Assembly: GCA_964552465.1 (NCBI GenBank)
Contig: CAZKGR010000018.1
Span: forward strand, 6,097 to 70,096
Source: an uncultured bacterium
Lineage (GTDB): Bacteria; Electryoneota; Electryoneia; Electryoneales; Electryoneaceae
Direction: 5' to 3'
DNA length: 64,000 bases
Part shown: positions 1 to 64,000 of the stretch, piece after piece
Numbering within the stretch: position 1 is the stretch's first letter
How the letters are laid out: every line of letters starts with the position of its first letter
The notes under the pieces: generated by a model
The model's database searches: none
Told to the model about the DNA's origin: nothing
Seen by the model: only the letters and a program-made list of their open reading frames with translations
Translations under genes and position numbers: made by a program

Positions 1-1
1 T

Positions 2-814
2 GTTGTTGTAACCACGATGACGATGGAATTCTTGTGGGATAGAGAATTGTATCATGATAATGCTGGTATGATTCTCGAAAACACAATCAACTACATGGCC
101 AACCGTCCACCAAGTGGTCCTGTTCAAATCGAGATTATACCAGACAATCCTCCTGTATCGATACCACAGGGAGGAACATTCACTTTCGGTGTTCACATCA
201 CTTCAGAGTTCCCGCCAACTGTGCAGGCCTGGTTCTGGACATTGATCGAATTCCCCAATGGTCAGATGTTCGGTCCGATGGCGCAAGCGCGCATTGCCGT
301 TTCCAACGGGATGGATTTATGGGTAAACAACATCTCGCAGACCATGCCGATCAACTCGCCAGTTGGTCAATACAGGTACTATTTCCACGCTGGTCTGAAC
401 CTGGGTAACTCAATGCTGTACGATTATTTCCGCTTCGATGTAACCCCTGCAGTCGCAGGCGCTGAAGGTGGATATGAATACACGGTAACCGGCTTCGACA
501 AGTTGAACAACATCACTGGCGAAAATGCTGGAGTTGTCAACGTTCCGGCTGAGTTCGAGCTCGTGCAGGTGTATCCGAATCCGTTCAATCCGACCACGAA
601 TGTCAGTATCACACTGCCTGAAGCGACTGACCTGAAGGTCGCAGTGTATAACACGACGGGTCAGCAGGTCGCCGAACTGACCAATGGTCATCACTCCGCC
701 GGAATGCACAATTTCGTGTTGGATGGTAGCAGCCTTTCCAGCGGCGTGTACTTTGTGCGGGCAGTGACCAGCGATGGCGATGCGGGCATGCAGAAAGTCA
801 TGTTGATGAAGTGA
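2..814 (+). CDS. T9SS type A sorting domain protein, 5'-truncated by the window edge; paralog of the next gene
   Basis: The frame is open from base 2 (VVVTTMTMEF), matching NVVVTTMVMEY of the downstream paralog. It ends in a YPNPFNPTT...LSSGVYFVRA...KVMLMK sorting domain. Confidence 0.9.
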   Translation, partial: VVVTTMTMEFLWDRELYHDNAGMILENTINYMANRPPSGPVQIEIIPDNPPVSIPQGGTFTFGVHITSEFPPTVQAWFWTLIEFPNGQMFGPMAQARIAVSNGMDLWVNNISQTMPINSPVGQYRYYFHAGLNLGNSMLYDYFRFDVTPAVAGAEGGYEYTVTGFDKLNNITGENAGVVNVPAEFELVQVYPNPFNPTTNVSITLPEATDLKVAVYNTTGQQVAELTNGHHSAGMHNFVLDGSSLSSGVYFVRAVTSDGDAGMQKVMLMK

Positions 815-867
815 TTTTCATGACTAATGGATGCCGTATGCAATAACGTTCAAAAAACAGACACTCA

Positions 868-897
868 TTCGAGGGGATGCATCTGCATCCCCTCGAA
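868..897. terminator. 13-bp stem-loop between the tandem T9SS paralogs
   Basis: ttcgaggggatgc-atct-gcatcccctcgaa. No clear T-tract on +, so it may be a terminator or an mRNA-stabilising hairpin. Confidence 0.5.
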
Positions 898-959
898 CAG
901 GCAGCACCCCATATTATTGACCACGAAGTGGCATGCCAAGAAAACCAAGAGGAGGTAGT

Positions 960-2405
960 ATGCGGAGTATTGCAACGATGGTCTTGATCCTGATACTCGC
1001 TTGTACAATTTCAGCTTTTGCCAGTACGGTTCCGAGTGATCATCCATCCATGGTTGGAGGAACACCAGTCCAGGCGCATATCAACGAGCTTGACGAAGCT
1101 TATGTCCTATTGATTCAAGACCTAGTGTCATTCTGGGGAAATTCCAACCAGGAAATCCTTGACACGATGGCTCCGGACGTGACCTACGATCTCATCAACT
1201 CATCGATGATTCCGGCAACTGATTTCAATAACTATACCTTCGTGCTTGTCGAGGGAAACCAACCGACGACCTTCAACCAGAACGTGCTCGACAACATGGC
1301 GCAGTTCGAGGAATACGTTGGTAGTGGTGGCTGGTTACAGTTCCACATGGGGACGAACACCCATACACCGAGGTTGACACTGTGGGATGGAACCACTTAC
1401 ATCTGGGAAAATAACGAAAGCTCGAACTTCATGGGTCCTGATGGCCTTGGACATCCGGCGCTTGAAGGGGTGTCTGAGCCTTATCTGGGCAACGGTACGA
1501 ATCACGGTTACTTGTCGGATTACCCTCCCGAGGCTGCTCTAATTGTTGAGACTTCACTTGGAAACCCAACATATGCTGAATATGGATACGGCCAGGGTAA
1601 CGTTGTAGTCACCACCATGGTGATGGAATATCTGTATCACAACAACTACAACTCCGGCCAGATCTTGGTCAACACGATCAACTACATGGCTAACCGTCCT
1701 CCGAGTGGCCCGGTGCAGATCGAGATTATTCCCGACAATCCGCCTGTGTCAATTCCGCAGGGTGGCACTTTAACGTTCGGCGTGCACGTCACTTCCGAGT
1801 ATCCACCGACTGTGCAGGCGTGGTTCTGGACGGAGATCGAGTTCCCGAACGGCCAGATATTCGGACCGATGGCTCAGGCACGAACCAACGTTTACAACGG
1901 AATGGATCTCTGGGTGACAAACCTCTCGCAGACCATGCCGATCAACACACCGGTTGGCGAATATCGGTACTACTTCCATGCCGGCCTGAATCTGGGTTAC
2001 TCGTTACTGTACGACTACTTCCGGTTTGATGTGACGCCGGCAGTCGCAGGCGCTGAGGGAGGATATGAATACACCATCACCGGCTTCGAGAAGTTGAACA
2101 ACATCGCGGGCGAAGATGCTGCGACAGTGATAGTGCCAACTGAGTTTGCGATGGCGGAAGTCTATCCGAACCCATTCAACCCGACGGCCAATGTGAGCAT
2201 CACATTGCCGAATGCGACGCAGTTGACCGTTGGCGTATACAACGTCATGGGCCAGCAGGTAGCCGAGCTGACCAATGGTCAGCACAGCGCCGGAATGCAC
2301 AGCTTCGTGCTTGATGGCAGCAACCTGTCCAGCGGCGTGTACTTTGTGCGGGCACTGACCAGTGATGGCGATGCAGGCATGCAAAAAGTCATGTTGATGA
2401 AATGA
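960..2405 (+). CDS. Secreted T9SS cargo: signal peptide, glutamine-amidotransferase-like/unknown domain, Ig-like domain, CTD
   Basis: GGAGG RBS at 951-955 before ATG 960; hydrophobic signal (MRSIATMVLILILACTISAFA); C-terminal YPNPFNPT...KVMLMK. The middle-domain call is tentative. Confidence 0.85.
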   Translation: MRSIATMVLILILACTISAFASTVPSDHPSMVGGTPVQAHINELDEAYVLLIQDLVSFWGNSNQEILDTMAPDVTYDLINSSMIPATDFNNYTFVLVEGNQPTTFNQNVLDNMAQFEEYVGSGGWLQFHMGTNTHTPRLTLWDGTTYIWENNESSNFMGPDGLGHPALEGVSEPYLGNGTNHGYLSDYPPEAALIVETSLGNPTYAEYGYGQGNVVVTTMVMEYLYHNNYNSGQILVNTINYMANRPPSGPVQIEIIPDNPPVSIPQGGTLTFGVHVTSEYPPTVQAWFWTEIEFPNGQIFGPMAQARTNVYNGMDLWVTNLSQTMPINTPVGEYRYYFHAGLNLGYSLLYDYFRFDVTPAVAGAEGGYEYTITGFEKLNNIAGEDAATVIVPTEFAMAEVYPNPFNPTANVSITLPNATQLTVGVYNVMGQQVAELTNGQHSAGMHSFVLDGSNLSSGVYFVRALTSDGDAGMQKVMLMK

Positions 2406-2408
2406 GAT

Positions 2409-2436
2409 GAGTCTGGAGACTGGAGTAAGGAGCAAA
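2409..2436. repeat. Degenerate heptamer tandem repeat, 4 units
   Basis: gagtctg gagactg gagtaag gagcaaa, just after the stop codon at 2405. Confidence 0.55.
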
Positions 2437-2441
2437 ACAAC

Positions 2442-2470
2442 ACAGCCACGGACGTTCATCCGTGGCTGTT
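2442..2470 (+). terminator. Intrinsic terminator between convergent genes
   Basis: acagccacgga-cgttca-tccgtggctgt (11-bp stem) followed by tctct; A-rich flank on the other side. Confidence 0.75.
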
Positions 2471-2515
2471 CTCTATACCTCAAACTGTGCTAAGGAGATG
2501 AGATACCGTAATTGA

Positions 2516-3109
2516 TTAAACGTTTCCGGCTTGAAATACATCATCCGCCCACCAATGTTCGAGCGCTGCAGTCAGCTCGACAATTCCCTCACGCTTCGTA
2601 GCACTGACTGGGAATATTTGCACTTTATCACCTACTGAGTGTTGCACTTGCCGAATTATCTTTGTCCGCTCGCCCCGTTTTATCTTGTCAATCTTGGTGA
2701 GCACGATAGATGCACCCACCCGCTCTTCGATGGCCCATTGCAGCATTTCGTTGTCGAGTTCGACCAGCCCGCGACGGCTGTCAACCAGGATTAGCAGCTG
2801 GCTCAAGTTGCCGTGTCCAACCAGGAAATCGCTGACCATCTGACGCCATTTCGCACGCAGATCCTCACCGACCTTGGCGAATCCATACCCCGGCAAATCA
2901 ACCAGATCCCAACGTTCGTTGACAAGGAAACGGTGCACGCCTCGTGTGCGTCCGGGTTGTTTCGAGGTTGCTGCCACCTTGCGGTTGAGTATCAGGTTGA
3001 TCAATGTGGATTTTCCCACATTTGAGCGGCCCGCTACAGCAATCGCCGGACGGGGTGTGCCTTTGTAAACTGGGGGCAGCTTCTTGACTGTGTGTACGTG
3101 AAATGCCAT
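2516..3109 (-). CDS. engB: Ribosome biogenesis GTP-binding protein YihA/YsxC (EngB)
   Basis: GRSNVGKS (G1), PGRT, DLPGYG (G3), TKIDK (G4). Start moved to the MAFHVH ATG at 3109. Confidence 0.95.
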   Translation of the reverse strand: MAFHVHTVKKLPPVYKGTPRPAIAVAGRSNVGKSTLINLILNRKVAATSKQPGRTRGVHRFLVNERWDLVDLPGYGFAKVGEDLRAKWRQMVSDFLVGHGNLSQLLILVDSRRGLVELDNEMLQWAIEERVGASIVLTKIDKIKRGERTKIIRQVQHSVGDKVQIFPVSATKREGIVELTAALEHWWADDVFQAGNV

Positions 3110-3149
3110 GCGAGAAGGTAGTTGATTGGAATGCGCAGATCTAGACAAC

Positions 3150-3181
3150 GAGGGGACACTTACGGAGTAAGTGTCCCCCTC
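3150..3181. repeat. GGGGACAC-type palindrome
   Basis: ggggacacttac-gga-gtaagtgtcccc, a 12-bp perfect stem in the hmgA-engB spacer. A half copy (ggtgtcccct) lies at 16471-16480. Confidence 0.6.
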
Positions 3182-3198
3182 AGCAATTACCTCGACAA

Positions 3199-4362
3199 TC
3201 AATCGTTATCGTTGCTCCAAGAACGCCCGTATTCCTTATCCTCAACCATTGTTACCGCTTTCGCAATGTTGATCGGATCGAATGTATCCAGCATGACTGC
3301 CAGCTCTTCCGTGCGTTCAACACCGACACTGCCCTCGTACTTGCCTGGCTGAGGACCGTGTGGGTGTCCGGCGGGATGCAAAGTCATCGAACCCATCTCA
3401 ATGCCCTTGCGACTCATGAACTCGTCGTTCGCGTAGAAAAGCATCTCGTCGCTCATCACGTTCGAGTGGTTGTAAGGAGCCGGGATCGCCTGCGGGTGAT
3501 AGTCGAACATGCGCGGCACGAACGCGCACATGACAAAACGTTCGCACTCAAAACTCTGGTGAATCGGTGGTGGCAGATGCACACTGCCGGTAATCGGTTC
3601 AAAGTCCTTGATGTTGAACGCCCACGGGTAATAATAACCGTCCCAGCCAACGACATCGAATGGGTGATTTCCCTGGATAGCCTCTGTCAGCACATTCTGC
3701 CGCTTGACTACCAGCTTGAATTCGCCCTTTTCGTCATGAACAGGTAGCGAACTCGGACGACGAATATCACGTTCACAATACGGGCTGTGCTCAAGCAGTT
3801 GACCCTTATCGTTCTGGTAACGTTTCGGATAACGGAAATAACCGGTTCCCTCGATCACCATGTATCGGTGTGGCCCTTTGCCCAGACGCATTCGATGTAG
3901 TATGCCTCGGTGAATCACCACGTGATCGCCCTGATGATACGGCAGTTCGCCGTACACTGATTCCAGCACGCCTTCGCCTTCAGCGATGTAGATCAGCTCG
4001 TCGCTCTGACTGTTGCGGAAGAAGAAATCGTCAGTCTGATCCGGCTGGACGAAACTGACTGAGACATGGTTGTTAAACATCACCGGCACGCGGTTCAACA
4101 CCGGACTGCCGCCCATCGGGAGGTCAAACAGACGGAAATGGCGCATCCGCAAATGTGCTTCAGGATCTGGTTCCCAATCGACAGTTTGTAGCTTGCGCTC
4201 ACCGAGAATGTCAGTCGGCGGGTGCAAATGGTAGAGCAGGGAAGAGGCACCATCGAATCCGTATGTACCCATCAACTCTTCGTTGTGGATTCCACCGCCG
4301 GATTTTGGGAAGACGGTGTGACGTTTAGGCGGGATGTCGCCTAATGTGTGGTAGATCGGCAT
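3199..4362 (-). CDS. hmgA: Homogentisate 1,2-dioxygenase
   Basis: PPKRHT, EELMGT.GF, SLLYH, HPFDVVGWDG, HLPPP.H, HSNVMSDE, TLHP.G.PHGP motifs; adjacent to hppD. Confidence 0.93.
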   Translation of the reverse strand: MPIYHTLGDIPPKRHTVFPKSGGGIHNEELMGTYGFDGASSLLYHLHPPTDILGERKLQTVDWEPDPEAHLRMRHFRLFDLPMGGSPVLNRVPVMFNNHVSVSFVQPDQTDDFFFRNSQSDELIYIAEGEGVLESVYGELPYHQGDHVVIHRGILHRMRLGKGPHRYMVIEGTGYFRYPKRYQNDKGQLLEHSPYCERDIRRPSSLPVHDEKGEFKLVVKRQNVLTEAIQGNHPFDVVGWDGYYYPWAFNIKDFEPITGSVHLPPPIHQSFECERFVMCAFVPRMFDYHPQAIPAPYNHSNVMSDEMLFYANDEFMSRKGIEMGSMTLHPAGHPHGPQPGKYEGSVGVERTEELAVMLDTFDPINIAKAVTMVEDKEYGRSWSNDND

Positions 4363-4393
4363 TTTCTATTCCTGATGTGTTCACAGCTATAAA

Positions 4394-5482
4394 CTACAAG
4401 TTACCGCGACGACCCTGCTCGCGTTCAATCGACTCGAACAACGCTTTGAAATTCCCCTTGCCGAAGCCTGTAGCGCCCCGGCGCTGGATCACTTCGTAGA
4501 ACAGTGTCGGACGGTCTTCCACCGGCTTGGTAAACAGTTGGAGTAAGTATCCCTTATCGTCACGGTCGACAAGCACTTTCAGCTCACGCAGCGCGCTGAT
4601 GTCTTCTTCGATGACTCCAACACGATCCTGCAGGTCATCATAGTATGAATTTGGAACTTCGAGGAACTCGACACCCATCTCCTTCATGGTAGAAATGGTG
4701 TCAATGATGTCGTCCGTGAGTAACGCAATATGCTGAACACCCGGGCCATTGTTGAACTCAACATATTCCTGAATCTGGCTTTTCTTCAAACCCGGCGCAG
4801 GTTCATTGATCGGCATCTTGATCCGGAAATTGTCCGACGCCATGACCGTGCTGCGCAGGGACGAGTGCTCAGTTGAAATGTCCTTATCATCGAATGTAAT
4901 GAACGGCTCAAATCCCAGCACTTGACGATACCAATCAACCCAGGTATTCATCTGCTGGTCTTCGACGTTGCCCACCATGTGGTCGAATGACCGCAATCCG
5001 TTCGCACGGCCCTTGATCTCCCACGGTTCGAAATTTGGCAGAAACAGCCCGTTGTAGTCGTCTGAGTTGATGAACGTGTGGACTACGTCGCCGTACGTGT
5101 GAATTGCTGCGCGGCGAACATCTCCATGCTTGTCAGACATTGTTTCAGGTTCACCCGCTGGCTTCGCGCCGCGCGATACAGCGGCTGCATGATCAGCATC
5201 CACATCGTTTACGCGAAACGCGATATCGGTAACGCCGTCACCGTGTGTTTTCAGGAAATCCATCAACGGATCATCGCTGAAAATCGGAGTCGTCAGAATG
5301 ACATGCGCGTTGCCCTGCCTGAGTAGGTAGGACGCTCGATCACGTTGCCCGGTTTCCGGACCGGCATAACCTACCTGGTCAAATCCAAACGCGTTCCGGT
5401 AATAATAGGATGCTTGCTTGGCATTTCCCACAGCGATTTCTACATGGTGAACGTGACTGATGGGAATGGGTGGCGCTTTCAT
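4394..5482 (-). CDS. hppD: 4-hydroxyphenylpyruvate dioxygenase
   Basis: [68 protein letters not shown]. Confidence 0.97.
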
Positions 5483-5760
5483 GTAATCACTCTCCTCGAT
5501 TGTCTTCTAAAATCTGAGCTTCTGACGATGAGCCACAAAGTTAAGTGATCCTAACACTGAAGGCAAGCGCGAGATTGCGAACCGAGTTGTGGTGTGTTCT
5601 GAATGAACAAGTCATTTCAATCAACGAATACTTATAATCAGAACTTAGGACTCTCATCGGAGCCGCGCAAGTTTGTTGGCTAATGATAGCATTACGCAGC
5701 GATAACTCAACATTACTCTTGTGTTGGGGAAGGACGATAGTGATCCGTGATGGGGGAAAA

Positions 5761-5979
5761 ATGAATAAACCAACTCAAGTCTTTCGTGTGTATCAGGATG
5801 GAGACAGGATTTGGTTGGTGCAATCGTTGGCAGGTCGAATACATGCCCGGTCACCATTCAAGGACACCGCCATTGACCTCGCGCGATTCGTTGCACGTCT
5901 ACGGGCACCCAGTGATGTCCACATCCATTCAAAAAACGGCAATCCTCCGAAAATCATGTCGTATCGCAATGCGCGTTAG
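5761..5979 (+). CDS. Small protein, DUF2188-like
   Basis: Pattern V...D..W.V......A...F.....AI..AR..AR......V.IH..NG......SY; purine-rich RBS before ATG 5761. Confidence 0.55.
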   Translation: MNKPTQVFRVYQDGDRIWLVQSLAGRIHARSPFKDTAIDLARFVARLRAPSDVHIHSKNGNPPKIMSYRNAR

Positions 5980-6006
5980 ATAGCAATTACATACCCGCGC
6001 CCGAAT

Positions 6007-6038
6007 AAAAAAGAGCCGTCCGGAAATCCGGACGGCTC
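6007..6038 (-). terminator. Intrinsic terminator of the 6069-8627 gene
   Basis: gagccgtccgg-aaat-ccggacggctc stem preceded by aaaaaa (T-tract on minus). Confidence 0.85.
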
Positions 6039-6068
6039 GTCTGTATTGACAAAACAGCTATCTACAGA

Positions 6069-8627
6069 TTAACGGACAAGCATGACCTTCTGAACCTGGC
6101 TCAGGTGATCCGGAACCGTAGCGTGGATGAAGTACAAACCACTCGCCATGCCGCTCGCGTCAAAGGTCAAAGCGTGACGTCCGGCGTTCATCCGATCGTT
6201 CGCCAACACCGCGACCTGCTGGCCGAGGACGTTGAACACACTAACCGTCAGATCAGCCGCTTCCGGCAGACCAACATAGACAGTAGTGGATGGGTTGAAC
6301 GGGTTCGGATATGCTGCTTCCAAAGCGTATTCCAATGGAATCGCGACCGCTTCCCCTTTATTGACTGGATCAAACGTCTCACCGCCAGTAATCCAATTAC
6401 CATCACCACCAGCGAGCTGACCAGTTTTGGTGAATGTGAAGGTGCCTTGCAGATAGTCAACCTGCGGATAGAATCCCACATGACCAATGAAAATGTACTC
6501 GCCAGCCGGCGCATTGCCTGGGACTGCGACCGAACGAGCAAGTGTCACATTATAGAACGGGCTGACGTTGAACGTCAGTGGTGCGGCCCATGGTCCATAA
6601 TGAGTACCGTTCGGAAGAAGAGCTGTTTCCCAATAATCCACGCCGTTGTATGGCTGCGGAATAAAGGTCTGGATGTGTGTGTCGTAGGTGATTGTACCAC
6701 CACCAGCCGGGAGCTCGGTCGAAGACGTCGGGGTCAAGGTAAGGGTCGCCGGAGCGTTATTACCGAGGCCACTCGTGTCAAACAGTAACATGAATCCGTT
6801 ATCTGCGACATAAGCGGTGTTACCAAACACGCAAACGTTATTTGTTGTACCCGGTGTCAACGAATATCCAGCCTGAGTTGCGTTACTTGGATCTGTAACA
6901 TCGTAAACATAGAATCCGTCGGTGTACTCAGCGACAAACAACCAGTTGTCAGCCAAAGCCAGCTGCTTTGCACGACCTGTAGCCACTATCTGAGAAACCA
7001 GAGTTGGACTTGCCGGATTCGACACATCGAGAACCGCTACACCCTGAGTGTCATCAGCGATGAAGGCTGTTGTGCCACTGAATTCAATACCGCCAGCATA
7101 ACCTGGGGTATCGAGATTACTCATCACTACCGGTGCTGATGGAGTGCTGATGTCAATGATGCTTATACCAGAGGCACCATCAGCGACCAACGCGTAGTTT
7201 CCGGAAATAACTACATCGCGGGCAAATCCAGGTGTATCAAACTCGATGACGAGCGAAGGACTCGTAGGAGTCGAAACGTCAACGATTACCAAGCCCAAAC
7301 TCGCTGCAGATGCGTACAGATAGTCGCCAGACTTGGCCACGTTGTAGCAAGACGATGTAGTGGTCACCGCGCCCTCTTCAACAGGAGCGGCTGGGTTCGC
7401 AATATCGACCACATGGATGCCATTCGCGCAAGACACATATGCGTAACTACCGTCGACAACTACATCTTCGGCATCGGCAAGGAGGTCAAGCGTACCAAGG
7501 ACTGTCGGATTGGCCGGATCAGTCACATCGGCAATTGTCAAGCCATCCCAACCCATTGCCATGTATGCTGTGTTGTTGACTTCGAAAGCGCCCATGGCAT
7601 TGTCACTACCGCCAACGGCACCAACCATGTCTATAGCATTATGCTCGTTGATGATCGCCATGTCTACAGTATGACTACCATAAGCGAAGAACTGTGGATC
7701 GGTGGTCAGCTGTTCGTAGCCAGCCATGTAAACATCGAAGTAATGGTCGCCTTCGACCAGGCCGCTGAAACTATAGCTGCCATCCTGGCCAGTAAGGTCC
7801 TGCGCTTCGCCACCATCCAACTCAACAACCGCCATCCACATCGGCGTGCCAGTAATTGCGTGAGTAACTGTACCGTCGATAATGACTTCCGGGGAAGACA
7901 GGTAACGTGACTGGAAAATCTCACTCGTGGAGTAGTTCTGCACGTATGCTACTACACCCAGATTGCCAAAAGTGTTGTTGTTCGGGATGTCGAAGGTGAA
8001 GTTGAAAACCAGCTGTTCGTTACCACCTGCGGACGTGAAGACCTGACCCTGATATCCGTAGGCCATGTCGAGCATGTTGTACTTGTAATCATCGATCCCG
8101 TTCGAGCCAGGCGGAACCACTTGCATCTTGTCAACAAGCACGATATTGAAGCGCATGTCGCCCTGTGTAGCTTCAGCGCAGGTTAAAGTTGCCGTAACCG
8201 GCACATCTACGCCAGGTTCCGGCCACGCGTCAAACTCAATCTGGTACGGTGTGTACGTGCCGATGCGCGGAGTCACAAAAGGCAGCAGATTGTTCAATTG
8301 AGACTGATCGCCCCACAGACCTTCACCCTGGAACCACGGGACGTAGTTCACGCCGTAATAAGTCCAGCGACCGGTGTTCTCAGGAACATTGCCCTGATAG
8401 TAGCCATCGCTACCACTCGGCCATGAAGTATGATAGCAGATATAAGCGATTTCGTCACGCGAGTAGTTGTTCAGCATGTTCTCAATGGGATCATGCTGAC
8501 CAGCACATGGACCGCATCCTGTGTTTGTGAAGTACTCAACGAGAATCGTTTTCTCGAATGCTTGTGCGCCCACAACCATGGACAACAGCAGAGCTCCAAT
8601 CAAAAGTAGGCTGAAATGCTTCATCAT
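6069..8627 (-). CDS. Multidomain T9SS cargo: Omp28-like thioredoxin fold (CGPC), carboxypeptidase-regulatory-like domain, LVIVD repeats, Ig-like domain, CTD
   Basis: VEYFTNTGCGPC; repeated A(Y/F)VAD...GL.I.DVS.P..P units; YPNPFNPST...VQKVMLVR; GGAGA RBS before ATG 8627 (MMKHFSLLLIG). Confidence 0.85.
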   Translation of the reverse strand: MMKHFSLLLIGALLLSMVVGAQAFEKTILVEYFTNTGCGPCAGQHDPIENMLNNYSRDEIAYICYHTSWPSGSDGYYQGNVPENTGRWTYYGVNYVPWFQGEGLWGDQSQLNNLLPFVTPRIGTYTPYQIEFDAWPEPGVDVPVTATLTCAEATQGDMRFNIVLVDKMQVVPPGSNGIDDYKYNMLDMAYGYQGQVFTSAGGNEQLVFNFTFDIPNNNTFGNLGVVAYVQNYSTSEIFQSRYLSSPEVIIDGTVTHAITGTPMWMAVVELDGGEAQDLTGQDGSYSFSGLVEGDHYFDVYMAGYEQLTTDPQFFAYGSHTVDMAIINEHNAIDMVGAVGGSDNAMGAFEVNNTAYMAMGWDGLTIADVTDPANPTVLGTLDLLADAEDVVVDGSYAYVSCANGIHVVDIANPAAPVEEGAVTTTSSCYNVAKSGDYLYASAASLGLVIVDVSTPTSPSLVIEFDTPGFARDVVISGNYALVADGASGISIIDISTPSAPVVMSNLDTPGYAGGIEFSGTTAFIADDTQGVAVLDVSNPASPTLVSQIVATGRAKQLALADNWLFVAEYTDGFYVYDVTDPSNATQAGYSLTPGTTNNVCVFGNTAYVADNGFMLLFDTSGLGNNAPATLTLTPTSSTELPAGGGTITYDTHIQTFIPQPYNGVDYWETALLPNGTHYGPWAAPLTFNVSPFYNVTLARSVAVPGNAPAGEYIFIGHVGFYPQVDYLQGTFTFTKTGQLAGGDGNWITGGETFDPVNKGEAVAIPLEYALEAAYPNPFNPSTTVYVGLPEAADLTVSVFNVLGQQVAVLANDRMNAGRHALTFDASGMASGLYFIHATVPDHLSQVQKVMLVR

Positions 8628-8882
8628 CGTTCTCCGTTCTGGTTGTACCTTCCCCAATATCGTTTCAACATCTTTGGTATTTTACAAGTCGCTATGCCTT
8701 AAAAAGCTGAATTTCACAAATGGCAAACCGAAAGATAGTCTCCCGGTTCTACTCCCACCATAGCTAAACATAAATCAACTAAAATTGAGTGTTGTCTTTC
8801 CGCCAGATAACTCCGAGAGGCCTGGGGCAAAATAGAGCTTACAGGATTGCTCCGCGCCGTGCTGAAACCTACAATATGTTCC

Positions 8883-9461
8883 ATGAGTCGAATCCAACCT
8901 AAACCGTTATTCTCACTGTTGCACCAACCTCTTTTCAGGTGGAAACTGAAACGTATGCGAGGCGTGCATGGCCGAACTGAGTCGTCCGCCACAGATAGAG
9001 GAAGGATCATTCTGGTTACAAGTAGCGATTCAAAACTCGCCACACAAGAGCTCCGGTTTGCCAGAGCTAACTTTTTTGGATCAGACTACCAGAACGTGCT
9101 CTGCATAACGCCACTGGTCGCGTGGAATGAACTGGATGACCTACCTGCCAACTGGACACCCCTTTCATACAGCATCGAGCAGATCACACGATTCGGGTTT
9201 CCAACACTATCGTTCACAAAACAGGTCGAGAGAAATAAAGCAGTGGTCAGTGTGTTGCTAAGTATCGAATCTGACCCGTTTTCGGAATTACTGTTCGTCC
9301 ACACTCAATGTCCACAACGAGTTGCCTTCCATCAAGCAACCATGTACAACTACACAACATTGCTGGTATCGCCAAAGTCAACGAACGACCTGACATCCTC
9401 GCTGCACAACCTGTTCGCCACTATCCAAACCTATCTGCCGCCTGACAAAGAACTCGTATAG
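8883..9461 (+). CDS. Hypothetical protein (DUF6913-like)
   Basis: Long ORF filling the intergenic gap. The C-terminal half (ITRFGFP...VLLSIESDPFSELLF...RVAF) resembles a Bacteroidota DUF; tentative. Confidence 0.5.
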   Translation: MSRIQPKPLFSLLHQPLFRWKLKRMRGVHGRTESSATDRGRIILVTSSDSKLATQELRFARANFFGSDYQNVLCITPLVAWNELDDLPANWTPLSYSIEQITRFGFPTLSFTKQVERNKAVVSVLLSIESDPFSELLFVHTQCPQRVAFHQATMYNYTTLLVSPKSTNDLTSSLHNLFATIQTYLPPDKELV

Positions 9462-9633
9462 CACTATCAATGTCTACTGAAATCCCAAAATCACTATATA
9501 CGCTCAATAGACGAATCTGATATTAATATCTAATATAAGTAATATTTTCATCAAATGCTACACTATTATTTCAATTATTTGAGTGACTGGAATCACACGA
9601 GAGTCGCGGTATCTCTCTCTGCTGCAAAAAATG

Positions 9634-9661
9634 AAAAGGGCACATGAGATTCATGTGCCCT
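9634..9661 (-). terminator. Intrinsic terminator of the ECF operon
   Basis: agggcacatga-gat-tcatgtgccct with aaaa/aaaaaa on the left (T-tract on minus). Confidence 0.75.
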
Positions 9662-9741
9662 GAATATCTGAATATATCGTAAGTTAGTTCGGTAAGACCA
9701 CCTCGTCATGATGACTCAACTACGTCGTGAATCGCAGTGAA

Positions 9742-10350
9742 TTACCTGCCTCGGCCTGGACGACCGGGCTCTGATCCCGGATCCCGCTCAGGTCCACCAC
9801 GTTGACGGACTCCGGGACCTGGATTTTCATCCCATTTACCGCGGAATTGCCCTGGTGGACCCATGTCTCGTTGGATTTCCATCATCATCTCTCGCAGACG
9901 CTGGTGATATCGCATCTCAAACAGGTGTAACGCGGCCTGTTCCTGTTCGTTCAGCATGTCAGCGGAGTGGCGCACGAGCTCCTGATTCAACTCGAGCCGA
10001 CGTTTTTCCAGTGCAAAGGTCTTGTCCAGCAGGTCAGCGTAGTTAACATTCTCGCCCCGCAATCCCTGCTCTATGATCTGATGAATATCGCGAATCTGCC
10101 GGTCGAGGGAATCGACTTCCGACAGATGGACTCGGTAACGTGGGAAAAATTCAGTGGCACGCTCCTCATCCAAGTGGAGCAGTTCAGTGAGCTTCCAGAT
10201 GCGCATCATCTCAACGCGACGACGCAATTCTTCCTGCCGTTCCACGTCCTCCATCGGGGGGCTGTCGGGCTGTGCGATAGCCACAGAGCCTAAGACGAAG
10301 AATGTTAGTAACGATGCAACGACCGCTGTTTTGAGCTTGGATATATTCAT
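9742..10350 (-). CDS. Exported helical protein, Spy/CpxP-like
   Basis: Signal peptide (AIA|QPD); L.E.L.LDEE.A..F and L...QQAAL..FE helical motifs; Gly/Pro/Arg-rich tail; third gene of an ECF operon. Confidence 0.65.
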   Translation of the reverse strand: MNISKLKTAVVASLLTFFVLGSVAIAQPDSPPMEDVERQEELRRRVEMMRIWKLTELLHLDEERATEFFPRYRVHLSEVDSLDRQIRDIHQIIEQGLRGENVNYADLLDKTFALEKRRLELNQELVRHSADMLNEQEQAALHLFEMRYHQRLREMMMEIQRDMGPPGQFRGKWDENPGPGVRQRGGPERDPGSEPGRPGRGR

Positions 10351-10868
10351 CAGATTTCTCCCCTTCCAGTGGAAGGACTTTCAATCGGTGTATCGAAAAT
10401 GCTGAACTCTTTCAACTGTTCGAGGACTTGTTCCTGCACCTCGTCATCGTACATCGCAAGGTAGTCAACCGGGTCGTAGATCGGGTCATCATCAAATAAA
10501 ATGCTCATTTCGGACGAAATACGCTCGGTCAGATCATCTTCACCACTATCAAACGAGAACAATTCATCGTAGTAAGTAGTCACATCAGCCAGCTCATCGT
10601 CGGTCCACCCCAGGTAGGCCATATTATCTTCGTTCAACAACTGGCCGTATTCAGGACCAAACAAGTTACTCTGGTTGACAATTGCAACGATCAGCACAAC
10701 AACCGCCAGTGACGACACCACACTGGTGCGGATCGTTCGATGGTGACGTCGAACAGTCACTCGATGACGAACCGTACTGAGAAACTCGTGATCATCGCTG
10801 TCGGGCGCGAAATGCACTTCCCGCAACGGTGTCAGTAATTCCCTGTCCCTAGCATTATCATCGTTCAT
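10350..10868 (-). CDS. Putative membrane anti-sigma factor
   Basis: Directly after the ECF sigma; short cytoplasmic N-terminus, one TM helix (VVSSLAVVVLIVAIV), acidic periplasmic part; stop overlaps the next start. Confidence 0.65.
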   Translation of the reverse strand: MNDDNARDRELLTPLREVHFAPDSDDHEFLSTVRHRVTVRRHHRTIRTSVVSSLAVVVLIVAIVNQSNLFGPEYGQLLNEDNMAYLGWTDDELADVTTYYDELFSFDSGEDDLTERISSEMSILFDDDPIYDPVDYLAMYDDEVQEQVLEQLKEFSIFDTPIESPSTGRGEI

Positions 10869-10885
10869 CTTCAACTCCCCCGGGT

Positions 10886-11482
10886 TCAGAGTAACAAAGC
10901 GCCAGGCTTGGTTTCAATGACCGGTTGTTCATCATCCAGGGCTTCGCGCAATTTACGAATTCCCTGGTGGACATTTGCTTTTGCTCCACCGACTGAGATG
11001 CCCATGATCCTGGCGATCTCTGCGTAGGATAATTCTTTCACCATGCGCAGAATCACAGCGGTTCGTTGACGTACCGGCAGGTTTTTTAACTCCCCGAATG
11101 CTTGTTCCGCCAGATCTTTACGCTCAAGCGCAAGCTCACTTGACTCGACACTTAACGCAATTTCAGTTTCAAAGATGTCATTCTCATCATCAACTCGCGT
11201 CATTCGCCAGCGCTTCATCTTGCGCTTGAATGACACACTCTGGTTGAATGCGATACGATACAACCACGTCTTTGGGGATGCTTCCCCACGAAACTTGCCC
11301 AGGTTTTCGTACGCCTTGATGAATGTTTCTTGGGCAAGATCCTCAGCTTCGGTGGCATTGCCGGAGATCCGAACGCAGAGATCGTAGATCTCGCGTCGGT
11401 AGTTGCGCACAAGCACTTCCAGCGCTTGGTCGCGGTTGAGCCTGGCAAGCTCAACCAACTCTTCTCCGGTTAATTCAGCCAC
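10886..11482 (-). CDS. ECF RNA polymerase sigma-70 factor
   Basis: AEDLAQETFIKAY..L.KFRG...KTWLYRIA.N (region 2) and LP.RQR...ILR..KELSY.EIA..MG.S.G..K..VH (region 4). Confidence 0.95.
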   Translation of the reverse strand: MAELTGEELVELARLNRDQALEVLVRNYRREIYDLCVRISGNATEAEDLAQETFIKAYENLGKFRGEASPKTWLYRIAFNQSVSFKRKMKRWRMTRVDDENDIFETEIALSVESSELALERKDLAEQAFGELKNLPVRQRTAVILRMVKELSYAEIARIMGISVGGAKANVHQGIRKLREALDDEQPVIETKPGALLL

Positions 11483-11551
11483 CCCAACTCCCGTTTCAAC
11501 CTCCCGTAGTCTGGAGCGACCTGTATCCGTGGCTCCATCAGCCTGTACTTC

Positions 11552-11580
11552 TTAGACGCTTGACTACGACCTGAGTTTAA
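11552..11580 (-). promoter_or_regulatory. Putative ECF autoregulatory promoter
   Basis: The minus strand reads TAAAC-N16-CGTCTA about 70 nt upstream of the sigma start, matching the AAC-N16/17-CGT consensus of SigW/SigM-type ECF promoters. Confidence 0.5.
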
Positions 11581-11663
11581 GTCCGTGACTCTCCTAACGG
11601 CAGCCATAGGAATGAGAAAATCCGACCCCAGGGCCGGATTTAAACGATAAACATGCCTCAGAA

Positions 11664-12602
11664 TCAGAACTTGTAGCCGATCCCGATTCGATGGACTTGC
11701 CCGATTGCACCCTGCGAATAGAATGCGTAGTCCAGGTTAGTGTCGAAGTAGTGAAGTCCCAGTCCAGCTGAAATACCGGAGATGGCGTCCTGAGATCCTC
11801 CGACATGATAATTCGGTGCGAATGTCGTATAACCTGCGCGAAGCTGAAGTATCGGTGAAACAGTAAACTCGCCTGCCAAGGCACCCCAATACTCGCTATT
11901 TATGTCTATATGTCCCGTCAAACTCAGTTTCACTGGCAGGTGTTCGAGCTGTTTTGCAACTCCGAGATGAGCTGCGGTTGGCAGATCCTCTTTCGTCTCA
12001 CCATAACTCTGCAACTGGGTGCCGATATTCGTGATCCCGGCTGCGAGTTCGATCCATCTGAAACCCGTGTCCCAGTGAACTGATATATCAGCGGCGATCG
12101 CAGTGGATGTGTACGATTCAATCTGACCGGTAATGAACTTCACGGTGTGGCCAATACCAACTCGCTCCACTATTTCAAGTCCGAATCCAGTAGTGATCAA
12201 CATGTCAGACGCTGAAAAGGTACCCGTTGGATCTTCTCCGATCTCGCTACTTTGATCAAACGAACCATAGTTCAGGTAGTTCAAGCCCAATGCAAAGTAT
12301 CCGTAATCTGAGGGGAAACCGAAACTGAAAAATCCACCGCTGACATCCAGAGGGTGGTCAGCGTATGACAGGTTTACCAGCCGTTGATCCAGCATCGCAA
12401 GACCGCCAGGATGCATGTTCAAGGCATTCAAATCACTGTTCATCAACGCGATCGAATTGCCCGCCATCGCCGCGCCGCGAGGAGTCGGATCCATACGCAG
12501 CAGATCAAATGTTGTTGCTGCATTCGATGGGGGTGAGGTCAACGTCAGCACCAGGAAAAGTGCGACGAAAAATGCGATAGGGTTGCGGAGCGTAGTGCTC
12601 AT
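11664..12602 (-). CDS. PorV/PorQ family outer-membrane barrel (T9SS)
   Basis: LLR.DPTPRGAAMAG, NALN.HPGGLA, G.F.A.D, LRAGY, LDYA....G.IG.VHRIGI.YKF; start moved to MSTTLRN. Confidence 0.85.
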   Translation of the reverse strand: MSTTLRNPIAFFVALFLVLTLTSPPSNAATTFDLLRMDPTPRGAAMAGNSIALMNSDLNALNMHPGGLAMLDQRLVNLSYADHPLDVSGGFFSFGFPSDYGYFALGLNYLNYGSFDQSSEIGEDPTGTFSASDMLITTGFGLEIVERVGIGHTVKFITGQIESYTSTAIAADISVHWDTGFRWIELAAGITNIGTQLQSYGETKEDLPTAAHLGVAKQLEHLPVKLSLTGHIDINSEYWGALAGEFTVSPILQLRAGYTTFAPNYHVGGSQDAISGISAGLGLHYFDTNLDYAFYSQGAIGQVHRIGIGYKF

Positions 12603-12744
12603 ACGATCTCCAGTCTGCGAATAATCAAGTGTTGAATGACCGTGAGCAAGTAGAATTTTCTGCCTCCGACAGTTGTGATCATGTGGTTCAATAATATGGG
12701 TTAACTTGATCGAAAAGGAAAGTGGCCTCAGAATATGCACCTCT

Positions 12745-13794
12745 TCATTTCCACGGTTCGTCGTCTTCCAGATTCTCATTTCCATGAGCTGAATCGTCAT
12801 CATCCCACAACGGATCACCTTCGTACAGACTCGGATCAGTCAGGGATTCGTCGATGTCGTAGCTGTCATCTGAGTGCAGCTCACGTCGTCGACGGATAAT
12901 CACATTCATTCCAACAACCATGACCAGAATAGATGCACCGGACCACACCAAGGTATCGAAATTCAACCACGTCAGCAGGTTGAACCAACGGTACTTGTCC
13001 GCCAGTTTCTGATGATACGCGACTTCGATATCGAAGAACGACCGTCCAGTGATCTCACGCATCACCTCATCTGGATCACGACTTTCCTGATATCCATGAA
13101 GCAAGGCTGAGACTGCATCCCAGCCGTAGTGATCGACAAGAAACTCAATGAAGCTGATCGATTGCATATACGCAACCCGCGCCTGCTCTGGCCCGAGTGC
13201 CATCATGTTGTCAATTCCATCCAACGTGTAGGTTTGACCAAATACAACTGCCCGGCCAAGCGGTGTACGGTTCTTGTACATCGTTTCGCCACTGAGGTAC
13301 ATCGCCAGTCCTTCGCTGAACCAACGGGGAAGGAATCCAGGTTTTTCATGACTGGTGATGATGTGTACCAGTTCGTGCAGCGCCGTTACCGAGAACTGAC
13401 CACGGCTTGGCATGACGCGCGGCGACTGCAAAATGATGATCCTCTGAGAAGGTTTAGCGAGACCACCAGTCCAGTGCGGCATGCCGCTTGTCAGGTAACG
13501 GAACCGGCCTTCGGTTGGCGCGATAAAGACTCGCACGCCGCGAGGTTTTTCAACTCCCAACTTACCCGCAAAGTCATCGTCGAATCGTGTGAACATGACG
13601 AGCAGATCGTTTGCTGCTGACTGATCAGCACCCTCATGATAGATGAGGTAACCTTCTTTCGCGAGCATTAACCATTCGCCCGGTGGCAGGTTCTGTGTAG
13701 CTGGTGCCGGGATCGACTGGCTGTAAAGCGGGGTCACCAGCCCGATGATGGTTAGCAGAGCAACCAGTAGTGCAATGAATGTTCCCTTCATCAC
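12745..13794 (-). CDS. Peptidase MA-like zinc metallopeptidase with C-terminal TM anchor
   Basis: HELVH...PRWFSEGLA gluzincin motif; signal peptide; TM helix near the C-terminus; acidic tail. Confidence 0.85.
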   Translation of the reverse strand: MMKGTFIALLVALLTIIGLVTPLYSQSIPAPATQNLPPGEWLMLAKEGYLIYHEGADQSAANDLLVMFTRFDDDFAGKLGVEKPRGVRVFIAPTEGRFRYLTSGMPHWTGGLAKPSQRIIILQSPRVMPSRGQFSVTALHELVHIITSHEKPGFLPRWFSEGLAMYLSGETMYKNRTPLGRAVVFGQTYTLDGIDNMMALGPEQARVAYMQSISFIEFLVDHYGWDAVSALLHGYQESRDPDEVMREITGRSFFDIEVAYHQKLADKYRWFNLLTWLNFDTLVWSGASILVMVVGMNVIIRRRRELHSDDSYDIDESLTDPSLYEGDPLWDDDDSAHGNENLEDDEPWK

Positions 13795-16277
13795 GCTACC
13801 TCCGTCGGATCGACATCGACACTTACCCGTATGCCGGACTCGAACTTCACCCGATCCATCATCTCACGTAGTACTGAACGCATGCGTTCTCCGTTGCCAT
13901 CCACCGTCTTGCTCGATTTAACCAGCAACCGCCAGCGGTACTTCCGTTTTACCCGCCGAACGTGCGCAGGTTCCGGACCGAGCACCTGCAACTTACCCGG
14001 ATAGTTGCGCAGGAAGCTCGACGCCTGCATCGCAGATGCTCGAACCTGATCCTCATTGTTCCCTGAGAAGGTGAGCACTGTCATATGCGCGAATGGAGGA
14101 TAGTCAAGGTTTCTGCGCCGTTCCAGCTCGCTCTCGATGAACGCATCCCGCGCCGGTTTCGCCAGATACTGGAATAGCGCATGCTCGGGACGCAGGGTCT
14201 GGATGATTACCTCGCCGTCCTTCTCGCCGCGTCCAGCCCGACCCGCCGCCTGTACAAGTAATCTGAATGTCCGTTCCGACGCACGGAAGTCCGGCTGGTT
14301 CAACGATGGGTCAGCGTTGATCACGCCGACTAGCGTAACGTGTGAGAAGTCGTGACCTTTGGCTACAAGCTGGGTGCCGAGCAGAATCTGCGAATCACCC
14401 GCAGCAAAGTCACGGAGGATGCGTTCCTGTTCGCCGACTCGTTTAAGTGTGTCACGATCCATTCGCGCGGGCTGTAGATCCGGGAAGCGTTGCTGAATCT
14501 CATCTTCGATGCGTTGTGTACCCACTCCAAATGCACGTAGGTCACTCGCCCCACATATCCCGCAATCGTCCGGGACACGGCGGTTGTATCCGCACAGATG
14601 GCAACGCAGCGCCGGCTCGTTTCGACGGCTGCTCTTCGCGTGATAGGTTAGGGGGATATCACAATTCGGGCAGCCCTGGGTGTCGCCGCAGTTGTTGCAT
14701 TGCAGCACGGGGGCGAACCCACGGCGGGTGATCAACAGGATGACACCGCCGCCATTATTCGTGTGCGTGGTGATCGCTTCGGCCAGTTGCGGACCGATGT
14801 ACGGCGCGTCCTCAGCTTCACGACGTCGGTCGAGCACGCGCAAAGACGGCCAGCTCGCACCGAAACGTTGCGTCAGCGGCAGACGAATAGCCCGCTTTCG
14901 TTCAAGCACGAGATGCATTGTTTCGAGGCTGGGCGTTGCTGATGCCAGAAGCACGGGTGCGTTCGCCATCCAACCACGGGCGGCGGCGAGGTCACGTCCC
15001 TGGTAACGTGGGGAGGGGTCCTGCTGCTTGTACGCTTCCTCGTGTTCTTCGTCTACGATGACCAGCCCCAGCTCGTGTACCGGTGCGAACACGGCGCTGC
15101 GTGGCCCAACGACGATGTGCGCTTCACCACGATGCAACGCCCGCCACGCTGCCATGCGCTGGCCTTTGTTCAATGCCGAATGCATGACCACGACTGGCTC
15201 ATGGATCACCTGGCGGATGCGGGCAACAACCTGCGGCGTTAACGATATTTCCGGGGCCAGCACCAGCACACCCTTGCCAGCAGCGCGCGCCTTCGCGATC
15301 AGCTCGACGTACACCCGCGTTTTACCTGTGCCGGGCAGCCCATCAAGCAGGAAGACTTCACGTTCTCCAGCTTCAATGCGTTGGGAGACTTCGTTGACCG
15401 CATGAGCCTGTTCCTCCGTCAGTGGGGGAGGAGTGCCTTCCGGCGCACGTGGATCAAAGCCGAGGCCGATGACGTCACGTGTTCGTGCTTCGATACGAAC
15501 CAGCTTCGTCGTGACCAACTGATTAAGCACCGTGCGCGAGACATTCGCCCGATCCTTCAGCTCCGGCCACGGCGCTTCACGATCCAACTCGATCAGTGCG
15601 GATAACAGGCGCCTTCGTGCCGTCGCACGCATCGGAATGTCGTCAACCGAAGCCGCAGGTTCAGAGATTACCCAGTCAACTGTCGCTTTGGACTCCGCGT
15701 CCGCAAGCTGCTCGGTTCGTTCGATCAAACCAAGACCTGCCAGTTCGATCAATGCAGCGTCAACGGGGAGGCGTGGGAAACGTTTGCGAAGGACTGATGC
15801 TGACACCGTTCCCTCACCAGCGAGAAAGCGGCTTAATGTAAACTGAGAAGTGTTGCTCGTAACCTCCTCTGGCCACTGACCTTCCAGCTCCGGACCTATC
15901 CATCGGACAGTCACATTTGGCGGCTTGAGTAGATCCGCCGGCAAAGTCGCCTGAATCACCTCACCCCAGTCGGCGAGGTAACGCTTGACCACATGAGCAC
16001 ATAGAGAGATCAGTTCACCCGGCAACGCAGGTGAATCATGATCGAGGAGTGCCTGCACGGTCTTGAGTTTGTCAGTTTCAAGTGATCCGTCAGCATTCGA
16101 TGGTCCGGACGGTACCACCACTCCGACCCGTGTTCGGTTGTGAAATGGGACTAATACCCTTCGTCCTGACACTTCGATTCCTACCCACTCATCTGGAACA
16201 CGATAGAGGTACGCTTCGCCCGGCGTGCCGGGTATGGCGACGTGAACAAGCGGTGATTTTTTGCGTGCGGCTGGCAT
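13791..16277 (-). CDS. priA: Primosomal protein N'
   Basis: GLPGTGKT, PEISLTPQ, GPRSAVFAP, VDEEHE..YKQ, two CxxC pairs, ILLGTQLVAKGHDF, QAAGRAGR, PPF. Confidence 0.97.
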   Translation of the reverse strand: MPAARKKSPLVHVAIPGTPGEAYLYRVPDEWVGIEVSGRRVLVPFHNRTRVGVVVPSGPSNADGSLETDKLKTVQALLDHDSPALPGELISLCAHVVKRYLADWGEVIQATLPADLLKPPNVTVRWIGPELEGQWPEEVTSNTSQFTLSRFLAGEGTVSASVLRKRFPRLPVDAALIELAGLGLIERTEQLADAESKATVDWVISEPAASVDDIPMRATARRRLLSALIELDREAPWPELKDRANVSRTVLNQLVTTKLVRIEARTRDVIGLGFDPRAPEGTPPPLTEEQAHAVNEVSQRIEAGEREVFLLDGLPGTGKTRVYVELIAKARAAGKGVLVLAPEISLTPQVVARIRQVIHEPVVVMHSALNKGQRMAAWRALHRGEAHIVVGPRSAVFAPVHELGLVIVDEEHEEAYKQQDPSPRYQGRDLAAARGWMANAPVLLASATPSLETMHLVLERKRAIRLPLTQRFGASWPSLRVLDRRREAEDAPYIGPQLAEAITTHTNNGGGVILLITRRGFAPVLQCNNCGDTQGCPNCDIPLTYHAKSSRRNEPALRCHLCGYNRRVPDDCGICGASDLRAFGVGTQRIEDEIQQRFPDLQPARMDRDTLKRVGEQERILRDFAAGDSQILLGTQLVAKGHDFSHVTLVGVINADPSLNQPDFRASERTFRLLVQAAGRAGRGEKDGEVIIQTLRPEHALFQYLAKPARDAFIESELERRRNLDYPPFAHMTVLTFSGNNEDQVRASAMQASSFLRNYPGKLQVLGPEPAHVRRVKRKYRWRLLVKSSKTVDGNGERMRSVLREMMDRVKFESGIRVSVDVDPTEVA

Positions 16278-16487
16278 GGATGGAAGGTAGGGCTGAGCAG
16301 ACTAGGTTGCTACGATGAAATGGGAAGCAATTGTACCCCAGACATAAATGTCTGGCGCATAGTTCAACTCAGAATTTGACACCTTACCCCATACACAAGT
16401 CAATTGAAGTCGTAATCAGAACAAAGCGCTGGAGAGTGGTACAACAAATAACTCTTTTCGAATGGGATTAGGTGTCCCCTTATTTAC

Positions 16488-17804
16488 TTATTTCTTCCTG
16501 AGCACAATCCGCACCGGGACACCCTCAAATCCGTATTCCTCACGGAAGCGACGCTCGAGGAAACGCTTGTACGCATCCGGCATCAATTCCGGATAATTCA
16601 GGAAGAACGAGACAATCGGCGGATTCGATGAGACCTGGCTCAAATACTTCATCCGCAGCCACTTGCCCTTGATCGATGGCGGCGGGGTACGTTCGAAAAC
16701 CGTCTCGAAGAACTTGTTGAGTTGCGACGTCGAGATACGTTGCGCGCGACGTTCGGCGATCTCCAACGCCCGGTCGAGCACGATCTGGGTGCGCTTTCCG
16801 GTCAGCGCCGAGATGAATTCCATCGGGACGAAGCTGAGGTCTGGCAGATCATCACGGAAATCGTCCAGCACCCGCTTATAGGTCATCTCATCCTTCTCGA
16901 CCAGATCCCACTTGTTGTACAGGGCGAGCATGCCCTTGCCCTTCTGACGGACCTCGTCGAAGAGACGGCGTTCGTACTGGGTAAGGCCATCCTGCGAGTC
17001 GATCAGGATCGCGGCAACATGGCAGCGTTCGAGTGCACGGATGGTCCGCAACGCGGTGTAATAGTCCAGATCTTCGGACCGGCCGGTGATGTGCTTGCGA
17101 CGCATGCCGGCCGTATCGACCAGCACGATCTTCTTGTCTTTGTAGATCAGGCTGTAGTCAATCGCGTCGCGGGTTGTGCCCGGAATATCGGTCACAATCT
17201 GGACATCCTGACCGAGCAACTTGTTGACCAACGATGATTTTCCGACGTTCGGACGTCCGAGAATCGCCAACCGGATCTCGTCCTCGTCCTCCTCAGGCAT
17301 GCCCAGTTCAAATCCCTTGACCATCGCATCAAGCAGATCGCCGGTGTTCAATCCGGACGTACCGCTGACCGGAATCGGATCGCCTAGCCCGAGGGTATAG
17401 TAGTCGTAGATGTCCTGAATATCATTCAATGTGTCGATCTTGGTCACGGCGAGTATGACGTCTTTCCCATGACGCTGGACCTTACGCGCGATCTGGGTGT
17501 CGAGTTCGCTCAGGCCGCGTTTGCCGTCGGCGATAAACACGACACGGTCGGCAGTCTCAATCGCAGCTTCGGCAGCAGCTGAGACGAGGGCGTCCATCTC
17601 CTCCTGCTGACCGGTCATCAGGCCGCCAGTGTCAACGAGAGTGAACGCGACACCGTTCCACTCGAGATCGCCGTGCAGACGGTCACGGGTCACGCCGGGG
17701 ACATCATGCTCAATCGCCACACGCTTACGCAGGAGACGATTGAACAGGGTGGACTTGCCGACATTCGGCCGTCCGACAATCGCGATCATGGGTTTGGTGG
17801 ACAT
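16488..17804 (-). CDS. der: Ribosome biogenesis GTPase Der (EngA)
   Basis: Two GTPase domains (GRPNVGKS twice, PGVTRD/PGTTRD, DTGG/DTAG) and a C-terminal KH-like domain. Confidence 0.98.
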   Translation of the reverse strand: MSTKPMIAIVGRPNVGKSTLFNRLLRKRVAIEHDVPGVTRDRLHGDLEWNGVAFTLVDTGGLMTGQQEEMDALVSAAAEAAIETADRVVFIADGKRGLSELDTQIARKVQRHGKDVILAVTKIDTLNDIQDIYDYYTLGLGDPIPVSGTSGLNTGDLLDAMVKGFELGMPEEDEDEIRLAILGRPNVGKSSLVNKLLGQDVQIVTDIPGTTRDAIDYSLIYKDKKIVLVDTAGMRRKHITGRSEDLDYYTALRTIRALERCHVAAILIDSQDGLTQYERRLFDEVRQKGKGMLALYNKWDLVEKDEMTYKRVLDDFRDDLPDLSFVPMEFISALTGKRTQIVLDRALEIAERRAQRISTSQLNKFFETVFERTPPPSIKGKWLRMKYLSQVSSNPPIVSFFLNYPELMPDAYKRFLERRFREEYGFEGVPVRIVLRKK

Positions 17805-17917
17805 CTGGGATTCGTCTTTCGTCTCACGTCTTTCGGGACGTCCATGCCCCTGTTTGCTTGTCAAACAGGGTATTGTTGGGTTGACTGGAAAATCACATCA
17901 AGACCAACACAAATATA

Positions 17918-17939
17918 CCCCGTTAGCAAGCTAACGGGG
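17918..17939 (-). terminator. Hairpin downstream of tRNA-Gly
   Basis: ccccgttagc-aa-gctaacgggg followed on minus by tatatttg. Confidence 0.6.
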
Positions 17940-17956
17940 GCATACCTTCGTCGAAG

Positions 17957-18029
17957 AGCGGCGGACGGGAATCGAACCCGCGACATCCAGCTTGGGAAGC
18001 TGGTGCTCTACCAATTGAGCTACCACCGC
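17957..18029 (-). tRNA. tRNA-Gly (anticodon CCC), CCA not encoded
   Basis: GCGGTGG/CCGCCGC acceptor stem, AGCTCAATTGGTAGAGC D-arm, CCAGC-TT-CCC-AA-GCTGG anticodon arm, GGTTCGATTCC T-arm, U73; followed by CTT. Confidence 0.97.
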
Positions 18030-18179
18030 GAACAGAAGGCCAATGTAGCCGCCTAGCTCACGAACACGCAAGGTGGATTCCGGAGACGTTTGCGCTAATT
18101 CATGAATGCGCTTACGTTACCGCCGCAGATGAGCCGCGGTAACCGTCTTCGACGGATTACCACGGGCACCATAGTTTCG

Positions 18180-18224
18180 ACCTTGGATGAGCCCGACTTG
18201 CAAGCAAGTCGGGGCAAACACATA
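18180..18224 (+). repeat. Short palindromic element, copy 1
   Basis: accttggatgagcccgacttgcaagcaagtcggggcaaacacat with internal stem cccgacttgc/gcaagtcggg; near-identical copy on minus at 21422-21465. Confidence 0.75.
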
Positions 18225-18240
18225 TGATTTTGATGAGACG

Positions 18241-19710
18241 ATGATGAGCGATACGACATACGAGATTAAAGCAACCGGTTCCATCGCTAAAGGGGTTGAA
18301 CTACCGCCCGTCGATCCGGATCAGGATTTCAAGGGATACCGCGGTTTCAGCCGCGCCGTTCTCGAAAAAACCGGCGCACGCGTCTGGTGTTCGATCAAGA
18401 TGGACACCGACCAGGGCGACTTCGTCGGCACACTATTACCACGCAGCGAAACCGCCGATGACCGCCATTTCGTGATGAAGCTGACCCATAACGGATACAA
18501 CATAGGCGTTCGCGCGGATACCGTCACCCATATCGAGGTGCAGGGCTACAAAAAAGCGGTCTACGCAATCCCGGAGAAGGAATTCCCGAAAGATCCGGCC
18601 AAACCGAACGTCATCCTGCTCGGCACCGGCGGAACCATTGCCAGCCGCTTGGATTACCGGACTGGTGCAGTGATTCCGGCGTTTAGCCCCGGTGAGCTGT
18701 ACGGTGCTGTGCCGGAGCTGGCTGACATCGCGAACATGAACACGAAGAAGATCTTCGGCGAGTTCAGTGAGAACATCGGCCCAATGCACTGGGCGAAAGT
18801 CGCCGAAGCGGTCGTTGATGAGATCGAGAATTCAAATGTGGCTGGCGTAGTCGTCGGACATGGTACCGACACCATGCACTACACCGCCGCCGCGCTGACC
18901 TTCATGGTCCAGAACCTGCCGTGCCCGGTTGTTGTTGTCGGATCGCAGCGCAGCTCGGATCGACCGTCATCAGACGCAGCGTTTAACCTGCTCCGTGCAG
19001 TAAAGACTGCGTCCGAAGGTGATTTCGGAGAGGTGATGGTCTGCATGTATGGTCCGACCTCAGACAACTACGGCCTGCTGCACCGCGGAACACGGGTCCG
19101 CAAGATGCATTCGTCATACCGCAGCACCTTCCGCACCCTGTCCGACACACCAATCGCACGTGTCAGCCAAGACGGTTTCGTCCCGATCAAGAATGACGAC
19201 GCCTACATCCACCGTGACATGACACGTAAGCCGGTGCTGAACACGTCATTCGAGGAAAAAGTCACCCTGCTGTGGTACTATCCGAACATGCAGCCGGACA
19301 TTCTGGATGCCATGGTTGACGCTGGCTACAAGGGAATCGTGATCGCCGGAACCGGACTCGGGCATGTGAACAAGCCGTTGTATCCCGCGCTGCGACGTGC
19401 GGTCGAGAAGGGCGTGCAGATCTTCATGACCGTGCAGACCTTGTGGGGATATGTGCAGATGTATGTCTATGACACTGGACGCGATATCATGGAAATAGGT
19501 GTTACCCCGCTGGCGAACATGCTGCCGGAAGTCGCATACGTGAAGCTCGGCTGGGTGATGGGTCAGACCAACGACCCCGCCGAAATCAAACGTATGATGA
19601 CAACACCGGTCAACGGCGAGACTACTGAACGCGAACCGTTCGATGGCTACCTCGTCTTCCAAGGTGGCCTACCCGAATTCGAGGATCACTTTAAACATCA
19701 TCAGATGTGA
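18241..19710 (+). CDS. gatD: Glu-tRNA(Gln) amidotransferase subunit D (archaeal-type GatD)
   Basis: N-terminal GatD domain (GTLLPRSE..DD.H.VMKL..GYNIGV), then asparaginase core GTGGTIASRLDYRTGAV, HGTDTMHY, GSQRSSDRPSSD, HRGTRVRKMH.SYR..FR, MLPEVAYVKL.W. Confidence 0.9.
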   Translation: MMSDTTYEIKATGSIAKGVELPPVDPDQDFKGYRGFSRAVLEKTGARVWCSIKMDTDQGDFVGTLLPRSETADDRHFVMKLTHNGYNIGVRADTVTHIEVQGYKKAVYAIPEKEFPKDPAKPNVILLGTGGTIASRLDYRTGAVIPAFSPGELYGAVPELADIANMNTKKIFGEFSENIGPMHWAKVAEAVVDEIENSNVAGVVVGHGTDTMHYTAAALTFMVQNLPCPVVVVGSQRSSDRPSSDAAFNLLRAVKTASEGDFGEVMVCMYGPTSDNYGLLHRGTRVRKMHSSYRSTFRTLSDTPIARVSQDGFVPIKNDDAYIHRDMTRKPVLNTSFEEKVTLLWYYPNMQPDILDAMVDAGYKGIVIAGTGLGHVNKPLYPALRRAVEKGVQIFMTVQTLWGYVQMYVYDTGRDIMEIGVTPLANMLPEVAYVKLGWVMGQTNDPAEIKRMMTTPVNGETTEREPFDGYLVFQGGLPEFEDHFKHHQM

Positions 19711-19715
19711 AAAAT

Positions 19716-19750
19716 CAGTCCTGAGTCTTGAGTCTACAGTCCTGAGTACA
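19716..19750. repeat. Degenerate heptamer tandem repeat, 5 units
   Basis: cagtcct gagtctt gagtcta cagtcct gagtaca, right after the gatD stop. Confidence 0.75.
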
Positions 19751-19755
19751 GAAAG

Positions 19756-19783
19756 AGGGCACTTTCGAACGAAAGTGCCCTTT
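19756..19783. terminator. Terminator between convergent gatD and ORF6N gene
   Basis: agggcactttcg-aa-cgaaagtgccct followed by tt. Confidence 0.75.
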
Positions 19784-19815
19784 GAAATTGTTTATAACCC
19801 GGCTGGAACTAAACA

Positions 19816-20379
19816 CTATTCTCCAGGTTCGTTATTTGGTTCGTCGTCAACGCCGAAGCCGATCCTTCTTTTCTTAGGAACAGGTACTTCTTTCGCTGGC
19901 GAGAGAATGTCCTTGATCATCGCAAGAAGCATAAGTTGCTGCTTTTCTGTCTGTTCCATCCGCTGATGGAGAAACTCAACCCCCGTTGTCAATTCCGAGG
20001 TTGTCAGCGCCTGGTCACGCATTTGCACAAATGAACGGATCATCATCACCATGGCGTGTTCGGCAGATTCTGAATCCAGCACCGTGGCTGCCATCAACGC
20101 ACCCCTTTCAGTGTATGCCAAGGGTAAAGATGATGAATATTTCAACGGTTGCAGATGTTCCGCCGCTTCCAGAACAAGGTCCTTCTCCTCTTTGGTTAAC
20201 CGGAAAACAAAATCGGCAGGGAATCGATTCTCGTTGCGACGTATCTGCTCGTTCAGACGGCGAGTTTCAACACCATACAATTCCGCCAGATCCCGGTCAA
20301 CTATGACACGTGTACCGCGGATTATGAATAGACGGCTTTGAATCTGACTTGGCGACACAATCAGGTTAGTCTCTTCCAT
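19816..20379 (-). CDS. ORF6N domain DNA-binding protein (phage antirepressor-like)
   Basis: IRG.RVIVDRDLAELYGVETRRLNEQIRRN..RFP.DF.FRLT.EE, LP.AYTE.G..M.ATVL.S, C-terminal KRRIGF. Confidence 0.92.
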   Translation of the reverse strand: MEETNLIVSPSQIQSRLFIIRGTRVIVDRDLAELYGVETRRLNEQIRRNENRFPADFVFRLTKEEKDLVLEAAEHLQPLKYSSSLPLAYTERGALMAATVLDSESAEHAMVMMIRSFVQMRDQALTTSELTTGVEFLHQRMEQTEKQQLMLLAMIKDILSPAKEVPVPKKRRIGFGVDDEPNNEPGE

Positions 20380-20513
20380 GCGAAACTCCGCTCAATCTGT
20401 AACGAATCTTCTGATTTTGCAAAGATAGGATGTGGTTCAGCACTTCGTGGTTTATTGAGAGCGGAAATGCCAAATCGTAATTGAAAATATGTCATTCCTT
20501 GAACCGACACTCA

Positions 20514-21371
20514 TCATAACCGTTCGAGCAGCAACTCGACGAAGCGATCAGCATGATCAAGCATCGTCCAGTGACCAGCTCCTTCAACCACATGTGTTGC
20601 TAGTTGGTTACGTTCAAGAAAATCGAGTGTGATCTCGGGGATCGATTCAGTGCCATAGACATACAGCTTCGGCGCACGGATCTTCAAGTATTCGCCACCA
20701 GCTTCATTCTCGCCGCTGCCATCATCAGTACGGCTTTTCAGATCGACCATCTCGTGGCAATCCTTGAGAAATGCTTGCGGGTCGCACATGCGCAACGAAT
20801 CCGGGTAGTGCTTCAGGTGCGGGTTTGCTTCAGCCCACAGACCCTCATAGCTGGTGCGCACGAACGCCGCGTACCATTCGGCAAAGTGACCACGATGGTC
20901 TGCTTTCACCGCCCGTGACGAGATGAACGCGTCCGCGCCGGTCAGGTTGCCTTCGATATTAATCAGGCCGAGCAGACGGACAGTTTCATGTGTCTTTTCT
21001 GCGCTCGGCTTGACTTCTTCCTGCTCAATCGCACGCACGAGATAAGTCGCGATCAGTCCGCCCAACGAGTGCCCGACCACGAGTAATGGCCCGCCGACTG
21101 TCTCCTCGATCAGAGCGTGCAGGTGCTGCACATGCTGCTGAATTTCGCCGCCCTTGCCCTTGTGCATCCGTGTACGACCATATCCGGGCAGATCTGGCGC
21201 GAGCAGGGTGAAGTCACCAAGACGATCATTAGCGAAGAACGGTTTCCAGCATAACGATGAGTCGCCGAGGCCGTGGATGAACAGGATGGTCGGTTGCGCG
21301 TAGTCGCCTTGCTGCGAGCGGACGCACAGTTCGATGTCGGGTGATGTGGCGATGTGGATCAGGTTTGACAT
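20514..21371 (-). CDS. Alpha/beta fold hydrolase
   Basis: ILFIHGLG, APDLPGYG, GHSLGG nucleophile elbow, GAGHW catalytic His. Confidence 0.9.
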   Translation of the reverse strand: MSNLIHIATSPDIELCVRSQQGDYAQPTILFIHGLGDSSLCWKPFFANDRLGDFTLLAPDLPGYGRTRMHKGKGGEIQQHVQHLHALIEETVGGPLLVVGHSLGGLIATYLVRAIEQEEVKPSAEKTHETVRLLGLINIEGNLTGADAFISSRAVKADHRGHFAEWYAAFVRTSYEGLWAEANPHLKHYPDSLRMCDPQAFLKDCHEMVDLKSRTDDGSGENEAGGEYLKIRAPKLYVYGTESIPEITLDFLERNQLATHVVEGAGHWTMLDHADRFVELLLERL

Positions 21372-21419
21372 GAGTTATGAATCATGAGTTGTGAGCAATG
21401 AGCTGTAAGCTATGAGCAA
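21371..21419. repeat. Degenerate heptamer tandem repeat, 7 units
   Basis: tgagtta tgaatca tgagttg tgagcaa tgagctg taagcta tgagcaa, abutting the hydrolase start. Confidence 0.8.
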
Positions 21420-21421
21420 AG

Positions 21422-21465
21422 ATGTGGTTTGCCCCAACAGCTCGCAAGTCGGGCTCATTGAAGGT
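21422..21465 (-). repeat. Short palindromic element, copy 2
   Basis: Minus strand reads accttcaatgagcccgacttgcgagctgttggggcaaaccacat, matching 18180-18224. Confidence 0.75.
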
Positions 21466-21559
21466 TTATCCCTGCGAACCGCATACGGACGCGGGTCACA
21501 GGGGCATATTTAGCGTTCGGTTATCCGCGCTTGCTAGCAAGCACGGGCCTGTTATTTTT

Positions 21560-21601
21560 CTCCAGTCTCCAGTCTCCAGTCTCCAGTCTCCAGTCTCCAG
21601 T
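21560..21601. repeat. Perfect (CTCCAGT)6 tandem repeat
   Basis: Six exact copies counted, ending 9 nt from the comEC stop codon. Confidence 0.97.
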
Positions 21602-21609
21602 CTGAGTTA

Positions 21610-23958
21610 CTACCACCACTGAGAGTGAGATATGGGAACGAGTTGCCCATCACGCAACTCAAACAACAGCGCCCCCTGCTGATCGGTACGCATGATCGTT
21701 GCATCGGCTTCATCCGCACGGTCCAGGACTTCACGTGTCGGATGACCGTAAGGATTATTTCGACCGCAGGAAATCGCCAGATACTGCGGATTCAGGATCT
21801 GCAACCATTCAGTCGACGTCGAGCTGCGGCTACCGTGATGACCAGCTACCAGCAGGTCGATCTCGGTGAACGAGAAGGAATCTAGCAGACCGAGCTCGAC
21901 CTCATTAGGCGCGTCACCGGGAAACACCCCGGACACAGAACCGGCATGCCATACCCAGACCAAAGATTGCTCGTTGTCGCTGAGGGCTGGATCAGCTTCA
22001 GCTGTAGCAGGATACAGGCACAGCAGTTTGCCCCACGGTCCGCTTACGGTCAACTGAGCACTTCCGATACGTACATCGGTACCCGATTCACGTAGCGCGT
22101 GAATCGCAGCCGCGCCAGCCCGATCCCGAGCCGTCCCCGGTCCAACCAGCGCCGCCTTCACATTCACCTGCCGCACGAGTTCGGGGACCGCACCGCAATG
22201 GTCAGCGTCACCGTGTGAGATCAGCAGCAGGTCAAGATCACGTATCCCCAGCCGTCGCAATTGATCAACCGCCGCACTTGAGTATTCGGGTCCGGAATCA
22301 ATCAAAACCGCCCGCTGCCCGGACCGGATCAAGACCGCATCTCCCTGCCCGACATCGATCACGGCCAGCTTGATCCGGTTGTCAGGCAACCACAAGGAAC
22401 CAAACACAACAATCACCAACGCCGCCACTCCAATAAGAACTGCGCCGGATGATGCTTGCCTGGCTATCCGCCTGGTTCCGAAGGCGACTACCAGCAGCAC
22501 GATTCCCGCGATAATCCCGAACGACACCGGCATATGGTTCAGCGATGGTAAATTCACCGCTGCTGTGTCTGCCAGGCCAGCCGTCGCGCGTAGCAGGATA
22601 TCCATGGATTCGCCGAACACACTCGCCAGCCACGGCCACCATCCGACAAATACCATTACCCATCCCGCGGTCAACGCGAGTGTGACAGTCAGAAGCGCTG
22701 GTAATGTTATCAGCGGACCGAGCAGCGGCAATCGTCCGAAATGCACTGCCAGCACGGGTGCGGTGAACAGCCATGCGTAAACTGAGACGACAAATGCGAG
22801 CATGATCCGACGTGACCACAGGTGAATGAACCTGCGACGTTGGGTTGCATATTTCCTTTGCGGTGAACCGAGGTCGCGGAAATACTGCGCAGCGAAAACC
22901 GATCCAAATGTACCCGCGAAACTGAGTTGAAAGCCGACATCATACAGTCCTGTTGGACGTATGAACAGCATGATCAGGTATGCGAGCGCGAGGATGTGAA
23001 ACGGGTCGCTGTTTCGTTGGATGGCGCGTCCGATCACCGCCACGCTGATGATGATCGCAGCACGAACCACCGGTGGATTGGCACCAGTCAACGGTACCAA
23101 CACTATCAATACAGGCAAGGCGAGCAGCGAAGTTATCCGTGGCCCGAATCCCAGCCATGACAACGCGCTGATCACAATCGCGATGATTAACGCAACATGC
23201 ATTCCCGAAATCGCGAACAGGTGCATCAGGCCGGATAACGCCACTCGATCACGTAGCTCATCCTCCCAACGTGAACGGTCACCAATGAGCAGCGCCTGCG
23301 CCAAGGGTTGAGTTGTGGGGGAGAGGTAGCTGTGGATAGCGTGGTCAATTCCGATCCGCCATTCGCCAACAATTTGACGTGTCCACCCACCCCAAAATCG
23401 TTGGACACCGAGCGGTTCAACATGACGAACCGAGCGCAGCATGGTGTGTACATCCCGGTTCGCCCAATAGCCGCGCCAGTCAATGTCGCCTGGATTACGT
23501 GGACCAACAAAGGTTTCCATGCGCGCGATCATCCGCACGTATTCACCCGGTTGTAAACGCACACCCAGAGAATCGGATAGATACACAACTGCACCCGCAT
23601 CTAGTTCGCCGCCACGTTCTCCTGCCCACCAGCGATGCATGCTGACCCGGTACCGCAGACGGTCATCATAGCGCTCTATCGGAATGCGCACCGTGCCTTC
23701 AACCCAGACCCGGCCTTCGGGAAGCGTGGGAGGTGGTTCAGGCACGCCGAGTAACCAGCCAAGACTCGCAAACGTTGCGAGCAAAAGCAGGATCTTAAAT
23801 GTTGATGGGGCTTTGAAGCGGAGAAAAATCCCCGTCAGCATCAGCAAACCGACGGGGACAAACAAGTATACACGTGATATTACTGCGTCCGGAGCGAGCA
23901 GCAAGCCGATGGTAAAAGCAATTGCTGCGAAGACTGTTCCACGCCCCGGCGGATTCAT
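21610..23958 (-). CDS. comEC: DNA internalisation competence protein ComEC/Rec2
   Basis: OB-like N-domain (PRNPG..D), SGL.HLFAISGMHV, GFQLSF, multiple TMs, MBL domain (DVGQGD, SHGDADH, GHHGS, N.YGHP). Confidence 0.95.
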   Translation of the reverse strand: MNPPGRGTVFAAIAFTIGLLLAPDAVISRVYLFVPVGLLMLTGIFLRFKAPSTFKILLLLATFASLGWLLGVPEPPPTLPEGRVWVEGTVRIPIERYDDRLRYRVSMHRWWAGERGGELDAGAVVYLSDSLGVRLQPGEYVRMIARMETFVGPRNPGDIDWRGYWANRDVHTMLRSVRHVEPLGVQRFWGGWTRQIVGEWRIGIDHAIHSYLSPTTQPLAQALLIGDRSRWEDELRDRVALSGLMHLFAISGMHVALIIAIVISALSWLGFGPRITSLLALPVLIVLVPLTGANPPVVRAAIIISVAVIGRAIQRNSDPFHILALAYLIMLFIRPTGLYDVGFQLSFAGTFGSVFAAQYFRDLGSPQRKYATQRRRFIHLWSRRIMLAFVVSVYAWLFTAPVLAVHFGRLPLLGPLITLPALLTVTLALTAGWVMVFVGWWPWLASVFGESMDILLRATAGLADTAAVNLPSLNHMPVSFGIIAGIVLLVVAFGTRRIARQASSGAVLIGVAALVIVVFGSLWLPDNRIKLAVIDVGQGDAVLIRSGQRAVLIDSGPEYSSAAVDQLRRLGIRDLDLLLISHGDADHCGAVPELVRQVNVKAALVGPGTARDRAGAAAIHALRESGTDVRIGSAQLTVSGPWGKLLCLYPATAEADPALSDNEQSLVWVWHAGSVSGVFPGDAPNEVELGLLDSFSFTEIDLLVAGHHGSRSSTSTEWLQILNPQYLAISCGRNNPYGHPTREVLDRADEADATIMRTDQQGALLFELRDGQLVPISHSQWW

Positions 23959-23959
23959 C

Positions 23960-25336
23960 TCAGCTCACTCGTTTCACCTTTACTACAAGACGGGTGGCTT
24001 CAGTAACTACGATTTCATCACCCTCAGAAATCGTTTCGCCGCCAACTGCTTCCGCCTTCCAGTATTCGCCACCGATCTTTACTTTGCCCCGCGGATCGAG
24101 ATTATTGACTACCGTGCCGTGTTCGCCGACAAGGCCTTCATGACCGGTAGTCACCTTGTTCTTTTGCGCACGGAGCGCCATTGTCAAGGCGAATGTGAAG
24201 AACGCCACCGTGACAACTACCGTCGGGATAATCACACCCCACGATACCTGCATATCCGGCACATCCGTGTCAATCAGCAGTACTGATCCCATGATTAACG
24301 AGACAGTCCCGCCAAAAGTGAGAAATCCAAAGCTGGTCACATACACCTCCAGCACAAACATGACAATCGCAAGCACGATCAGCAGCAAACCTGCCCAACT
24401 GATCGGAAGGGTTTGCAACGCAAAGAACGCGAGGATCAACGCGATCACACCGACCACACCGGGGATGATCGCCCCAGGATTGTAAAGTTCAAATATTAGA
24501 CCGTAAAAGCCAATGAGCATCAGGATATACGCGAGATTTGGATTCGCGAGTGTGCTGAGGAAATCCTCACGCCAGGTCGCTTCAAACTCCTCGACGTGGG
24601 CATCCTTCGTGTCGAGAATCTGTTCATGAGTTCCGACCTCGACGATCATACCGTCCATCTGCTCGAGCAAATCGTCCACATCGTCCGCAATGAACTCGAT
24701 GACATTCAACTCGAGCGCTTTCGTCGCAGTGATCGAAGCTGCTTCAACCACCGCCTGCTCGGCCCAGTCGGCGTTACGGTTCCGTTTCTCCGCCATCGCA
24801 CGGACATTCGCGATCGCGTCATTGGTCACTTTACGGCGCATCGCCTCGGCATCCGACTGTGCGACTTCGCTCGTATCGGTAGTCGTCGGAGTGTCACCCA
24901 TTCCGACTGGTGTTGCAGCGCCGATGTTGGTTGAGGGTGCCATTGCCGCAACATGCGCGGACATCGTGATGAATACCCCGGCAGAACCCGCGCGAGCACC
25001 ATCCGGAGCCACATAAACCACAACCGGTACTGGACTGTTGAGAATCGTCTTGGTAATGTCGTGCGTCGATTCCAGCAGACCGCCAGGCGTGTCGAGTCGA
25101 ATGATCAATGCTTCCGCAACAGCATCGTCAGCACGCTCGATGGCACGTTCCAACCGCTGAGTAACTATCGAGTGAATCGCACCTTCGACAGTCATCAAGT
25201 GGACAATCGCGCGACTGTCCTCACGATCAGCGACTTGAGCAGTATCGTTCTCAGTCGCAGTGCTGTCAGTCTGTGCAATGACGAAACCCGTTATCAGCAG
25301 GCACGCAAACAACATTATGAATATCAGGCGTTTCAT
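23960..25336 (-). CDS. NfeD family membrane-bound serine protease (long form)
   Basis: LDTPGGL, ARAGSAG.FI, AAMAPSTNIGAATPV ClpP-like domain; TM bundle; C-terminal OB fold (G.VKIGGEYW.A). Confidence 0.93.
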   Translation of the reverse strand: MKRLIFIMLFACLLITGFVIAQTDSTATENDTAQVADREDSRAIVHLMTVEGAIHSIVTQRLERAIERADDAVAEALIIRLDTPGGLLESTHDITKTILNSPVPVVVYVAPDGARAGSAGVFITMSAHVAAMAPSTNIGAATPVGMGDTPTTTDTSEVAQSDAEAMRRKVTNDAIANVRAMAEKRNRNADWAEQAVVEAASITATKALELNVIEFIADDVDDLLEQMDGMIVEVGTHEQILDTKDAHVEEFEATWREDFLSTLANPNLAYILMLIGFYGLIFELYNPGAIIPGVVGVIALILAFFALQTLPISWAGLLLIVLAIVMFVLEVYVTSFGFLTFGGTVSLIMGSVLLIDTDVPDMQVSWGVIIPTVVVTVAFFTFALTMALRAQKNKVTTGHEGLVGEHGTVVNNLDPRGKVKIGGEYWKAEAVGGETISEGDEIVVTEATRLVVKVKRVS

Positions 25337-26745
25337 GATTCAGCATCCTCCAGTCCCGCACTCAGCAACTTAATTACTTCGTCGCGAGATTCGATGGATA
25401 GAGTGCGGGCATCCAGATGAAACCCGCCATCTTTAAGATACCCGATCAATGGGACATCCGCGAGCCTTAAAGCGGTTTGTAACGTCTTCAAGCGACCCTG
25501 TGAACCGGTGAACACTATCGCACAGCTTGGTAATTCTTCCTCAGGCAGACTACCTCCGCCGACGTAGGAGGTAGATGGTTGAATCGAGACATTTAGCTTG
25601 CAGGATCTGGTAACTGGTGCTACGGAATCCAGTACCGGCTGCAGCCAGGATTCCAGATTTGCAACGGATTTGCCAAGCATCTCCCACACGGGGAGGTTCT
25701 GCTTGTGTGTACCGGTCAGATATTCGCGCAACGTAGCCGACAATGCCGCAAACGTCAGCTTGTCCGGACGCACGGCCCGCATTAATGGATGCTTGCGCAT
25801 CTTCTCAATTGTAGTAGCTTTACCCACCGTTATTCCTGCCTGCGGCCCGCCAAGCAGCTTGTCACCACTGAGGGTGACCACATCAGCACCTGCGTCAACG
25901 CTATCGCGGACAAGCGCTTCAGGTGGTAATCCGGCGAGAGCGCTAACGTCATCAAGCGCACCGCTACCCAAATCATCAACTACGGGCACACCATGCTCGG
26001 CACCAAGCGCCACCAGTTGATCGAGTGATGTATCCTCGGTGAATCCAATCACCCGGAAGTTCGACGGATGCACTCGCAGCAGTAAGCCTGTTTTTGATGA
26101 GATCGCTTCTGAGAAATCCGACAGGCGGGTGCGGTTTGTGGTGCCAACCTCGTGGAGTTTCGCACCCGACACCTTGCATATGTCCGGAATGCGGAAACTG
26201 CCGCCGATCTCGACAAGCTGGCCGCGGCTGACAATTACTTCTTTCCGTTTCGCAAGCGTGGTCAAGGCAAGCAGCACTGCGGAGGCGTTGTTATTGGTAA
26301 CCAGTGCATCTTCTGCGCCAGTCAGAGCGAGCAACATCTCGCGGACCAAGTTGTGACGCGACCCGCGCCGACCCCGTTCGAGATCGTATTCCAGGGTGGA
26401 ATAACCGCTTGCTACCGCGTTCATTTCGACAATTGCAGCTTCGCTGAGCGGTGCACGACCGAGATTGGTGTGGATGATGACACCGGTGCCGTTTAGCACA
26501 CGGCGGAGTGGCGAACGGAACCGCTTTTCGAGTTCATCATGAGCAATACGGGCGAGGTCAGAGGCGTCTGGAATGATGCTGTCCGCATCATCGAGAACCA
26601 TTTGACGAGTTTCGTCCAGCAGCTCACGGATTGTCTCTACCACGAGCGTTGAGTTACGCCATACCCCAAGTTCATCTCGATTCAATACAAGATCAACTTT
26701 TGGGAGGTGACGTAGTCGTTCGTTATGTGAAGAGTTATTAGTCAT
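25333..26745 (-). CDS. selA: L-seryl-tRNA(Sec) selenium transferase
   Basis: VLNGTGVIIHTNLGRAPL, LEYDL..G.RGSR, VTNNNASAVLL, SRGQLVEIGGSFRIP, EVGTTNRT, SGDKLLGGPQAGI. Confidence 0.97.
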   Translation of the reverse strand: MTNNSSHNERLRHLPKVDLVLNRDELGVWRNSTLVVETIRELLDETRQMVLDDADSIIPDASDLARIAHDELEKRFRSPLRRVLNGTGVIIHTNLGRAPLSEAAIVEMNAVASGYSTLEYDLERGRRGSRHNLVREMLLALTGAEDALVTNNNASAVLLALTTLAKRKEVIVSRGQLVEIGGSFRIPDICKVSGAKLHEVGTTNRTRLSDFSEAISSKTGLLLRVHPSNFRVIGFTEDTSLDQLVALGAEHGVPVVDDLGSGALDDVSALAGLPPEALVRDSVDAGADVVTLSGDKLLGGPQAGITVGKATTIEKMRKHPLMRAVRPDKLTFAALSATLREYLTGTHKQNLPVWEMLGKSVANLESWLQPVLDSVAPVTRSCKLNVSIQPSTSYVGGGSLPEEELPSCAIVFTGSQGRLKTLQTALRLADVPLIGYLKDGGFHLDARTLSIESRDEVIKLLSAGLEDAES

Positions 26746-26769
26746 GTAGTCGTAGCGATGAGTTGTGGT

Positions 26770-29700
26770 TCAACTCTGACCTTTTGTGCGACCGAACGGA
26801 ATCTGCTTGGCGGCATCAGTGACAGCCCCGATCTTGACCGCATAGCTGCTACGGTTCTGGATATCTTCATCAGTCACAAAATGTACGTCGAGCAAGCCGT
26901 CTGTGCGGTATCCAGTGCGCAGATAGTTCATCTCAGCCAATGCAGCCGACCACCCCTCGAGCCATCTGAGCAGAGCTTTCCGATCCTTGGAATCCTCGGT
27001 TACATGCAGCAGTAGGTCTATGTCGCTGCCCGCAGCAGCGGTGCCGTTTTTCGTACTGCCGAAGATGTAAAACGCCTTGATGCCAAACTCACCAGGTTCG
27101 AGACGGCTGGCGATACGTTCCGACATCCGGTATCTCCAACGCCAATGGTCATCATCAACACTTGTGTCGACGGGAATCTCGTCTGTGTATTGAGCTGTCA
27201 TTGCTTCAGGATCGAGTTCTTGCGTTGGAGTAGTGAAAACAGCCACCGCCTGCTCGAGATCAGCATTCATGAACACTTTCAATATTTTACCGCCAACCGA
27301 GTGTTGCACGTCAATCACACGAACTACCTTTTCCAGATCCTCAAACTCTGGTAGCATTTGAGAAAGGATGTTTGCGCTCTTGGTCAGGATACGTTCATTG
27401 AACGCATTGTTTGCTTCATCGGGATACAACGGGAGATAACGGATTGACGATTCGACCAGATCCTGGAAGAAATGGGTACCAAAAGACAGGTCGGGGACAT
27501 AATTGCCCTTCTTGCGAGCGATCTCGATCAACATCGCTGTGTTGTTAATGTCGCTGTAGGTGATGCTCACGCCGAGCTTGATGTCACCACGACTGCCCCA
27601 ACGTCCCGGCCCCATCAGAATGAACTGGCGTTTCGGAAGCAACTTGTTCAACGCTCCCACCGCTCGCGCTACTCGCAGCATTTTTTTCTTGTCTTCAAGA
27701 TCGCCGTACGCCGATGGATCAACATATACGACATATTGAATGTCCGGCACCCAGCCGTTGGAAACGAATTTGCTCGCTGAGAAGAGGATCGCACTTTCAG
27801 GGATGTCGGTTGGAATTGGCTGTGGCCGAGTGTATTCTCCGTGGCTTTGTGGGCGACATTGCAACAAGTAGAAAAACTTACCGTCATGTGCAAATTCAAT
27901 GTCTACCGGTACTTTGAATGACTCTTCAAGCGTGGTCATTACATTGCGCATGTGCTGCATGAACGGTGAATTGTGGATCAAGCCCTCAAACGTGACCGCG
28001 TATTCCTTCTCTGCGAAATCGAGATTGAAAAGGTTCGGCTGACGCATGTAATCCCCTTCAATCTCGGAAACGATTTCAGTGATCCGCGGGAATGCGTCTC
28101 CGTGCTCATGCAGAAAATCCTTGATTGCAACTGTGACAAATTCATTGCGGTCAAGATCAATTACATCCATGTTGCGGGGCGCGTAACGGACATTCTCTTC
28201 GACTGTTGCGTTAACGCGTAACGATGGTTGACCCGGAGTCGCGAGAATGCAATAATCGTCACTGAGTCGATCGACCGCACGTGTCCCCAAGCCCGGCACC
28301 AATCGGATCAATCCATCCTCACGTTTGATCCGGGGAGACCAACGAAACTCGTTGTTGCTGAATGCGACACCGGCAAACGCAGGCAGATAGTATTTACCTA
28401 CCTGTGTACCTACCACCTCCTGGATCAGGATGCCCATCTCCTCATGGAAGTCGAGAAGACCACGCTCAGCCCGGTACTCAATCGGATCGCTGCCGAAGGT
28501 GGATGAATACACCTCCGCAATCGCATCCATCAGTGCTTCCAGACGGTCATTCTTGCTGCCACGGTTGGCGAGGAACAAACTGGTGTATTTGCCGGAAAAC
28601 GCAGAACCCAGCCGATCCTCCAGCAAACTGGAACTGCGGACGATGATCGGACTGTCGCCGAAATCGTCCAAAGCCATGGACAGACCGGGAATAATCTCCG
28701 GCGGTACATGCGAGACCTTGAACAGGTGCACAATGTGGGGATACTCCTGACGGGCCTGCTCGATGTCTTTGTACTTCTGTTCGGTGACTTCTTCGAGATT
28801 GTTGTGATGCAAGAAGCTATGCAGGCCATCCGAGGTGATATACCACGTTTTCGGCAGCTTAACCTCAGCGTACTCCGGGAATTCATCTATGGCACGTTGG
28901 ATCATTTTCCACGCGAGATACATTCCGGCACCTTTACCGCCGAGCTTGCCGTGGCTGTTTACCGGGTGAATTAACCTTGGAATCAACTGAATGAAATCCT
29001 TGATCTCGACATAGTGTTTCGCAATCTGAATGAAGTCCAGCTGATCACTAAGGAATCGACGCGCCATCGCCACCTTTACACCTTTGCGCGTGGATTCTGG
29101 CAGTTCTATGGTGTCCAGCGACAGGTGATGAAAGCGACGGATAGCGTCCGAGATGTCGGTGAGGGTACTGTTAAGGTTGATCAACGTCCGCACGAGAAAA
29201 CTAGCACGGTTTTCCTGAAGATATTTCTGCACTAGCTCGAATATTTCAAGGTCCGAGAGATTCTCTTCCGCGACCCGGAATATCTCATCGCTCAAGGCCA
29301 AAATGTCGAATGTCTTTGACTGGTGAACAGGACGGTTTGGATCGTCATCAATCTCATTGCGACGGACACTCGATCCCAGAGTGGCCAGGATTTCGTCCGC
29401 TTCAACAACGCCCTTCCAACACAGATGATTCATCATTTTTCGAGCAACTACAAGGAACAACTCCTGATCAGTTCGGCGTAACAGATCGACAACGACCTGC
29501 CACTCACCCTCGCGCTTTATCTCCTTGCGGGCAGAATCCCAATCTACAACAACTAATTTCAATTGCTTGTGTAGCAGGAAGTGACCGATACGTTCAGCGA
29601 TAGTGTCGAGCAGCTTGATCTCTTCCTTGAGGAATGGTCCTTGATCTTCGTTAGGCATTTCACGCGTGTAGAATACCTCGATGTGGCCAAGTGTGCTGTC

Positions 29701-29970
29701 ATGAACTTCAATCGGCGCGCGCAACACCCAATTCGTTGGACGCATCCCATCAGGGCCGTAAACTTCACCGTCATACAAGATACGAGCGAAGCAATAGTCG
29801 GGGTATTGCCAGCCGGGAGGGATAACCTGCGTGACACCCTGGAACACATCTTCGACATTCGAGTCGCTGTCGTTAAGAAGCTCCTCGATCTCGTATAGAC
29901 AGCTCAACTCTTTCGCACGTTCCTGCAATGCTTCAATCAAGTGTTCTACTGATTTTGTTTTATCAGCCAT
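26770..29970 (-). CDS. PEP/pyruvate-binding (PPDK_N ATP-grasp) protein with N-terminal sensor-like region and C-terminal minimal nucleotidyltransferase domain
   Basis: GKLGGKGAG, IVRSSSLLED, AFSGKY.S, MGILIQEVVG, DIEFA, LLQCRPQ; GPGRWG...LSFGTHFF swivel; FGS......GSDIDLL tail. Confidence 0.85.
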   Translation of the reverse strand: MADKTKSVEHLIEALQERAKELSCLYEIEELLNDSDSNVEDVFQGVTQVIPPGWQYPDYCFARILYDGEVYGPDGMRPTNWVLRAPIEVHDSTLGHIEVFYTREMPNEDQGPFLKEEIKLLDTIAERIGHFLLHKQLKLVVVDWDSARKEIKREGEWQVVVDLLRRTDQELFLVVARKMMNHLCWKGVVEADEILATLGSSVRRNEIDDDPNRPVHQSKTFDILALSDEIFRVAEENLSDLEIFELVQKYLQENRASFLVRTLINLNSTLTDISDAIRRFHHLSLDTIELPESTRKGVKVAMARRFLSDQLDFIQIAKHYVEIKDFIQLIPRLIHPVNSHGKLGGKGAGMYLAWKMIQRAIDEFPEYAEVKLPKTWYITSDGLHSFLHHNNLEEVTEQKYKDIEQARQEYPHIVHLFKVSHVPPEIIPGLSMALDDFGDSPIIVRSSSLLEDRLGSAFSGKYTSLFLANRGSKNDRLEALMDAIAEVYSSTFGSDPIEYRAERGLLDFHEEMGILIQEVVGTQVGKYYLPAFAGVAFSNNEFRWSPRIKREDGLIRLVPGLGTRAVDRLSDDYCILATPGQPSLRVNATVEENVRYAPRNMDVIDLDRNEFVTVAIKDFLHEHGDAFPRITEIVSEIEGDYMRQPNLFNLDFAEKEYAVTFEGLIHNSPFMQHMRNVMTTLEESFKVPVDIEFAHDGKFFYLLQCRPQSHGEYTRPQPIPTDIPESAILFSASKFVSNGWVPDIQYVVYVDPSAYGDLEDKKKMLRVARAVGALNKLLPKRQFILMGPGRWGSRGDIKLGVSITYSDINNTAMLIEIARKKGNYVPDLSFGTHFFQDLVESSIRYLPLYPDEANNAFNERILTKSANILSQMLPEFEDLEKVVRVIDVQHSVGGKILKVFMNADLEQAVAVFTTPTQELDPEAMTAQYTDEIPVDTSVDDDHWRWRYRMSERIASRLEPGEFGIKAFYIFGSTKNGTAAAGSDIDLLLHVTEDSKDRKALLRWLEGWSAALAEMNYLRTGYRTDGLLDVHFVTDEDIQNRSSYAVKIGAVTDAAKQIPFGRTKGQS

Positions 29971-31714
29971 GAATGATTACTCCACGCGCGCTGCGCCCGT
30001 CAACCTTGACAAGTAATGGTTTCAATAGACGGACATGACGAAGGTACTCTGTTTCCTGAACGAGTGGACGACGACTCAACCACTCGAAATCTATTGTGTT
30101 TGGACTGTCATGCGAAACCGCAAAGTAATTTACCTGGAACGATGACAGGTTATGAAAGAAATGTGATCCTTGGCTAAGATCAACATTCATCTCAGGAGTT
30201 GTGACTTCTACAATGCTCGATGCAGCTGAAATCTGACTCCAGACTACCGGTATGCCAAGCCACGGATCGCTCGTTCCCCAACGTCCAAATCCGATCAACA
30301 AACAAGGACGATTCTCACGCAGCAACGACAAGTTGATTGGCTCCAATTCCTGGGCGATCTGTGGTGTTTTCGCGGCGTTAAAGGATTCCGGCTTGAGATA
30401 GATAATATCGAGTAATTGTTGATCTATGCCGTTGCCTAAAGCACGGTCGGATGAGAGTAGCAGGTCACGGTTTTCATAATCTGCTTCTGTGAGGGTCACA
30501 TTCTCCTCAAACGCCACCATTGGACGAACCTGAAGAAAGCTGAATTTCGCCATGTCTTCAGATGATTTCGGGAGTTCAACGGCAAATTCGATCTCAACTT
30601 CTTGTCCAATCTCTTCTTCACATAACTTGAGAAGTCGTTGGACCAGTTTGTTTAATGGAAACAAACTGAATTGGAGCGTCGGACCAAAGTCAATTACACG
30701 CGGACCATCGCGACCGATCCCTGGTTGCAAACGGTCTGATTGAGCATCGTAGGTCGAGGCAATGTGATTAAGGCTACCATCCTCTTCCGCCACATCGAGT
30801 CCTGCTTTAACCAGGTATTCTGCTTCCTGCAATGGATCAAATGTTGGAATATTACCGAGATTCACTGACCAGAAATCTGTCTGAGTGGTTTTGAGCAGAT
30901 CCTGCATCGATCCCACTGGAGGAGGTAGCTTGGGGTAAGATGGGCAATAAGTCCATACCAAACCGCCGTCCACGATGTGCTTTCCCAGACCCAGCGCGAG
31001 ATCAACCACGCCTTGTTCCGGACGAGCGCGTCCGAATGCATAGTAGTTGAAGGAACGCCCAACGCCGGACAAAGTCGGATAGAAACGATCACCATGTTCA
31101 CTGCCAGCGACTACCTGAATGATTACTGCCATCTCTTCATCGGCAGGATCAACATGTGCCTTTTCCATGTACAACCGCGCTTCACGGAACCATGTCGATG
31201 CCCAAACGAACTTGATCGCCTCAATCAATTTGTGAAACCGAGCAGTCGTGTCACTAAGGTTGTTTGGTATCATCTTGGTCGCGTAGACACCGGCGAACGG
31301 CTGGAACATGGCGTCTTCAAGTCGACTCGATGACCGAACTGCCAGCGGACCCTTCAACGTATCCGCAAGCGACATCAAGTCTCCAACATGCTTGCCGGGA
31401 AAGGTTGCTTTCTGAAATGCGCGACCGATGCGTTCGTCGGAAGGTGGATCGTCCAACAGCTCCTGCAACTTATTGAACTCGACGAAATCGCGAAACATCG
31501 AGGAACGAAGCACTACCATTTCCGGAATGGTTACGTCAATGCTGGGAAATTCTCTTGGATCAAAGCGATCACGAAGAAGTTCGTCCATGAACGCTAATCC
31601 CAATGCCTTGCCGCCAAATTCACCCGCACCAATAAACCGGTAGCGCTGTTCCGCCGTGTTTTGATGACGATGGAACGGGGTGGCATATGTGGCATCCTTG
31701 CCCAGCGTAGCCAT
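29963..31714 (-). CDS. PEP/pyruvate-binding (PPDK_N ATP-grasp) protein
   Basis: GEFGGKALG, AVRSSSRLED, PFAGVY.T, MAVIIQ, EIEFA, FLQVRPM; GFGRWG...LSQGSHFF. Start moved to MATLGK; 8-nt overlap with the next gene. Confidence 0.85.
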   Translation of the reverse strand: MATLGKDATYATPFHRHQNTAEQRYRFIGAGEFGGKALGLAFMDELLRDRFDPREFPSIDVTIPEMVVLRSSMFRDFVEFNKLQELLDDPPSDERIGRAFQKATFPGKHVGDLMSLADTLKGPLAVRSSSRLEDAMFQPFAGVYATKMIPNNLSDTTARFHKLIEAIKFVWASTWFREARLYMEKAHVDPADEEMAVIIQVVAGSEHGDRFYPTLSGVGRSFNYYAFGRARPEQGVVDLALGLGKHIVDGGLVWTYCPSYPKLPPPVGSMQDLLKTTQTDFWSVNLGNIPTFDPLQEAEYLVKAGLDVAEEDGSLNHIASTYDAQSDRLQPGIGRDGPRVIDFGPTLQFSLFPLNKLVQRLLKLCEEEIGQEVEIEFAVELPKSSEDMAKFSFLQVRPMVAFEENVTLTEADYENRDLLLSSDRALGNGIDQQLLDIIYLKPESFNAAKTPQIAQELEPINLSLLRENRPCLLIGFGRWGTSDPWLGIPVVWSQISAASSIVEVTTPEMNVDLSQGSHFFHNLSSFQVNYFAVSHDSPNTIDFEWLSRRPLVQETEYLRHVRLLKPLLVKVDGRSARGVIIHG

Positions 31715-31802
31715 TGCTTCATCCTCGCTTGTTGAGTGAGATAATCCGCTAACCTCAAAGGTACCGAGGGATTGAGAAAACGACAATGGCAGGAGAGAGC
31801 GC

Positions 31803-32654
31803 TTACATACGATATGCAATGCCCAAATAGAACGAGGAAGGCCAACGGCGATCCAGGAAATCGTCATGAGGATGATGCCCGGCAAACACTGAGAAATTGC
31901 CGCCAGACCGTTGAATTATAAGGCTCAAGCGTACATCACCCCGGTGACGCCAACGTTCATCCGCACTCTCACGCAGTAGCATCAGGTCCCATTGTACCCG
32001 AGCTTCGACCAACAGAGATTTGTACACCGGCCACACTCCAGCTACATATCCCTCTGCCTGCCCTTGCTGCAATGGATGGTTGCCAAGAATGGTTGCGGGA
32101 CCGCCGTGTATGAACGGTCCTGCGAATACATACATATCCCAAGTCGGTCGATTTTCCCACCACGCGCGCATCGTGGTCGAACCATAAACATCGACCGGTG
32201 ATGTTGTCCCGAACCCAAATCCCGCCTGCGTGAAGAATGTGCTCATCGGTGAACGGATGTCGATCTCGTGATAGCACCACCGTTCCCAGTGTGAGAACAC
32301 AGCAATTCTGTTCGCGAGTTGCCAGCGCCAGCTGAGAAACTGGGCGCTGTCAATGTGACGCGGGTTGAACGGTGTGATCGAGGCGCTATGATCAAATCCA
32401 GCCGCTTCACGATATCCCGCGCCGAACCAGACCGCATGACCATATCCTTCACCAATCTGGAACAGAAGCTCCGCACCGTAGTCCCAGGTGGCGGTTGGAT
32501 CTTTTTCCGTATGCTGGTACGCCCAGGTGTGCCCGGCCGGGGAGAAAGTCCAGTCCCAGCCAGCAGTCTCAAAGGCTTCCTGGGCTGGAGCTGGTGTGAA
32601 GAATGCAAATGAGAAGACAGTCACTAATGCAATCAGAAGGTGGGTGAACCGCAT
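31803..32654 (-). CDS. Hypothetical exported protein, probable outer-membrane beta-barrel
   Basis: Signal peptide (APA|QE); Trp/aromatic-rich alternating strands; terminal FYLGIAYRM. Confidence 0.6.
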   Translation of the reverse strand: MRFTHLLIALVTVFSFAFFTPAPAQEAFETAGWDWTFSPAGHTWAYQHTEKDPTATWDYGAELLFQIGEGYGHAVWFGAGYREAAGFDHSASITPFNPRHIDSAQFLSWRWQLANRIAVFSHWERWCYHEIDIRSPMSTFFTQAGFGFGTTSPVDVYGSTTMRAWWENRPTWDMYVFAGPFIHGGPATILGNHPLQQGQAEGYVAGVWPVYKSLLVEARVQWDLMLLRESADERWRHRGDVRLSLIIQRSGGNFSVFAGHHPHDDFLDRRWPSSFYLGIAYRM

Positions 32655-32790
32655 CGCCAGAACCTCGCGCGTGAACGTCATAGGTGAACAGGGCAGTATC
32701 ACGTCGGTCGAGACAAACTACGGTTTTGCTGTGCTTCAGGGAACAGTATACCTTCCTGTTTCACAGTGAACGGGATCAACCGAGACGACG

Positions 32791-33276
32791 ATGATCGATC
32801 TGGATCGTATATACATGGAAATGGCGCTGCACCTCGCCGAAGAAGCGGCCCGTGCGGACGAAGTCCCTATCGGCGCAGTGATCGTCAAGGACGGCAAGGT
32901 GATCGGCAAGGGCCGCAATCGCACGATGGCGCTGAACGATCCCACAGCGCACGCCGAGATGGACGCGATAACTGCCGCGACGAACACACTGGGCGAGCGT
33001 TACCTCAACGGTGCGACGATGTATGTCACCCTCGAGCCGTGCCCAATGTGCGCGGGCGCGTTGTGGCTGGCGCGAATCGAACGACTGGTCTACGCCGCCG
33101 CTGACCCGAAAGCGGGCGCCATCGAGTCGCTGTACCGTCTTCACGACGATCCCCGCCTCAATCACCAATACCCCATAACCACCGGTGTGCTCGAAGATCA
33201 AGCAGGTGAGCTGCTGCGAACCTACTTCCAGAGGAAAAGACAGGAAAAGAGAGAAAAAGACAGTAACGGACAGTAA
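32791..33276 (+). CDS. tadA: tRNA adenosine(34) deaminase
   Basis: EVPIGAVIV, DPTAHAE, TLEPCPMC.GA, DPKAGA, FQRKR. Confidence 0.95.
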   Translation: MIDLDRIYMEMALHLAEEAARADEVPIGAVIVKDGKVIGKGRNRTMALNDPTAHAEMDAITAATNTLGERYLNGATMYVTLEPCPMCAGALWLARIERLVYAAADPKAGAIESLYRLHDDPRLNHQYPITTGVLEDQAGELLRTYFQRKRQEKREKDSNGQ

Positions 33277-33286
33277 AAGACAGTAA
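33259..33286. repeat. 10-nt period repeat (GACAGTAA x3) over the tadA stop
   Basis: gacagtaa at 33259, 33269 and 33279; the second copy supplies the TAA stop. Confidence 0.75.
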
Positions 33287-33298
33287 CCGCAAGATCCA

Positions 33299-34303
33299 TC
33301 AATCTGGTGGTGAGCTGGAATCTATCCCACCCCTGTAGATATGCCGCCCGAGCAGGTTGACCCACTCGGTGAAGTCGCTGTCTGATCCCTCATTCTTCTT
33401 CAGGATGCGGTCGAGGGCGTTGAGCTTGCTGTCGATCTCGTCGAGGAAATACAGCACGAACGCTTCACGGGTCTTTGGAACTACCGGGCTGCTCTGTTCG
33501 AGCAAACCCTGATGGCTAAGCACTAGGTGCTTGAGCTGCACGGCGGTCGCGTCGTCCAATTCCTCGACATCATCCATACGCCGTTGCAGGTACTCCGCGC
33601 CGATGACGATGTGGCCTTCCAAGCGTCCACGAGTAGTGTAATCGATCACCGTGTCCGCCCGCAATTCCCACAATTTGCCGACATCGTGGAAGATCGCACC
33701 TGCGATCAACAGGTCGCGGTTCAGGTCAGGATAATGCGCGCACATCTTCTCAATCAATCCGACGATTGACGCTGTGTGTTCGAGCAGGCCGCCGACGTAG
33801 CCGTGATGCCACATCTTGCCCGCCGGGGAACGTGTGAACCCAGCGACAAACTCGTCGTCCTCGAGTAAATGGTCGAGTAATGTTTTCAAGCCGGAGTGGG
33901 TGATTTCCTCAACGGCAGCCCGGATGATATCCCAATCCTGTTCCGGATCACGGTCACTGGTAGGAATGAATCGATCTTCATCGACTTCATCGCCGTCGTT
34001 CACCAGACGGATCTGATGCAGTTTCAGCTCGAGATTACCCTGATACTCCTGCGGTGTGGCACGGACTTTGACCAGTGAACCAACCGAAAACACCTTGTGG
34101 AAAGTATCCGCTTCATCCCACAGGTTAGCCTTGATATGCCCGGTTCGATCACCCAGATCGAGATAGAGATACGGTTTATTGTCGCGGGTGGTTCGTAATT
34201 CAGACTTACGTACTGCGAGGAAAGTGTCTAACTGTTCTCCGGGGGCGAATTCATCTATGAACGGCCACACATAGTGCGGGCCATCAGCGGAATTAGTTGT
34301 CAT
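33299..34303 (-). CDS. yhaM: 3'-5' exoribonuclease YhaM family (OB fold + HD)
   Basis: L.LGDRTG.I.A.LW OB fold; SPAGKMWHH..GGLLEHT, FHDVGK, GHI.IG, HLVLSHQG, DEIDSK. Confidence 0.9.
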   Translation of the reverse strand: MTTNSADGPHYVWPFIDEFAPGEQLDTFLAVRKSELRTTRDNKPYLYLDLGDRTGHIKANLWDEADTFHKVFSVGSLVKVRATPQEYQGNLELKLHQIRLVNDGDEVDEDRFIPTSDRDPEQDWDIIRAAVEEITHSGLKTLLDHLLEDDEFVAGFTRSPAGKMWHHGYVGGLLEHTASIVGLIEKMCAHYPDLNRDLLIAGAIFHDVGKLWELRADTVIDYTTRGRLEGHIVIGAEYLQRRMDDVEELDDATAVQLKHLVLSHQGLLEQSSPVVPKTREAFVLYFLDEIDSKLNALDRILKKNEGSDSDFTEWVNLLGRHIYRGGIDSSSPPD

Positions 34304-34333
34304 CTTGCACCCGGTGCGTTTAGGTGGGAAACC

Positions 34334-34507
34334 TCATTCTTCCAGCTTGTCCAACTGATCCATCATCGCTTCGAGATCTTCAATTGTTTGTTCCGGATCA
34401 TCTAACTCGCGTTCAATGGCCGCGTTCAACTCCTTCAGCATGCGAAGCAGTGTGAAGAGGGTCGCCAGCGACACGAGCAGTGCAATGATGAGGACGAGTA
34501 TATCCAT
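34334..34507 (-). CDS. 57-aa single-pass membrane protein absent from the ORF track
   Basis: Translated by hand: MDILVLIIALLVSLATLFTLLRMLKELNAAIERELDDPEQTIEDLEAMMDQLDKLEE. Starts 2 nt after the ltaE stop and fills the gap to yhaM. Confidence 0.75.
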   Translation of the reverse strand: MDILVLIIALLVSLATLFTLLRMLKELNAAIERELDDPEQTIEDLEAMMDQLDKLEE

Positions 34508-34509
34508 AA

Positions 34510-35541
34510 TCACGCCGGTATCAGTTCGTGAAACGCTTGCAAAGTTTCGTCAATGCCGGAATCATCTACGTCCATGTGAGTAACCAGACGCATACGGCCG
34601 GCATCGAACGAAATCGTACCGATTCCACGCTCATTAAGCTTATCCATCAGCTCGAGCGCCGAACCGTCCTTGAAAGTTAACCACACGATGTTCGTATGCA
34701 ACCCTTCCAAGTCAACATCTATCGTATCGAAGCGGTTCAGTTCTTCGCCGAGTTGCTTTGCGCGACGGTGGTCGTCATGCAATTTGGAACGATGATTATT
34801 AATCGCATACAACGCGCCCGCCGCGATGATCCCCGCCTGACGCATGCCGCCGCCTAAGCGTTTCCGCCATCGATGTGCTTCGTCAATGAACTCAGCTGAA
34901 CCCGCGACTGCGCTGCCTACAGGTGCGCCCAATCCCTTGCTGAAGCACACGGAGACGGTGTCAGCATACGATGCCCACACCTTTTCTTCGATTCCACTTC
35001 CGGCTGTAGCATTCCACAAGCGTGCACCGTCGAGATGGATCAGCAGATCGTGCTCATCAGCCAGTTTGCGATGCTCTTTAACAATATCCAACGGCCAGAT
35101 CGCGCCGCCGCCGCCGTTGGACGTGTTTTCAATCTCGATGATGCGGGAAGGGGGGAAGTGGTGATCAGCCGGACGCAGTCGTTTGGCAATATCATCCGCC
35201 GTGAAAATACCGCGATCACCAGGCAATGGCCAAAGTTGTGCACGTGTGATTACTGGAACCGCCGCAGCTTCGTAGTTGAAGATGTGCGCTTTTTCGCTGC
35301 AGTAGATCTCGGTGCCGGTACCCGCGTTAACCGCCAACGCAAGCTGGTTGGCCATCGTACCGGATGGGACATACAAGGCTGCTTCCTTGCCGAGCACATC
35401 AGCAACACGTTCTTCCAGTGCATGGATCGTAGGATCTTCGGAAAACACATCATCGCCGACTTCGGCCTCAGCCATTACACGACGCATCTCCGGGGTCGGC
35501 TTGGTCACCGTATCACTACGTAAATCAACACGAAACATCAC
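34510..35541 (-). CDS. ltaE: Low-specificity L-threonine aldolase
   Basis: DLRSDTVTKPT, GDDVF.EDPT, PSGTMANQ, IENT.N..GG, HLDGARLWNA, CFSKGLGAPVGS, GGGMRQAG. Confidence 0.96.
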   Translation of the reverse strand: MMFRVDLRSDTVTKPTPEMRRVMAEAEVGDDVFSEDPTIHALEERVADVLGKEAALYVPSGTMANQLALAVNAGTGTEIYCSEKAHIFNYEAAAVPVITRAQLWPLPGDRGIFTADDIAKRLRPADHHFPPSRIIEIENTSNGGGGAIWPLDIVKEHRKLADEHDLLIHLDGARLWNATAGSGIEEKVWASYADTVSVCFSKGLGAPVGSAVAGSAEFIDEAHRWRKRLGGGMRQAGIIAAGALYAINNHRSKLHDDHRRAKQLGEELNRFDTIDVDLEGLHTNIVWLTFKDGSALELMDKLNERGIGTISFDAGRMRLVTHMDVDDSGIDETLQAFHELIPA

Positions 35542-35555
35542 GGCTCCACATTATA

Positions 35556-36650
35556 TCATTCAGGTTCGTTATGGAATATCACGCCTGCACGCAATATATA
35601 TGGGACAACATCATCATAGACTGTCCGCGTGATTTCATCGCCAGTATGGAGCAATATGCCTGCAGCTGTATAGGCGATAAGCTCTTCGCTTAAAATGTAC
35701 GATCCACCAATTCCGAGCTGGGTAAAAGTTAAATCTTCAGGATCAGAAATACGGTAACGAACGCCAGTTCGCAGGCTGATCAACTCATTGATTTGCAGGA
35801 ATCCTGAAACTCCGGTACTAATCAAGTTGGTTGTGAGATCGGTGCTGACGCCATCGATTTGGATCATATCCGTTTTATAGATAAGCAAATCTGCTTCGAC
35901 ACCTGCAAATGAATTTGCCCAACCGATCCCGGCCCGCACGCCCGGCGCACCGCTGTAACTGATGTAGTTCTTGTTGCGCAAAGATCCTAACACAGGCTGT
36001 TCTATCGTGAATTGGCCCGTCGCAGGGGTTTCTAACGACACACCCCACCGCCAGTTTTCCATTGATTTCTTAATTCCCAGGCGGGCAAACCACAGCAATG
36101 GCGTATAAAGCGTATCCTGCGCGGACTCGTTTTCAAGAACACCATCCCTGGCTCGACCAAGAATCGGTCCAGCGCTGATGCCCAGGGAATACCCGTTGCC
36201 GAGAGTGTGAGCATAGGATGCGGAAATTTCCGAATACGAAATCGAATTTCGCGTCTCGCCTATGCGTGAGTACTTGGCGCTCGACTCTTCCACATTTCGT
36301 CCAATGAATCCCAGTCCGATCGCGCTGTTTTTCAGAGAATACAAGTATCCGAACATTCCTAAACCGGCCTTGTATTCAGATGGGGAAACGCGGGCTTCAG
36401 TGGCGTAGGAGCTGGTTAGAATCGAACCAGCGTAGATTTGATGGTGTTCGGTGAGTAAACCGCCGGGATTGGTCCACATGGACATTACGCCGTCGTCCAG
36501 TACCATCATGCTGTTTGCACTGGCAGTATTCAGAGTCGTTCCGGCGGACAGAAAACTGTTGTACACACTCAAGTCATCTGCTTTCACGATTCCAATTGAC
36601 AGCAAGTATGCAGCAATGGAGGTGACAAATATGCGTAGTGAAATACTCAT
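35556..36650 (-). CDS. Hypothetical outer-membrane barrel (PorV/FadL-like)
   Basis: Signal peptide (VKA|DD); ..SMWTNPGGL motif; amphipathic beta strands. Confidence 0.55.
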   Translation of the reverse strand: MSISLRIFVTSIAAYLLSIGIVKADDLSVYNSFLSAGTTLNTASANSMMVLDDGVMSMWTNPGGLLTEHHQIYAGSILTSSYATEARVSPSEYKAGLGMFGYLYSLKNSAIGLGFIGRNVEESSAKYSRIGETRNSISYSEISASYAHTLGNGYSLGISAGPILGRARDGVLENESAQDTLYTPLLWFARLGIKKSMENWRWGVSLETPATGQFTIEQPVLGSLRNKNYISYSGAPGVRAGIGWANSFAGVEADLLIYKTDMIQIDGVSTDLTTNLISTGVSGFLQINELISLRTGVRYRISDPEDLTFTQLGIGGSYILSEELIAYTAAGILLHTGDEITRTVYDDVVPYILRAGVIFHNEPE

Positions 36651-36668
36651 GAAATAAGCAGACCAGGG

Positions 36669-37448
36669 TTAGAGCGAGAAGGTTTCGACGTAGACGATTT
36701 TCAGCGAACGTCCGAAGCCTTCTGTGTTGTCAGAAGTATTCAACAGGTCATATGCATCAAACTGAATCGCCAGCGCCTTGGCAAATGAGAACCTGACCGC
36801 AGCGTTCAAGTAACCGTATTCGCCTTCACCGAATTTATTTTCGAGGATGTTGTCATCCAATGTGAGATCATACTCGCCGATGATCGTCAATTGTTCATTC
36901 AGGCTGAAGTCCACTCCCAGGTACCCATCCCAACCACGCTGTTCCTGAACTTCAATTGTGTTGTAATTGACACCTGCGTGGATTCCGAATCCCCCATACG
37001 CTGACCGAAAATTGCGCGACACCGCCGCGAATGCGCCCGGTGCCTTGTACAAATAACGCTCTTCTTCCTCAAACCATGGACCTGATCCCTGCATCTCGAA
37101 GCCGATTGTTATTGCGGGGAGAGTCATTGACTCTTCAATCAGACGATACTTGACCAGAACACCTGGAAGCTCATTTCCACCAAACTCATCGTAACCTAGA
37201 ATTTGCTCGCCGCCGTAGGAGATGCCGAACATGAAACGGTGGAAGAGGCCAACACTAACCCCGGCAAGCAATCCGCCATTGCCATATGCGCTAACGTTGA
37301 GACCATACTGACCTTGTTTCAACGTGCCCGCCGTTGGATTGACAACGAGGTGCTGCATTTCGAGTGCGGAAGTGTTATCAGGAACCTGTGAAAACACTGG
37401 TGATGAACAAATCAGGATGGTCAAGAAGCATGGTAAGAGGAATCGCAT
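36669..37448 (-). CDS. YjbH-like outer-membrane protein
   Basis: LV.NPTAG.L, G.SYGG...G, KYRLIEES...PAITIGF, EYDL.LDD, GYLNAAVRF, terminal F; start moved to MRFLL. Confidence 0.65.
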   Translation of the reverse strand: MRFLLPCFLTILICSSPVFSQVPDNTSALEMQHLVVNPTAGTLKQGQYGLNVSAYGNGGLLAGVSVGLFHRFMFGISYGGEQILGYDEFGGNELPGVLVKYRLIEESMTLPAITIGFEMQGSGPWFEEEERYLYKAPGAFAAVSRNFRSAYGGFGIHAGVNYNTIEVQEQRGWDGYLGVDFSLNEQLTIIGEYDLTLDDNILENKFGEGEYGYLNAAVRFSFAKALAIQFDAYDLLNTSDNTEGFGRSLKIVYVETFSL

Positions 37449-37774
37449 TCCGCAGCGTGGCATGGATGAGCTCCATCGTAGGATTGCGCGGTAAACAGGA
37501 ACCGCTGACGATGTATGAATATAGTGAACGTGGGAGAGCCCGTGGAAACTGTCTTTCATCAAATGAGTGGTATGTTGGTACCGCTCAAAGTGGAGGTAAG
37601 TGCAGCTTGCACCCGGGTGGGGGTGAGGCTACCTTCACGCGCTAACGTAAAAAAGCTTTCACACACAAACGTTGTTCCCCTCCGGAGGGAGAGCTGCGCG
37701 AATCTTCGAACGATGCCAGGTGGCAATCAATGGATTCTGTCGCAGACTGGGGATACGCAGGAGATGGATACGAG

Positions 37775-39526
37775 ATGAAGATTAAACTGATGACGCTGTT
37801 TCTCGCCCTGGTAGCGTTGGGAATGCTCTGGGGTTGTGGTGAACGGCTTGGCGACGACGTTGTAATGGTTGTCGATGGTGATGAAATGAGTACCGAAGAG
37901 TTCCGCAACATGGCGCTGCGCAGATTCGGTGGCGAAATGATGTTGGAAACTCAGACCCAGGAAACTATGGACGGATATGTCAATACCGTTCTCGAATCTG
38001 AGTTAATTGCGGTGGACGGGCGTGCGAAAGGCTATGCCAATCGTCCAGAAGTCCTGACCGCATATGAAGAAGCTCGCAACATGGCAGCTATCGGTGAACT
38101 GTACACTCGAGTGATCGTTGACTCGCTGCTGCCGGAAGATTCGCTGAAGGTCTTTTACGAACGCGATGGTTTCGAAATCAACGCATCCCATATCCTAGTT
38201 CGTATTGACGCCGACACAGACTCCGTAGGTGCCTACGAAGAAATCGTTAGCATTCGCAAAACGATTGTTGACGAGAATGAAGTTGTTGATAGCACGGCGT
38301 TTTCCAACGCGGCCGTCAAGTACAGCGAAGACACATCTTCACAAGATGGTAACCTCGGATTTTTCCGGCGTGGTGAGATGGTACCGACATTTGAGAATGT
38401 CGCCTTTGTTACCTCTCCAAATACCATGTCCGAACCAGTATATACCCCGTTTGGCTGGCACCTGATCTTCACCCATGAGATCAATGCCATCGAAGATCGC
38501 CCGACTTTTGAAGAGGATCGGGATCGCATCCAGCAGCTTGCCATGCGTGAACATGGCCAACGACTGGTGACTGCCGCGCGTGAATATGTGTTCGCTCTGG
38601 AAGACTCGCGCGAAGTTGACTTCCAGATGGACAACATCACAACCATCTTTAATACTATTAATCCAAAGCTACCTAATACTGACCCGTTCAGCCTGCTTAC
38701 CGAAGATCAGCTTGAACTGGTGATGGTGACCTACGATACGGGTGAGTACACAGCGGGCGACCTGCGCGAATACGTCCGCCGACATATGAGCAATCGCAAG
38801 TTTGACGATACGGCTATGGTCCGGGCAATAGTTGAGAACTGGATCACAGAAAAAGTACTGCTGCCGGGCGATGCTGAAGCGCGTGGTTTCCTTAGCCTGC
38901 CGATAGTAATGGATCAAGCAAAAGAAGCCTCCGACAATAGAATCCGCCAGATTGTTAATCAGGAATTGAACCAGCTACCCGAGGCGACTGACGAAGAACT
39001 GGTTTCGTACTACGGAGACCACGCTGAAGAGTACATGCTGGATGCGCAGTACACATTGATTGAAGTGCTGGTGTCTGATCGCGAATTAGCCGACAGCATC
39101 AAGGAAATGGCAGAGAGCGGCGAAGAGTCGTTGAAGGATCTGGCTGTTGAGCACACCGAACGTCCTGGAGTACAGGAAAAGGAAGGTATCTTCGGACCCA
39201 TTCGTAAAGCACAATACGGCGCGATTGGTCGGAATGCTGCAACCGCAGAAATAGGCACCGTTGTCGGGCCGCTGCGGGTGCAGGATAAATGGTCGGTGTT
39301 TAAGGTAATCTCGAAGGAAGAGCCGCGTCCAGATGAGTTCGACAACGTTCGCGACAAAGTGAATGTGGACTGGCGTTCATGGGCACGTGATCAGCGTAAG
39401 GAAGCCTACATGGACAGCCTGTTGAACACGATCGATCATACAGTCAACAAGCGTGCGCTGGAAATCACATTCCCGCACACGGTTTGGGCTGGTGAAGGGG
39501 ATGCAGGCGATCAGTCAGATTCGTAA
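37775..39526 (+). CDS. Lipoprotein peptidyl-prolyl isomerase (PrsA/SurA-like, two parvulin domains)
   Basis: Lipobox LWGC; ASHILV, F...A.KYSED..S..GNLG.F.RG.MV..FE..AF, TPFGWHLI. Confidence 0.9.
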   Translation: MKIKLMTLFLALVALGMLWGCGERLGDDVVMVVDGDEMSTEEFRNMALRRFGGEMMLETQTQETMDGYVNTVLESELIAVDGRAKGYANRPEVLTAYEEARNMAAIGELYTRVIVDSLLPEDSLKVFYERDGFEINASHILVRIDADTDSVGAYEEIVSIRKTIVDENEVVDSTAFSNAAVKYSEDTSSQDGNLGFFRRGEMVPTFENVAFVTSPNTMSEPVYTPFGWHLIFTHEINAIEDRPTFEEDRDRIQQLAMREHGQRLVTAAREYVFALEDSREVDFQMDNITTIFNTINPKLPNTDPFSLLTEDQLELVMVTYDTGEYTAGDLREYVRRHMSNRKFDDTAMVRAIVENWITEKVLLPGDAEARGFLSLPIVMDQAKEASDNRIRQIVNQELNQLPEATDEELVSYYGDHAEEYMLDAQYTLIEVLVSDRELADSIKEMAESGEESLKDLAVEHTERPGVQEKEGIFGPIRKAQYGAIGRNAATAEIGTVVGPLRVQDKWSVFKVISKEEPRPDEFDNVRDKVNVDWRSWARDQRKEAYMDSLLNTIDHTVNKRALEITFPHTVWAGEGDAGDQSDS

Positions 39527-40445
39527 CATATCGCTCGTGATAAAGACGGCCGGCTTTCTGCTGGCCGTCTCTCTCATATTGATCCTGGTCGGGTGCGGAC
39601 TAATCAAAAAGGAAGCGCCTGAAGATGCGATTGCAGTTGTGGGCGACACGTGGATCACACAGGAAGATGTTGCAGAGGAACTCGAGTTCCGAGGCCTGAA
39701 TCCTGATGATGAACGCGAGTTCGCACGCTATGTCAACAAGTGGATCGACACTCAACTTCTGCTACATGAAGCATACGAACTTCGACTGCACAAAAACTCA
39801 GAGCTGGTACAACGGATAAGCGACCTTGAAACTGAACTGCTGATCAACAGCTTGCTAGATAGCAATACCGTCGTCGAACCGCCGAACTCGCAAGCCGTCA
39901 TTGATTACTGGAAAGATCACACCGGCGAGTACACCCGCGTCGCAAATGAAGTATCTCTCATCGTGGCATATGTGGAAACGCGAAATCAGGCTTGGCGGCT
40001 GCGGGAAGCGTTTGATCAGTCATCACCGGTCTCGCAAATGCGTGACGAAATTGGTCTGACACGGATTGACACATTGCGACACCTTAGTGTTGATCGTCTA
40101 CCAAATGAGATTTCGACCGGCATCGAGCCTCTACGTTCGGGACACTCCAGCCTGCCGATCGAGTATAACGGTGAGTGGCTGATTGTGAAGCTGGTGGAAC
40201 GCTTTCGAGCTGGTCGACCACGAAGCATAGAAGAAGTTGAATCGCTGGTTGAGGCCAGGATGATTGCGGAACAACGTAGTCGGCTGAAACTGGATTATAT
40301 TGAAGCTCTGCGACGGGAAGCGCGTCAGAGTGGATTTGTTCGCATCCGATTTGCTGACATAGTTTCTGGGAACGAAATAGTACCCGGCGAGATCAGCAAC
40401 GATAGTCTTGAGTCTGGATCAGCTGTCCAGACCACGGAGGAGTAG
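39501..40445 (+). CDS. Lipoprotein PPIase/SurA-N-like foldase
   Basis: Lipobox LVGC; AVVGD..IT, YVNKWID.QLL..EA helical domain; degenerate parvulin (S.PIEY.G.W.IVK). Start uncertain. Confidence 0.8.
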   Translation: MQAISQIRNISLVIKTAGFLLAVSLILILVGCGLIKKEAPEDAIAVVGDTWITQEDVAEELEFRGLNPDDEREFARYVNKWIDTQLLLHEAYELRLHKNSELVQRISDLETELLINSLLDSNTVVEPPNSQAVIDYWKDHTGEYTRVANEVSLIVAYVETRNQAWRLREAFDQSSPVSQMRDEIGLTRIDTLRHLSVDRLPNEISTGIEPLRSGHSSLPIEYNGEWLIVKLVERFRAGRPRSIEEVESLVEARMIAEQRSRLKLDYIEALRREARQSGFVRIRFADIVSGNEIVPGEISNDSLESGSAVQTTEE

Positions 40446-40450
40446 TACAC

Positions 40451-41740
40451 GTGAAATATTTTCATATATCAGCACTTATCATCTTGTTGGCGATGACCGT
40501 TCCATTCGTTCATGCGCAGGACATGCAGGTGGTGGATCGGATTATCGCGGCTGTCGATGACGAGATTATCCTCGAGTCAGAAGTCTTGCAGTATGTGCAG
40601 GATATTGTGCTCCGCAACCGTGATGCCTATCGATCTGAAGAGAGCATCCTGGCACTACAGGCGCAAGTGCTCGACGAATTAATCAACCAGAAGATCCTAC
40701 TATCGATCGCAGAAAATGACACGAATATCGTCGTTGAAGACCGTCAGGTTGACCTGACCCTCGATGACCGAATCAATCAGGTTGTGCGTGAGGTCGGTGG
40801 GGAAGAGGCACTGGAAGAGTATTATGGCAAGCCAATTCGTCAGATCCGTCGTGATTTTCGTGATCAAGTGAGAAACAGCTTGCTCATTGAACGTGTTCGC
40901 AACTACCAGATTAGGTCAACGTCGATCACACGTGCGGAAGTTGAGGGATTTTATGATGAGGTGAAGCAAGAGTTGCCGGCAATCCCGGAACGTGTTCGAC
41001 TGGCACACATCCTGATCGAAATTGAACCAGCAGAGGATGCCCGCAATCAGGCAAAGACACGGGCCGACAGCCTGTTCAATCTCATTGCACAAGGTGCGGA
41101 TTTCGATTCGGTGGCGATGGAATTCTCTGACGACCGCGTAAGTGCGGCCAAGGGTGGATTACTGGGAACGACTCAACGCGGAGATCTCGTCCCCGATTTT
41201 GAAGCTGTCGCATATAATCTGGAAGAAGGCGAGATAAGTGAACCGATTCGCTCCAGATTTGGATTCCACATCATCCGATTGAATTGGCGACGTGGAGAAA
41301 AGATCAACACTCACCACATACTGGTTATGTTGCAAGCTACAGAAAGCGACAAGCAACGAGCAGTTGAAGAAGCACGTCTGCTGCGAGATCGTGCGTTGGC
41401 GGACGAAGAGTTTGCCGAAATCGCGAAAGAGCATTCCGCTGATGATGAAACTGCCAGACTCGGTGGTGATCTAGGGTGGTTTGATTTGGAATCCATCCCG
41501 GAACAGTTCCAACAGGTTGCTCGTGGCTTGGAGACTGGAGATGTAAGCGAACCATTCGAATCGCGCATCGGAATTCACCTGTTGACCGTCAGTCAACGGG
41601 ATGCAACCCGCGAATTTAACTTGATCAACGATTGGGACAGGATCAGCCGGATGGCGTTGCAGGAGAAGCAGGATCGCGAGTATTTCATGTGGTTGGAAGA
41701 ACAGCGCGAAACTGTTTACATCGAATTGATGATGGAATAA
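40451..41740 (+). CDS. surA: SurA-like periplasmic chaperone/PPIase
   Basis: VDRIIA.VDDEIIL.SEV; two parvulin domains (LAHIL, GG.LG...RG..VP.FE, SRFGFHII; HSAD..A..GGDLGW). Confidence 0.9.
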   Translation: MKYFHISALIILLAMTVPFVHAQDMQVVDRIIAAVDDEIILESEVLQYVQDIVLRNRDAYRSEESILALQAQVLDELINQKILLSIAENDTNIVVEDRQVDLTLDDRINQVVREVGGEEALEEYYGKPIRQIRRDFRDQVRNSLLIERVRNYQIRSTSITRAEVEGFYDEVKQELPAIPERVRLAHILIEIEPAEDARNQAKTRADSLFNLIAQGADFDSVAMEFSDDRVSAAKGGLLGTTQRGDLVPDFEAVAYNLEEGEISEPIRSRFGFHIIRLNWRRGEKINTHHILVMLQATESDKQRAVEEARLLRDRALADEEFAEIAKEHSADDETARLGGDLGWFDLESIPEQFQQVARGLETGDVSEPFESRIGIHLLTVSQRDATREFNLINDWDRISRMALQEKQDREYFMWLEEQRETVYIELMME

Positions 41741-41778
41741 CCAGCTACAATCTGTAGCTGGAAAAGATACTTTGAATC

Positions 41779-41799
41779 CCCGCATTTGCGGGTTTTTTT
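41779..41799 (+). terminator. Intrinsic terminator of the PPIase operon
   Basis: cccgca-tt-tgcggg followed by T7; a second hairpin ccagctaca-atc-tgtagctgg lies at 41741-41761. Confidence 0.8.
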
Positions 41800-41831
41800 A
41801 TTTGTCACCTTCCACCGGAAATGATAGTGAA

Positions 41832-43643
41832 TTATTGCGTAGAAGATGTAGAATCGAGCAATTCAAGCAATGAGCTTTCACCTGCAAGCAGCTCGTCTGG
41901 TGTGCCAATCTGCGCAACGCGCCCTTGGTCCAAAACAAGCACACGATCGGCCGCTCGAATTGTCGAGAGGCGGTGACTGATTAAAACTGCTGTACGACCG
42001 TTGAGCACGTTTTGTAAACGTGAAACGAGCGCGTGTTCGCTCTTGACATCAAGCGAGCTCGAAGGTTCATCAAGAATGACTACCTGTGAGGGTCTGACCA
42101 GAGCACGTGCGAGTGATAAGCGTTGCCACTGACCCTCGCTGAGATCGACGCTATGATCGAACCAGGTACCGAGCAAAGTGTCATAGCCGTGCGGCAAGCG
42201 GGGGATGAACTCGTCAACGCCTGCATCTTGGGCCGCTCGTAAGATTGCTTCCTCTGATGGCTGATGAGCGGTGTCACCGAGGGCGATATTTTCGCGCACT
42301 GAAGCGTGAAACCTGGCGAAGTCCTGGAAGATCACACTGTACAAACGGCGCAACTGATCCGGGTCGAAGTCACGAAGATCATGTCCATCCAGCGAGATAT
42401 TGCCAGATGTCGGGTCATGGAGCCGTGTCAGCAACTTAACGAGAGTTGTTTTACCTGATCCATTTGCACCAACGATGGCGAGAACTTCCGATGGCTTCAG
42501 ATCGAAAGACACATCCTGCAGCGCCCAGTCCTGGCGGTTCGGATAGCGGAAGGACACATTTTCAACCTTTATCCCAGTGATTAGGTCAGTGGGAACGGCT
42601 GCGGGAAGTGGTGGTGCTGTGATCTGAGGTTCACAGTCAAAGAACTCGAACAGGTTGCCGAGGAACAAGTTGTTCTGATACATGGCCGCGACACCGGTAA
42701 GAATTCGCTGGATCATCGAACCGCCTCGCGCCAGACCCTGAATTACAAGCACCAGCGAACCGATAGTGATCGAACCAACTACCGCATGCCACGATATGAA
42801 TGCATACAATCCGAGAATCACACTAGCGGAAATCGTCTTTGCAATCAATTCAAACCATGACTGCCGTGAGACAATATTCAGCTTTTCCTGCCGCAGTTTG
42901 TCCCGTTGCTGTTTGAACCGATCGCTGAACAACCCACCAAGACCGTAGAGGATCAGCTCTTTTGCGTAGTAAGTGCTGGTCAACACCCAGCTTGAATAAC
43001 GGGCTTGCCGCTCATCCTGGGTACGGCTGCGTTCCCATGCATACCAGCGACGTGAGTAATGCAAACGAATGAAGACGTCTGGCAGAACGGCAATAACGAG
43101 CGCCGGTCCGAGCACCCAATTAACCGAGATCAGCAAACCCGCCACGCCAGTGATCGCGATCAGGTTCTGAAACAGGCTGCCTGCCTCCTGGATCAAACGT
43201 CCGGGACGGGACAAAGCTTCCCGTTGAGCGCGGTGCAAGCTGTCGCGGAACTCGCTGTTCTCGTAGTAAGCAAGCCCGACTGTTATCGATTTACGATGGA
43301 TGCTGTCAAACAGATGGTCAGTAAACTTCTGGACGAGGTGTTGGCGCAACCAACCATCAACTGTTCCCGAACTGATCAGCAGCCAATAGGTTACACCCGC
43401 AGCTATCACGTACCGCATCACCTGGCTCAATCCTTGAGTCGGGTCGGGTAGCTCGATGGCCAGCACAATACTATCGACAATCCACTTGAACAACAGTAAC
43501 TGTACCAGCGGCAAAATGCCACGGAAGATGGAGAAAATCGTGTAGGCTGTGGCCTGCTGCGGGGCGTGCAGCCACAGCATGCGAAGCAGCCGTCCGAGTG
43601 GACGTGCATTTGATGATTTGATTTGCTCAGTATCGAGTGTCAT
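41832..43643 (-). CDS. ABC exporter (TMD+NBD), peptide/RiPP-export type
   Basis: Six-TM domain; GANGSGKT, IFQDF, LSEGQWQRL.LAR, ILDEPSSSLD, ISHRLST. Confidence 0.92.
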   Translation of the reverse strand: MTLDTEQIKSSNARPLGRLLRMLWLHAPQQATAYTIFSIFRGILPLVQLLLFKWIVDSIVLAIELPDPTQGLSQVMRYVIAAGVTYWLLISSGTVDGWLRQHLVQKFTDHLFDSIHRKSITVGLAYYENSEFRDSLHRAQREALSRPGRLIQEAGSLFQNLIAITGVAGLLISVNWVLGPALVIAVLPDVFIRLHYSRRWYAWERSRTQDERQARYSSWVLTSTYYAKELILYGLGGLFSDRFKQQRDKLRQEKLNIVSRQSWFELIAKTISASVILGLYAFISWHAVVGSITIGSLVLVIQGLARGGSMIQRILTGVAAMYQNNLFLGNLFEFFDCEPQITAPPLPAAVPTDLITGIKVENVSFRYPNRQDWALQDVSFDLKPSEVLAIVGANGSGKTTLVKLLTRLHDPTSGNISLDGHDLRDFDPDQLRRLYSVIFQDFARFHASVRENIALGDTAHQPSEEAILRAAQDAGVDEFIPRLPHGYDTLLGTWFDHSVDLSEGQWQRLSLARALVRPSQVVILDEPSSSLDVKSEHALVSRLQNVLNGRTAVLISHRLSTIRAADRVLVLDQGRVAQIGTPDELLAGESSLLELLDSTSSTQ

Positions 43644-43750
43644 GCGACTCCAGCGGACTTCAGTATTCCTTGATCACAACGCGAACAAGGTACAACAACT
43701 GATATTCAATCGCGACAGGTGAGAACAACAAACAGGTTTACTTGATTCTG

Positions 43751-44644
43751 CTAACGTGAGGGTACATCAAGGTATGGCTGCAGTATTTCCCAGAATGGAT
43801 CCTCGAGGGTCAAGTCAAGTAGAATCCCCCTCAACGAACGTGAGTACCGTTCAGATTGCTCAAATACTCGTTTCCGAACTTGAGTGAGATCTGGAGGAGG
43901 CAATGATGTCCAGGCTCGACGGAATATTTGTTCGCACGCTTGCTTCAGATAGTTCGACGTGGCGGCGTGCTGCAATTGTTCGAGCGAAACCTTCTGCGCC
44001 TGACGAAGGAAGACAACAGTATGAATTGGAATTGCGGTTGTTGACGGCCAAACCTGGTCGATATTGCGTAATACCAGATCACTCCATGTCGGCATCGGAT
44101 GAGCGAACAACCCCGCATCAGTCTGCACCAACCAGCACTCATCATCGTTGACCGTTTCCCATTCGGACGGGAGACGTCGCATCGTAGTAGATTTGCCAGT
44201 CCCTCCCGGCGCGGCAAAGAGAACACCTTTTTCACCATACACACCCAGCCCGGCATGGATAGGCAGATTCCCAGCCCGCAAAAGAGCAGGGTAGAGGGGA
44301 TACTGACCGTACCACATACTCATCAACCAATCCTTACGATTGGAACGATCTGGAACCTCATAAACATGTGTTTCTGTCCCTGGGAGTGTGTACACGCGTA
44401 ATGGCCCCAAGTCGAACTCGTTGCACTGAGTTTGATTTGTTCCCAAAAAGGTCAGGCAGGCATCAAGTTCGGTATGCGTGACAACGTATATAGTCCATTT
44501 ATCGGCCTGGTTATTTCCTTCCTCTGACGGCAGAGAGAGAACCGAAGCAAACTTCCGTAGCCAATCAATCCCAGCTGAAACGGCTCGAAAAGTCCAGCGG
44601 GTTTCATCAGCAAGAACAAGTGAAACCGACAAATCAGTCGTCAT
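43751..44644 (-). CDS. SynChlorMet cassette ScmC-like protein (HPr kinase-like P-loop)
   Basis: L.LADETRW N-terminus; PIHAG, GVLFAAPGGTGKST..RRLP..W....DDEC.LV, AHPMPTWSD; adjacent to a PqqD gene. Confidence 0.75.
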   Translation of the reverse strand: MTTDLSVSLVLADETRWTFRAVSAGIDWLRKFASVLSLPSEEGNNQADKWTIYVVTHTELDACLTFLGTNQTQCNEFDLGPLRVYTLPGTETHVYEVPDRSNRKDWLMSMWYGQYPLYPALLRAGNLPIHAGLGVYGEKGVLFAAPGGTGKSTTMRRLPSEWETVNDDECWLVQTDAGLFAHPMPTWSDLVLRNIDQVWPSTTAIPIHTVVFLRQAQKVSLEQLQHAATSNYLKQACEQIFRRAWTSLPPPDLTQVRKRVFEQSERYSRSLRGILLDLTLEDPFWEILQPYLDVPSR

Positions 44645-44915
44645 GGTAAATAAGTTTGTTCTGAATCAGGCTGTCGATGAACTCCTCAACATCCTGCTTG
44701 AGTGTGGTTGGAGGGGGAACAAAAAAAACCTGCAATTGCGCGATGATTTCTTCAGGGGTTATCCCCTCATGAATCATGGCCCAAATGCGGGTTCCAAGAC
44801 TGTTTATGCTGTAGGCCCGGTCTGTTCCGGGGTGGTACAACACTCCACCGCTAGTTGAATCATCGCGAAAAACAACGGAGGATTCTGTCACGAGGACAGA
44901 AGAGTTACCTGGCAT
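44634..44915 (-). CDS. PqqD family RiPP recognition element (ScmD-like)
   Basis: VVFR......GVLYHP.T...YSIN.LG..IW.MI......EEI..L........L..DV.EFI..L....LI. Confidence 0.88.
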   Translation of the reverse strand: MPGNSSVLVTESSVVFRDDSTSGGVLYHPGTDRAYSINSLGTRIWAMIHEGITPEEIIAQLQVFFVPPPTTLKQDVEEFIDSLIQNKLIYHDD

Positions 44916-44930
44916 GGGAACGTCGCCCGA

Positions 44931-45101
44931 TTACAACCACTCAAACGAATCCGACTCCTGCTGTTGATCCTGCCTCTTCTCTTCACCATCCCCCGGATCG
45001 TTCTGCGCCGGTGGGTCCGGTTCAGAAAACCCATGGGCAACGTCGAGGAGCAAGGAAAGCTCAGTAAGCAGGGGTTTATCATATCCCACGCTTTTCTTCA
45101 C
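44931..45101 (-). CDS. Putative RiPP precursor peptide, 56 aa
   Basis: AGGAGG RBS 5 nt before GTG 45101; MKKSVGYDKPLLTELSLLLDVAHG-FSEPDPPAQNDPGDGEEKRQDQQQESDSFEWL; YxxPxL RRE-binding motif; 15 nt upstream of the PqqD gene. Confidence 0.75.
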   Translation of the reverse strand: MKKSVGYDKPLLTELSLLLDVAHGFSEPDPPAQNDPGDGEEKRQDQQQESDSFEWL

Positions 45102-45702
45102 GAGTGCCTCCTGATACAATATCAATTCGAATTCGATGGTGTGAAAGTCGTGCACTAAGAATTGTAACACGCATCAGCACCGAATATGCTGCTAAAATAT
45201 CCTCAATGCACCCCCTAAACACACCAAGAGCTCTCATCTCGGGTGATTTCGCGACTGACAATCGGACCATTGAAAATTGTCGGTGCATCAGATTTTTAAA
45301 AATCCGACATCTGCTCTTCAATAGCAATGACGCAGATCACAGGAAACGTCGATCAAGAGATGTAAAGAGAGGCATGGCCTCAAACGATGGCTCGAGGGTA
45401 CTCTGGAACAATTTCAGAACTATCTTGTTGTGCTTAAGCTCTGGACCGAGTACATTCCGTTGGATGTCGGCGCGAATTTCTAATACTTACTCCGAGTCCG
45501 AAGAATTTGATGCCGATAATGTGTTCTCCAACACAGCAAATTGCAATTCAGGCATGTAGATTTTTGGAATCTTGCTTGAGTAAATTGATGCGATGCACCT
45601 TGTCCGATGTCCAGTGACCGATAACTACATGATGACGGAGTACACTATTTCGTGTTCTACGCGTCGTTTACCTGCTGTTCTAACAATCAGGGAGACTTTA
45701 TC

Positions 45703-48102
45703 ATGAGGTCTTCGATTCTCTTTGTTAGCATTTTGGTCGTCTTCGTTTTGCTGACAGCTATTCCTGTACAGGCACAGATCAACAACGCCGACTTTGAAAA
45801 CTGGACGGGTGATAATCCAGATAGTTGGACGATCGTTGAAACTGGCAACAATGAGGTCCGCGAGGACGCGTTCGCGTACAGCGGATCAGCTTCTGCTGAG
45901 TTGGTGTGCCCGTCATATTCACGTCCGCGATTGGTCCAGTATATCAATGTTGAGGCGAACGAGGCGGTAACGGCCAATTTGTTCGTGTATGACAACGAAG
46001 CATCATACACACGCTTGTATCTAAAAGTGTATGACAATGACGGATTGCTGCTTCTTCAAGATTATGACCAGTCTGCAAACTCTGGAAGCTGGCAGGCGTT
46101 AAACGTTGATCTTGTAACTCCCGCAAGTTCCGCGGAAATCAAATTTGAAGTCATCTATTTCTATGACACAGGCACCCCAGGAACGCAGACGAACTACATC
46201 GACTTTGCAGAAATCACGATTAGCGTTCCGACATTTGCCAACATCGAAAACCCTGGTTTGGAAGATTGGACTGGTGGCGTACCTGACAGCTGGACGGTGA
46301 TCGAACCCCTTAACAGCGATGTTCAGCAGGAAACTGGCACTGTCTACGAGGGTTCGTATTCTGCTTCCGTTACCTCGACAGCCTATGTACGTCCACGAAT
46401 GGTACAATTCCTGGGTGTGTATCCAGGTGACACGGTTACCGGACGTGTACAGATTCTTGATAACGATCCTTCTTTGCCGCGCCTGTATCTGAAAGCTTAC
46501 GACTACGATGGTACACTGATTCAGCAGAGTTTTGCATCTGCGACCAACAATGCTGCATGGCAGAATGTTGAGACAACGTTGGTAACACCATCAACAACGG
46601 CTTATGTCAAATTTGAAATCATCCAATTCTACAACACTACGTCAGGTGGTACACAAACCATCTATGTGGATGCTGCCGAGTACGAAGTAGACACATACAC
46701 ATTCGATGTCAGTACTGCCAACCAGTGGTACTTCATAGGTCCTCCAGTGGACATAACTGACCAGGGGGATAGAAACGCAGACCAGCTGTTCAGCGATGAC
46801 CTCGGCGGAGCGAGTACATCCTCCACATGGGTCATGAGCCGTTGGAACAACACGACTCAAGCGTATGAGCGCTTTGGTAATGGTGATGGCGATCCGCTCA
46901 CGGAACCGCCAGATATTGAACCGGGTATTGGATACTGGTTTGTTCAGGATGTGGAACCTGGAGTTTCCGATCCCTGGCTGGACATCACCAGTGCCCAGAC
47001 ATCAACTGGTGCTCCTTCTTCAGACGTTACCCAAGACATCATTGGGCAGACTGGAGGCGAGAACGGTGTCACCATGTTGGCAAACCCGTTCTACGGTGAT
47101 TTCACTGTCTCAGCGTCGGTTCTGACCGCAAGTGGTTCTCCCTCTGACTGGGGGCAGGACGGAATAAACTCAAACATTTACACGTGGGATGGGTCACAGT
47201 ATCTCATCCAGCTTGCTGAATCTGCCACACTTGGCATGTGGGACGGATTCTGGGTTGTCAAAACGACCACGGGTGATGGTGACATTACATTTACCTACGA
47301 TAGCGGTGACCACGGTCCAGTCATTGATGACTACTTCGTTGAAACCGGTTGGGGATTGCAGCTCTGCGTTGAGTCTCTGGATGGTACATATCTTGATACC
47401 TACAACGAGCTCGGAGTCCGTGATCGTTCGTTAGATGGCTACGATAGCTACGATGCCTTCGAAATGACGCCACCGAGTTCCAGATATGTCAGCCTTGCGT
47501 TTACCCATGAAAACTGGGATGAAGGACGCCGGTTTGCACATGACTATCGTGACAAAGAATTTGATCGGGATAGCTGGAACTTTGAGATAAAAGCCCGTCG
47601 TCTGCCGAACAGCTCATTCAGACTCTATTGGCCTGCGTTGCAAGGAGTCCCAGGAAATATCGAGTTCGAACTGTACCGTTACAATCAACAGAGTATTGTT
47701 CGAGTTGGACTATTGAGTGAGCTCGATGACTACGTCTTCACGGTCGGTGATGAGGATGTTGAGGTCGTTAGATTCCGCATCATTGCCTTAGATCAAGACC
47801 TGGTAGCCAGCGTTGACGAACCTGGTGCTGAACTACCGGTTGAGTTCGGCATACATTCAGCCTATCCGAATCCGTTCAACGCGCAGATATCCATCAAAAT
47901 GGGACTGCCGGATGCGGGTAACGCTACAATGACGGTGTTTGACATTCTGGGTCGCGAGGTCGCCAGCTTACATAACGGACACTTGAACGCTGGTTCCCAT
48001 ACGTTCACGTGGGAAGCGAAAGATCACGCGTCAGGCATCTACTTCCTCCGCTTGTCGTCTGGTGAACAGGTTTCGCATCGCAAAGTGACTCTACTTCAGT
48101 AG
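45703..48102 (+). CDS. T9SS cargo with two tandem CBM4/9-like jelly-roll domains and CTD
   Basis: Signal peptide (VQA|QI); two ~150-aa repeats (N..FE.W.G..PD.W ... YID.AE); AYPNPFNA...SGIYFLRL...RKVTLLQ. Confidence 0.8.
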   Translation: MRSSILFVSILVVFVLLTAIPVQAQINNADFENWTGDNPDSWTIVETGNNEVREDAFAYSGSASAELVCPSYSRPRLVQYINVEANEAVTANLFVYDNEASYTRLYLKVYDNDGLLLLQDYDQSANSGSWQALNVDLVTPASSAEIKFEVIYFYDTGTPGTQTNYIDFAEITISVPTFANIENPGLEDWTGGVPDSWTVIEPLNSDVQQETGTVYEGSYSASVTSTAYVRPRMVQFLGVYPGDTVTGRVQILDNDPSLPRLYLKAYDYDGTLIQQSFASATNNAAWQNVETTLVTPSTTAYVKFEIIQFYNTTSGGTQTIYVDAAEYEVDTYTFDVSTANQWYFIGPPVDITDQGDRNADQLFSDDLGGASTSSTWVMSRWNNTTQAYERFGNGDGDPLTEPPDIEPGIGYWFVQDVEPGVSDPWLDITSAQTSTGAPSSDVTQDIIGQTGGENGVTMLANPFYGDFTVSASVLTASGSPSDWGQDGINSNIYTWDGSQYLIQLAESATLGMWDGFWVVKTTTGDGDITFTYDSGDHGPVIDDYFVETGWGLQLCVESLDGTYLDTYNELGVRDRSLDGYDSYDAFEMTPPSSRYVSLAFTHENWDEGRRFAHDYRDKEFDRDSWNFEIKARRLPNSSFRLYWPALQGVPGNIEFELYRYNQQSIVRVGLLSELDDYVFTVGDEDVEVVRFRIIALDQDLVASVDEPGAELPVEFGIHSAYPNPFNAQISIKMGLPDAGNATMTVFDILGREVASLHNGHLNAGSHTFTWEAKDHASGIYFLRLSSGEQVSHRKVTLLQ

Positions 48103-48126
48103 TCACTGGCGAAAGCTTGAATTTCC

Positions 48127-48159
48127 AAACGCTCATCCCAACTGGGGATGGGCGTTTTT
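48127..48159 (+). terminator. Intrinsic terminator
   Basis: aaacgctcatccc-aactg-gggatgggcgttt plus further T's, after the 48102 stop. Confidence 0.85.
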
Positions 48160-48277
48160 CATCATTTTCGTGTATTGCGCAGCGTCACACATGTATCTAT
48201 TGTATTTTACGAACTTAAGGTAACTATACTCAGACTCATCAGAAGATTCCAATTACGTATGTGTGCATACATGAGGT

Positions 48278-49927
48278 TTGCCAGATATGTTGAACGGTCA
48301 ATCTGAAACGAATATGAGTTCAATGAAACTCACCTATAACGGCGGCAGCATGCGCTCGCTGTTTCGCCAGGGGGATCGTTTACGTGTACAGCCATGTCTG
48401 GTGACCGATGTCCGGGCTGGGGATGTCATTGTTTATCTAAATCGTTCACGAGACAGACATGTTGTGCATAGAGTAATGCACATTCTGTCTAGCGGCTTTG
48501 AGACTAGAGGTGATGATCGAATTACTGCTGACAAGGAACTGGTAATACCCGATCAGTTTGTCGGACGTGTGATAGCAGTCTGGAGATCACATTCATGGAA
48601 ACCTGTACGGGGAGGTATAGTTGGATTAATTCGGTCAAGACTTTGGCAGTCAATGAGAATGGTGCATCATTCTGTACTCACACGCTCCATACGCATGGAG
48701 AGTGCAACTTCACCTGTTTCCAACCCTGATGTCATTTTACTCCCACATTGGCTTCTTCAACTGCTTCAATCTTGCCTCAGAGGTACTCTACAAAGTGAGA
48801 TAAACAAGATTCCAGAGAATGTCTGGCCAAGTCTGGTGGCGCTTGCATCCAGACAAGATCTTGCCCCTTTTATTTATGCCAATCTGAATCAGCAGGATGC
48901 GTTGGACGAGCTTCCAGCAAGCGCACAAAAACAACTTCATCATTTGCACCAGAATTCTTGGATTGCGCAGCAACGTTTAATGACTGCACATACTTCCATC
49001 ACACATGCTCTGAATGAAGCAAGTATCGACAGCATTTCTCTAAAGGGATTGTGGTTTGCGCACTCGCTCTACGAGGATCCAGCATCTCGCCCGATGGTTG
49101 ATATTGATCTGCTTGTCCGTCCTGAACAGCTGACTGCAGCGACCGATGTGTTCATCGAGCTGGGATACGTCTCTATCCAGGAACATGATTCCGTTTCGCT
49201 TGAAAAAGAAATCTGGCTGTATCATCCGGAACGTCGAATCAAGGTTGACCTGCACCAGGATCTGATACCCTATTACTCAGATCTTACGTGGGATACATCA
49301 GAATGCTGGACTCGTGCCATACAAGCGGATTTGGAAGGACAACCGATTCAGGTGTTGAGTCTCGAAGACCAAATGATGCATATAATCCTTCATGGTTCCT
49401 TCGAACACCTGTTTCAGCCGCATAAAGTACTTCTGGATGCATACCTGGCAATTCAGACCTGGGGAGCAGAGGTTGATTGGAAGCGAGTCAGGGAGAGGGC
49501 AGAGACTATTGGACTAGGGCATGCACTTGACCTAATGGTTGTAACTCTACGACGTGCTTTCGACGATCACAGCATGACTCTTCCTGCACCAATCAGACAT
49601 GTTCCTGCTGACGGAGTTCGCTGGTTACTCTATACCGCGCCGATTCTCCATCCACCATCGTTGCTTCATCTGTATGCCGGACGTGACTACTTGTTCTACG
49701 TCCTGAAGCGTGCTCGCCAACTGGCGACCTTCCTTCGAAGTGGGGTACAGTCTCAAGGTGGGATACAGGTTACTCGTTCTAAACCAAAAATGGTTGCCAA
49801 AACTATTATTAGACGGATGTTCACGTTGAGTGGGCTGACCGCAGGATTTCTTTATGGCTCCATTCGCCACCCATCCCGCAAGCAGTTTATCTTCCTCAAG
49901 CTGCTCAATTGGCTGAGTCATCGCTAA
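48278..49927 (+). CDS. Fusion of S24/S26 peptidase domain and RiPP-associated nucleotidyltransferase (NTP_transf_5-like)
   Basis: N-terminal GGSM..F..GD.L.V...GDVIVY...VVHRV......ETRGD; C-terminal W..L...A..Q.L.P, LKG...A..LY.....RPM.DIDLLV, VDLH. One uninterrupted frame; start uncertain (48278/48287/48314). Confidence 0.82.
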   Translation: MPDMLNGQSETNMSSMKLTYNGGSMRSLFRQGDRLRVQPCLVTDVRAGDVIVYLNRSRDRHVVHRVMHILSSGFETRGDDRITADKELVIPDQFVGRVIAVWRSHSWKPVRGGIVGLIRSRLWQSMRMVHHSVLTRSIRMESATSPVSNPDVILLPHWLLQLLQSCLRGTLQSEINKIPENVWPSLVALASRQDLAPFIYANLNQQDALDELPASAQKQLHHLHQNSWIAQQRLMTAHTSITHALNEASIDSISLKGLWFAHSLYEDPASRPMVDIDLLVRPEQLTAATDVFIELGYVSIQEHDSVSLEKEIWLYHPERRIKVDLHQDLIPYYSDLTWDTSECWTRAIQADLEGQPIQVLSLEDQMMHIILHGSFEHLFQPHKVLLDAYLAIQTWGAEVDWKRVRERAETIGLGHALDLMVVTLRRAFDDHSMTLPAPIRHVPADGVRWLLYTAPILHPPSLLHLYAGRDYLFYVLKRARQLATFLRSGVQSQGGIQVTRSKPKMVAKTIIRRMFTLSGLTAGFLYGSIRHPSRKQFIFLKLLNWLSHR

Positions 49928-50009
49928 AATCTGGTGAACTCGGTGACCTATCAGGAAAGTTCTCAGTGCACTATATGGTTACAGTGCATGTTTCATTTCA
50001 TAGTAGCTG

Positions 50010-52253
50010 CTATCCATCCCCAGGTTGGCTTGCATTAAACCGAAGCTCAAGCCGGAAAGTCCGCCCAGGACGTATCGCCTGACCCCAATCCAGATGTTCC
50101 TGATATGCACTATCCAGCAGGTTTTCGATGCCCAGACGGAAGACAAGCATGTCATTGAGTTTCCATTGACCTTGAACGTCGACCACAGCGTAGGCAGGAG
50201 AATGGTTTTCGCCATTTATAATTGATGGATTGTCTCTTTCAAGCGACCCACGTAACCGGAGATTTCCACTAAACGTTAATCCTGTCCAGCGTAACATCAT
50301 ATGACCGCGCAATGGTGAGAGGTTCGGGAGGTTATCATCCTCATCCATTAATCTGCCATGCTGCAGGCTGGCTCCAGCAACTATCAGCCACCTCGAGTAA
50401 ATTGGCTGCAACAAGGATATTTCCATCCCTTGAAGGTAGGCGCGAGAAGCATTGATATACTGTTTCCAACCATTTGCGAATGGAACGGTCACATCAGATT
50501 CAGCAATCTGACCATAGATGTAGTCGGCAAACTGATTGTGGAAAATGGAAACATCAATTCGTGAAGCGTTTACACGAATACTATTTCGCCATTCCCACTG
50601 ATGGGACTGTTCACGCTGAATGTGAGGATTTCCAGAGTACAGGAATCCGTCCGAAGCCACATATAAGTAGTAGCCATATGCTTCTGTGGAATTTGGGGCC
50701 CGCATTGCATACGCATAGCTGAATCCAGTTTCGATCATGCTGGAAATTTGCCAATCCACTCCGAACGAACCACCCGTCAGTGGATCATTTCGCGTGTCCG
50801 GGGCTGACGGATCAGACAACCTAAGTTGCTGAATGCCTTGCTCGTCGTTAGCACTTGTGTTGACATAATCCTGCCGGAATGAACCATGAAACTTATATGG
50901 ACCACGCTGATGCTGCAGACTGAACCACGCACCTGCTGACGAGGTCTGTACATCTGGCCAGGTTACGAGATACATCTCGGCAGATCCATCGGGGTACATC
51001 GTCATATCTGCGAATTGCCGTGTTTGAAACGCTTCGAGTCTCGTCAGCACTTGCCAGCCAGAAGCAGGACGGTGACTGGATTCGATAGTGCCACCTGATG
51101 TTCTGGTCCAACCCGGCATATCCATATGCATGCTCATCAGCAATTCGGTCCGAGTTGCATCATCCATCCAATGATCCACACGGTTGTGATATAAAGAAGC
51201 ACTCAGTTTCTCTATCCAATGCGCAGGTTGCTGAGCGCTCCAACGAGCTGAACCAGCCCTGAAACGTGCATATCCAACGTCCATTGGTAGAGCAGCGTAT
51301 CCCATGTCCCAGGCATCATCCGTCTGAACCAGCAGATCGAGCTGTTGTCGTTGAGTTAATCCAACTCGAACTGTTCCATAAAGGTTGAGTTTCTCATGAC
51401 CGGAGAACGGTTGTGTCCCTTGAGGAGTGCGATAATTACCGGCTTGCTGGTAAGCTGCCCTGAGTCGGTAGGAAATGTGAGATGAAGAACTGCCCAAATA
51501 CGCACTGCCGCGGGTTGATGCGAGAGCGTCAGCGTAAGAAACCGAGGCTCCATAATCAAGTCGCGAGTTTTCAGACAGTGGCTGGGAAACATGATTAAGA
51601 TTGATACTACCCCCAACCATGGCGCCATCTCTGGTATCAACGGCACCCATGCGAAGGGTCGCCTCGCCTAAAGCATCCAGATCAACATAGCTGGTTGCAG
51701 GATCCATTCGATCTGTACAGGCCCCATGAACTCGCATTCCATCCACGAGCAATAGTATCTGACCACCATTCATTCCGCGAATAGAAGGCTCTTGACCAAA
51801 TGCGCCTCGCCGCATCAAGCTTATTCCTTCCACTGATTCAAGAGCTTGTTCAGTGGTGGATATGCCCGTTTGGTAGCGATTAAATCTGAAAGACTCCATG
51901 TTCACGGATTCTCCCAGTACCACAACCTTTTCCAGCTCAAGTCCTCGTATCTGCAAAGCAATTTCAATATCATCACGAAGCTGAGCAGAGTTCAGAGTTA
52001 GTGGCTTGTACCCAAGCAGCGAAAAAGTGACTTGATTCGATGCAGCAGGAAATCTAATCCAGAATTTTCCATCAGAATCAGAGACTGTCCCCCTCGCGCA
52101 TCCGTCAATCATCAGACCGACATGCGCGAGGGGTTCGCCAGTATCTGCATCTACTACTCTTCCACTAACGTGGAACTCGTTTGCGATTAGTGCAGGCGAG
52201 TAGAGTAACAGAAACACTGAAACCAATAGAATATTTCGGATGTTTAGTGGCAC
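50010..52253 (-). CDS. TonB-dependent copper receptor (OprC/NosA-like) with N-terminal carboxypeptidase-regulatory-like domain
   Basis: RRGAFG.EP.IRG, DGMRV.GACTDRMDP.TSY (CxxxM), Met-rich LLMSMHMDMPG, ENLLD..Y.EH, PGR.F.L.L. Confidence 0.85.
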   Translation of the reverse strand: MPLNIRNILLVSVFLLLYSPALIANEFHVSGRVVDADTGEPLAHVGLMIDGCARGTVSDSDGKFWIRFPAASNQVTFSLLGYKPLTLNSAQLRDDIEIALQIRGLELEKVVVLGESVNMESFRFNRYQTGISTTEQALESVEGISLMRRGAFGQEPSIRGMNGGQILLLVDGMRVHGACTDRMDPATSYVDLDALGEATLRMGAVDTRDGAMVGGSINLNHVSQPLSENSRLDYGASVSYADALASTRGSAYLGSSSSHISYRLRAAYQQAGNYRTPQGTQPFSGHEKLNLYGTVRVGLTQRQQLDLLVQTDDAWDMGYAALPMDVGYARFRAGSARWSAQQPAHWIEKLSASLYHNRVDHWMDDATRTELLMSMHMDMPGWTRTSGGTIESSHRPASGWQVLTRLEAFQTRQFADMTMYPDGSAEMYLVTWPDVQTSSAGAWFSLQHQRGPYKFHGSFRQDYVNTSANDEQGIQQLRLSDPSAPDTRNDPLTGGSFGVDWQISSMIETGFSYAYAMRAPNSTEAYGYYLYVASDGFLYSGNPHIQREQSHQWEWRNSIRVNASRIDVSIFHNQFADYIYGQIAESDVTVPFANGWKQYINASRAYLQGMEISLLQPIYSRWLIVAGASLQHGRLMDEDDNLPNLSPLRGHMMLRWTGLTFSGNLRLRGSLERDNPSIINGENHSPAYAVVDVQGQWKLNDMLVFRLGIENLLDSAYQEHLDWGQAIRPGRTFRLELRFNASQPGDG

Positions 52254-52267
52254 AGATTATTCTCAGG

Positions 52268-52516
52268 TTAAAACTCGAATGCGTAAACGATCTGCCCCAA
52301 TTCTACTTCTGAGGCGTCGAAAAAGGTGAAAGTGATTTCCCAGTCACCAGTCATACTTAATCCAACGACTCCCTGATATCGGCCATTACCCACACCAACA
52401 GGTGCCACATTCCCTTCAGAACCGTGTCCCATGGATGGCATCAGGGTCTCGATTTCGGTGGTCAAACCGTCTACGTTCGGAAAGCTCATCATGGATTCTT
52501 TGGCGCCGAAAAGCAA
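52268..52516 (-). pseudogene. C-terminal YtkA/FixH-like domain without signal peptide, probable gene remnant
   Basis: KESMMSFP...MPSMGHGS..N..PV..GNG.Y.G.V.LSMTGDW. An in-frame TAA sits right before the TTG; only ~20 nt from the nosY stop. Confidence 0.55.
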
Positions 52517-52537
52517 TTATCTCGGAATCAATCTTGT

Positions 52538-53362
52538 CTACACATCCTGCTTCCTGAACAGAATGATCGAGGCGAGGATTGGAAGCACAATCCAGGCCAC
52601 CAATGACGCATATCCGATCAGGGTTGCAGTGGTCTCTGATCCGGTCATCTTGATCAATGTCGCGCCTGCCGGTCCGAAGAGGTGCGGCCCGCCGACAGCC
52701 AGAAGTGAGAGAACTCTTGTCAAATCTATCGGATTGAGCAGAAGCCCGACCAGCAGGATGATCTTTAACGCGGACGGTGTGAAATAAAGAGTACTGCCCA
52801 ACATCAGGGTGCCGTATAGCACTTCGAAAAACAACCACACTCCTAACGCAATCCCAAAAGCCACCTGACGTCTGGATGACAGCAACGCGATTAATACAGA
52901 TAACGCAGCAAAAACCACACTCAGCAACGTTGAATGAAGCACGACTTCCAGGTAACGAAGCGCGCCATCAGTTCCCACGCTAATCGCGGTTATCGCACCC
53001 GGTAATCCAAAGCCCAGAATGGACGCGGCGACAATTGTCATAACCAACCCGAGCAATTTTCCCAATAAAACCTGATCGCGGGATATTGGTTGAACGACAA
53101 GAAACTCCAAGTATTGTCGATGTGCGAGAAAGCTGAAAACTCCCACTATCAACGCAAATAACGGCAGCATGAAGCCCGACAGATTTACCAGACTGGCGGC
53201 GGTGCGAATAAAATCCTGTATTCCCACATACCCTGAGGTGACCATTCCCAGATAGGCGATGAGCAGGGTCAACACTGTAAATACTATCGCAAAGGTCAAC
53301 ACCCAGCGGTTGCGAACGTTGATCAGGAATTCCTGACGAGCAATGAGGAGTAGCCCATTCAT
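52538..53362 (-). CDS. nosY: ABC permease NosY
   Basis: IARQEF....RNRW, QPISR..VLLGK..G, LNP.D..R, six TMs; nos context. Confidence 0.88.
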   Translation of the reverse strand: MNGLLLIARQEFLINVRNRWVLTFAIVFTVLTLLIAYLGMVTSGYVGIQDFIRTAASLVNLSGFMLPLFALIVGVFSFLAHRQYLEFLVVQPISRDQVLLGKLLGLVMTIVAASILGFGLPGAITAISVGTDGALRYLEVVLHSTLLSVVFAALSVLIALLSSRRQVAFGIALGVWLFFEVLYGTLMLGSTLYFTPSALKIILLVGLLLNPIDLTRVLSLLAVGGPHLFGPAGATLIKMTGSETTATLIGYASLVAWIVLPILASIILFRKQDV

Positions 53363-54108
53363 AGTTGCCCTTCCTCATCAGTGTGTGCTCCGGCTACACG
53401 TATCATACCATAACTAAATCCAGTTTCATCCACTATTGGAAATCCAGCGCCAGGTAGCGTCAACAGCAGCCTGATTTCAACCATCTCGTCTGCATCGGGA
53501 AGCGTTAAGGCAGCCATGTTCGAGTAACCGCGAACCGACAGCACTTTACCAGCGAGTTCAGGTTCGTATGCGAGGCGCAGCAGCAGCAAATTCCCTTTCT
53601 CCGCTTCGATCAGATCCGGTTGCATGCCGACAGGGGACAGGGAGGCTTCAACGATCAGATCAGGATTTCCTCGCAGCGTCTGAAACCCTATCCAATCGGT
53701 GACGACCTCATCGTCGTATGCTGAAAACGAGTCTGCCGCATCGGTCGATGAAAAGCAAACAACCTGTCCATTCATCACGGTCGGAACGTGGTTCGTCAAA
53801 ACCATCACCACTGAGTCCGCCGAAACAAGCGCGGACGTGTTGTAGTCCGCCAAGTAGATGTCTGAGTCACGTATGACGAAAGACTTGGGAAGAGATTCAA
53901 TGTGTCGAAGCATGCACTTGGGCGAGTCGTAGGTGAGGAACTCACCCCCGACCACCATCCCACTCGCATGATTAACCTGATCGATGTTCATGTTGCAGGT
54001 ATGGCAAACATCAATTCCCGAATAAATTTGAATTCTCGGTTCTGATGCGCAACCAGCCAGCAGGATGGCGAACACGACCACGAGAAATGACTGTTTCATG
54101 GAATTCAT
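53359..54108 (-). CDS. nosL: NosL copper chaperone lipoprotein with ~110-aa C-terminal extension
   Basis: Lipobox LAGC; D.CHTCNMNI, YDSPKCM, VPTVMNG..V.F. Confidence 0.82.
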   Translation of the reverse strand: MNSMKQSFLVVVFAILLAGCASEPRIQIYSGIDVCHTCNMNIDQVNHASGMVVGGEFLTYDSPKCMLRHIESLPKSFVIRDSDIYLADYNTSALVSADSVVMVLTNHVPTVMNGQVVCFSSTDAADSFSAYDDEVVTDWIGFQTLRGNPDLIVEASLSPVGMQPDLIEAEKGNLLLLRLAYEPELAGKVLSVRGYSNMAALTLPDADEMVEIRLLLTLPGAGFPIVDETGFSYGMIRVAGAHTDEEGQL

Positions 54109-55052
54109 GTGCGCTCCAGGTCTTCCTTTGATGTGAATTGGTCAGACAACAGTGAATCCCAATCAGGATTTTCGGTACGGAACTCCTCAATCTGTCCGCC
54201 TGCTGCTTCAATGGCTTTGATCACATGCAGACGCTGCTCAGGATTAGCACGGAAGGACATTCGGTAGCCGTTCTGGTCTGTTAATCTCGCGCCAGCTTCA
54301 CAGGCTGCAGAGATTAATTTCTCTGATGTCTGCTGAAGTACGAGGTGGACCTCCGTTTCATTCTGGACGGCTTCGTAAAAGTCAGGCACAGATTCAACCG
54401 TAGCAATTTTACCGTCGTTCACAATAGCTACTCGATCCGCCAACTGCAGAGCATCTCTAATGATATGCGATGTAAAAAGTATGGTTGCGCCCCGACCTTT
54501 AAGCTGTCCAATCAACTTTCGAAACTGTTCAGTTCCAAGTGGATCAAGGTTCAATGTTGGTTCATCCAAAACGTAAAACGGAACTTCAGGCAGGAAGCAA
54601 ATAGACAAGGCTAATCGTTGAATCATCCCACCCGAATACTCCTGTACACGACGATCAGCGGCATCCTGCAATGAAAAGAAGGTGATCATTTCTTCGACAC
54701 GATCAGCCTTACAATCCCGCAGTTCCGCAGAGAGGAACAGCAATTCACGAGCGGTCAGCATTCCGGGAAAATCAATGCGCTGTGGTAAATATGAAAGAAC
54801 GTGTTTGATCTTATCGACTTGTTTCCGAACGTTCATTCCAGCGACTTCGATCGTCCCGCTAGTCGGGTGGATTGCACCCACAACTGCACGTATGATTGTC
54901 GATTTACCACCGCCATTTGGCCCGAGCAATGCAAGCGCCTCACCCTCAGACACATCCAGGTCGCTGGGTTTTACTGCATGGATCTTCCCAAATCGTTTTT
55001 CAAGCGACTTTATTCTCAGATATGGCATATCCTGGTCTGTTCCCGTCTTCAT
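54105..55052 (-). CDS. nosF: ABC ATP-binding protein NosF
   Basis: GPNGGGKS, YLPQR, YSGGM.QRL, LDEPT..LDP.G, TSH; between nosD and nosL. Confidence 0.88.
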   Translation of the reverse strand: MKTGTDQDMPYLRIKSLEKRFGKIHAVKPSDLDVSEGEALALLGPNGGGKSTIIRAVVGAIHPTSGTIEVAGMNVRKQVDKIKHVLSYLPQRIDFPGMLTARELLFLSAELRDCKADRVEEMITFFSLQDAADRRVQEYSGGMIQRLALSICFLPEVPFYVLDEPTLNLDPLGTEQFRKLIGQLKGRGATILFTSHIIRDALQLADRVAIVNDGKIATVESVPDFYEAVQNETEVHLVLQQTSEKLISAACEAGARLTDQNGYRMSFRANPEQRLHVIKAIEAAGGQIEEFRTENPDWDSLLSDQFTSKEDLERT

Positions 55053-56473
55053 TTGCGCCGTCTCCCAAGCCTGCCCACACTCATCAATCCTCCAAACAAG
55101 CCAAAGCTCACCACAACGTACAGGACGGCAGCCGAATGATTCTGATCACCAAGTTCATCTAACTCTTCCCACGGGACAGCCGAATTCTCTATCGGGCGAA
55201 TGACCGGTTGTTCGTCAACAGCTTCACCAAACTTCAGAATTGGCAAGGTCCTTTCCGCTATCTCGAGAATTGCCGCAGCAGGGCTCAACAGATAGTAACG
55301 TACTTCAGGTACGCTGCCCTCCATCACCTGGAATACGTTCTGAATATCAAATGGAATTTCCCCGATTCCATCACTATCCAAATCATAACCGTCGTAGCTA
55401 CTCCAGTGATTGCCACCATCTGAATCTGACCAGTTTGTTTCGCGGTCGGTCACATCAACAAGTAGTTCACTCAAATTGTTGATGAAATTATTGGATGCGA
55501 ACACATTCCCATCCGACCCACCATTCATCTGGATGGCCAAGTCGTTATCAACCACATCATTACCGACGATCATATTCTGACTGCTATTGTTGACGAAGAT
55601 TCCTCGGCTGTTATCATAGATCAGATTATCATACGCGTAGGTCTTATCCATGGACTGATACAAGATTCCGTATGCCCGGAATCCACGACAATGAGCAAAG
55701 ATGTTACGTTCAAAGAGGATATTGTGCGAGTACATTAGTGCCGCGCCCGCGACGTTCAGAATGAAAGTGTTGTCCTCGAACGTGTTGTAATTGGAGTACA
55801 TGTAGTGAAGGCCATAGCGAACATGATGAATCTTATTGTGTTGAATGTCTGTTGAGTCTGCGAACGAGAAATAGATCCCGTCTCTCACATTTAGGATTTC
55901 ATTGTTCCGAACAAGGTTGTTCTTGGAGTACCAGAGGTGAATTCCATTCCCACGATCCGATTCAATCAAGTCTAATCGACCTTCGATACGGTTGTTTTCG
56001 ATTATTGTACTATTGCCCTGCTTTACATAAATACCGTGAAGCGGCCTGGTGACCTGGCAATTTCTGATCACGACAGAATCAGCTTCAACGAGTATAGCAG
56101 CATGATCTTTGGTCAGCCGTTCTCCCGCTTCAGATATGTGCAAACCATCCAAAACAGCACCCGGGGCAGTCAGGTGGACAACATGACCCACGTAACCACC
56201 CCGGATGTGTGGTAGATCAAAACCAGTTATTACTACAGGTACATCAACAACGATCTGCTCCAAGTATTCACCTGGAGCCAGCCACACAGTGTCACCTGAT
56301 GCAGCTGTACGGATAGCAGAGGAGATGCTTTCGCCGGATTGAACGGAAATTCGCGCGGCTGTTCCATAGGTTGGAACCATCAGAACTGACAACGTGATGG
56401 CTACAGCCAATTGCATAACTCTCAGCCGGTGGAAAGCGCAAACTCCATTCATGAATAGCGATTTCCTCTCCAT
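55049..56473 (-). CDS. nosD: Nitrous oxide reductase maturation protein NosD
   Basis: Right-handed beta-helix (CASH) repeats; RGNGIHLW, RDGIYFSF, VRYGLHYMYS, GGNHWS.Y.G.DLD.DG.G..P. Start uncertain. Confidence 0.92.
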   Translation of the reverse strand: MERKSLFMNGVCAFHRLRVMQLAVAITLSVLMVPTYGTAARISVQSGESISSAIRTAASGDTVWLAPGEYLEQIVVDVPVVITGFDLPHIRGGYVGHVVHLTAPGAVLDGLHISEAGERLTKDHAAILVEADSVVIRNCQVTRPLHGIYVKQGNSTIIENNRIEGRLDLIESDRGNGIHLWYSKNNLVRNNEILNVRDGIYFSFADSTDIQHNKIHHVRYGLHYMYSNYNTFEDNTFILNVAGAALMYSHNILFERNIFAHCRGFRAYGILYQSMDKTYAYDNLIYDNSRGIFVNNSSQNMIVGNDVVDNDLAIQMNGGSDGNVFASNNFINNLSELLVDVTDRETNWSDSDGGNHWSSYDGYDLDSDGIGEIPFDIQNVFQVMEGSVPEVRYYLLSPAAAILEIAERTLPILKFGEAVDEQPVIRPIENSAVPWEELDELGDQNHSAAVLYVVVSFGLFGGLMSVGRLGRRRK

Positions 56474-56480
56474 TACAGGC

Positions 56481-56978
56481 TCATCCAGCGATTCTGCGTA
56501 ATTCTGAATCGACCATGGAATTGGTTCGGACGCCAGCAACACCTGTTTTTACCAGCAGCTGCCAAACTTCTTCCATATCGAGGAAGAGCTGTTTGTCGAA
56601 GTTGCCAGCAGCGCGACGTGTCTTGCAGTCTTCATAAAGTGTCAACGCGGCTGTCAGCTGAACGACGGTATCATCCCACTCCTCGTGAAGTGTCGGGCTG
56701 AAACGGGTACCGTACTGTTCAAATCCTGCTGTTATGTAAGCAGCGATAGGATTGATCACGTTCAGCACTTGCAGGATCTCGATGTCTTTGTTATGAACCT
56801 TGGCTTCCCAATCGGTGACCGAAGACACGTTCATCGGCGCGGGAATTTCAAGCGCAGCAGGTGTCTCGTAAGTAAGAGTAGGAAGCTGTGATGCCGATTC
56901 CTGCGGGGCATCAGCTTGCTGAGTACCGCAGCCCACAAGCAGGCCGAATATCAACAGAAGCAATGTTAATCGAAGCAT
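56481..56978 (-). CDS. Hypothetical helical lipoprotein in the nos operon
   Basis: GGGAGG RBS before ATG 56978; lipobox LVGC; all-helical sequence; no recognisable family. Confidence 0.75.
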   Translation of the reverse strand: MLRLTLLLLIFGLLVGCGTQQADAPQESASQLPTLTYETPAALEIPAPMNVSSVTDWEAKVHNKDIEILQVLNVINPIAAYITAGFEQYGTRFSPTLHEEWDDTVVQLTAALTLYEDCKTRRAAGNFDKQLFLDMEEVWQLLVKTGVAGVRTNSMVDSELRRIAG

Positions 56979-57012
56979 GTAACCTCCCTGTCTGGGGGTA
57001 ATTGCGTAAACT

Positions 57013-57636
57013 TCACGCAACAGATTTTTTTTGCCAGGAGAAGTACAAGGCGGCCAGAAGGCTAAGTCCAAAAACGAGAAAGAAGTATGTACCCAACGCC
57101 GGGTATGACCATACTTCAAACTGGCCGACCAGTTTGTAACCAAACACAGGTGGAGTAAACGGATCCACGGTCACTGAAGCCCTAGGGTCCAGATTATGCC
57201 CGTACTGGTATAGCTTGTACCAGAAGCTCCAGAGTGAGTAGATGGCGAAATAGAGCGCGATTACGATAACATCTACGATAGAACCGACTGTGCCGATTGC
57301 CGCCGCACGCAACGTCATCACCGCAATCAACCCAATTACCAATGGAATCCACTTAAGCTCAGTAAATTCTTCCGCTTTCAGCTCCGCCATCCCGATGTAG
57401 TGATTGAGGACGTTGATCTCGGTAAGATCGTTGCCATCATCACCACCAATCAGGTTGTGGCTGTAAATGTACATGTCCAGACCTTCAGGGTACTGCTGGG
57501 CCCAGAAATTCATGTGCCACAAGGGAACAAAAAAAGTCGGGATCAGAGACAGCGCCGCCAATAACACGAGCAAACGGCTTCGTCCAGACAGCGGCTTGCT
57601 GACGAATGTTGTGATGGCCGCAAATAGTGTGGACAT
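57013..57636 (-). CDS. nosB: Clade II nos membrane protein (NosB-like)
   Basis: P.W.M...A.QYPEGL.M.I, .EIN.LNHYIGM, LY.YGHNLDP.A...V..F.PP..G..; four TMs; directly after nosZ. Confidence 0.8.
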   Translation of the reverse strand: MSTLFAAITTFVSKPLSGRSRLLVLLAALSLIPTFFVPLWHMNFWAQQYPEGLDMYIYSHNLIGGDDGNDLTEINVLNHYIGMAELKAEEFTELKWIPLVIGLIAVMTLRAAAIGTVGSIVDVIVIALYFAIYSLWSFWYKLYQYGHNLDPRASVTVDPFTPPVFGYKLVGQFEVWSYPALGTYFFLVFGLSLLAALYFSWQKKSVA

Positions 57637-57699
57637 GATCACACCTGAGTTGATCTGCCCGGCGAGTTTGGCTAGCTCGCCGGGCAAGAATGAAACAAC

Positions 57700-59601
57700 C
57701 TACTTGACCAGCATGTATCCCTGCATCTCCTGGTGCAAAGCACTGCAGAAGTTGGTGCAGTAGAAGGCGTACACACCACTCTTGTCAGCCTTGAATGTCA
57801 CCGACTTCGTCTCGCCCGGATCAATGACAAGATTGATGTCGTAGTTGTCGATCGCGAAGCCGTGAAGCTCGTCACGAGTCTGCTCGATGTTCGTCACATG
57901 AACCGTGACAGTGTCACCCTTACGCACACGAATTACATCTGGCGCGAAGAAAGAACGGACGGCCATCATCCAGATTTCTACATTGCGACCGCTACGTTCG
58001 ACTCTAGCTTCTTCGGCAGTCCAAATTGCATTCGGATTCTTATGCCAGTATGGATCGTCCTTCTTGTAGACCTCGACCGGGTCCAGCTTGTCGGCCTTGA
58101 TCATCACCGCATAATGCGGTTCCGGTTCGGTGAACGCATCATACAGAAGACTCATCTTTTCGCCGGATATATCAATCAACTGTGCGGATTCCGGAATCGA
58201 CGGACCCACGCTCAGGTGACGACCCTTGGACAACTTGTTGAGAGCGACGAGATAGTTGCCATCCGGCGATCTCGAGTCGCCTTCAGCCGAGACGAGGTGA
58301 CCGATGTTGTAGGCAACCGGGAGCTTATCTAACACGTACTGACTCATGTCCGCGCCTTCCTCGTAGGGCGGAAGCTGCCACTTACAGACGGCGCTTTCGA
58401 CGAACAACGAGGTGTAGGCGTTTCCACGATCATCAAACTGGGTATGGAGTGGGCCGAGACCGACCGGGATTTCCGCTTCACGTACCGACGCGTAGTTCAG
58501 GACTGGAATACCGTCGATGGTTTCCTCGAAATCGCTGGCTGCGATGGCCGCGGAGATCTTCTCCATGTTGTAGACGGTGGTTGTCGGCGAGAGCTTGCCG
58601 GAACCGATGATCCACTGTCCAGACGGGCTGACATCCACGCCGTGCGGGGACTTGGCCAGCGGAATGAAGTAAGCAATACCCTGCGCGGTGAGCGGATCAA
58701 GGACCGGTGCACCGTTAACCATGCGAGACTTACCATCGGCAACAGCCTGCTCGGCAGCACGCCAGTCGACCATCAGGATGTAATCTTTATCGCGCTGGGA
58801 CGCCGTGACTTCAAGCTTTCCGCCTTCGATGAATTCACGCTCGGCATTGTAACATGTCCAGAACATCCAGCCATCACTCATGCCCTTACCGGCGTCGCCG
58901 AGGTCATAGTTGAACGGTGGGCAGAGGATTTCCCAACCGAGGCTCATCTCGCCAGTGGTCGGATGCAACTTGATACCAGCGACTACGCCCTTGTACTTGT
59001 CAGCATATTCATCAACATCGGCGTAAGTACCTTCGGGGAAGGGTACTGACATACGTGTCGCCATGGTGATGTATTCGCTGTTCGGTGTGCAGAACGAGCT
59101 ACCATGGTTTGCCGAGATGTTCGGAATGCTGAGAATCTGCTTGGTTTTGAAATCCTTAAGGTCGATACGTGCGACACGGCCGTTGGCGTTGTCGTTGATA
59201 AACAGCCAGCGACCATCGTACTCACCGTCGGTTTCTGAGAATCCCGGATGGTGTGAATCGCCCCAGGTATAACCCCCGAGCATTTCTTTGCTTTCGTTGT
59301 CGAATCCGTATCCAGTTCCCGGGTAGGGAGTGAATACGGGGATGGTGCAGATGTGACGCATCGAGGGAACGCCCGAAACGAAAATCTGCCCGCTGTGTCC
59401 ACCTGAGTAGAAAAGGTAGTATTCGTCAAGATCGCCAGGTGCAACGTAGGTAGCCAATGCTGCGGATGTTACATCCGAACCACCGCCAGCTTGCCCACGT
59501 CCACCACGTGATGGCTGCTGAGCACATCCGATCATCCCTGCTGCGATCATCATGATCAGCAGAAACGCGATCCTTCGAGTCCACAAGACCCTGTCTTTCA
59601 T
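57700..59601 (-). CDS. nosZ: Sec-dependent (clade II) nitrous-oxide reductase
   Basis: SGGHSGQ, WGDSHHP, NHG, KSPHGVDV, GLGPLHTQFD, YNIGH, EPH, CuA motif FYCTNFCSALH.EM. Sec/lipoprotein signal (MIGC), no Tat motif, no fused cytochrome c. Confidence 0.97.
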   Translation of the reverse strand: MKDRVLWTRRIAFLLIMMIAAGMIGCAQQPSRGGRGQAGGGSDVTSAALATYVAPGDLDEYYLFYSGGHSGQIFVSGVPSMRHICTIPVFTPYPGTGYGFDNESKEMLGGYTWGDSHHPGFSETDGEYDGRWLFINDNANGRVARIDLKDFKTKQILSIPNISANHGSSFCTPNSEYITMATRMSVPFPEGTYADVDEYADKYKGVVAGIKLHPTTGEMSLGWEILCPPFNYDLGDAGKGMSDGWMFWTCYNAEREFIEGGKLEVTASQRDKDYILMVDWRAAEQAVADGKSRMVNGAPVLDPLTAQGIAYFIPLAKSPHGVDVSPSGQWIIGSGKLSPTTTVYNMEKISAAIAASDFEETIDGIPVLNYASVREAEIPVGLGPLHTQFDDRGNAYTSLFVESAVCKWQLPPYEEGADMSQYVLDKLPVAYNIGHLVSAEGDSRSPDGNYLVALNKLSKGRHLSVGPSIPESAQLIDISGEKMSLLYDAFTEPEPHYAVMIKADKLDPVEVYKKDDPYWHKNPNAIWTAEEARVERSGRNVEIWMMAVRSFFAPDVIRVRKGDTVTVHVTNIEQTRDELHGFAIDNYDINLVIDPGETKSVTFKADKSGVYAFYCTNFCSALHQEMQGYMLVK

Positions 59602-59674
59602 CCTTCCGCCTCCCAATGTTTACTATCTTCTGCGTTCACTGTTTGTCGAAAAATGGTACAGACTCATCTATAGA

Positions 59675-60892
59675 CTACTCACTACTACTTATCTGGTCCT
59701 GATTACTCCTGTTCCTCACGATGTCGTATGCCTTGTTGATTTTATCAACAGCTTCCCACTTTTCTTCGTCCGTCAGCGGGATCTGACTATCGAGAATAAT
59801 CTTCATCGTGCCTGTTGGATCAAAGAGGAACTCTTCCACTGTCTTGTTGAACCGAGTTCGGACATCATCTGGTGCCCAGGATAGATCGGGTCCTTTATTG
59901 GTGGGAGATTCGATGTCGAACGCTTCGACACTATGGCAAATGAAACAGGAATGCTCGAAGAAGAAAGCACCGTCACCGTCACGCATCTTGCGCTCACGTT
60001 CGAGTTCTTCAGCAGTCATTTCGTCAAAGAGCTTAACACCCGGCAGGTATGCCCGAGGCAGATCCGCGTTTTCCTTCCAGCTCATCACAAGCATCGACAA
60101 GGCTATGGCGTCCCTGGTCTGGAAATTCATGTCCGGCATGATCGTTCCCGGGACAATGGTTTCTGGCGATTTGAAGTGTTTGATGTGCCAGTTGAACACC
60201 GTCAGCTGCTCAGAGACGAGATTCGAAAAGTCGTATCCTTCAGGGTGTTTATCACCTTCGTGACTCAGGTCAGGACCAAGAATTCCGCCATCTTCGTTAA
60301 CAATGTGGCAGACCTTACAACCCTTCTGATGGAGCAGGTTTTTGCCACGATTGATGAAATCTAAACCAGGCGTACTACGTTCGTATCGATGGCAGTAATT
60401 GCACTGGATCTCATGCATGGGAACGGGATCCCGTGCATCATACTCAGATCCTATGATTGAGCTGAGTAGTGGCTCTTCCCAATGGGTGATGAATCCGTGT
60501 GCCTCATGAGCAGTCAACGCATATCCTTGACCACCGTGACAAATCGTGCAACCATACTCTTCCAGTGGGTGATCAGCGAACAACTCCAAGTCTGGATGTG
60601 TTGCCCAAGGCTGCTCCATGTCTTCAAGACCCGGCCAGGTAATACCCTGGTGACACGTGATGCATCGATCGACGCGGTCCAGTTCATCAACCCAGATCTG
60701 CTGAATACCATAGGATATGGAGGTAGCATCAATGTCGCCGAAGTTCTCAGCGAGGATGAAACGAAACTCTTGTTGGTAATACTTCCACTCCGGAACACCT
60801 TCGCGCACATACACAGCGCCAATGGCCACAACCGTGATCGCTGCTGCAATCAGAAGCAGGAAGAGTTCTTTCTTGGGGATTGGTTTCCTCAT
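59675..60892 (-). CDS. Membrane-anchored pentaheme cytochrome c (c subunit of a Rieske/cytb complex)
   Basis: N-terminal TM; CITCH, CTICH, CNYCH, CKVCH, CFICH. Confidence 0.9.
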   Translation of the reverse strand: MRKPIPKKELFLLLIAAAITVVAIGAVYVREGVPEWKYYQQEFRFILAENFGDIDATSISYGIQQIWVDELDRVDRCITCHQGITWPGLEDMEQPWATHPDLELFADHPLEEYGCTICHGGQGYALTAHEAHGFITHWEEPLLSSIIGSEYDARDPVPMHEIQCNYCHRYERSTPGLDFINRGKNLLHQKGCKVCHIVNEDGGILGPDLSHEGDKHPEGYDFSNLVSEQLTVFNWHIKHFKSPETIVPGTIMPDMNFQTRDAIALSMLVMSWKENADLPRAYLPGVKLFDEMTAEELERERKMRDGDGAFFFEHSCFICHSVEAFDIESPTNKGPDLSWAPDDVRTRFNKTVEEFLFDPTGTMKIILDSQIPLTDEEKWEAVDKINKAYDIVRNRSNQDQISSSE

Positions 60893-60899
60893 CTCTGCC

Positions 60900-62396
60900 T
60901 CAGTAAGTAATTGGATGATGTGGCCATGCCTGCCACGGCCAGTAGAAGTCCCAGTTCGGACCCCGGAGCGCTGTGCCGATGTAGGTCAGAAGCAGGAAGC
61001 CAACAATAAACGCGCAAAAAGTAGCAATAGAAGCGTATCGCTTTGATTTCGTGATCTTGGCAACGACGAAAAACAAAACAGCAAAGAGAACAAGCAGAAG
61101 CGTCGCCGGATTTACGAAATCGAAAAAGAACTGACTTTCTATACCGCTGAACAACTCACGGGTTGGAAATAACAGACTCAGTGTGACGCAAAACGCGGTT
61201 ATAATAATCCCGACTGCGAATCCAAGCATACCGAATGTGCGGCCTTTGCTATCCGTGAACCACAACCCCAAGCCCTTCTGTTCACGATCAACAAACGGAA
61301 TCATGGCCAATCCGAGTACCGCAATCCCGGGAATCAACACACCACCCATCAGCGCTGAATACCCGACCAGCTCCTGTAAACCGAGGAAATACCACGGTGC
61401 CTTCGCAGGGTTGGGTGTCACTTCCGGATTGGCTGCTGCTTCAAGGGGAGCTTGGAAAACGATGGCAAGGATTATTGAAACTGCCAACGTTGTCAGGGAA
61501 ACAAGCAGAATTCGAACTGTCAGGAATGGTGACGACGGGACTGAATTATCGTCGTTCAGCGTCGTAGGATCGCTCACCGCAATACTCGTCCCCTTCGCAA
61601 TCCCGAGAATACTGTAGGTCTTGGACTTCTTCGGGATAGCGGCTGGACGGTTTGCAGCATCCCGGCGCACCTGGTCAATAACTGCCAGACCGCCATCCTT
61701 ACGGATACGCCACATATGCCAGGCGCATAAAGCAAACAGGATAACTGGCAAGAAGAAAACGTGAAGCACGTAGAAACGAATGAGTGTGGGCTGCCCAATC
61801 TCAGTACCGCCGAGCAAGAACTGGCGGATCTGTTCTCCTATCATTGGGACAGCAGCGGCGATGTTCGTCCCGACAGTAATCGCCCAGTAGGCGAGTTGAT
61901 CCCAGGGAAGAAGATAGCCGGTGAAGCTGAGAAGAAGGGTCAGCACAAGCATACCTACACCCATCACCCAGTTCCAATGGCGAGCTGATCGGACCATGTC
62001 TCCTGCCTTGTATGCTCCGGTCAGGAAAACCCGGAACATGTGCACGAAGACGACCGCTACCATAAGGTGAGCGGTCACACGATGTAATCGCCTGAGCAAC
62101 CACCCAAAACTGATCGCGAAATCTATGTCCTTTATGCTCCAATATGCCCGTTCGACAGAAGGCACATAGAAGAACATGAGGATCACACCGGTAACCGTGA
62201 GGATGATGAACAGATTCAACGCAATCGTTCCGAGGTACATCGAGCTCTTAAAGGATAAAGATCGCAACGAAGTGCGGTGCGAAAACCAGTGCAGCAGAAA
62301 GCTGGATACAACTGCAGATCCGGCTTCACGGCTGGATTCTGGTTTCCAAGGCCATGTCAGCCTGTCGAGAAATGAGGATTTTGGCAGGAGGCTCAT
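60900..62396 (-). CDS. Cytochrome b (b6 + subunit IV fused, extra C-terminal TMs)
   Basis: TGVILMFFY.P, GWLLRRLHR..AH.M...V..HMFRVF, SFTGYLLPWDQ.AYWA, RFY.LH, NPAKAPWYFLGLQE. Confidence 0.93.
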   Translation of the reverse strand: MSLLPKSSFLDRLTWPWKPESSREAGSAVVSSFLLHWFSHRTSLRSLSFKSSMYLGTIALNLFIILTVTGVILMFFYVPSVERAYWSIKDIDFAISFGWLLRRLHRVTAHLMVAVVFVHMFRVFLTGAYKAGDMVRSARHWNWVMGVGMLVLTLLLSFTGYLLPWDQLAYWAITVGTNIAAAVPMIGEQIRQFLLGGTEIGQPTLIRFYVLHVFFLPVILFALCAWHMWRIRKDGGLAVIDQVRRDAANRPAAIPKKSKTYSILGIAKGTSIAVSDPTTLNDDNSVPSSPFLTVRILLVSLTTLAVSIILAIVFQAPLEAAANPEVTPNPAKAPWYFLGLQELVGYSALMGGVLIPGIAVLGLAMIPFVDREQKGLGLWFTDSKGRTFGMLGFAVGIIITAFCVTLSLLFPTRELFSGIESQFFFDFVNPATLLLVLFAVLFFVVAKITKSKRYASIATFCAFIVGFLLLTYIGTALRGPNWDFYWPWQAWPHHPITY

Positions 62397-62914
62397 CAGA
62401 CCACCAACCTGAAGTCGCGATCGACTTCCGAAAATAGATCAACGATTAACTGACCATCATCAGGTGCCAGGTTCAAACGATGCCATTTCAATGGTCGCGG
62501 CGCCGGGCCAGAGTAATTCGTCCCCTCAGCATGGAATTTTGAACCATGACAAGGGCAATGGAACTCACCTGGCGCTGAGAACTCTTTGCCACGAACGGTG
62601 ATCTGCTTCTCTTGACTGTAAGGTGAAAATTTCACCGTGCATCCAAGGTGTGTGCAAACACCGGAAATCGCAAAGAATCCATTTCCTTGCTTGAAGATGT
62701 ACACTTTGTGTTCATCCAGGTAGGAAACTCCCGATTGAAAATGGTCTGGAGAGCCAATTTTGAACCGCTTTGGCGGTTCATAAAGGACATTTGGTATCAG
62801 GGATCTCAAAACTACCCACAATCCGCTGAATACGCTCAGACCAACAAATGCGCCAGATAATCGACCCATAAATGATCGACGGGTCTGCGGCGATGCTTTC
62901 GCTTCTTCGTTCAC
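62396..62914 (-). CDS. Rieske 2Fe-2S subunit
   Basis: Tat anchor TRRSFM; CTHLGC and CPCHGS boxes; GPAPRPL. Confidence 0.95.
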   Translation of the reverse strand: MNEEAKASPQTRRSFMGRLSGAFVGLSVFSGLWVVLRSLIPNVLYEPPKRFKIGSPDHFQSGVSYLDEHKVYIFKQGNGFFAISGVCTHLGCTVKFSPYSQEKQITVRGKEFSAPGEFHCPCHGSKFHAEGTNYSGPAPRPLKWHRLNLAPDDGQLIVDLFSEVDRDFRLVV

Positions 62915-63999
62915 TCAACTATCTCCACGAAATTGAACCGTTCCATGGTCATCGCTTCAGTGGGGCAGCGCTGAGCACATAACCCACACCGAATACATGC
63001 TGTGTCATCTTTCAACAACACAGTCAACGTGCTTTCAGCCGGATCAATGCCACTCGCATGCAATGCTGCCTGCCTGTGGTCCTCCGGCATATCCACTTCA
63101 CTTATCGGAACAAAGTGCAGGCATTTCTCAGGACAGACATCTGCACATCGTCCACATAAAACGCAAATCTCGGGGTCGTAAATGGTGTCTATATGACATG
63201 ATAGACAACGTTCGGCCTGTTTCCTTGCAGTACTTTCATCAAGCACAGTCTCAACTTCGGTAATGCCCGTGCGTCGCCCGGCACTAATTGTATCTGGATT
63301 CTTTCGCGTCAGCTTTTCATAAGCTGCGGGCATTTTGTAATCATCAATCGGGACTTTTTCGATCGTCACCTGCATGGAAGTTGAGGTGTCAGTCCCACTC
63401 AGGAATGCGTCAATGGATTTTGCGGCCTTTTTTCCGTTAGCAACGGCTTCGATCAGGATACGTGGACCAAATGCTGCATCGCCGCCTGCAAATACACCTG
63501 GGGCACTTGTTTCAAGCGTTTCAGGATTGATCTTTATTGTTCCGCCGCGGCCTATCTCAATGCCGTCAGAGTCTGAAATGAAATCGAGATCGGGTTGTTG
63601 ACCAATCGCCAGAATCACTGAATCAACATCCAGCTGCATTGTCCTCTGCTCGTCATACTGTGGTGAGAATCGACCCTCTTCGTCAAACACTCGGGTGACA
63701 CCGACAAGCTTCAGACCCTCAACTCGATCCTTGCCGATAATCTCTTTAGGCCCCCATGAGGGGTGGAGTTGAATACCCTCCAAATGAGCTTCATGCAACT
63801 CTTCTTTACCCTGTATTGTTTGGGCGGAAGGCAATTCAGCCAGTGATTCGAGCGAAATGACAAACACTTCGGCGGCGCCAGACCGCATTGCCCCACGTGC
63901 AGCATCCATGGCAGGTTGACCAGCAACAGCCTCTGCCGTTTTCTCAATCTCCTCCATCGGGGAGTAAAAGTCGCGAACCGCTGAACGTGCAGCATCCAT
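62911..63999 (-). CDS. FAD/NAD(P)-dependent oxidoreductase (GltD/NfnB-like) with C-terminal 2x[4Fe-4S]; 5'-truncated by the window edge
   Basis: DAAR.A.R.GA.EV, D.VILAIGQ, GVFAGGD, IEAVANGKKAA.SID, A..QAERCLSC, CVLCGRCADVCP, CIRCGLCAQRCP. Confidence 0.9.
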   Translation of the reverse strand: MDAARSAVRDFYSPMEEIEKTAEAVAGQPAMDAARGAMRSGAAEVFVISLESLAELPSAQTIQGKEELHEAHLEGIQLHPSWGPKEIIGKDRVEGLKLVGVTRVFDEEGRFSPQYDEQRTMQLDVDSVILAIGQQPDLDFISDSDGIEIGRGGTIKINPETLETSAPGVFAGGDAAFGPRILIEAVANGKKAAKSIDAFLSGTDTSTSMQVTIEKVPIDDYKMPAAYEKLTRKNPDTISAGRRTGITEVETVLDESTARKQAERCLSCHIDTIYDPEICVLCGRCADVCPEKCLHFVPISEVDMPEDHRQAALHASGIDPAESTLTVLLKDDTACIRCGLCAQRCPTEAMTMERFNFVEIVE

Positions 64000-64000
64000 G

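Follow-up and report, generated by a model that had tools for sequence, protein, structure and literature searches.

The window, a 64,000-nt stretch of contig CAZKGR010000018.1 from an uncultured bacterium of the Electryoneaceae, carries on its forward strand a gene (48278..49927; 549 codons counted from TTG 48278) in which an S26 peptidase is joined to a PF14907 nucleotidyltransferase in the LppS-LppN manner. Directly upstream on the same strand lies the gene of a T9SS-secreted protein (45652..48102; Por_Secre_tail match), separated from it by a 175-nt spacer in which no terminator-like site could be found. In this genus the fusion gene runs opposite to the precursor operon, with the T9SS gene in front of it. 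The reverse strand encodes a 56-aa precursor peptide (44931..45101), a PqqD-family RiPP recognition element (RRE; 44634..44915), a ScmC/HprK-like kinase (43751..44644) and an MsbA-like ABC exporter (41832..43643). PPIases, the T9SS protein and a TonB receptor are the neighbours of the cluster, and no other peptidase gene was found in it by the ORF list and domain scans.

Results

Recognition Element, Kinase, Exporter and Precursor

The RRE protein is LppB-like and lasso B1-like (PF05402, E=7e-13); its best NCBIfam matches are the lasso PqqD chaperones, accompanied by a weak ScmD-like match, and a PDB search returned TbiB1 (E=2.7e-7) and PbaB1 (9x90, at 0.026). The LppK-like kinase has the P-loop GGTGKST and matches TIGR04249 with 147.9 bits (cut-off 125). 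A PDB sequence search with this protein gave no meaningful match, nor did it tie the kinase directly by sequence to HprK structures, and a word-index homologue search returned close relatives only. The best matches of the exporter, which is LppD-like, are TIGR02204 and TIGR02203.

The precursor, identified from its translation, its orthologues and its motif geometry, consists of MKKSVGYDKPLLTELSLLLDVAHG followed by FSEPDPP...ESDSFEWL, with the putative cut between the two parts. It has a YxxPxL leader of the lasso/LPP type and an acidic core with a serine at position 2, and it contains no Cys. In all ten precursors compared, the motif [Y/F]xxPx[L/I] stands exactly 18 residues before AxG (YxxPxL-N12-AxG), and the conserved AxG is followed by an aromatic residue; Ser2 of the core is present in 8/10. 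The spacing suggests that AHG, the AxG of this precursor, is the leader cleavage site.

Two known types of cluster were considered and rejected. A lasso cluster is ruled out because the lasso B2 peptidase (PF13471) is absent from the whole genome and the single PF00733 (Asn-synthase) match of the genome lies on another contig (C2). A radical-SAM SynChlorMet cassette is ruled out because no radical SAM/SPASM (ScmE/ScmF) genes occur among the neighbours scanned and the precursor is devoid of Cys. The ScmC match above cut-off and the weak ScmD-like match of the RRE are shared with SynChlorMet, whereas the radical SAM/SPASM genes and the Cys precursor are missing here; the name thus describes a model match and not the system at this locus.

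The Fusion Gene Is a Single Intact Reading Frame

A TGA at 48272 lies directly 5' of the fusion ORF. Translation probably begins at ATG 48287, with GAGG 10 nt ahead of it; the resulting protein would have 546 aa, like that of database cluster P0001, which starts at Met4. The earlier note had described a peptidase and a nucleotidyltransferase in a single chain and had proposed a check at read level for a frameshift joining two genes. The region 48100-50000 is identical, with 0 mismatches and 0 gaps, in contigs of four separately assembled marine metagenome runs, with a depth of 11-29x in the four run-level contigs. Uninterrupted fusion orthologues of 541-555 aa (41-61% identity) are found in five other assemblies, where the same gene cluster surrounds them and the downstream flanks differ in some. 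Because the run assemblies agree and the orthologues are uninterrupted, the fusion is not an artefact, and we concluded that it is a real single gene joining a signal-peptidase-like protease to a nucleotidyltransferase. The single-chain description is thereby confirmed by the ORF, the domain matches and the full-length orthologues. None of the sampled sequence words was present in the RNA runs (metatranscriptomes) of the same study.

The highest Kyte-Doolittle mean over 19 residues in the fusion protein is 0.98, compared with the usual transmembrane threshold of ~1.6 for that window. The hydropathy scan, together with the stop codon directly upstream, revealed neither a TM segment nor a signal peptide, in agreement with the earlier claim that the protein has no TM anchor and is cytoplasmic; a cytoplasmic location is predicted. 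The AlphaFold2 model of the fusion has a mean pLDDT of 86.8 and a pTM of 0.71, and AlphaFold2 and Foldseek together confirm both domain folds at high model confidence.

Peptidase Domain

The peptidase domain (48323..48613, + strand, residues 16-112) is of the S26B (SEC11/SipW/LppS) type, as judged from TIGR02228, SEC11 alignments, LppS and Foldseek. The NCBIfam model TIGR02228 (archaeal-type signal peptidase I) aligns with residues 16-99 at E=2e-13 when the whole protein is the query; the isolated domain scores 54.1 bits (E=1.5e-14) against a cut-off of 51.85. Human SEC11A/C match the domain in a PDB sequence search with E about 1e-4, and SEC11A (7p2p_A) is a Foldseek match of the modelled domain. 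A word-index homologue search with the isolated domain gave no match. Ser24 in GGSM (48347-48349), His64 in VVHRV (48467-48469) and Asp85 in GDDRITAD (48530-48532) align with the catalytic residues of SEC11A/C, and this triad is kept in 142/142, 150/150 and 149/150 homologues. The earlier note spoke of a Ser-His dyad; the Ser and the His are indeed present and conserved, but Asp85 is conserved as well, and the predicted catalytic set is the triad Ser24-His64-Asp85 rather than a bare dyad. The characterised leader peptidase LppS can be aligned with the domain at 23% identity over 93 residues (E=5e-7), placing S24/H64/D85 of the fusion on S29/H68/D93 of LppS.

Comparison with stand-alone peptidases shows that the fused domain is devoid of their C-terminal domain of ~80 aa. 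At the other end, residues 1-15 are unstructured in the AlphaFold2 model, and a hydrophobic N-terminal segment occurs in only 1/148 of the closest family representatives. LppS touches both LppB and the leader through an N-terminal helix (PMC13381572) that seems, from the model, to be absent from the fusion, and docking to the RRE must therefore differ from that of LppS.

Linker and Nucleotidyltransferase Domain

According to the secondary structure and pLDDT of the model, the two domains are joined (48614..48724, + strand) by a long helix (residues 113-141) and a low-confidence linker (139-148). Downstream lies a complete PF14907 (NTP_transf_5, LppN/PsmN-type) nucleotidyltransferase (48725..49924, + strand, residues ~150-549), supported by Pfam, alignments and Foldseek; the Pfam match itself covers residues 181-428 (48818-49561, E=3e-46). 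The metal-binding residues are Asp275 and Asp277 (49100-49108) and Asp324 (49247-49249). The motifs LKG, DIDLL and KVDLH are invariant among fusion orthologues, and so are K256-G257, D275, D277 and D324. The transferase half can be aligned from its very start with the stand-alone transferases of relatives. A PDB sequence search with this half gave no meaningful match; Foldseek on its model returned ANT(2'')-Ia (TM 0.70) and also LnuA and MenT1. The hG[GS] motif, the DxD, a third carboxylate and the NTase fold that mark Pol-beta-fold nucleotidyltransferases are all found. The Pfam match, invariant motifs, model and fold search thus bear out the earlier statement that a complete NTase stands in frame with the peptidase.

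Relatives, Further Fusions and the T9SS Partner

Elsewhere in the family and the phylum, other genera encode the two enzymes by separate genes within PqqD/ScmC operons, as the earlier note had expected of genes near PqqD proteins. The two genes usually adjoin, sometimes with an overlap, or have only the ABC exporter gene between them, and the operon order is precursor-PqqD-ScmC-S26-(ABC)-NTase. A second, independent S26-NTase fusion (P0033) directly follows a ScmC gene, and we also found PqqD-S26, ScmC-S26 and S26-methyltransferase fusions. The fusion described here suggests that the peptidase and the transferase act on a shared substrate, a proposal that is strengthened by the second S26-NTase fusion and by the PqqD-S26 and ScmC-S26 fusions.

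Within the T9SS-secreted protein, a conserved module of ~380 aa (residues ~356-735) travels with the clusters: its homologues adjoin the clusters in most loci, and module and cluster co-occur across genomes (17/2/1/21; Fisher p=2e-8). The model of the module is of medium confidence (pLDDT 71), and a fold search with it gave only generic Ig/FnIII-like strings (TM <0.35) from which no function is readable.

Discussion

Relation to the LPP Pathway and Other Known Systems

Clusters for linear polyphosphorylated peptides (LPP) are made up of the families LppS, LppB, LppK, LppN and LppD (Popov et al., Nat Commun 2026; PMC13381572). LppS removes the leader in an RRE-dependent way, and each of the substitutions S29A, H68A and D93A abolishes this cleavage; LppK polyphosphorylates the core Ser3 of LppA, and LppN was inactive in the only LPP reconstitution (PMC13381572). 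In Supplementary Data 2 of that study TIGR04249 is the commonest model for the LPP "HprK kinase", and TIGR02204/TIGR02203 also mark the LPP transporter (PMC13381572). All five enzyme families are matched at our locus by TIGR02228, PqqD, TIGR04249 (of the TIGR04249/TIGR04352 group), NTP_transf_5 and TIGR02203/4. As in the LPP definition, no macrolactam cyclase or B2 peptidase belongs to the cluster.

The lpp system of Paenibacillus alginolyticus has in common with this locus the same five families, the lack of a cyclase, an anchorless peptidase with aligned Ser, His and Asp, a YxxPx[L/V] leader and a Ser two to three residues after the cut. The differences are considerable. LppS and LppN are two proteins there and one chain here; the peptidases are 23% identical and the RRE proteins 21%. 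The LPP consensus YxxPxVLxHQxIxFETxxS is represented in our precursor by YxxPxL and a Ser near the core start, whereas HQxIxFET is replaced by ...D-x-A-x-G; the putative cleavage motif is AxG instead of F-E-T. The LPP core is basic and Gly/Asn-rich, in contrast to the acidic core here; LPP genes neighbour capsule loci and ours neighbour T9SS cargo genes; and the N-terminal RRE-contact helix of LppS is apparently missing. The LPP family has been stated to be restricted to Bacillota and to form SSN cluster 1 (PMC13381572), whereas the present host is a T9SS-bearing marine bacterium of another phylum, a difference that concerns clade and not mechanism. We consider the system a variant of the LPP pathway in another phylum and not a separate kind of system. 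Since the unfused system was characterised as LPP in May 2026 (PMC13381572), the biology is less novel than the earlier note assumed; new are the fused gene, the presence of such a cluster beyond Bacillota, the putative cleavage motif AxG and the tight link to T9SS-secreted proteins. A literature search gave nothing relevant on PF14907, on SynChlorMet, or on S26 combined with PqqD.

Fusions of the lasso B2 leader peptidase to a nucleotidyltransferase occur in paeninodin-like Firmicutes clusters (Zhu et al., 2016, as summarised in PMC8498205). They likewise combine a leader peptidase with a putative PsmN-type NTase, and an RRE and an HprK-like kinase are in the cluster; the protease, however, is a transglutaminase-like cysteine protease accompanied by a cyclase, and the product is a lasso peptide, unlike the serine S26 peptidase and cyclase-free cluster described here. 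In pseudomycoidin biosynthesis the HprK-like kinase PsmK phosphorylates a Ser, and PsmN is needed for the addition of 162 Da (hexose) on the phosphate, a DxD mutant being inactive (PMC6993621). The serine targeted by PsmK/PsmN, by contrast, stands at the C-terminus of a lasso peptide.

The fusion domain shares its fold and the Ser-His-Asp residues with SEC11A/C, archaeal signal peptidase I and Bacillus SipW (S26B), and the proposed Ala-x-Gly site fits the signal-peptidase rule of small residues at -3/-1. Those enzymes are anchored in the membrane and cleave Sec signal peptides with an active site that lies outside the cytoplasm, in contrast to the fusion domain, which has no anchor and is predicted to be RRE-dependent.

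Proposed Pathway

The fusion protein is probably a cytoplasmic bifunctional maturase of an LPP-type RiPP pathway, with both activities assigned from homology. In the pathway that we infer, including its cleavage site, phosphorylation site, order of steps and transferase chemistry, the PqqD protein would bind YxxPxL of the 56-aa precursor, and the ScmC/HprK-like kinase would phosphorylate a serine of the core; Ser2 of FSEPDPP, the counterpart of LppA Ser3, is the most likely one. The SEC11/SipW-type domain (Ser24-His64-Asp85) would cut the leader after Ala-x-Gly, 18 residues past the Tyr, and the PF14907 domain would decorate the phosphorylated residue, which is only two residues away from the scissile bond; if PsmN is a guide, the added group would be a hexose or nucleotide-derived. 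Because LppN was inactive in its LPP reconstitution, the proposed transferase chemistry is drawn entirely from PsmN genetics. The MsbA-like ABC pump would then export an acidic 32-residue product. The fusion probably arose in one genus from adjacent overlapping genes, as seen in several relatives, with loss of the peptidase C-terminal domain.

Four other explanations were weighed. The fusion might process or tag neighbouring T9SS cargo before export instead of a small peptide. In its favour, the two genes follow each other on one strand, the T9SS gene first, with a 175-nt spacer that shows no terminator-like site, and genomes that have the cluster tend to have the T9SS module too. We nevertheless regard it as improbable: T9SS cargo leaves the cytoplasm through Sec whereas the fusion is devoid of a signal peptide, in other genera the genes for both enzymes follow that of a small precursor within the PqqD-ScmC operon, that precursor has the RRE motif and AxG at fixed spacing, and the homologous LppS acts on a small precursor (PMC13381572). 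The invariance of Ser24, His64, Asp79 and Asp85 in all fusion orthologues, and their conservation in 142-150/150 family members, argue against a non-catalytic S26-like domain serving only as a dock for the leader or the RRE, with the leader removed by another protease, and no other peptidase gene is present in the cluster. Such a dock is likewise improbable, even though the domain is missing the N-terminal helix and the C-terminal domain of stand-alone relatives and some S26 homologues, such as SipA (4n31, among the Foldseek matches), are non-catalytic.

It is extremely unlikely that a housekeeping secretory signal peptidase was fused by chance to an unrelated enzyme. The best family match is to signal peptidase I, but a membrane signal peptidase is ruled out by the missing TM anchor, an N-terminal hydrophobic segment is confined to the one representative among 148, and the genes of the family stand within PqqD/ScmC operons. 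Since related genera have both genes side by side, sometimes overlapping, an assembly error or frameshift could in principle have joined them; with the four identical run assemblies, the open frame kept by the orthologues, and a stand-alone C-terminal peptidase domain that is cleanly absent and not frame-shifted, such an artefact is ruled out for all practical purposes.

Biological Meaning

The locus has several consequences for the view of the LPP family. A distant phylum with T9SS carries the LPP enzyme set widely, against its stated restriction to Bacillota, and the precursors there provide a different and very regular grammar of recognition and cleavage, YxxPxL-N12-AxG. That the two enzymes are fused in nature speaks for a transferase that works inside the RRE-peptidase complex, on a residue two positions away from the cut, and the fusion offers a compact construct for finding the missing LppN-type activity. 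The conserved family of T9SS partners suggests a role connected with the cell surface, much as LPP clusters are associated with capsule loci in Bacilli.

A broader and more tentative reading, which we consider possible though rather doubtful, is that LPP-type pathways beyond Bacillota form a functional unit with T9SS surface proteins in T9SS-bearing marine bacteria. If so, the fusions of the leader peptidase to RRE, kinase or NTase would reflect one RRE-centred complex with coupled steps, which would phosphorylate the serine next to the scissile bond, cap the phosphate via the LppN-type transferase and cleave the leader; once at the cell surface, the exported acidic phospho-peptide might bind to the T9SS protein there or decorate it.

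Results

The fusion is one intact gene

The fusion ORF (48278-49927, + strand) runs uninterrupted for 549 codons counted from TTG, and a TGA at 48272 directly upstream closes the frame before it. The protein likely starts at ATG 48287, which has a GAGG 10 nt before it; this start gives 546 aa, the length of the protein in the public collection (cluster representative P0001). The earlier note had named an assembly artefact as a refuting outcome and a frameshift joining two genes as a point to check. The region 48100-50000 is covered with 0 mismatches and 0 gaps by Logan contigs of four separately assembled marine metagenome runs (one study; word depth 11-29x), and full-length relatives keep one frame at 61% identity (L001, a JGI metagenome locus), 50% (P0015, a further fusion cluster), 45% (genome G003), and 41% (two named MAGs, GCA_020444425.1 and CAXXKJ01). 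Aligned fusion orthologues share invariant Ser24, His64, Asp79/80/85, K256-G257, D275, D277, and D324. A single-gene peptidase-nucleotidyltransferase (NTase) fusion is thus confirmed.

The peptidase part (residues 16-99) is recognised by the NCBIfam model for archaeal-type signal peptidase I, TIGR02228 (cut-off 51.85), which scores 50.5 bits when the full-length protein is searched and 54.1 bits when the domain is taken alone. A PDB sequence search with the peptidase domain returned human SEC11A and SEC11C only. GGSM Ser24, VVHRV His64, and GDDRITAD Asp85 each line up with the corresponding catalytic residue of these two proteins. The predicted catalytic set is a Ser-His-Asp triad: Ser24 and His64 of the dyad proposed earlier stand, and Asp85 is to be added. 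The peptidase was also said to lack a TM anchor, and this holds, since the 19-residue hydropathy mean peaks at 0.98 over the whole fusion protein (no membrane anchor, no signal peptide) and a stop codon so close upstream excludes an N-terminal extension that could hold either. The NTase, claimed to be complete and in frame with the peptidase, is so in the single open frame: residues 181-428 match Pfam PF14907 (NTP_transf_5) at E=3e-46. An AlphaFold2 model (30 sequences; mean pLDDT 86.8, pTM 0.71) shows a beta-rich domain (16-109), a long helix (113-141), a disordered linker (139-148), and then a helical/NTase body. In Foldseek the N-terminal domain hit SEC11A/C, SpsB, and LexA, and the C-terminal body hit ANT(2'')-Ia (target TM 0.70), LnuA, MenT1, and TM1012.

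Separate genes and other fusions

When 40 related genomes were searched in all six frames, the fusion was confined to the window's genus (G000-G003). As the earlier note stated, the two functions are otherwise separate genes near PqqD: other genera within this family and phylum encode a peptidase of ~205-250 aa and a transferase mostly of 405-430 aa, in the order precursor-PqqD-ScmC-S26-NTase or precursor-PqqD-ScmC-S26-ABC-NTase, and adjacent peptidase and transferase genes have overlapping reading frames. The stand-alone peptidases carry an extra C-terminal domain of ~80 aa, ELQLxLG...WxIRPPFxLxID..LP (L019-L029), which the window's fusion has lost. It is retained by P0033, a 642-aa fusion (L006 1098-3026) encoded directly after a ScmC gene on an unrelated high-GC metagenome contig, and therefore the S26-NTase fusion arose independently at least two times.

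For domain architecture, an exhaustive HMMER search with the peptidase domain against 1.8 billion cluster representatives gave 1614 matches (E<=0.001). The closest 148 are 138 stand-alone peptidases, 4 PqqD-S26, 4 ScmC-S26, and 2 S26-NTase proteins. The stand-alone peptidases have a median length of 214 aa, their domain begins at about residue 15, and an N-terminal hydrophobic segment was found in only one. In aligned homologues the catalytic residues are kept in 142 of 142 (Ser), 150 of 150 (His), and 149 of 150 (Asp). The joining of the S26 domain, in different lineages, to each pathway partner is classic evidence of joint action, and suggests that the peptidase works together with these partners.

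The PqqD-S26 fusions are P0030, P0049, P0075, and P0158 (348 aa), and the ScmC-S26 fusions P0058, P0060, P0109, and P0118 (about 500-540 aa). P0039 (662 aa), counted among the 138, also has a methyltransferase domain, picked up by Pfam scan alone. L007, a PqqD-S26 locus, also encodes ScmC, a 1126-aa S8 peptidase, and an ABC pump. In L024 (G023:C142) the NTase is broken over two frames (9447-10681) and the T9SS gene shifts frame near its 3' end (7244-7387); gene decay and sequencing errors in this MAG are both possible reasons. L025 (G005:C128, 4981-13273) has two T9SS gene-precursor-PqqD units followed by one ScmC-S26-ABC-NTase set, so one enzyme set may serve two precursor/RRE pairs. In two genomes of one genus (L022 7615-8469; L026, frame 2, upstream of 1858-2259) the PqqD frame stays open further upstream for ~200 aa, a hydrophobic stretch that is apparently embedded in the membrane; their precursor core differs (QYLPDEP...STPPWP) and is without Ser2.

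Gene cluster and precursor peptides

The fusion gene lies on the strand opposite an operon of a 56-aa precursor peptide (45101-44931, - strand), a PqqD protein (44915-44634, -) with best matches to lasso-peptide RREs (TbiB1, E=2.7e-7; PbaB1, 0.026), ScmC (44644-43751, -; TIGR04249, 147.9 bits; P-loop GGTGKST), and an MsbA-like ABC exporter (43643-41832, -). Between operon and fusion gene is an 816-aa T9SS-sorted protein (45652-48102, +). Every fusion orthologue is flanked by the same gene set, T9SS gene(s) and peptide included. SurA-type PPIase genes are found further upstream in the window, and the downstream flanks vary (nos genes in the window and L001; GH130/sugar genes in L002-L004). The window's downstream part (50010-64000) encodes a TonB-dependent copper-type receptor and a clade II nos cluster (NosL, NosD, NosZ-like propeller/cupredoxin, cytochrome b/Rieske); they have no connection with the peptide cluster and are not kept beside it in L002-L004. 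No lasso B2 peptidase was found in the genome (96.6% complete), and its sole Asn-synthase homologue is on another contig.

Ten loci have small ORFs directly upstream of PqqD with a common leader motif, [Y/F]xxPx[L/I], starting exactly 18 residues ahead of a conserved Ala-x-Gly (AHG, AKG, ARG, AQG, AVG, or ATG). This is followed by an aromatic residue, or in three precursors by Gln, and then usually by Ser at core position 2; the cores are Pro-rich and acidic. The small residues at -3/-1 obey the signal-peptidase rule, which supports, and does not prove, the cleavage after AHG proposed earlier. The L007 precursor (251-562) has YEKPIV exactly 18 residues ahead of AKG and then a Cys/Gly-rich core of ~80 residues, so that the leader grammar is common to unlike cores.

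A ~380-aa module (residues ~356-735 of the window's T9SS protein; invariants W..S.W, PP.F.PG.G.W, ANP, W.GFW, and D.YD..DA.E) has homologues at most loci that either directly precede the precursor or lie beside the cluster, sometimes in two or three copies. T9SS proteins with it stand beside the clusters in the window and in L021, L022, L024, L025, L029, L001, L003, L004, and L027. Among 41 genomes, 17 have both module and peptidase/transferase genes, 2 the latter only, 1 the module only, and 21 neither (Fisher p 2e-8, and 1.4e-6 when each genus is represented by a single genome; neither value corrects for shared ancestry). The module is predicted to fold into a row of generic beta-sandwiches, which offered no clue to its function.

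Discussion

The system is a variant of the recently described linear polyphosphorylated peptide (LPP) kind, characterised in Bacillota and stated to be restricted to them (Popov et al., Nat Commun 2026; PMC13381572). LPP clusters encode a precursor (LppA), an HprK-like kinase (LppK), a discrete RRE (LppB), an archaeal-type signal-peptidase homologue (LppS), an MsbA-like pump (LppD), and an NTP transferase (LppN); a cyclase is absent. LppK adds up to four phosphates onto core Ser3; leader removal by LppS requires LppB, the S29A, H68A, and D93A variants are inactive, and precursor without phosphate is cut poorly. The N-terminal helix of LppS contacts LppB and the leader, and lppN deletion made no change in a heterologous host. 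An LppS-LppN fusion is not mentioned (PMC13381572).

The LPP domain tables name the same models as found in the window (TIGR02228, PqqD, TIGR04249/TIGR04352, NTP_transf_5, TIGR02203/4). LppS (Supplementary Data 1) and the window's peptidase domain share 23% identity over 93 residues (E=5e-7), and their triads coincide in the alignment; LppB and the window's PqqD share 21%. Besides this low identity, the window differs in its cleavage motif (AxG, F-E-T in LPP), its acidic core, and the placement of the fusion gene on the strand opposite the precursor operon, behind a T9SS gene. The fusion also apparently lacks the LppB/leader-contact helix (residues 1-15 are unstructured in the model). Elsewhere, some paeninodin-like lasso clusters encode their putative nucleotidyltransferase in one chain with B2, a cysteine leader peptidase (PMC8498205), and PsmN is needed for one or two hexoses on the phospho-Ser of pseudomycoidin, its DxD mutant being inactive (PMC6993621).

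The best reading of the fusion is a bifunctional LppS-LppN-type maturase that serves an LPP-like pathway outside Bacillota, and the earlier interpretation as a whole is supported. The kinase and transferase would target Ser2, two residues from the presumed scissile bond, so peptidase and transferase would address the same short stretch of the RRE-held precursor, a simple rationale for their fusion. The T9SS-module link parallels the capsule-locus association of Bacillota LPP clusters (PMC13381572) and suggests, as an association only, a surface role. On this reading, LPP pathways would extend beyond Bacillota, the natural fusion would offer a handle on LppN activity, and an LPP-like system would be tied to T9SS surface proteins.

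Follow-up and report, generated by a model that had tools for sequence, protein, structure and literature searches.

The window analyzed here, a 64,000-nucleotide stretch of DNA from an uncultured bacterium, contains a run of minus-strand genes that lead into an N2O reductase gene. In the direction of transcription, these encode the C-terminal 362 codons of an NfnB/GltD-like FAD/Fe–S flavoprotein (62911..63999/64000; Pyr_redox_2 and two 4Fe–4S domains), a Rieske [2Fe–2S] subunit of 172 residues (62396..62914; PF00355), a 498-residue cytochrome b with fused b6 and subunit-IV parts (60900..62396; Cytochrome_B and a weak Cytochrom_B_C match, ExtP/ExtQ-like in NCBIfam), a membrane-anchored pentaheme cytochrome c of 405 residues (59675..60892; five CXXCH motifs, with weak matches to Cytochrom_C and FixO), Sec-type (clade II) NosZ (57700..59601), and a NosB-like integral membrane protein of 224 residues (57013..57687). 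As described in an earlier, sequence-only reading of this DNA, all six genes are co-directional and closely packed, and our coordinates reproduce the junctions: the flavoprotein and Rieske genes overlap by 4 nt (GTGA), the Rieske and cytochrome b genes overlap by 1 nt (TGATG), and the cytochrome b and cytochrome c genes are 7 nt apart. Between cytochrome c and the nosZ ATG lies a 73-nt spacer (59602..59674, minus strand) with a GGGAGG ribosome-binding site, the Shine–Dalgarno sequence of nosZ. We searched this spacer for a terminator that might separate nosZ from the upstream genes and found no terminator-like hairpin; there is a single weak promoter-like match (9/12), and the total count of such matches for the region is not above that of shuffled sequence. 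Because no open reading frame in the 64-kb window other than the module genes contains an Fe–S motif or CXXCH, the reported absence of nosR, nosG/H, and nosC holds within the window.

The NosZ protein matches the Sec-dependent family TIGR04246 at 851 bits (cutoff 625), as well as nos_propeller and Cupredoxin_1, and contains the CuA motif CTNFCSALHQEM. Its N terminus resembles a lipoprotein signal, and Pfam detects no heme c domain in it. Gene callers place its start at the ATG at 59601, with an alternative at 59616. The NosB-like protein has no Pfam or NCBIfam match; we assign it by its position and its hydrophobic, membrane-protein character, which fit the description of nosB in PMC11096178, and 54 related loci likewise have the gene immediately behind nosZ. 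Next on the same strand is a gene for a putative lipoprotein of 165 residues (56481..56978; called in L001, see later), which has no family match and has homologues at the same position in 19 loci. It is followed by nosD, nosF, nosL, and nosY (52538..56452, minus strand; TIGR04247 at 385 bits for NosD, ABC_tran, NosL, and ABC2_membrane_2), encoding copper-center maturation proteins and an ABC transporter.

Because the window end truncates the flavoprotein gene, we took the full-length protein, 645 residues, from a 96-kb contig (L001:8067-10004) that is base-for-base identical to the window over the ≈1.9 kb where the aligned stretches overlap. According to Pfam and NCBIfam, the protein begins with a Fer4_20 Fe–S domain, continues with Rossmann domains for FAD and pyridine nucleotide, and closes with a 2x[4Fe–4S] ferredoxin domain at the C terminus, with NCBIfam matches of the NfnB/GltD type. 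Sequence matches in the PDB are to NfnABC/NfnB, GltD, DPD, and FwdF, the best being 9n5u, 9bov, 8oh5, 5jca, 4ylf, and 2vdc (E values of 1e-86 to 1e-42). It contains no signal peptide, transmembrane, or hydrophobic segment, placing it in the cytoplasm. Flavin-based bifurcating enzymes contain an NAD(P)H-binding module with FAD and two [Fe–S] clusters, exemplified by NfnB (large subunit of NfnI), Bfu-type NfnABC, and GltD, the small subunit of glutamate synthase; the window flavoprotein has their N-terminal Fe–S domain as well as their GxGxxG and GxGxxA motifs. It differs from them in its additional C-terminal 2x[4Fe–4S] domain, in a 28-residue insertion inside the nucleotide-binding fold that is found family-wide (mostly 26–35 residues in relatives), and in carrying Ser-Leu-Glu rather than the NADPH-binding Tyr-Arg-Arg; its partner, moreover, would be the membrane Rieske/cytochrome b complex rather than NfnA or GltB. 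The window protein also carries a second family-specific insertion, of 24 residues. A standard mark of NAD(H) preference is an acidic residue closing β2, and the Ser-Leu-Glu sequence thus suggests that the nucleotide, if any is bound, is NAD(H) rather than NADP(H). The earlier designation as an NAD(P) subunit is sound with respect to its NAD(P)-oxidoreductase-type homology, but the NADPH-type Arg-Arg seen in Kuenenia is missing, and the substrate, should the protein bind a nucleotide, is probably NAD(H). The flavoprotein is conserved about as much as the cytochrome b (median identity 54% versus 53%; 64–81% among close relatives), which fits an obligate subunit.

In the Rieske protein we find a Tat-like RRSF motif and a single transmembrane anchor, with CTHLGC and CPCHGSKF as the cluster boxes. 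Its best PDB matches are the Kuenenia structures 9rk4 (E 2.6e-21) and 9rk3 (E 2.5e-19), ahead of b6f Rieske proteins. The Tat-like motif is present in all 78 Rieske proteins, and the box II serine in all 76 relatives in which the motif was found, with Tyr or Phe at the next tuning position. This pattern is that of both Kuenenia Rieske proteins, whose measured potentials are +303 and +335 mV (PMC12954380). The cytochrome b comprises nine hydrophobic segments, a b6-like four-helix N-terminal part followed by a five-helix subunit-IV-like part, aligns to b6 structures with E values of about 1e-41, and retains the b-heme histidines H105, H119, H212, and H227. An extra histidine, His36, is 97% conserved across 71 sequences and aligns with His43 of Kuste4571, which has been proposed to bind an additional heme b (PMC12954380). 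At the position of the heme cN cysteine of b6, the window protein has Tyr54; the cysteine is absent from the nos-linked family, which has Tyr or Trp instead, so the N-side chain is unlike the standard b6f Qn site. In the pentaheme cytochrome c, all five CXXCH motifs are invariant in 20 homologues. A c7-like part, in which His98, His107, and His131 are invariant, holds hemes 1–3, and class-I/CcoO-like parts, in which Met251 and Met362 are likewise invariant, hold hemes 4–5.

To survey the neighborhoods of this four-gene module, we drew on GTDB species genomes for 80 flavoprotein relatives, 63 of them in loci with enough downstream sequence to be informative. In 60 of the 63, nosZ immediately follows the pentaheme gene, and 79 of the 80 loci share one colinear order (flavoprotein, Rieske, cytochrome b, pentaheme, nosZ, nosB, nosD, nosF, nosY), an arrangement far beyond chance. 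At least seven phylum-level labels are represented, the hosts including Anaeromyxobacter, Gemmatimonadota, Acidobacteriota, and Bacteroidota, and the cultured isolate Anaeromyxobacter sp. PSR-1 (locus L073) has the same gene order. The linkage is thus not unique to one assembly, which strengthens the claim that the module is dedicated to its nos operon. nosR and nosX are absent from these clusters. In three loci, a closely related module lacks nosZ and adjoins a Qrc/Psr-like complex, indicating that the module is not strictly N2O-specific.

The arrangement itself is not new, as published figures show. Anaeromyxobacter-type nos clusters were reportedly first shown by Sanford and colleagues, in PNAS in 2012. 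Genes labeled Fe–S, Rieske (S/Rs), cy-b, and cy-c are drawn beside clade II nosZ-nosB by He et al. 2024 (PMC11096178, Fig. 5), and the same gene set appears in ISME J 2026 (PMC13122619, Fig. 2); the genomes in these figures include Anaeromyxobacter. These ‘atypical’ clade II clusters share with the window a Sec-type nosZ, nosB directly downstream, nosDFY(L), the lack of nosR/nosX, and upstream Fe–S, Rieske, cytochrome b, and cytochrome c genes, leaving no essential difference when the published ‘Fe–S’ gene is equated by its label. The gene arrangement is therefore known, and the window adds another example, from an uncultured bacterium that probably belongs to the FCB group, of a widespread and already-drawn clade II nos operon type. 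The overlooked ‘Fe–S’ gene, which both papers label without NfnB-like analysis or a link to anammox (PMC11096178 and PMC13122619), appears to encode a relative of the flavoprotein found in the enigmatic bc complexes of anammox bacteria. This link between the nos-linked module and the anammox complexes is useful and under-appreciated. In Wolinella succinogenes, clade II N2O respiration involves cNosZ, NosB, NosGH, and NosC1/C2, together with a Rieske/cytochrome bc (Qcr) complex whose genes lie elsewhere (Hein, Witt and Simon 2017). Both systems have a clade II Sec-type NosZ with nosB, but the window places the Rieske and cytochrome b genes inside the nos operon, lacks nosG, nosH, and nosC, encodes a NosZ without the heme c domain, and adds the pentaheme cytochrome and the flavoprotein.

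In Kuenenia stuttgartiensis, the R/b-3 (kuste4569-4574) and R/b-2 (kustd1480-1485) clusters encode Rieske/cytochrome b complexes with an NAD(P) oxidoreductase subunit, as proposed by Kartal et al. 2013 and examined by structures and models in Hauser et al. 2025 (PMC12954380). Compared with R/b-3, the flavoprotein is 33% identical over 629 residues, the Rieske protein 36%, the cytochrome b 45%, and the subunit-IV part 36–46%; the pentaheme protein matches the hexaheme protein of Kuenenia at 26% identity over its N-terminal 150 residues (E 3e-12). Both systems have a b6-like cytochrome b with a five-helix subunit-IV part, the conserved N-terminal histidine (His43/His36), a flavoprotein with six matching cysteines near the N terminus and a ferredoxin domain at the C terminus, and a multiheme cytochrome c in place of cytochrome f or c1, and both clusters end in a nitrogen-oxide reductase gene, an HAO-like octaheme protein in Kuenenia and nosZ in the window. 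They differ in gene order, with the flavoprotein gene preceding the Rieske gene in the window and lying between the Rieske and cytochrome b genes in Kuenenia, in the fusion of cytochrome b and subunit IV in the window, and in a 15-residue insert between the cluster boxes of the window Rieske protein. Kuenenia retains the heme cN cysteine (WCMGG) where the nos-linked family has Tyr or Trp, and its flavoprotein has Tyr-Arg-Arg and lacks the 28- and 24-residue insertions. Its cytochrome c carries six or eight hemes rather than five with two class-I/CcoO-like domains, and its terminal enzyme is not a copper N2O reductase. The label ‘anammox-type’ thus stands up to direct comparison, given the homology of the four subunits and the shared histidine; the nos-linked family differs in the heme cN position, the nucleotide site, and the family-specific insertions.

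On balance, we favor the view that the module is the half of a clade II nos operon of the Anaeromyxobacter type that delivers electrons, and that it encodes a dedicated quinol oxidase built as a b6-type Rieske/cytochrome b complex with a flavoprotein subunit. Subunit identities and topology suggest a high-potential branch in which electrons would pass from the Rieske cluster to the membrane-anchored pentaheme cytochrome c, the presumed donor to NosZ, and on to periplasmic NosZ for reduction of N2O to N2. The flavoprotein would dock on the N-side of cytochrome b as a fourth, cytoplasmic subunit and wire the low-potential heme-b chain to cytoplasmic pyridine nucleotide, probably via an extra heme b on His36. 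More tentatively, and by analogy with the NAD(P)+ reduction and bifurcation that are themselves a proposal for the anammox complexes (PMC12954380), quinol oxidation at Qo might be bifurcated, with one electron running downhill to N2O and the other passing through the b hemes and the Fe–S chain to FAD to reduce NAD+. If so, N2O respiration would both generate membrane potential and regenerate low-potential reductant from the quinone pool. The sequence-only reading raised bifurcation and, as an alternative, direct channeling of NAD(P)H to NosZ; both are hypotheses. Some considerations weigh against this step: the replacement of Tyr-Arg-Arg by Ser-Leu-Glu, together with the insertion in the nucleotide fold, weakens the predicted nucleotide binding, and many hosts carry labels of lineages that are mostly heterotrophs with NADH to spare, for which making NADH from quinol may bring little benefit.

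A serious rival to bifurcation, though we judge it somewhat unlikely, is that electrons enter from NADH. They would pass through FAD, the Fe–S chain, and the N-side heme(s) to menaquinone at Qi, or directly to heme bH, and the quinol would be re-oxidized at Qo toward NosZ, giving a built-in NADH:N2O chain that resembles the proposed FNR–b6f route of chloroplast cyclic flow. NADH is the catabolic donor of heterotrophs, and many hosts carry labels of lineages that are mostly organotrophic; the acidic residue of Ser-Leu-Glu likewise favors NAD(H), and topology and conserved linkage support this direction as well as they do bifurcation. Conversely, the Rieske protein retains the high-potential box II pattern, heme cN is absent, less energy would be gained if Complex I were bypassed, and measured Rieske potentials have been used to argue that the homologous anammox complexes run the opposite way (PMC12954380).

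It is also conceivable, if rather improbable, that the flavoprotein is a co-expressed soluble enzyme and not a complex subunit, serving in redox balancing, in Fe–S/flavin-dependent maintenance or reactivation of the nos system as a loose NosR stand-in, or in sensing, while the Rieske protein, cytochrome b, and pentaheme cytochrome run an ordinary Q cycle to NosZ. The single-chain AlphaFold2 models are of poor quality, the one flavoprotein–Rieske fusion (P0024) comes from just one short contig and may reflect a frameshift, and a NosR-like role is unfilled in clusters that lack nosR and nosX. This separation is difficult to reconcile with the 4-nt overlap with the Rieske gene, the position directly upstream of that gene in related loci, the Kuenenia homologue encoded between the Rieske and cytochrome b genes, or the cytochrome b-like degree of conservation, and an ordinary Q cycle would leave the conserved N-side His36 without a role. 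That the module is a general-purpose complex III beside nosZ by chance is very unlikely given the conserved nosZ adjacency across phyla, the colinear order, and the short or overlapping junctions, even though it adjoins a Qrc/Psr-like complex in the three exceptional loci and a second bc complex is conceivable in this genome, of which only 64 to 96 kb is visible.

Beyond the nos genes, on the same strand, lie genes for a YtkA-like small protein (PF13115) and a TonB-dependent receptor (together 50010..52492), possibly copper-supply genes attached to the operon. The best match of the receptor is the copper-receptor family TIGR01778, at 171 bits, below the cutoff.

The flavoprotein-Rieske-cytochrome b-cytochrome c module and the nos genes form one unbroken co-directional run on the minus strand, spanning window positions 50,010-64,000. 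The run opens with an NfnB/GltD-like flavoprotein gene, of which the window end leaves the C-terminal 362 codons (63999..62911), and continues through a Rieske protein (62914..62396), a 498-aa cytochrome b (62396..60900), a 405-aa cytochrome c with five CXXCH motifs (60892..59675), and nosZ (59601..57700). A 224-aa membrane protein (57687..57013) starts 12 nt past nosZ, a position kept in 54 loci; Pfam and NCBIfam hold no NosB profile, and the protein is likened to NosB by its position and membrane character. The gene order and strand are those put forward in the sequence-only reading, profile searches bore out its gene identities (nosB apart, which is assigned by position), and the junctions were identical to those it described: overlaps of 4 nt and 1 nt, a 7-nt gap, and a 73-nt spacer. 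This spacer carries a GGGAGG ribosome-binding site ahead of nosZ, and no terminator-like hairpin that would separate nosZ from the module was found in it. A sigma-70 scan, with Bacteroidota-type promoters outside its scope, returned one weak match before nosZ and a total for the region no higher than that of shuffled sequence; an internal promoter ahead of nosZ is possible.

Farther downstream on the same strand come a gene for a 165-aa putative lipoprotein (56978..56481) and then nosD, nosF, nosL, and nosY, the four nos genes identified by profile searches. The lipoprotein gene, lying between nosB and nosD, keeps this position in 19 related loci, with proteins at 42-64% identity; no family match for the window protein was found. 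Directly 3' of nosY is a small gene for a YtkA-like protein (PF13115; 52492..52268, minus strand), followed by one for a TonB-dependent receptor (52253..50010, minus strand) that in NCBIfam scores best against the TonB-dependent copper receptor family, at 171 bits and under the cutoff. By analogy with NosA/OprC, the two proteins could represent a copper-acquisition/CuA-chaperone extension of the nos operon. Across the whole 64-kb window, the motif scan detected ferredoxin-type and CXXCH motifs in no further ORF; the window thus lacks nosR, nosG/H, and nosC, as had been claimed. Nor was there any extra Fe-S or flavin-type ORF inside the window to represent nosR and nosX.

The linkage of this module to nosZ is robust and widespread. 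Relatives of the flavoprotein number in the thousands; the closest 120 listed share 64-81% identity, and the closest genome (L007, the uncultured bacterial MAG DRR093004_bin.59) has a flavoprotein with 82% identity. We surveyed one genome per GTDB species, obtaining 555 flavoprotein relatives, and annotated the best 80 of these 555 loci with the window proteins. The order flavoprotein-Rieske-cytochrome b-pentaheme-nosZ-nosB-nosD-nosF-nosY was colinear in 79 of these best 80. Among them, 63 loci were informative, having at least 1.5 kb of sequence past the pentaheme gene, and nosZ followed that gene in 60. The records are labeled as Acidobacteriota (several classes), Gemmatimonadota, Calditrichota, KSB1, Zixibacteria, Bacteroidota/Chlorobiota, and Myxococcota, and the isolate Anaeromyxobacter sp. 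PSR-1 (L073) shows the same order as the window. A linkage unique to this assembly, which the sequence-only reading had named as grounds for abandoning its proposal, is contradicted by these counts and by the spread over at least seven phylum-level labels.

Three more distant loci (L055:10001-20122, L075:1152-12657, and L076:870-11055) carry the module without nosZ. In each, it adjoins a QrcABCD/Psr-like complex comprising a pentaheme cytochrome, a molybdopterin-like protein, a 4Fe-4S protein, and an NrfD-like membrane protein. Linkage to nos genes is thus the overwhelming rule for the module but not an exclusive one, and going by these gene neighborhoods, the module can evidently pair with other periplasmic redox systems.

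The window presents a known arrangement, that of the Anaeromyxobacter-type (Rieske/cytochrome b subtype) clade II nos cluster, for which Sanford et al. 2012 is reportedly the earliest source of the drawing. He et al. 2024 (PMC11096178) and ISME J 2026 (PMC13122619) have figure legends that assign colors to the genes surrounding clade II nosZ, namely "Fe-S", "Rieske (S/Rs)", "cy-b", "cy-c", and "nosB/tm", and their genome set includes Anaeromyxobacter dehalogenans 2CP-1; the gene arrangement was thus already known. As in the Anaeromyxobacter type, the Fe-S, Rieske, cytochrome b, and cytochrome c genes of the window are adjacent and co-directional with nosZ, nosD, nosF, and nosY (plus nosL) are present, and nosR/nosX are absent from the window. 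The window differs from Wolinella in that nosG, nosH (NapGH-like), and nosC1/C2 are missing from it and its NosZ has no cytochrome c domain. In the searchable papers, a set that lies outside subscription reviews (e.g., Hein and Simon 2019), we found no analysis of the "Fe-S" gene and no link to anammox complexes, and the module is not described in Castelle 2013 (Zixibacteria RBG-1) or in the Nitrospina genome paper.

The complete flavoprotein gene, whose upstream part the sequence-only reading had proposed to recover, is supplied by L001, a 96-kb public contig that matches the window base for base over an overlap of ~1.9 kb. It encodes 645 aa with a Fer4_20 domain, FAD and NAD(P) Rossmann domains, and a 2x[4Fe-4S] domain. 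At its nucleotide site, the window protein reads V-I-S-L-E-S, whereas NfnB-like enzymes and Kuenenia read V-Y-R-R. Ser-Leu-Glu occurs in every listed motif variant of 81 family sequences, Qrc-linked variants included, and just upstream of it is an insertion of 28 residues in the window and mostly 26-35 in relatives. AlphaFold2 models of the flavoprotein (mean pLDDT 55, 18-sequence alignment) and of the pentaheme cytochrome (mean pLDDT 40, 20 sequences) were too low in confidence for fold comparison.

Outside the anammox bacteria, the nos-linked complex is the nearest relative of the Kuenenia NAD(P)-linked complexes. The best PDB matches of the window Rieske protein are 9rk4 (E 2.6e-21) and 9rk3 (E 2.5e-19), which by molecule names and box II motifs are taken as the pair of Kuenenia Rieske structures described in PMC12954380; b6f Rieske proteins match more weakly, at 1e-12 or worse. 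With the 9rk4 sequence, we retrieved a Kuenenia sp. locus (L087) that has the kuste4569-4574 arrangement of Rieske, 581-aa flavoprotein, cytochrome b, subunit IV, hexaheme c, and HAO-like octaheme proteins, and it served as the BLASTP target for the window proteins. The flavoprotein alignment covers 629 aa at 33% identity (E 7e-98) and stays colinear through the ferredoxin domain at the C terminus. Identity is 36% for the Rieske protein (E 3e-31), 45% for cytochrome b (E 7e-57), 36-46% for the subunit-IV part, and 26% over 150 aa between the pentaheme N terminus and the hexaheme protein (E 3e-12).

The likeness extends to architecture. Both clusters include an NfnB/GltD-like FAD/Fe-S subunit, the window protein being homologous to Kuste4570, and the six N-terminal and the C-terminal ferredoxin cysteines are common to both. 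Both pair a b6-like four-helix cytochrome b with a five-helix subunit-IV part, present in the window as 4 + 5 hydrophobic segments in one chain, and in both a multiheme cytochrome c stands where cytochrome f or c1 would be, the two proteins having their transmembrane anchor and their first two heme motifs in common. His36 of the window cytochrome b, a residue that 97% of 71 nos-linked sequences keep, has as its aligned counterpart in Kuste4571 His43, the proposed ligand of an extra inter-monomer heme b in the AlphaFold3 models of Hauser et al. (PMC12954380). There are also differences: the gene order is not the same, cytochrome b is fused with subunit IV only in the window, the window Rieske protein has a 15-residue insert between the cluster boxes, and the C-terminal halves of the pentaheme and hexaheme proteins are unrelated. 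The heme cN cysteine (Cys35 of b6; WCMGG in Kuenenia) is replaced by Tyr54 in the window and by Trp in 72% of the family, and the NADP(H)-type Tyr-Arg-Arg after β2 (VYRR) gives way to ISLES. The "anammox-type" label given in the sequence-only reading is thus fair for homology and architecture, in that all four subunits have Kuenenia homologs and His36 is kept, but it does not extend to the heme cN cysteine or the NADP(H)-type motif, both of which are missing. Judged from these alignments, the nos-linked complexes are a distinct subfamily.

On the periplasmic side, topology signals give the Rieske protein a Tat-like motif and one transmembrane anchor and give the pentaheme cytochrome an N-terminal membrane anchor. 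The C-terminal half of the pentaheme protein is made up of two class-I/CcoO-like heme domains, in which invariant methionines occur; from the sequence, hemes 1-3 are probably bis-His ligated and hemes 4-5 His/Met ligated with higher potential. No significant PDB sequence relative of this protein was found (best E 0.035). NosZ scores 851.6 bits with the Sec-dependent model TIGR04246 (cutoff 625) and lower, 510 bits, with the TAT-type model; its length is 633-638 aa, and it has no heme motif. Its N terminus (59601-59515, minus strand), MKDRVLWTRRIAFLLIMMIAAGMIGCAQQ, resembles a lipoprotein signal with a lipobox-like MIGC, and NosZ may therefore be membrane tethered beside the anchored pentaheme cytochrome.

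Rieske/cytochrome b complexes oxidize quinol at the Qo site and transfer an electron through the Rieske protein. In the nos-linked complex, one electron would accordingly pass from quinol to the Rieske cluster and on to cytochrome c, whose five hemes offer a plausible wire to CuA of a NosZ that here lacks a heme domain. The second electron would run from heme bP to heme bN, the His36-bound heme, the Fe-S chain, FAD, and finally NAD+, in a Kartal/Hauser-type scheme. Such bifurcation, by analogy with Kuenenia, is the reading that we tentatively prefer, and we hold it to be a real possibility. We prefer it because every component is homologous to the Kuenenia complexes, for which measured Rieske potentials of +303 and +335 mV make the scheme energetically plausible (PMC12954380); because the Rieske box II has the Ser plus Tyr/Phe pattern of both Kuenenia proteins; because the family keeps His36 and lacks a Qn/heme cN site of the b6f type; and because N2O offers a large driving force. 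Quinol-driven NAD(P)+ reduction by the Kuenenia complexes is itself only a proposal (PMC12954380). The functional suggestions of the sequence-only reading, bifurcation or NAD(P)H channeling to NosZ, are likewise hypotheses. That the nos-linked complex is a true quinol-bifurcating enzyme, with the N2O potential driving the second menaquinol electron uphill to NAD+ or another low-potential acceptor, is conceivable but doubtful.

In the main rival reading, electrons would instead come from NADH, entering at the flavoprotein and reducing heme bH or quinone. This route, which we consider less likely than bifurcation, is favored by the Ser-Leu-Glu motif, of NAD(H) type, and by the presumed mostly heterotrophic lifestyle of many host lineages. 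The flavoprotein has neither signal peptide nor transmembrane segment by topology signals, and its being a soluble enzyme that is co-expressed with the complex seems improbable. Chance adjacency of the module and nosZ is highly improbable and is rejected on the survey counts (nosZ in 60 of 63 loci, colinearity in 79 of 80).

Organisms with clade II NosZ count as the chief biological sink of the greenhouse gas N2O, and to our knowledge, the electron supply to their NosZ is understood for Wolinella only. Here, at least 60 GTDB species of Acidobacteriota, Gemmatimonadota, Calditrichota, KSB1, Zixibacteria, Bacteroidota, and Anaeromyxobacter have an operon type in which a whole Rieske/cytochrome b complex, together with a cytoplasmic flavoprotein, is hard-wired to NosZ. 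The main value of the comparison lies in recognizing the "Fe-S" gene as an NfnB-like subunit common to anammox complexes. We know of no means of genetically manipulating anammox bacteria, so the function of the Kuenenia complex is still hypothetical; with Anaeromyxobacter cultured and carrying the same module, Rieske/cytochrome b bifurcation to pyridine nucleotide becomes testable. If bifurcation is true, a large fraction of the non-denitrifying clade II N2O reducers of soils and sediments would gain both reducing power and proton-motive force from N2O, and cultured Anaeromyxobacter would be a laboratory model for the intractable anammox complexes. The answer would alter estimates of growth yield and competitiveness of N2O reducers. 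Should NADH simply enter at the flavoprotein, or should the flavoprotein have nothing to do with the complex, all this would amount to ordinary annotation of a known operon.

Several further observations concern the surroundings of the module and its relatives. One flavoprotein relative, P0024, is a single 826-aa polypeptide fusing flavoprotein and Rieske protein, joined at ...NFVELPRVKEDSMEAKPRRTF..., on an ENA contig of 3.2 kb. As evidence of physical association it was down-weighted as a possible frameshift artifact: this lone contig is its source, and with a 4-nt overlap of the two genes, as seen in the window, one sequencing error could fuse them. In L001, two genes for Rrf2-family regulators (IscR/NsrR/RirA-like; L001:6868-7299 and L001:7605-8063) lie 5' of the flavoprotein gene, the second stopping 3 nt short of its start. 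Rrf2 genes are also upstream in ~20 of 80 related loci, and the regulators are candidate NO or redox sensors of the operon. Farther 5' (L001:1-6721) is a xanthine-dehydrogenase-like cluster (FAD_binding_5, Fer2/Fer2_2, and a molybdopterin subunit) with YqeC and two amidohydrolases, which appears unrelated to the nos genes. Finally, the window encodes an 816-aa secreted repeat protein (45652-48102, plus strand) whose C-terminal tail, judged by eye, resembles a T9SS sorting domain, and the nosZ-less locus L055 encodes a T9SS-tailed multiheme protein (TIGR04183); the T9SS-like tail suggests a host in the FCB group.
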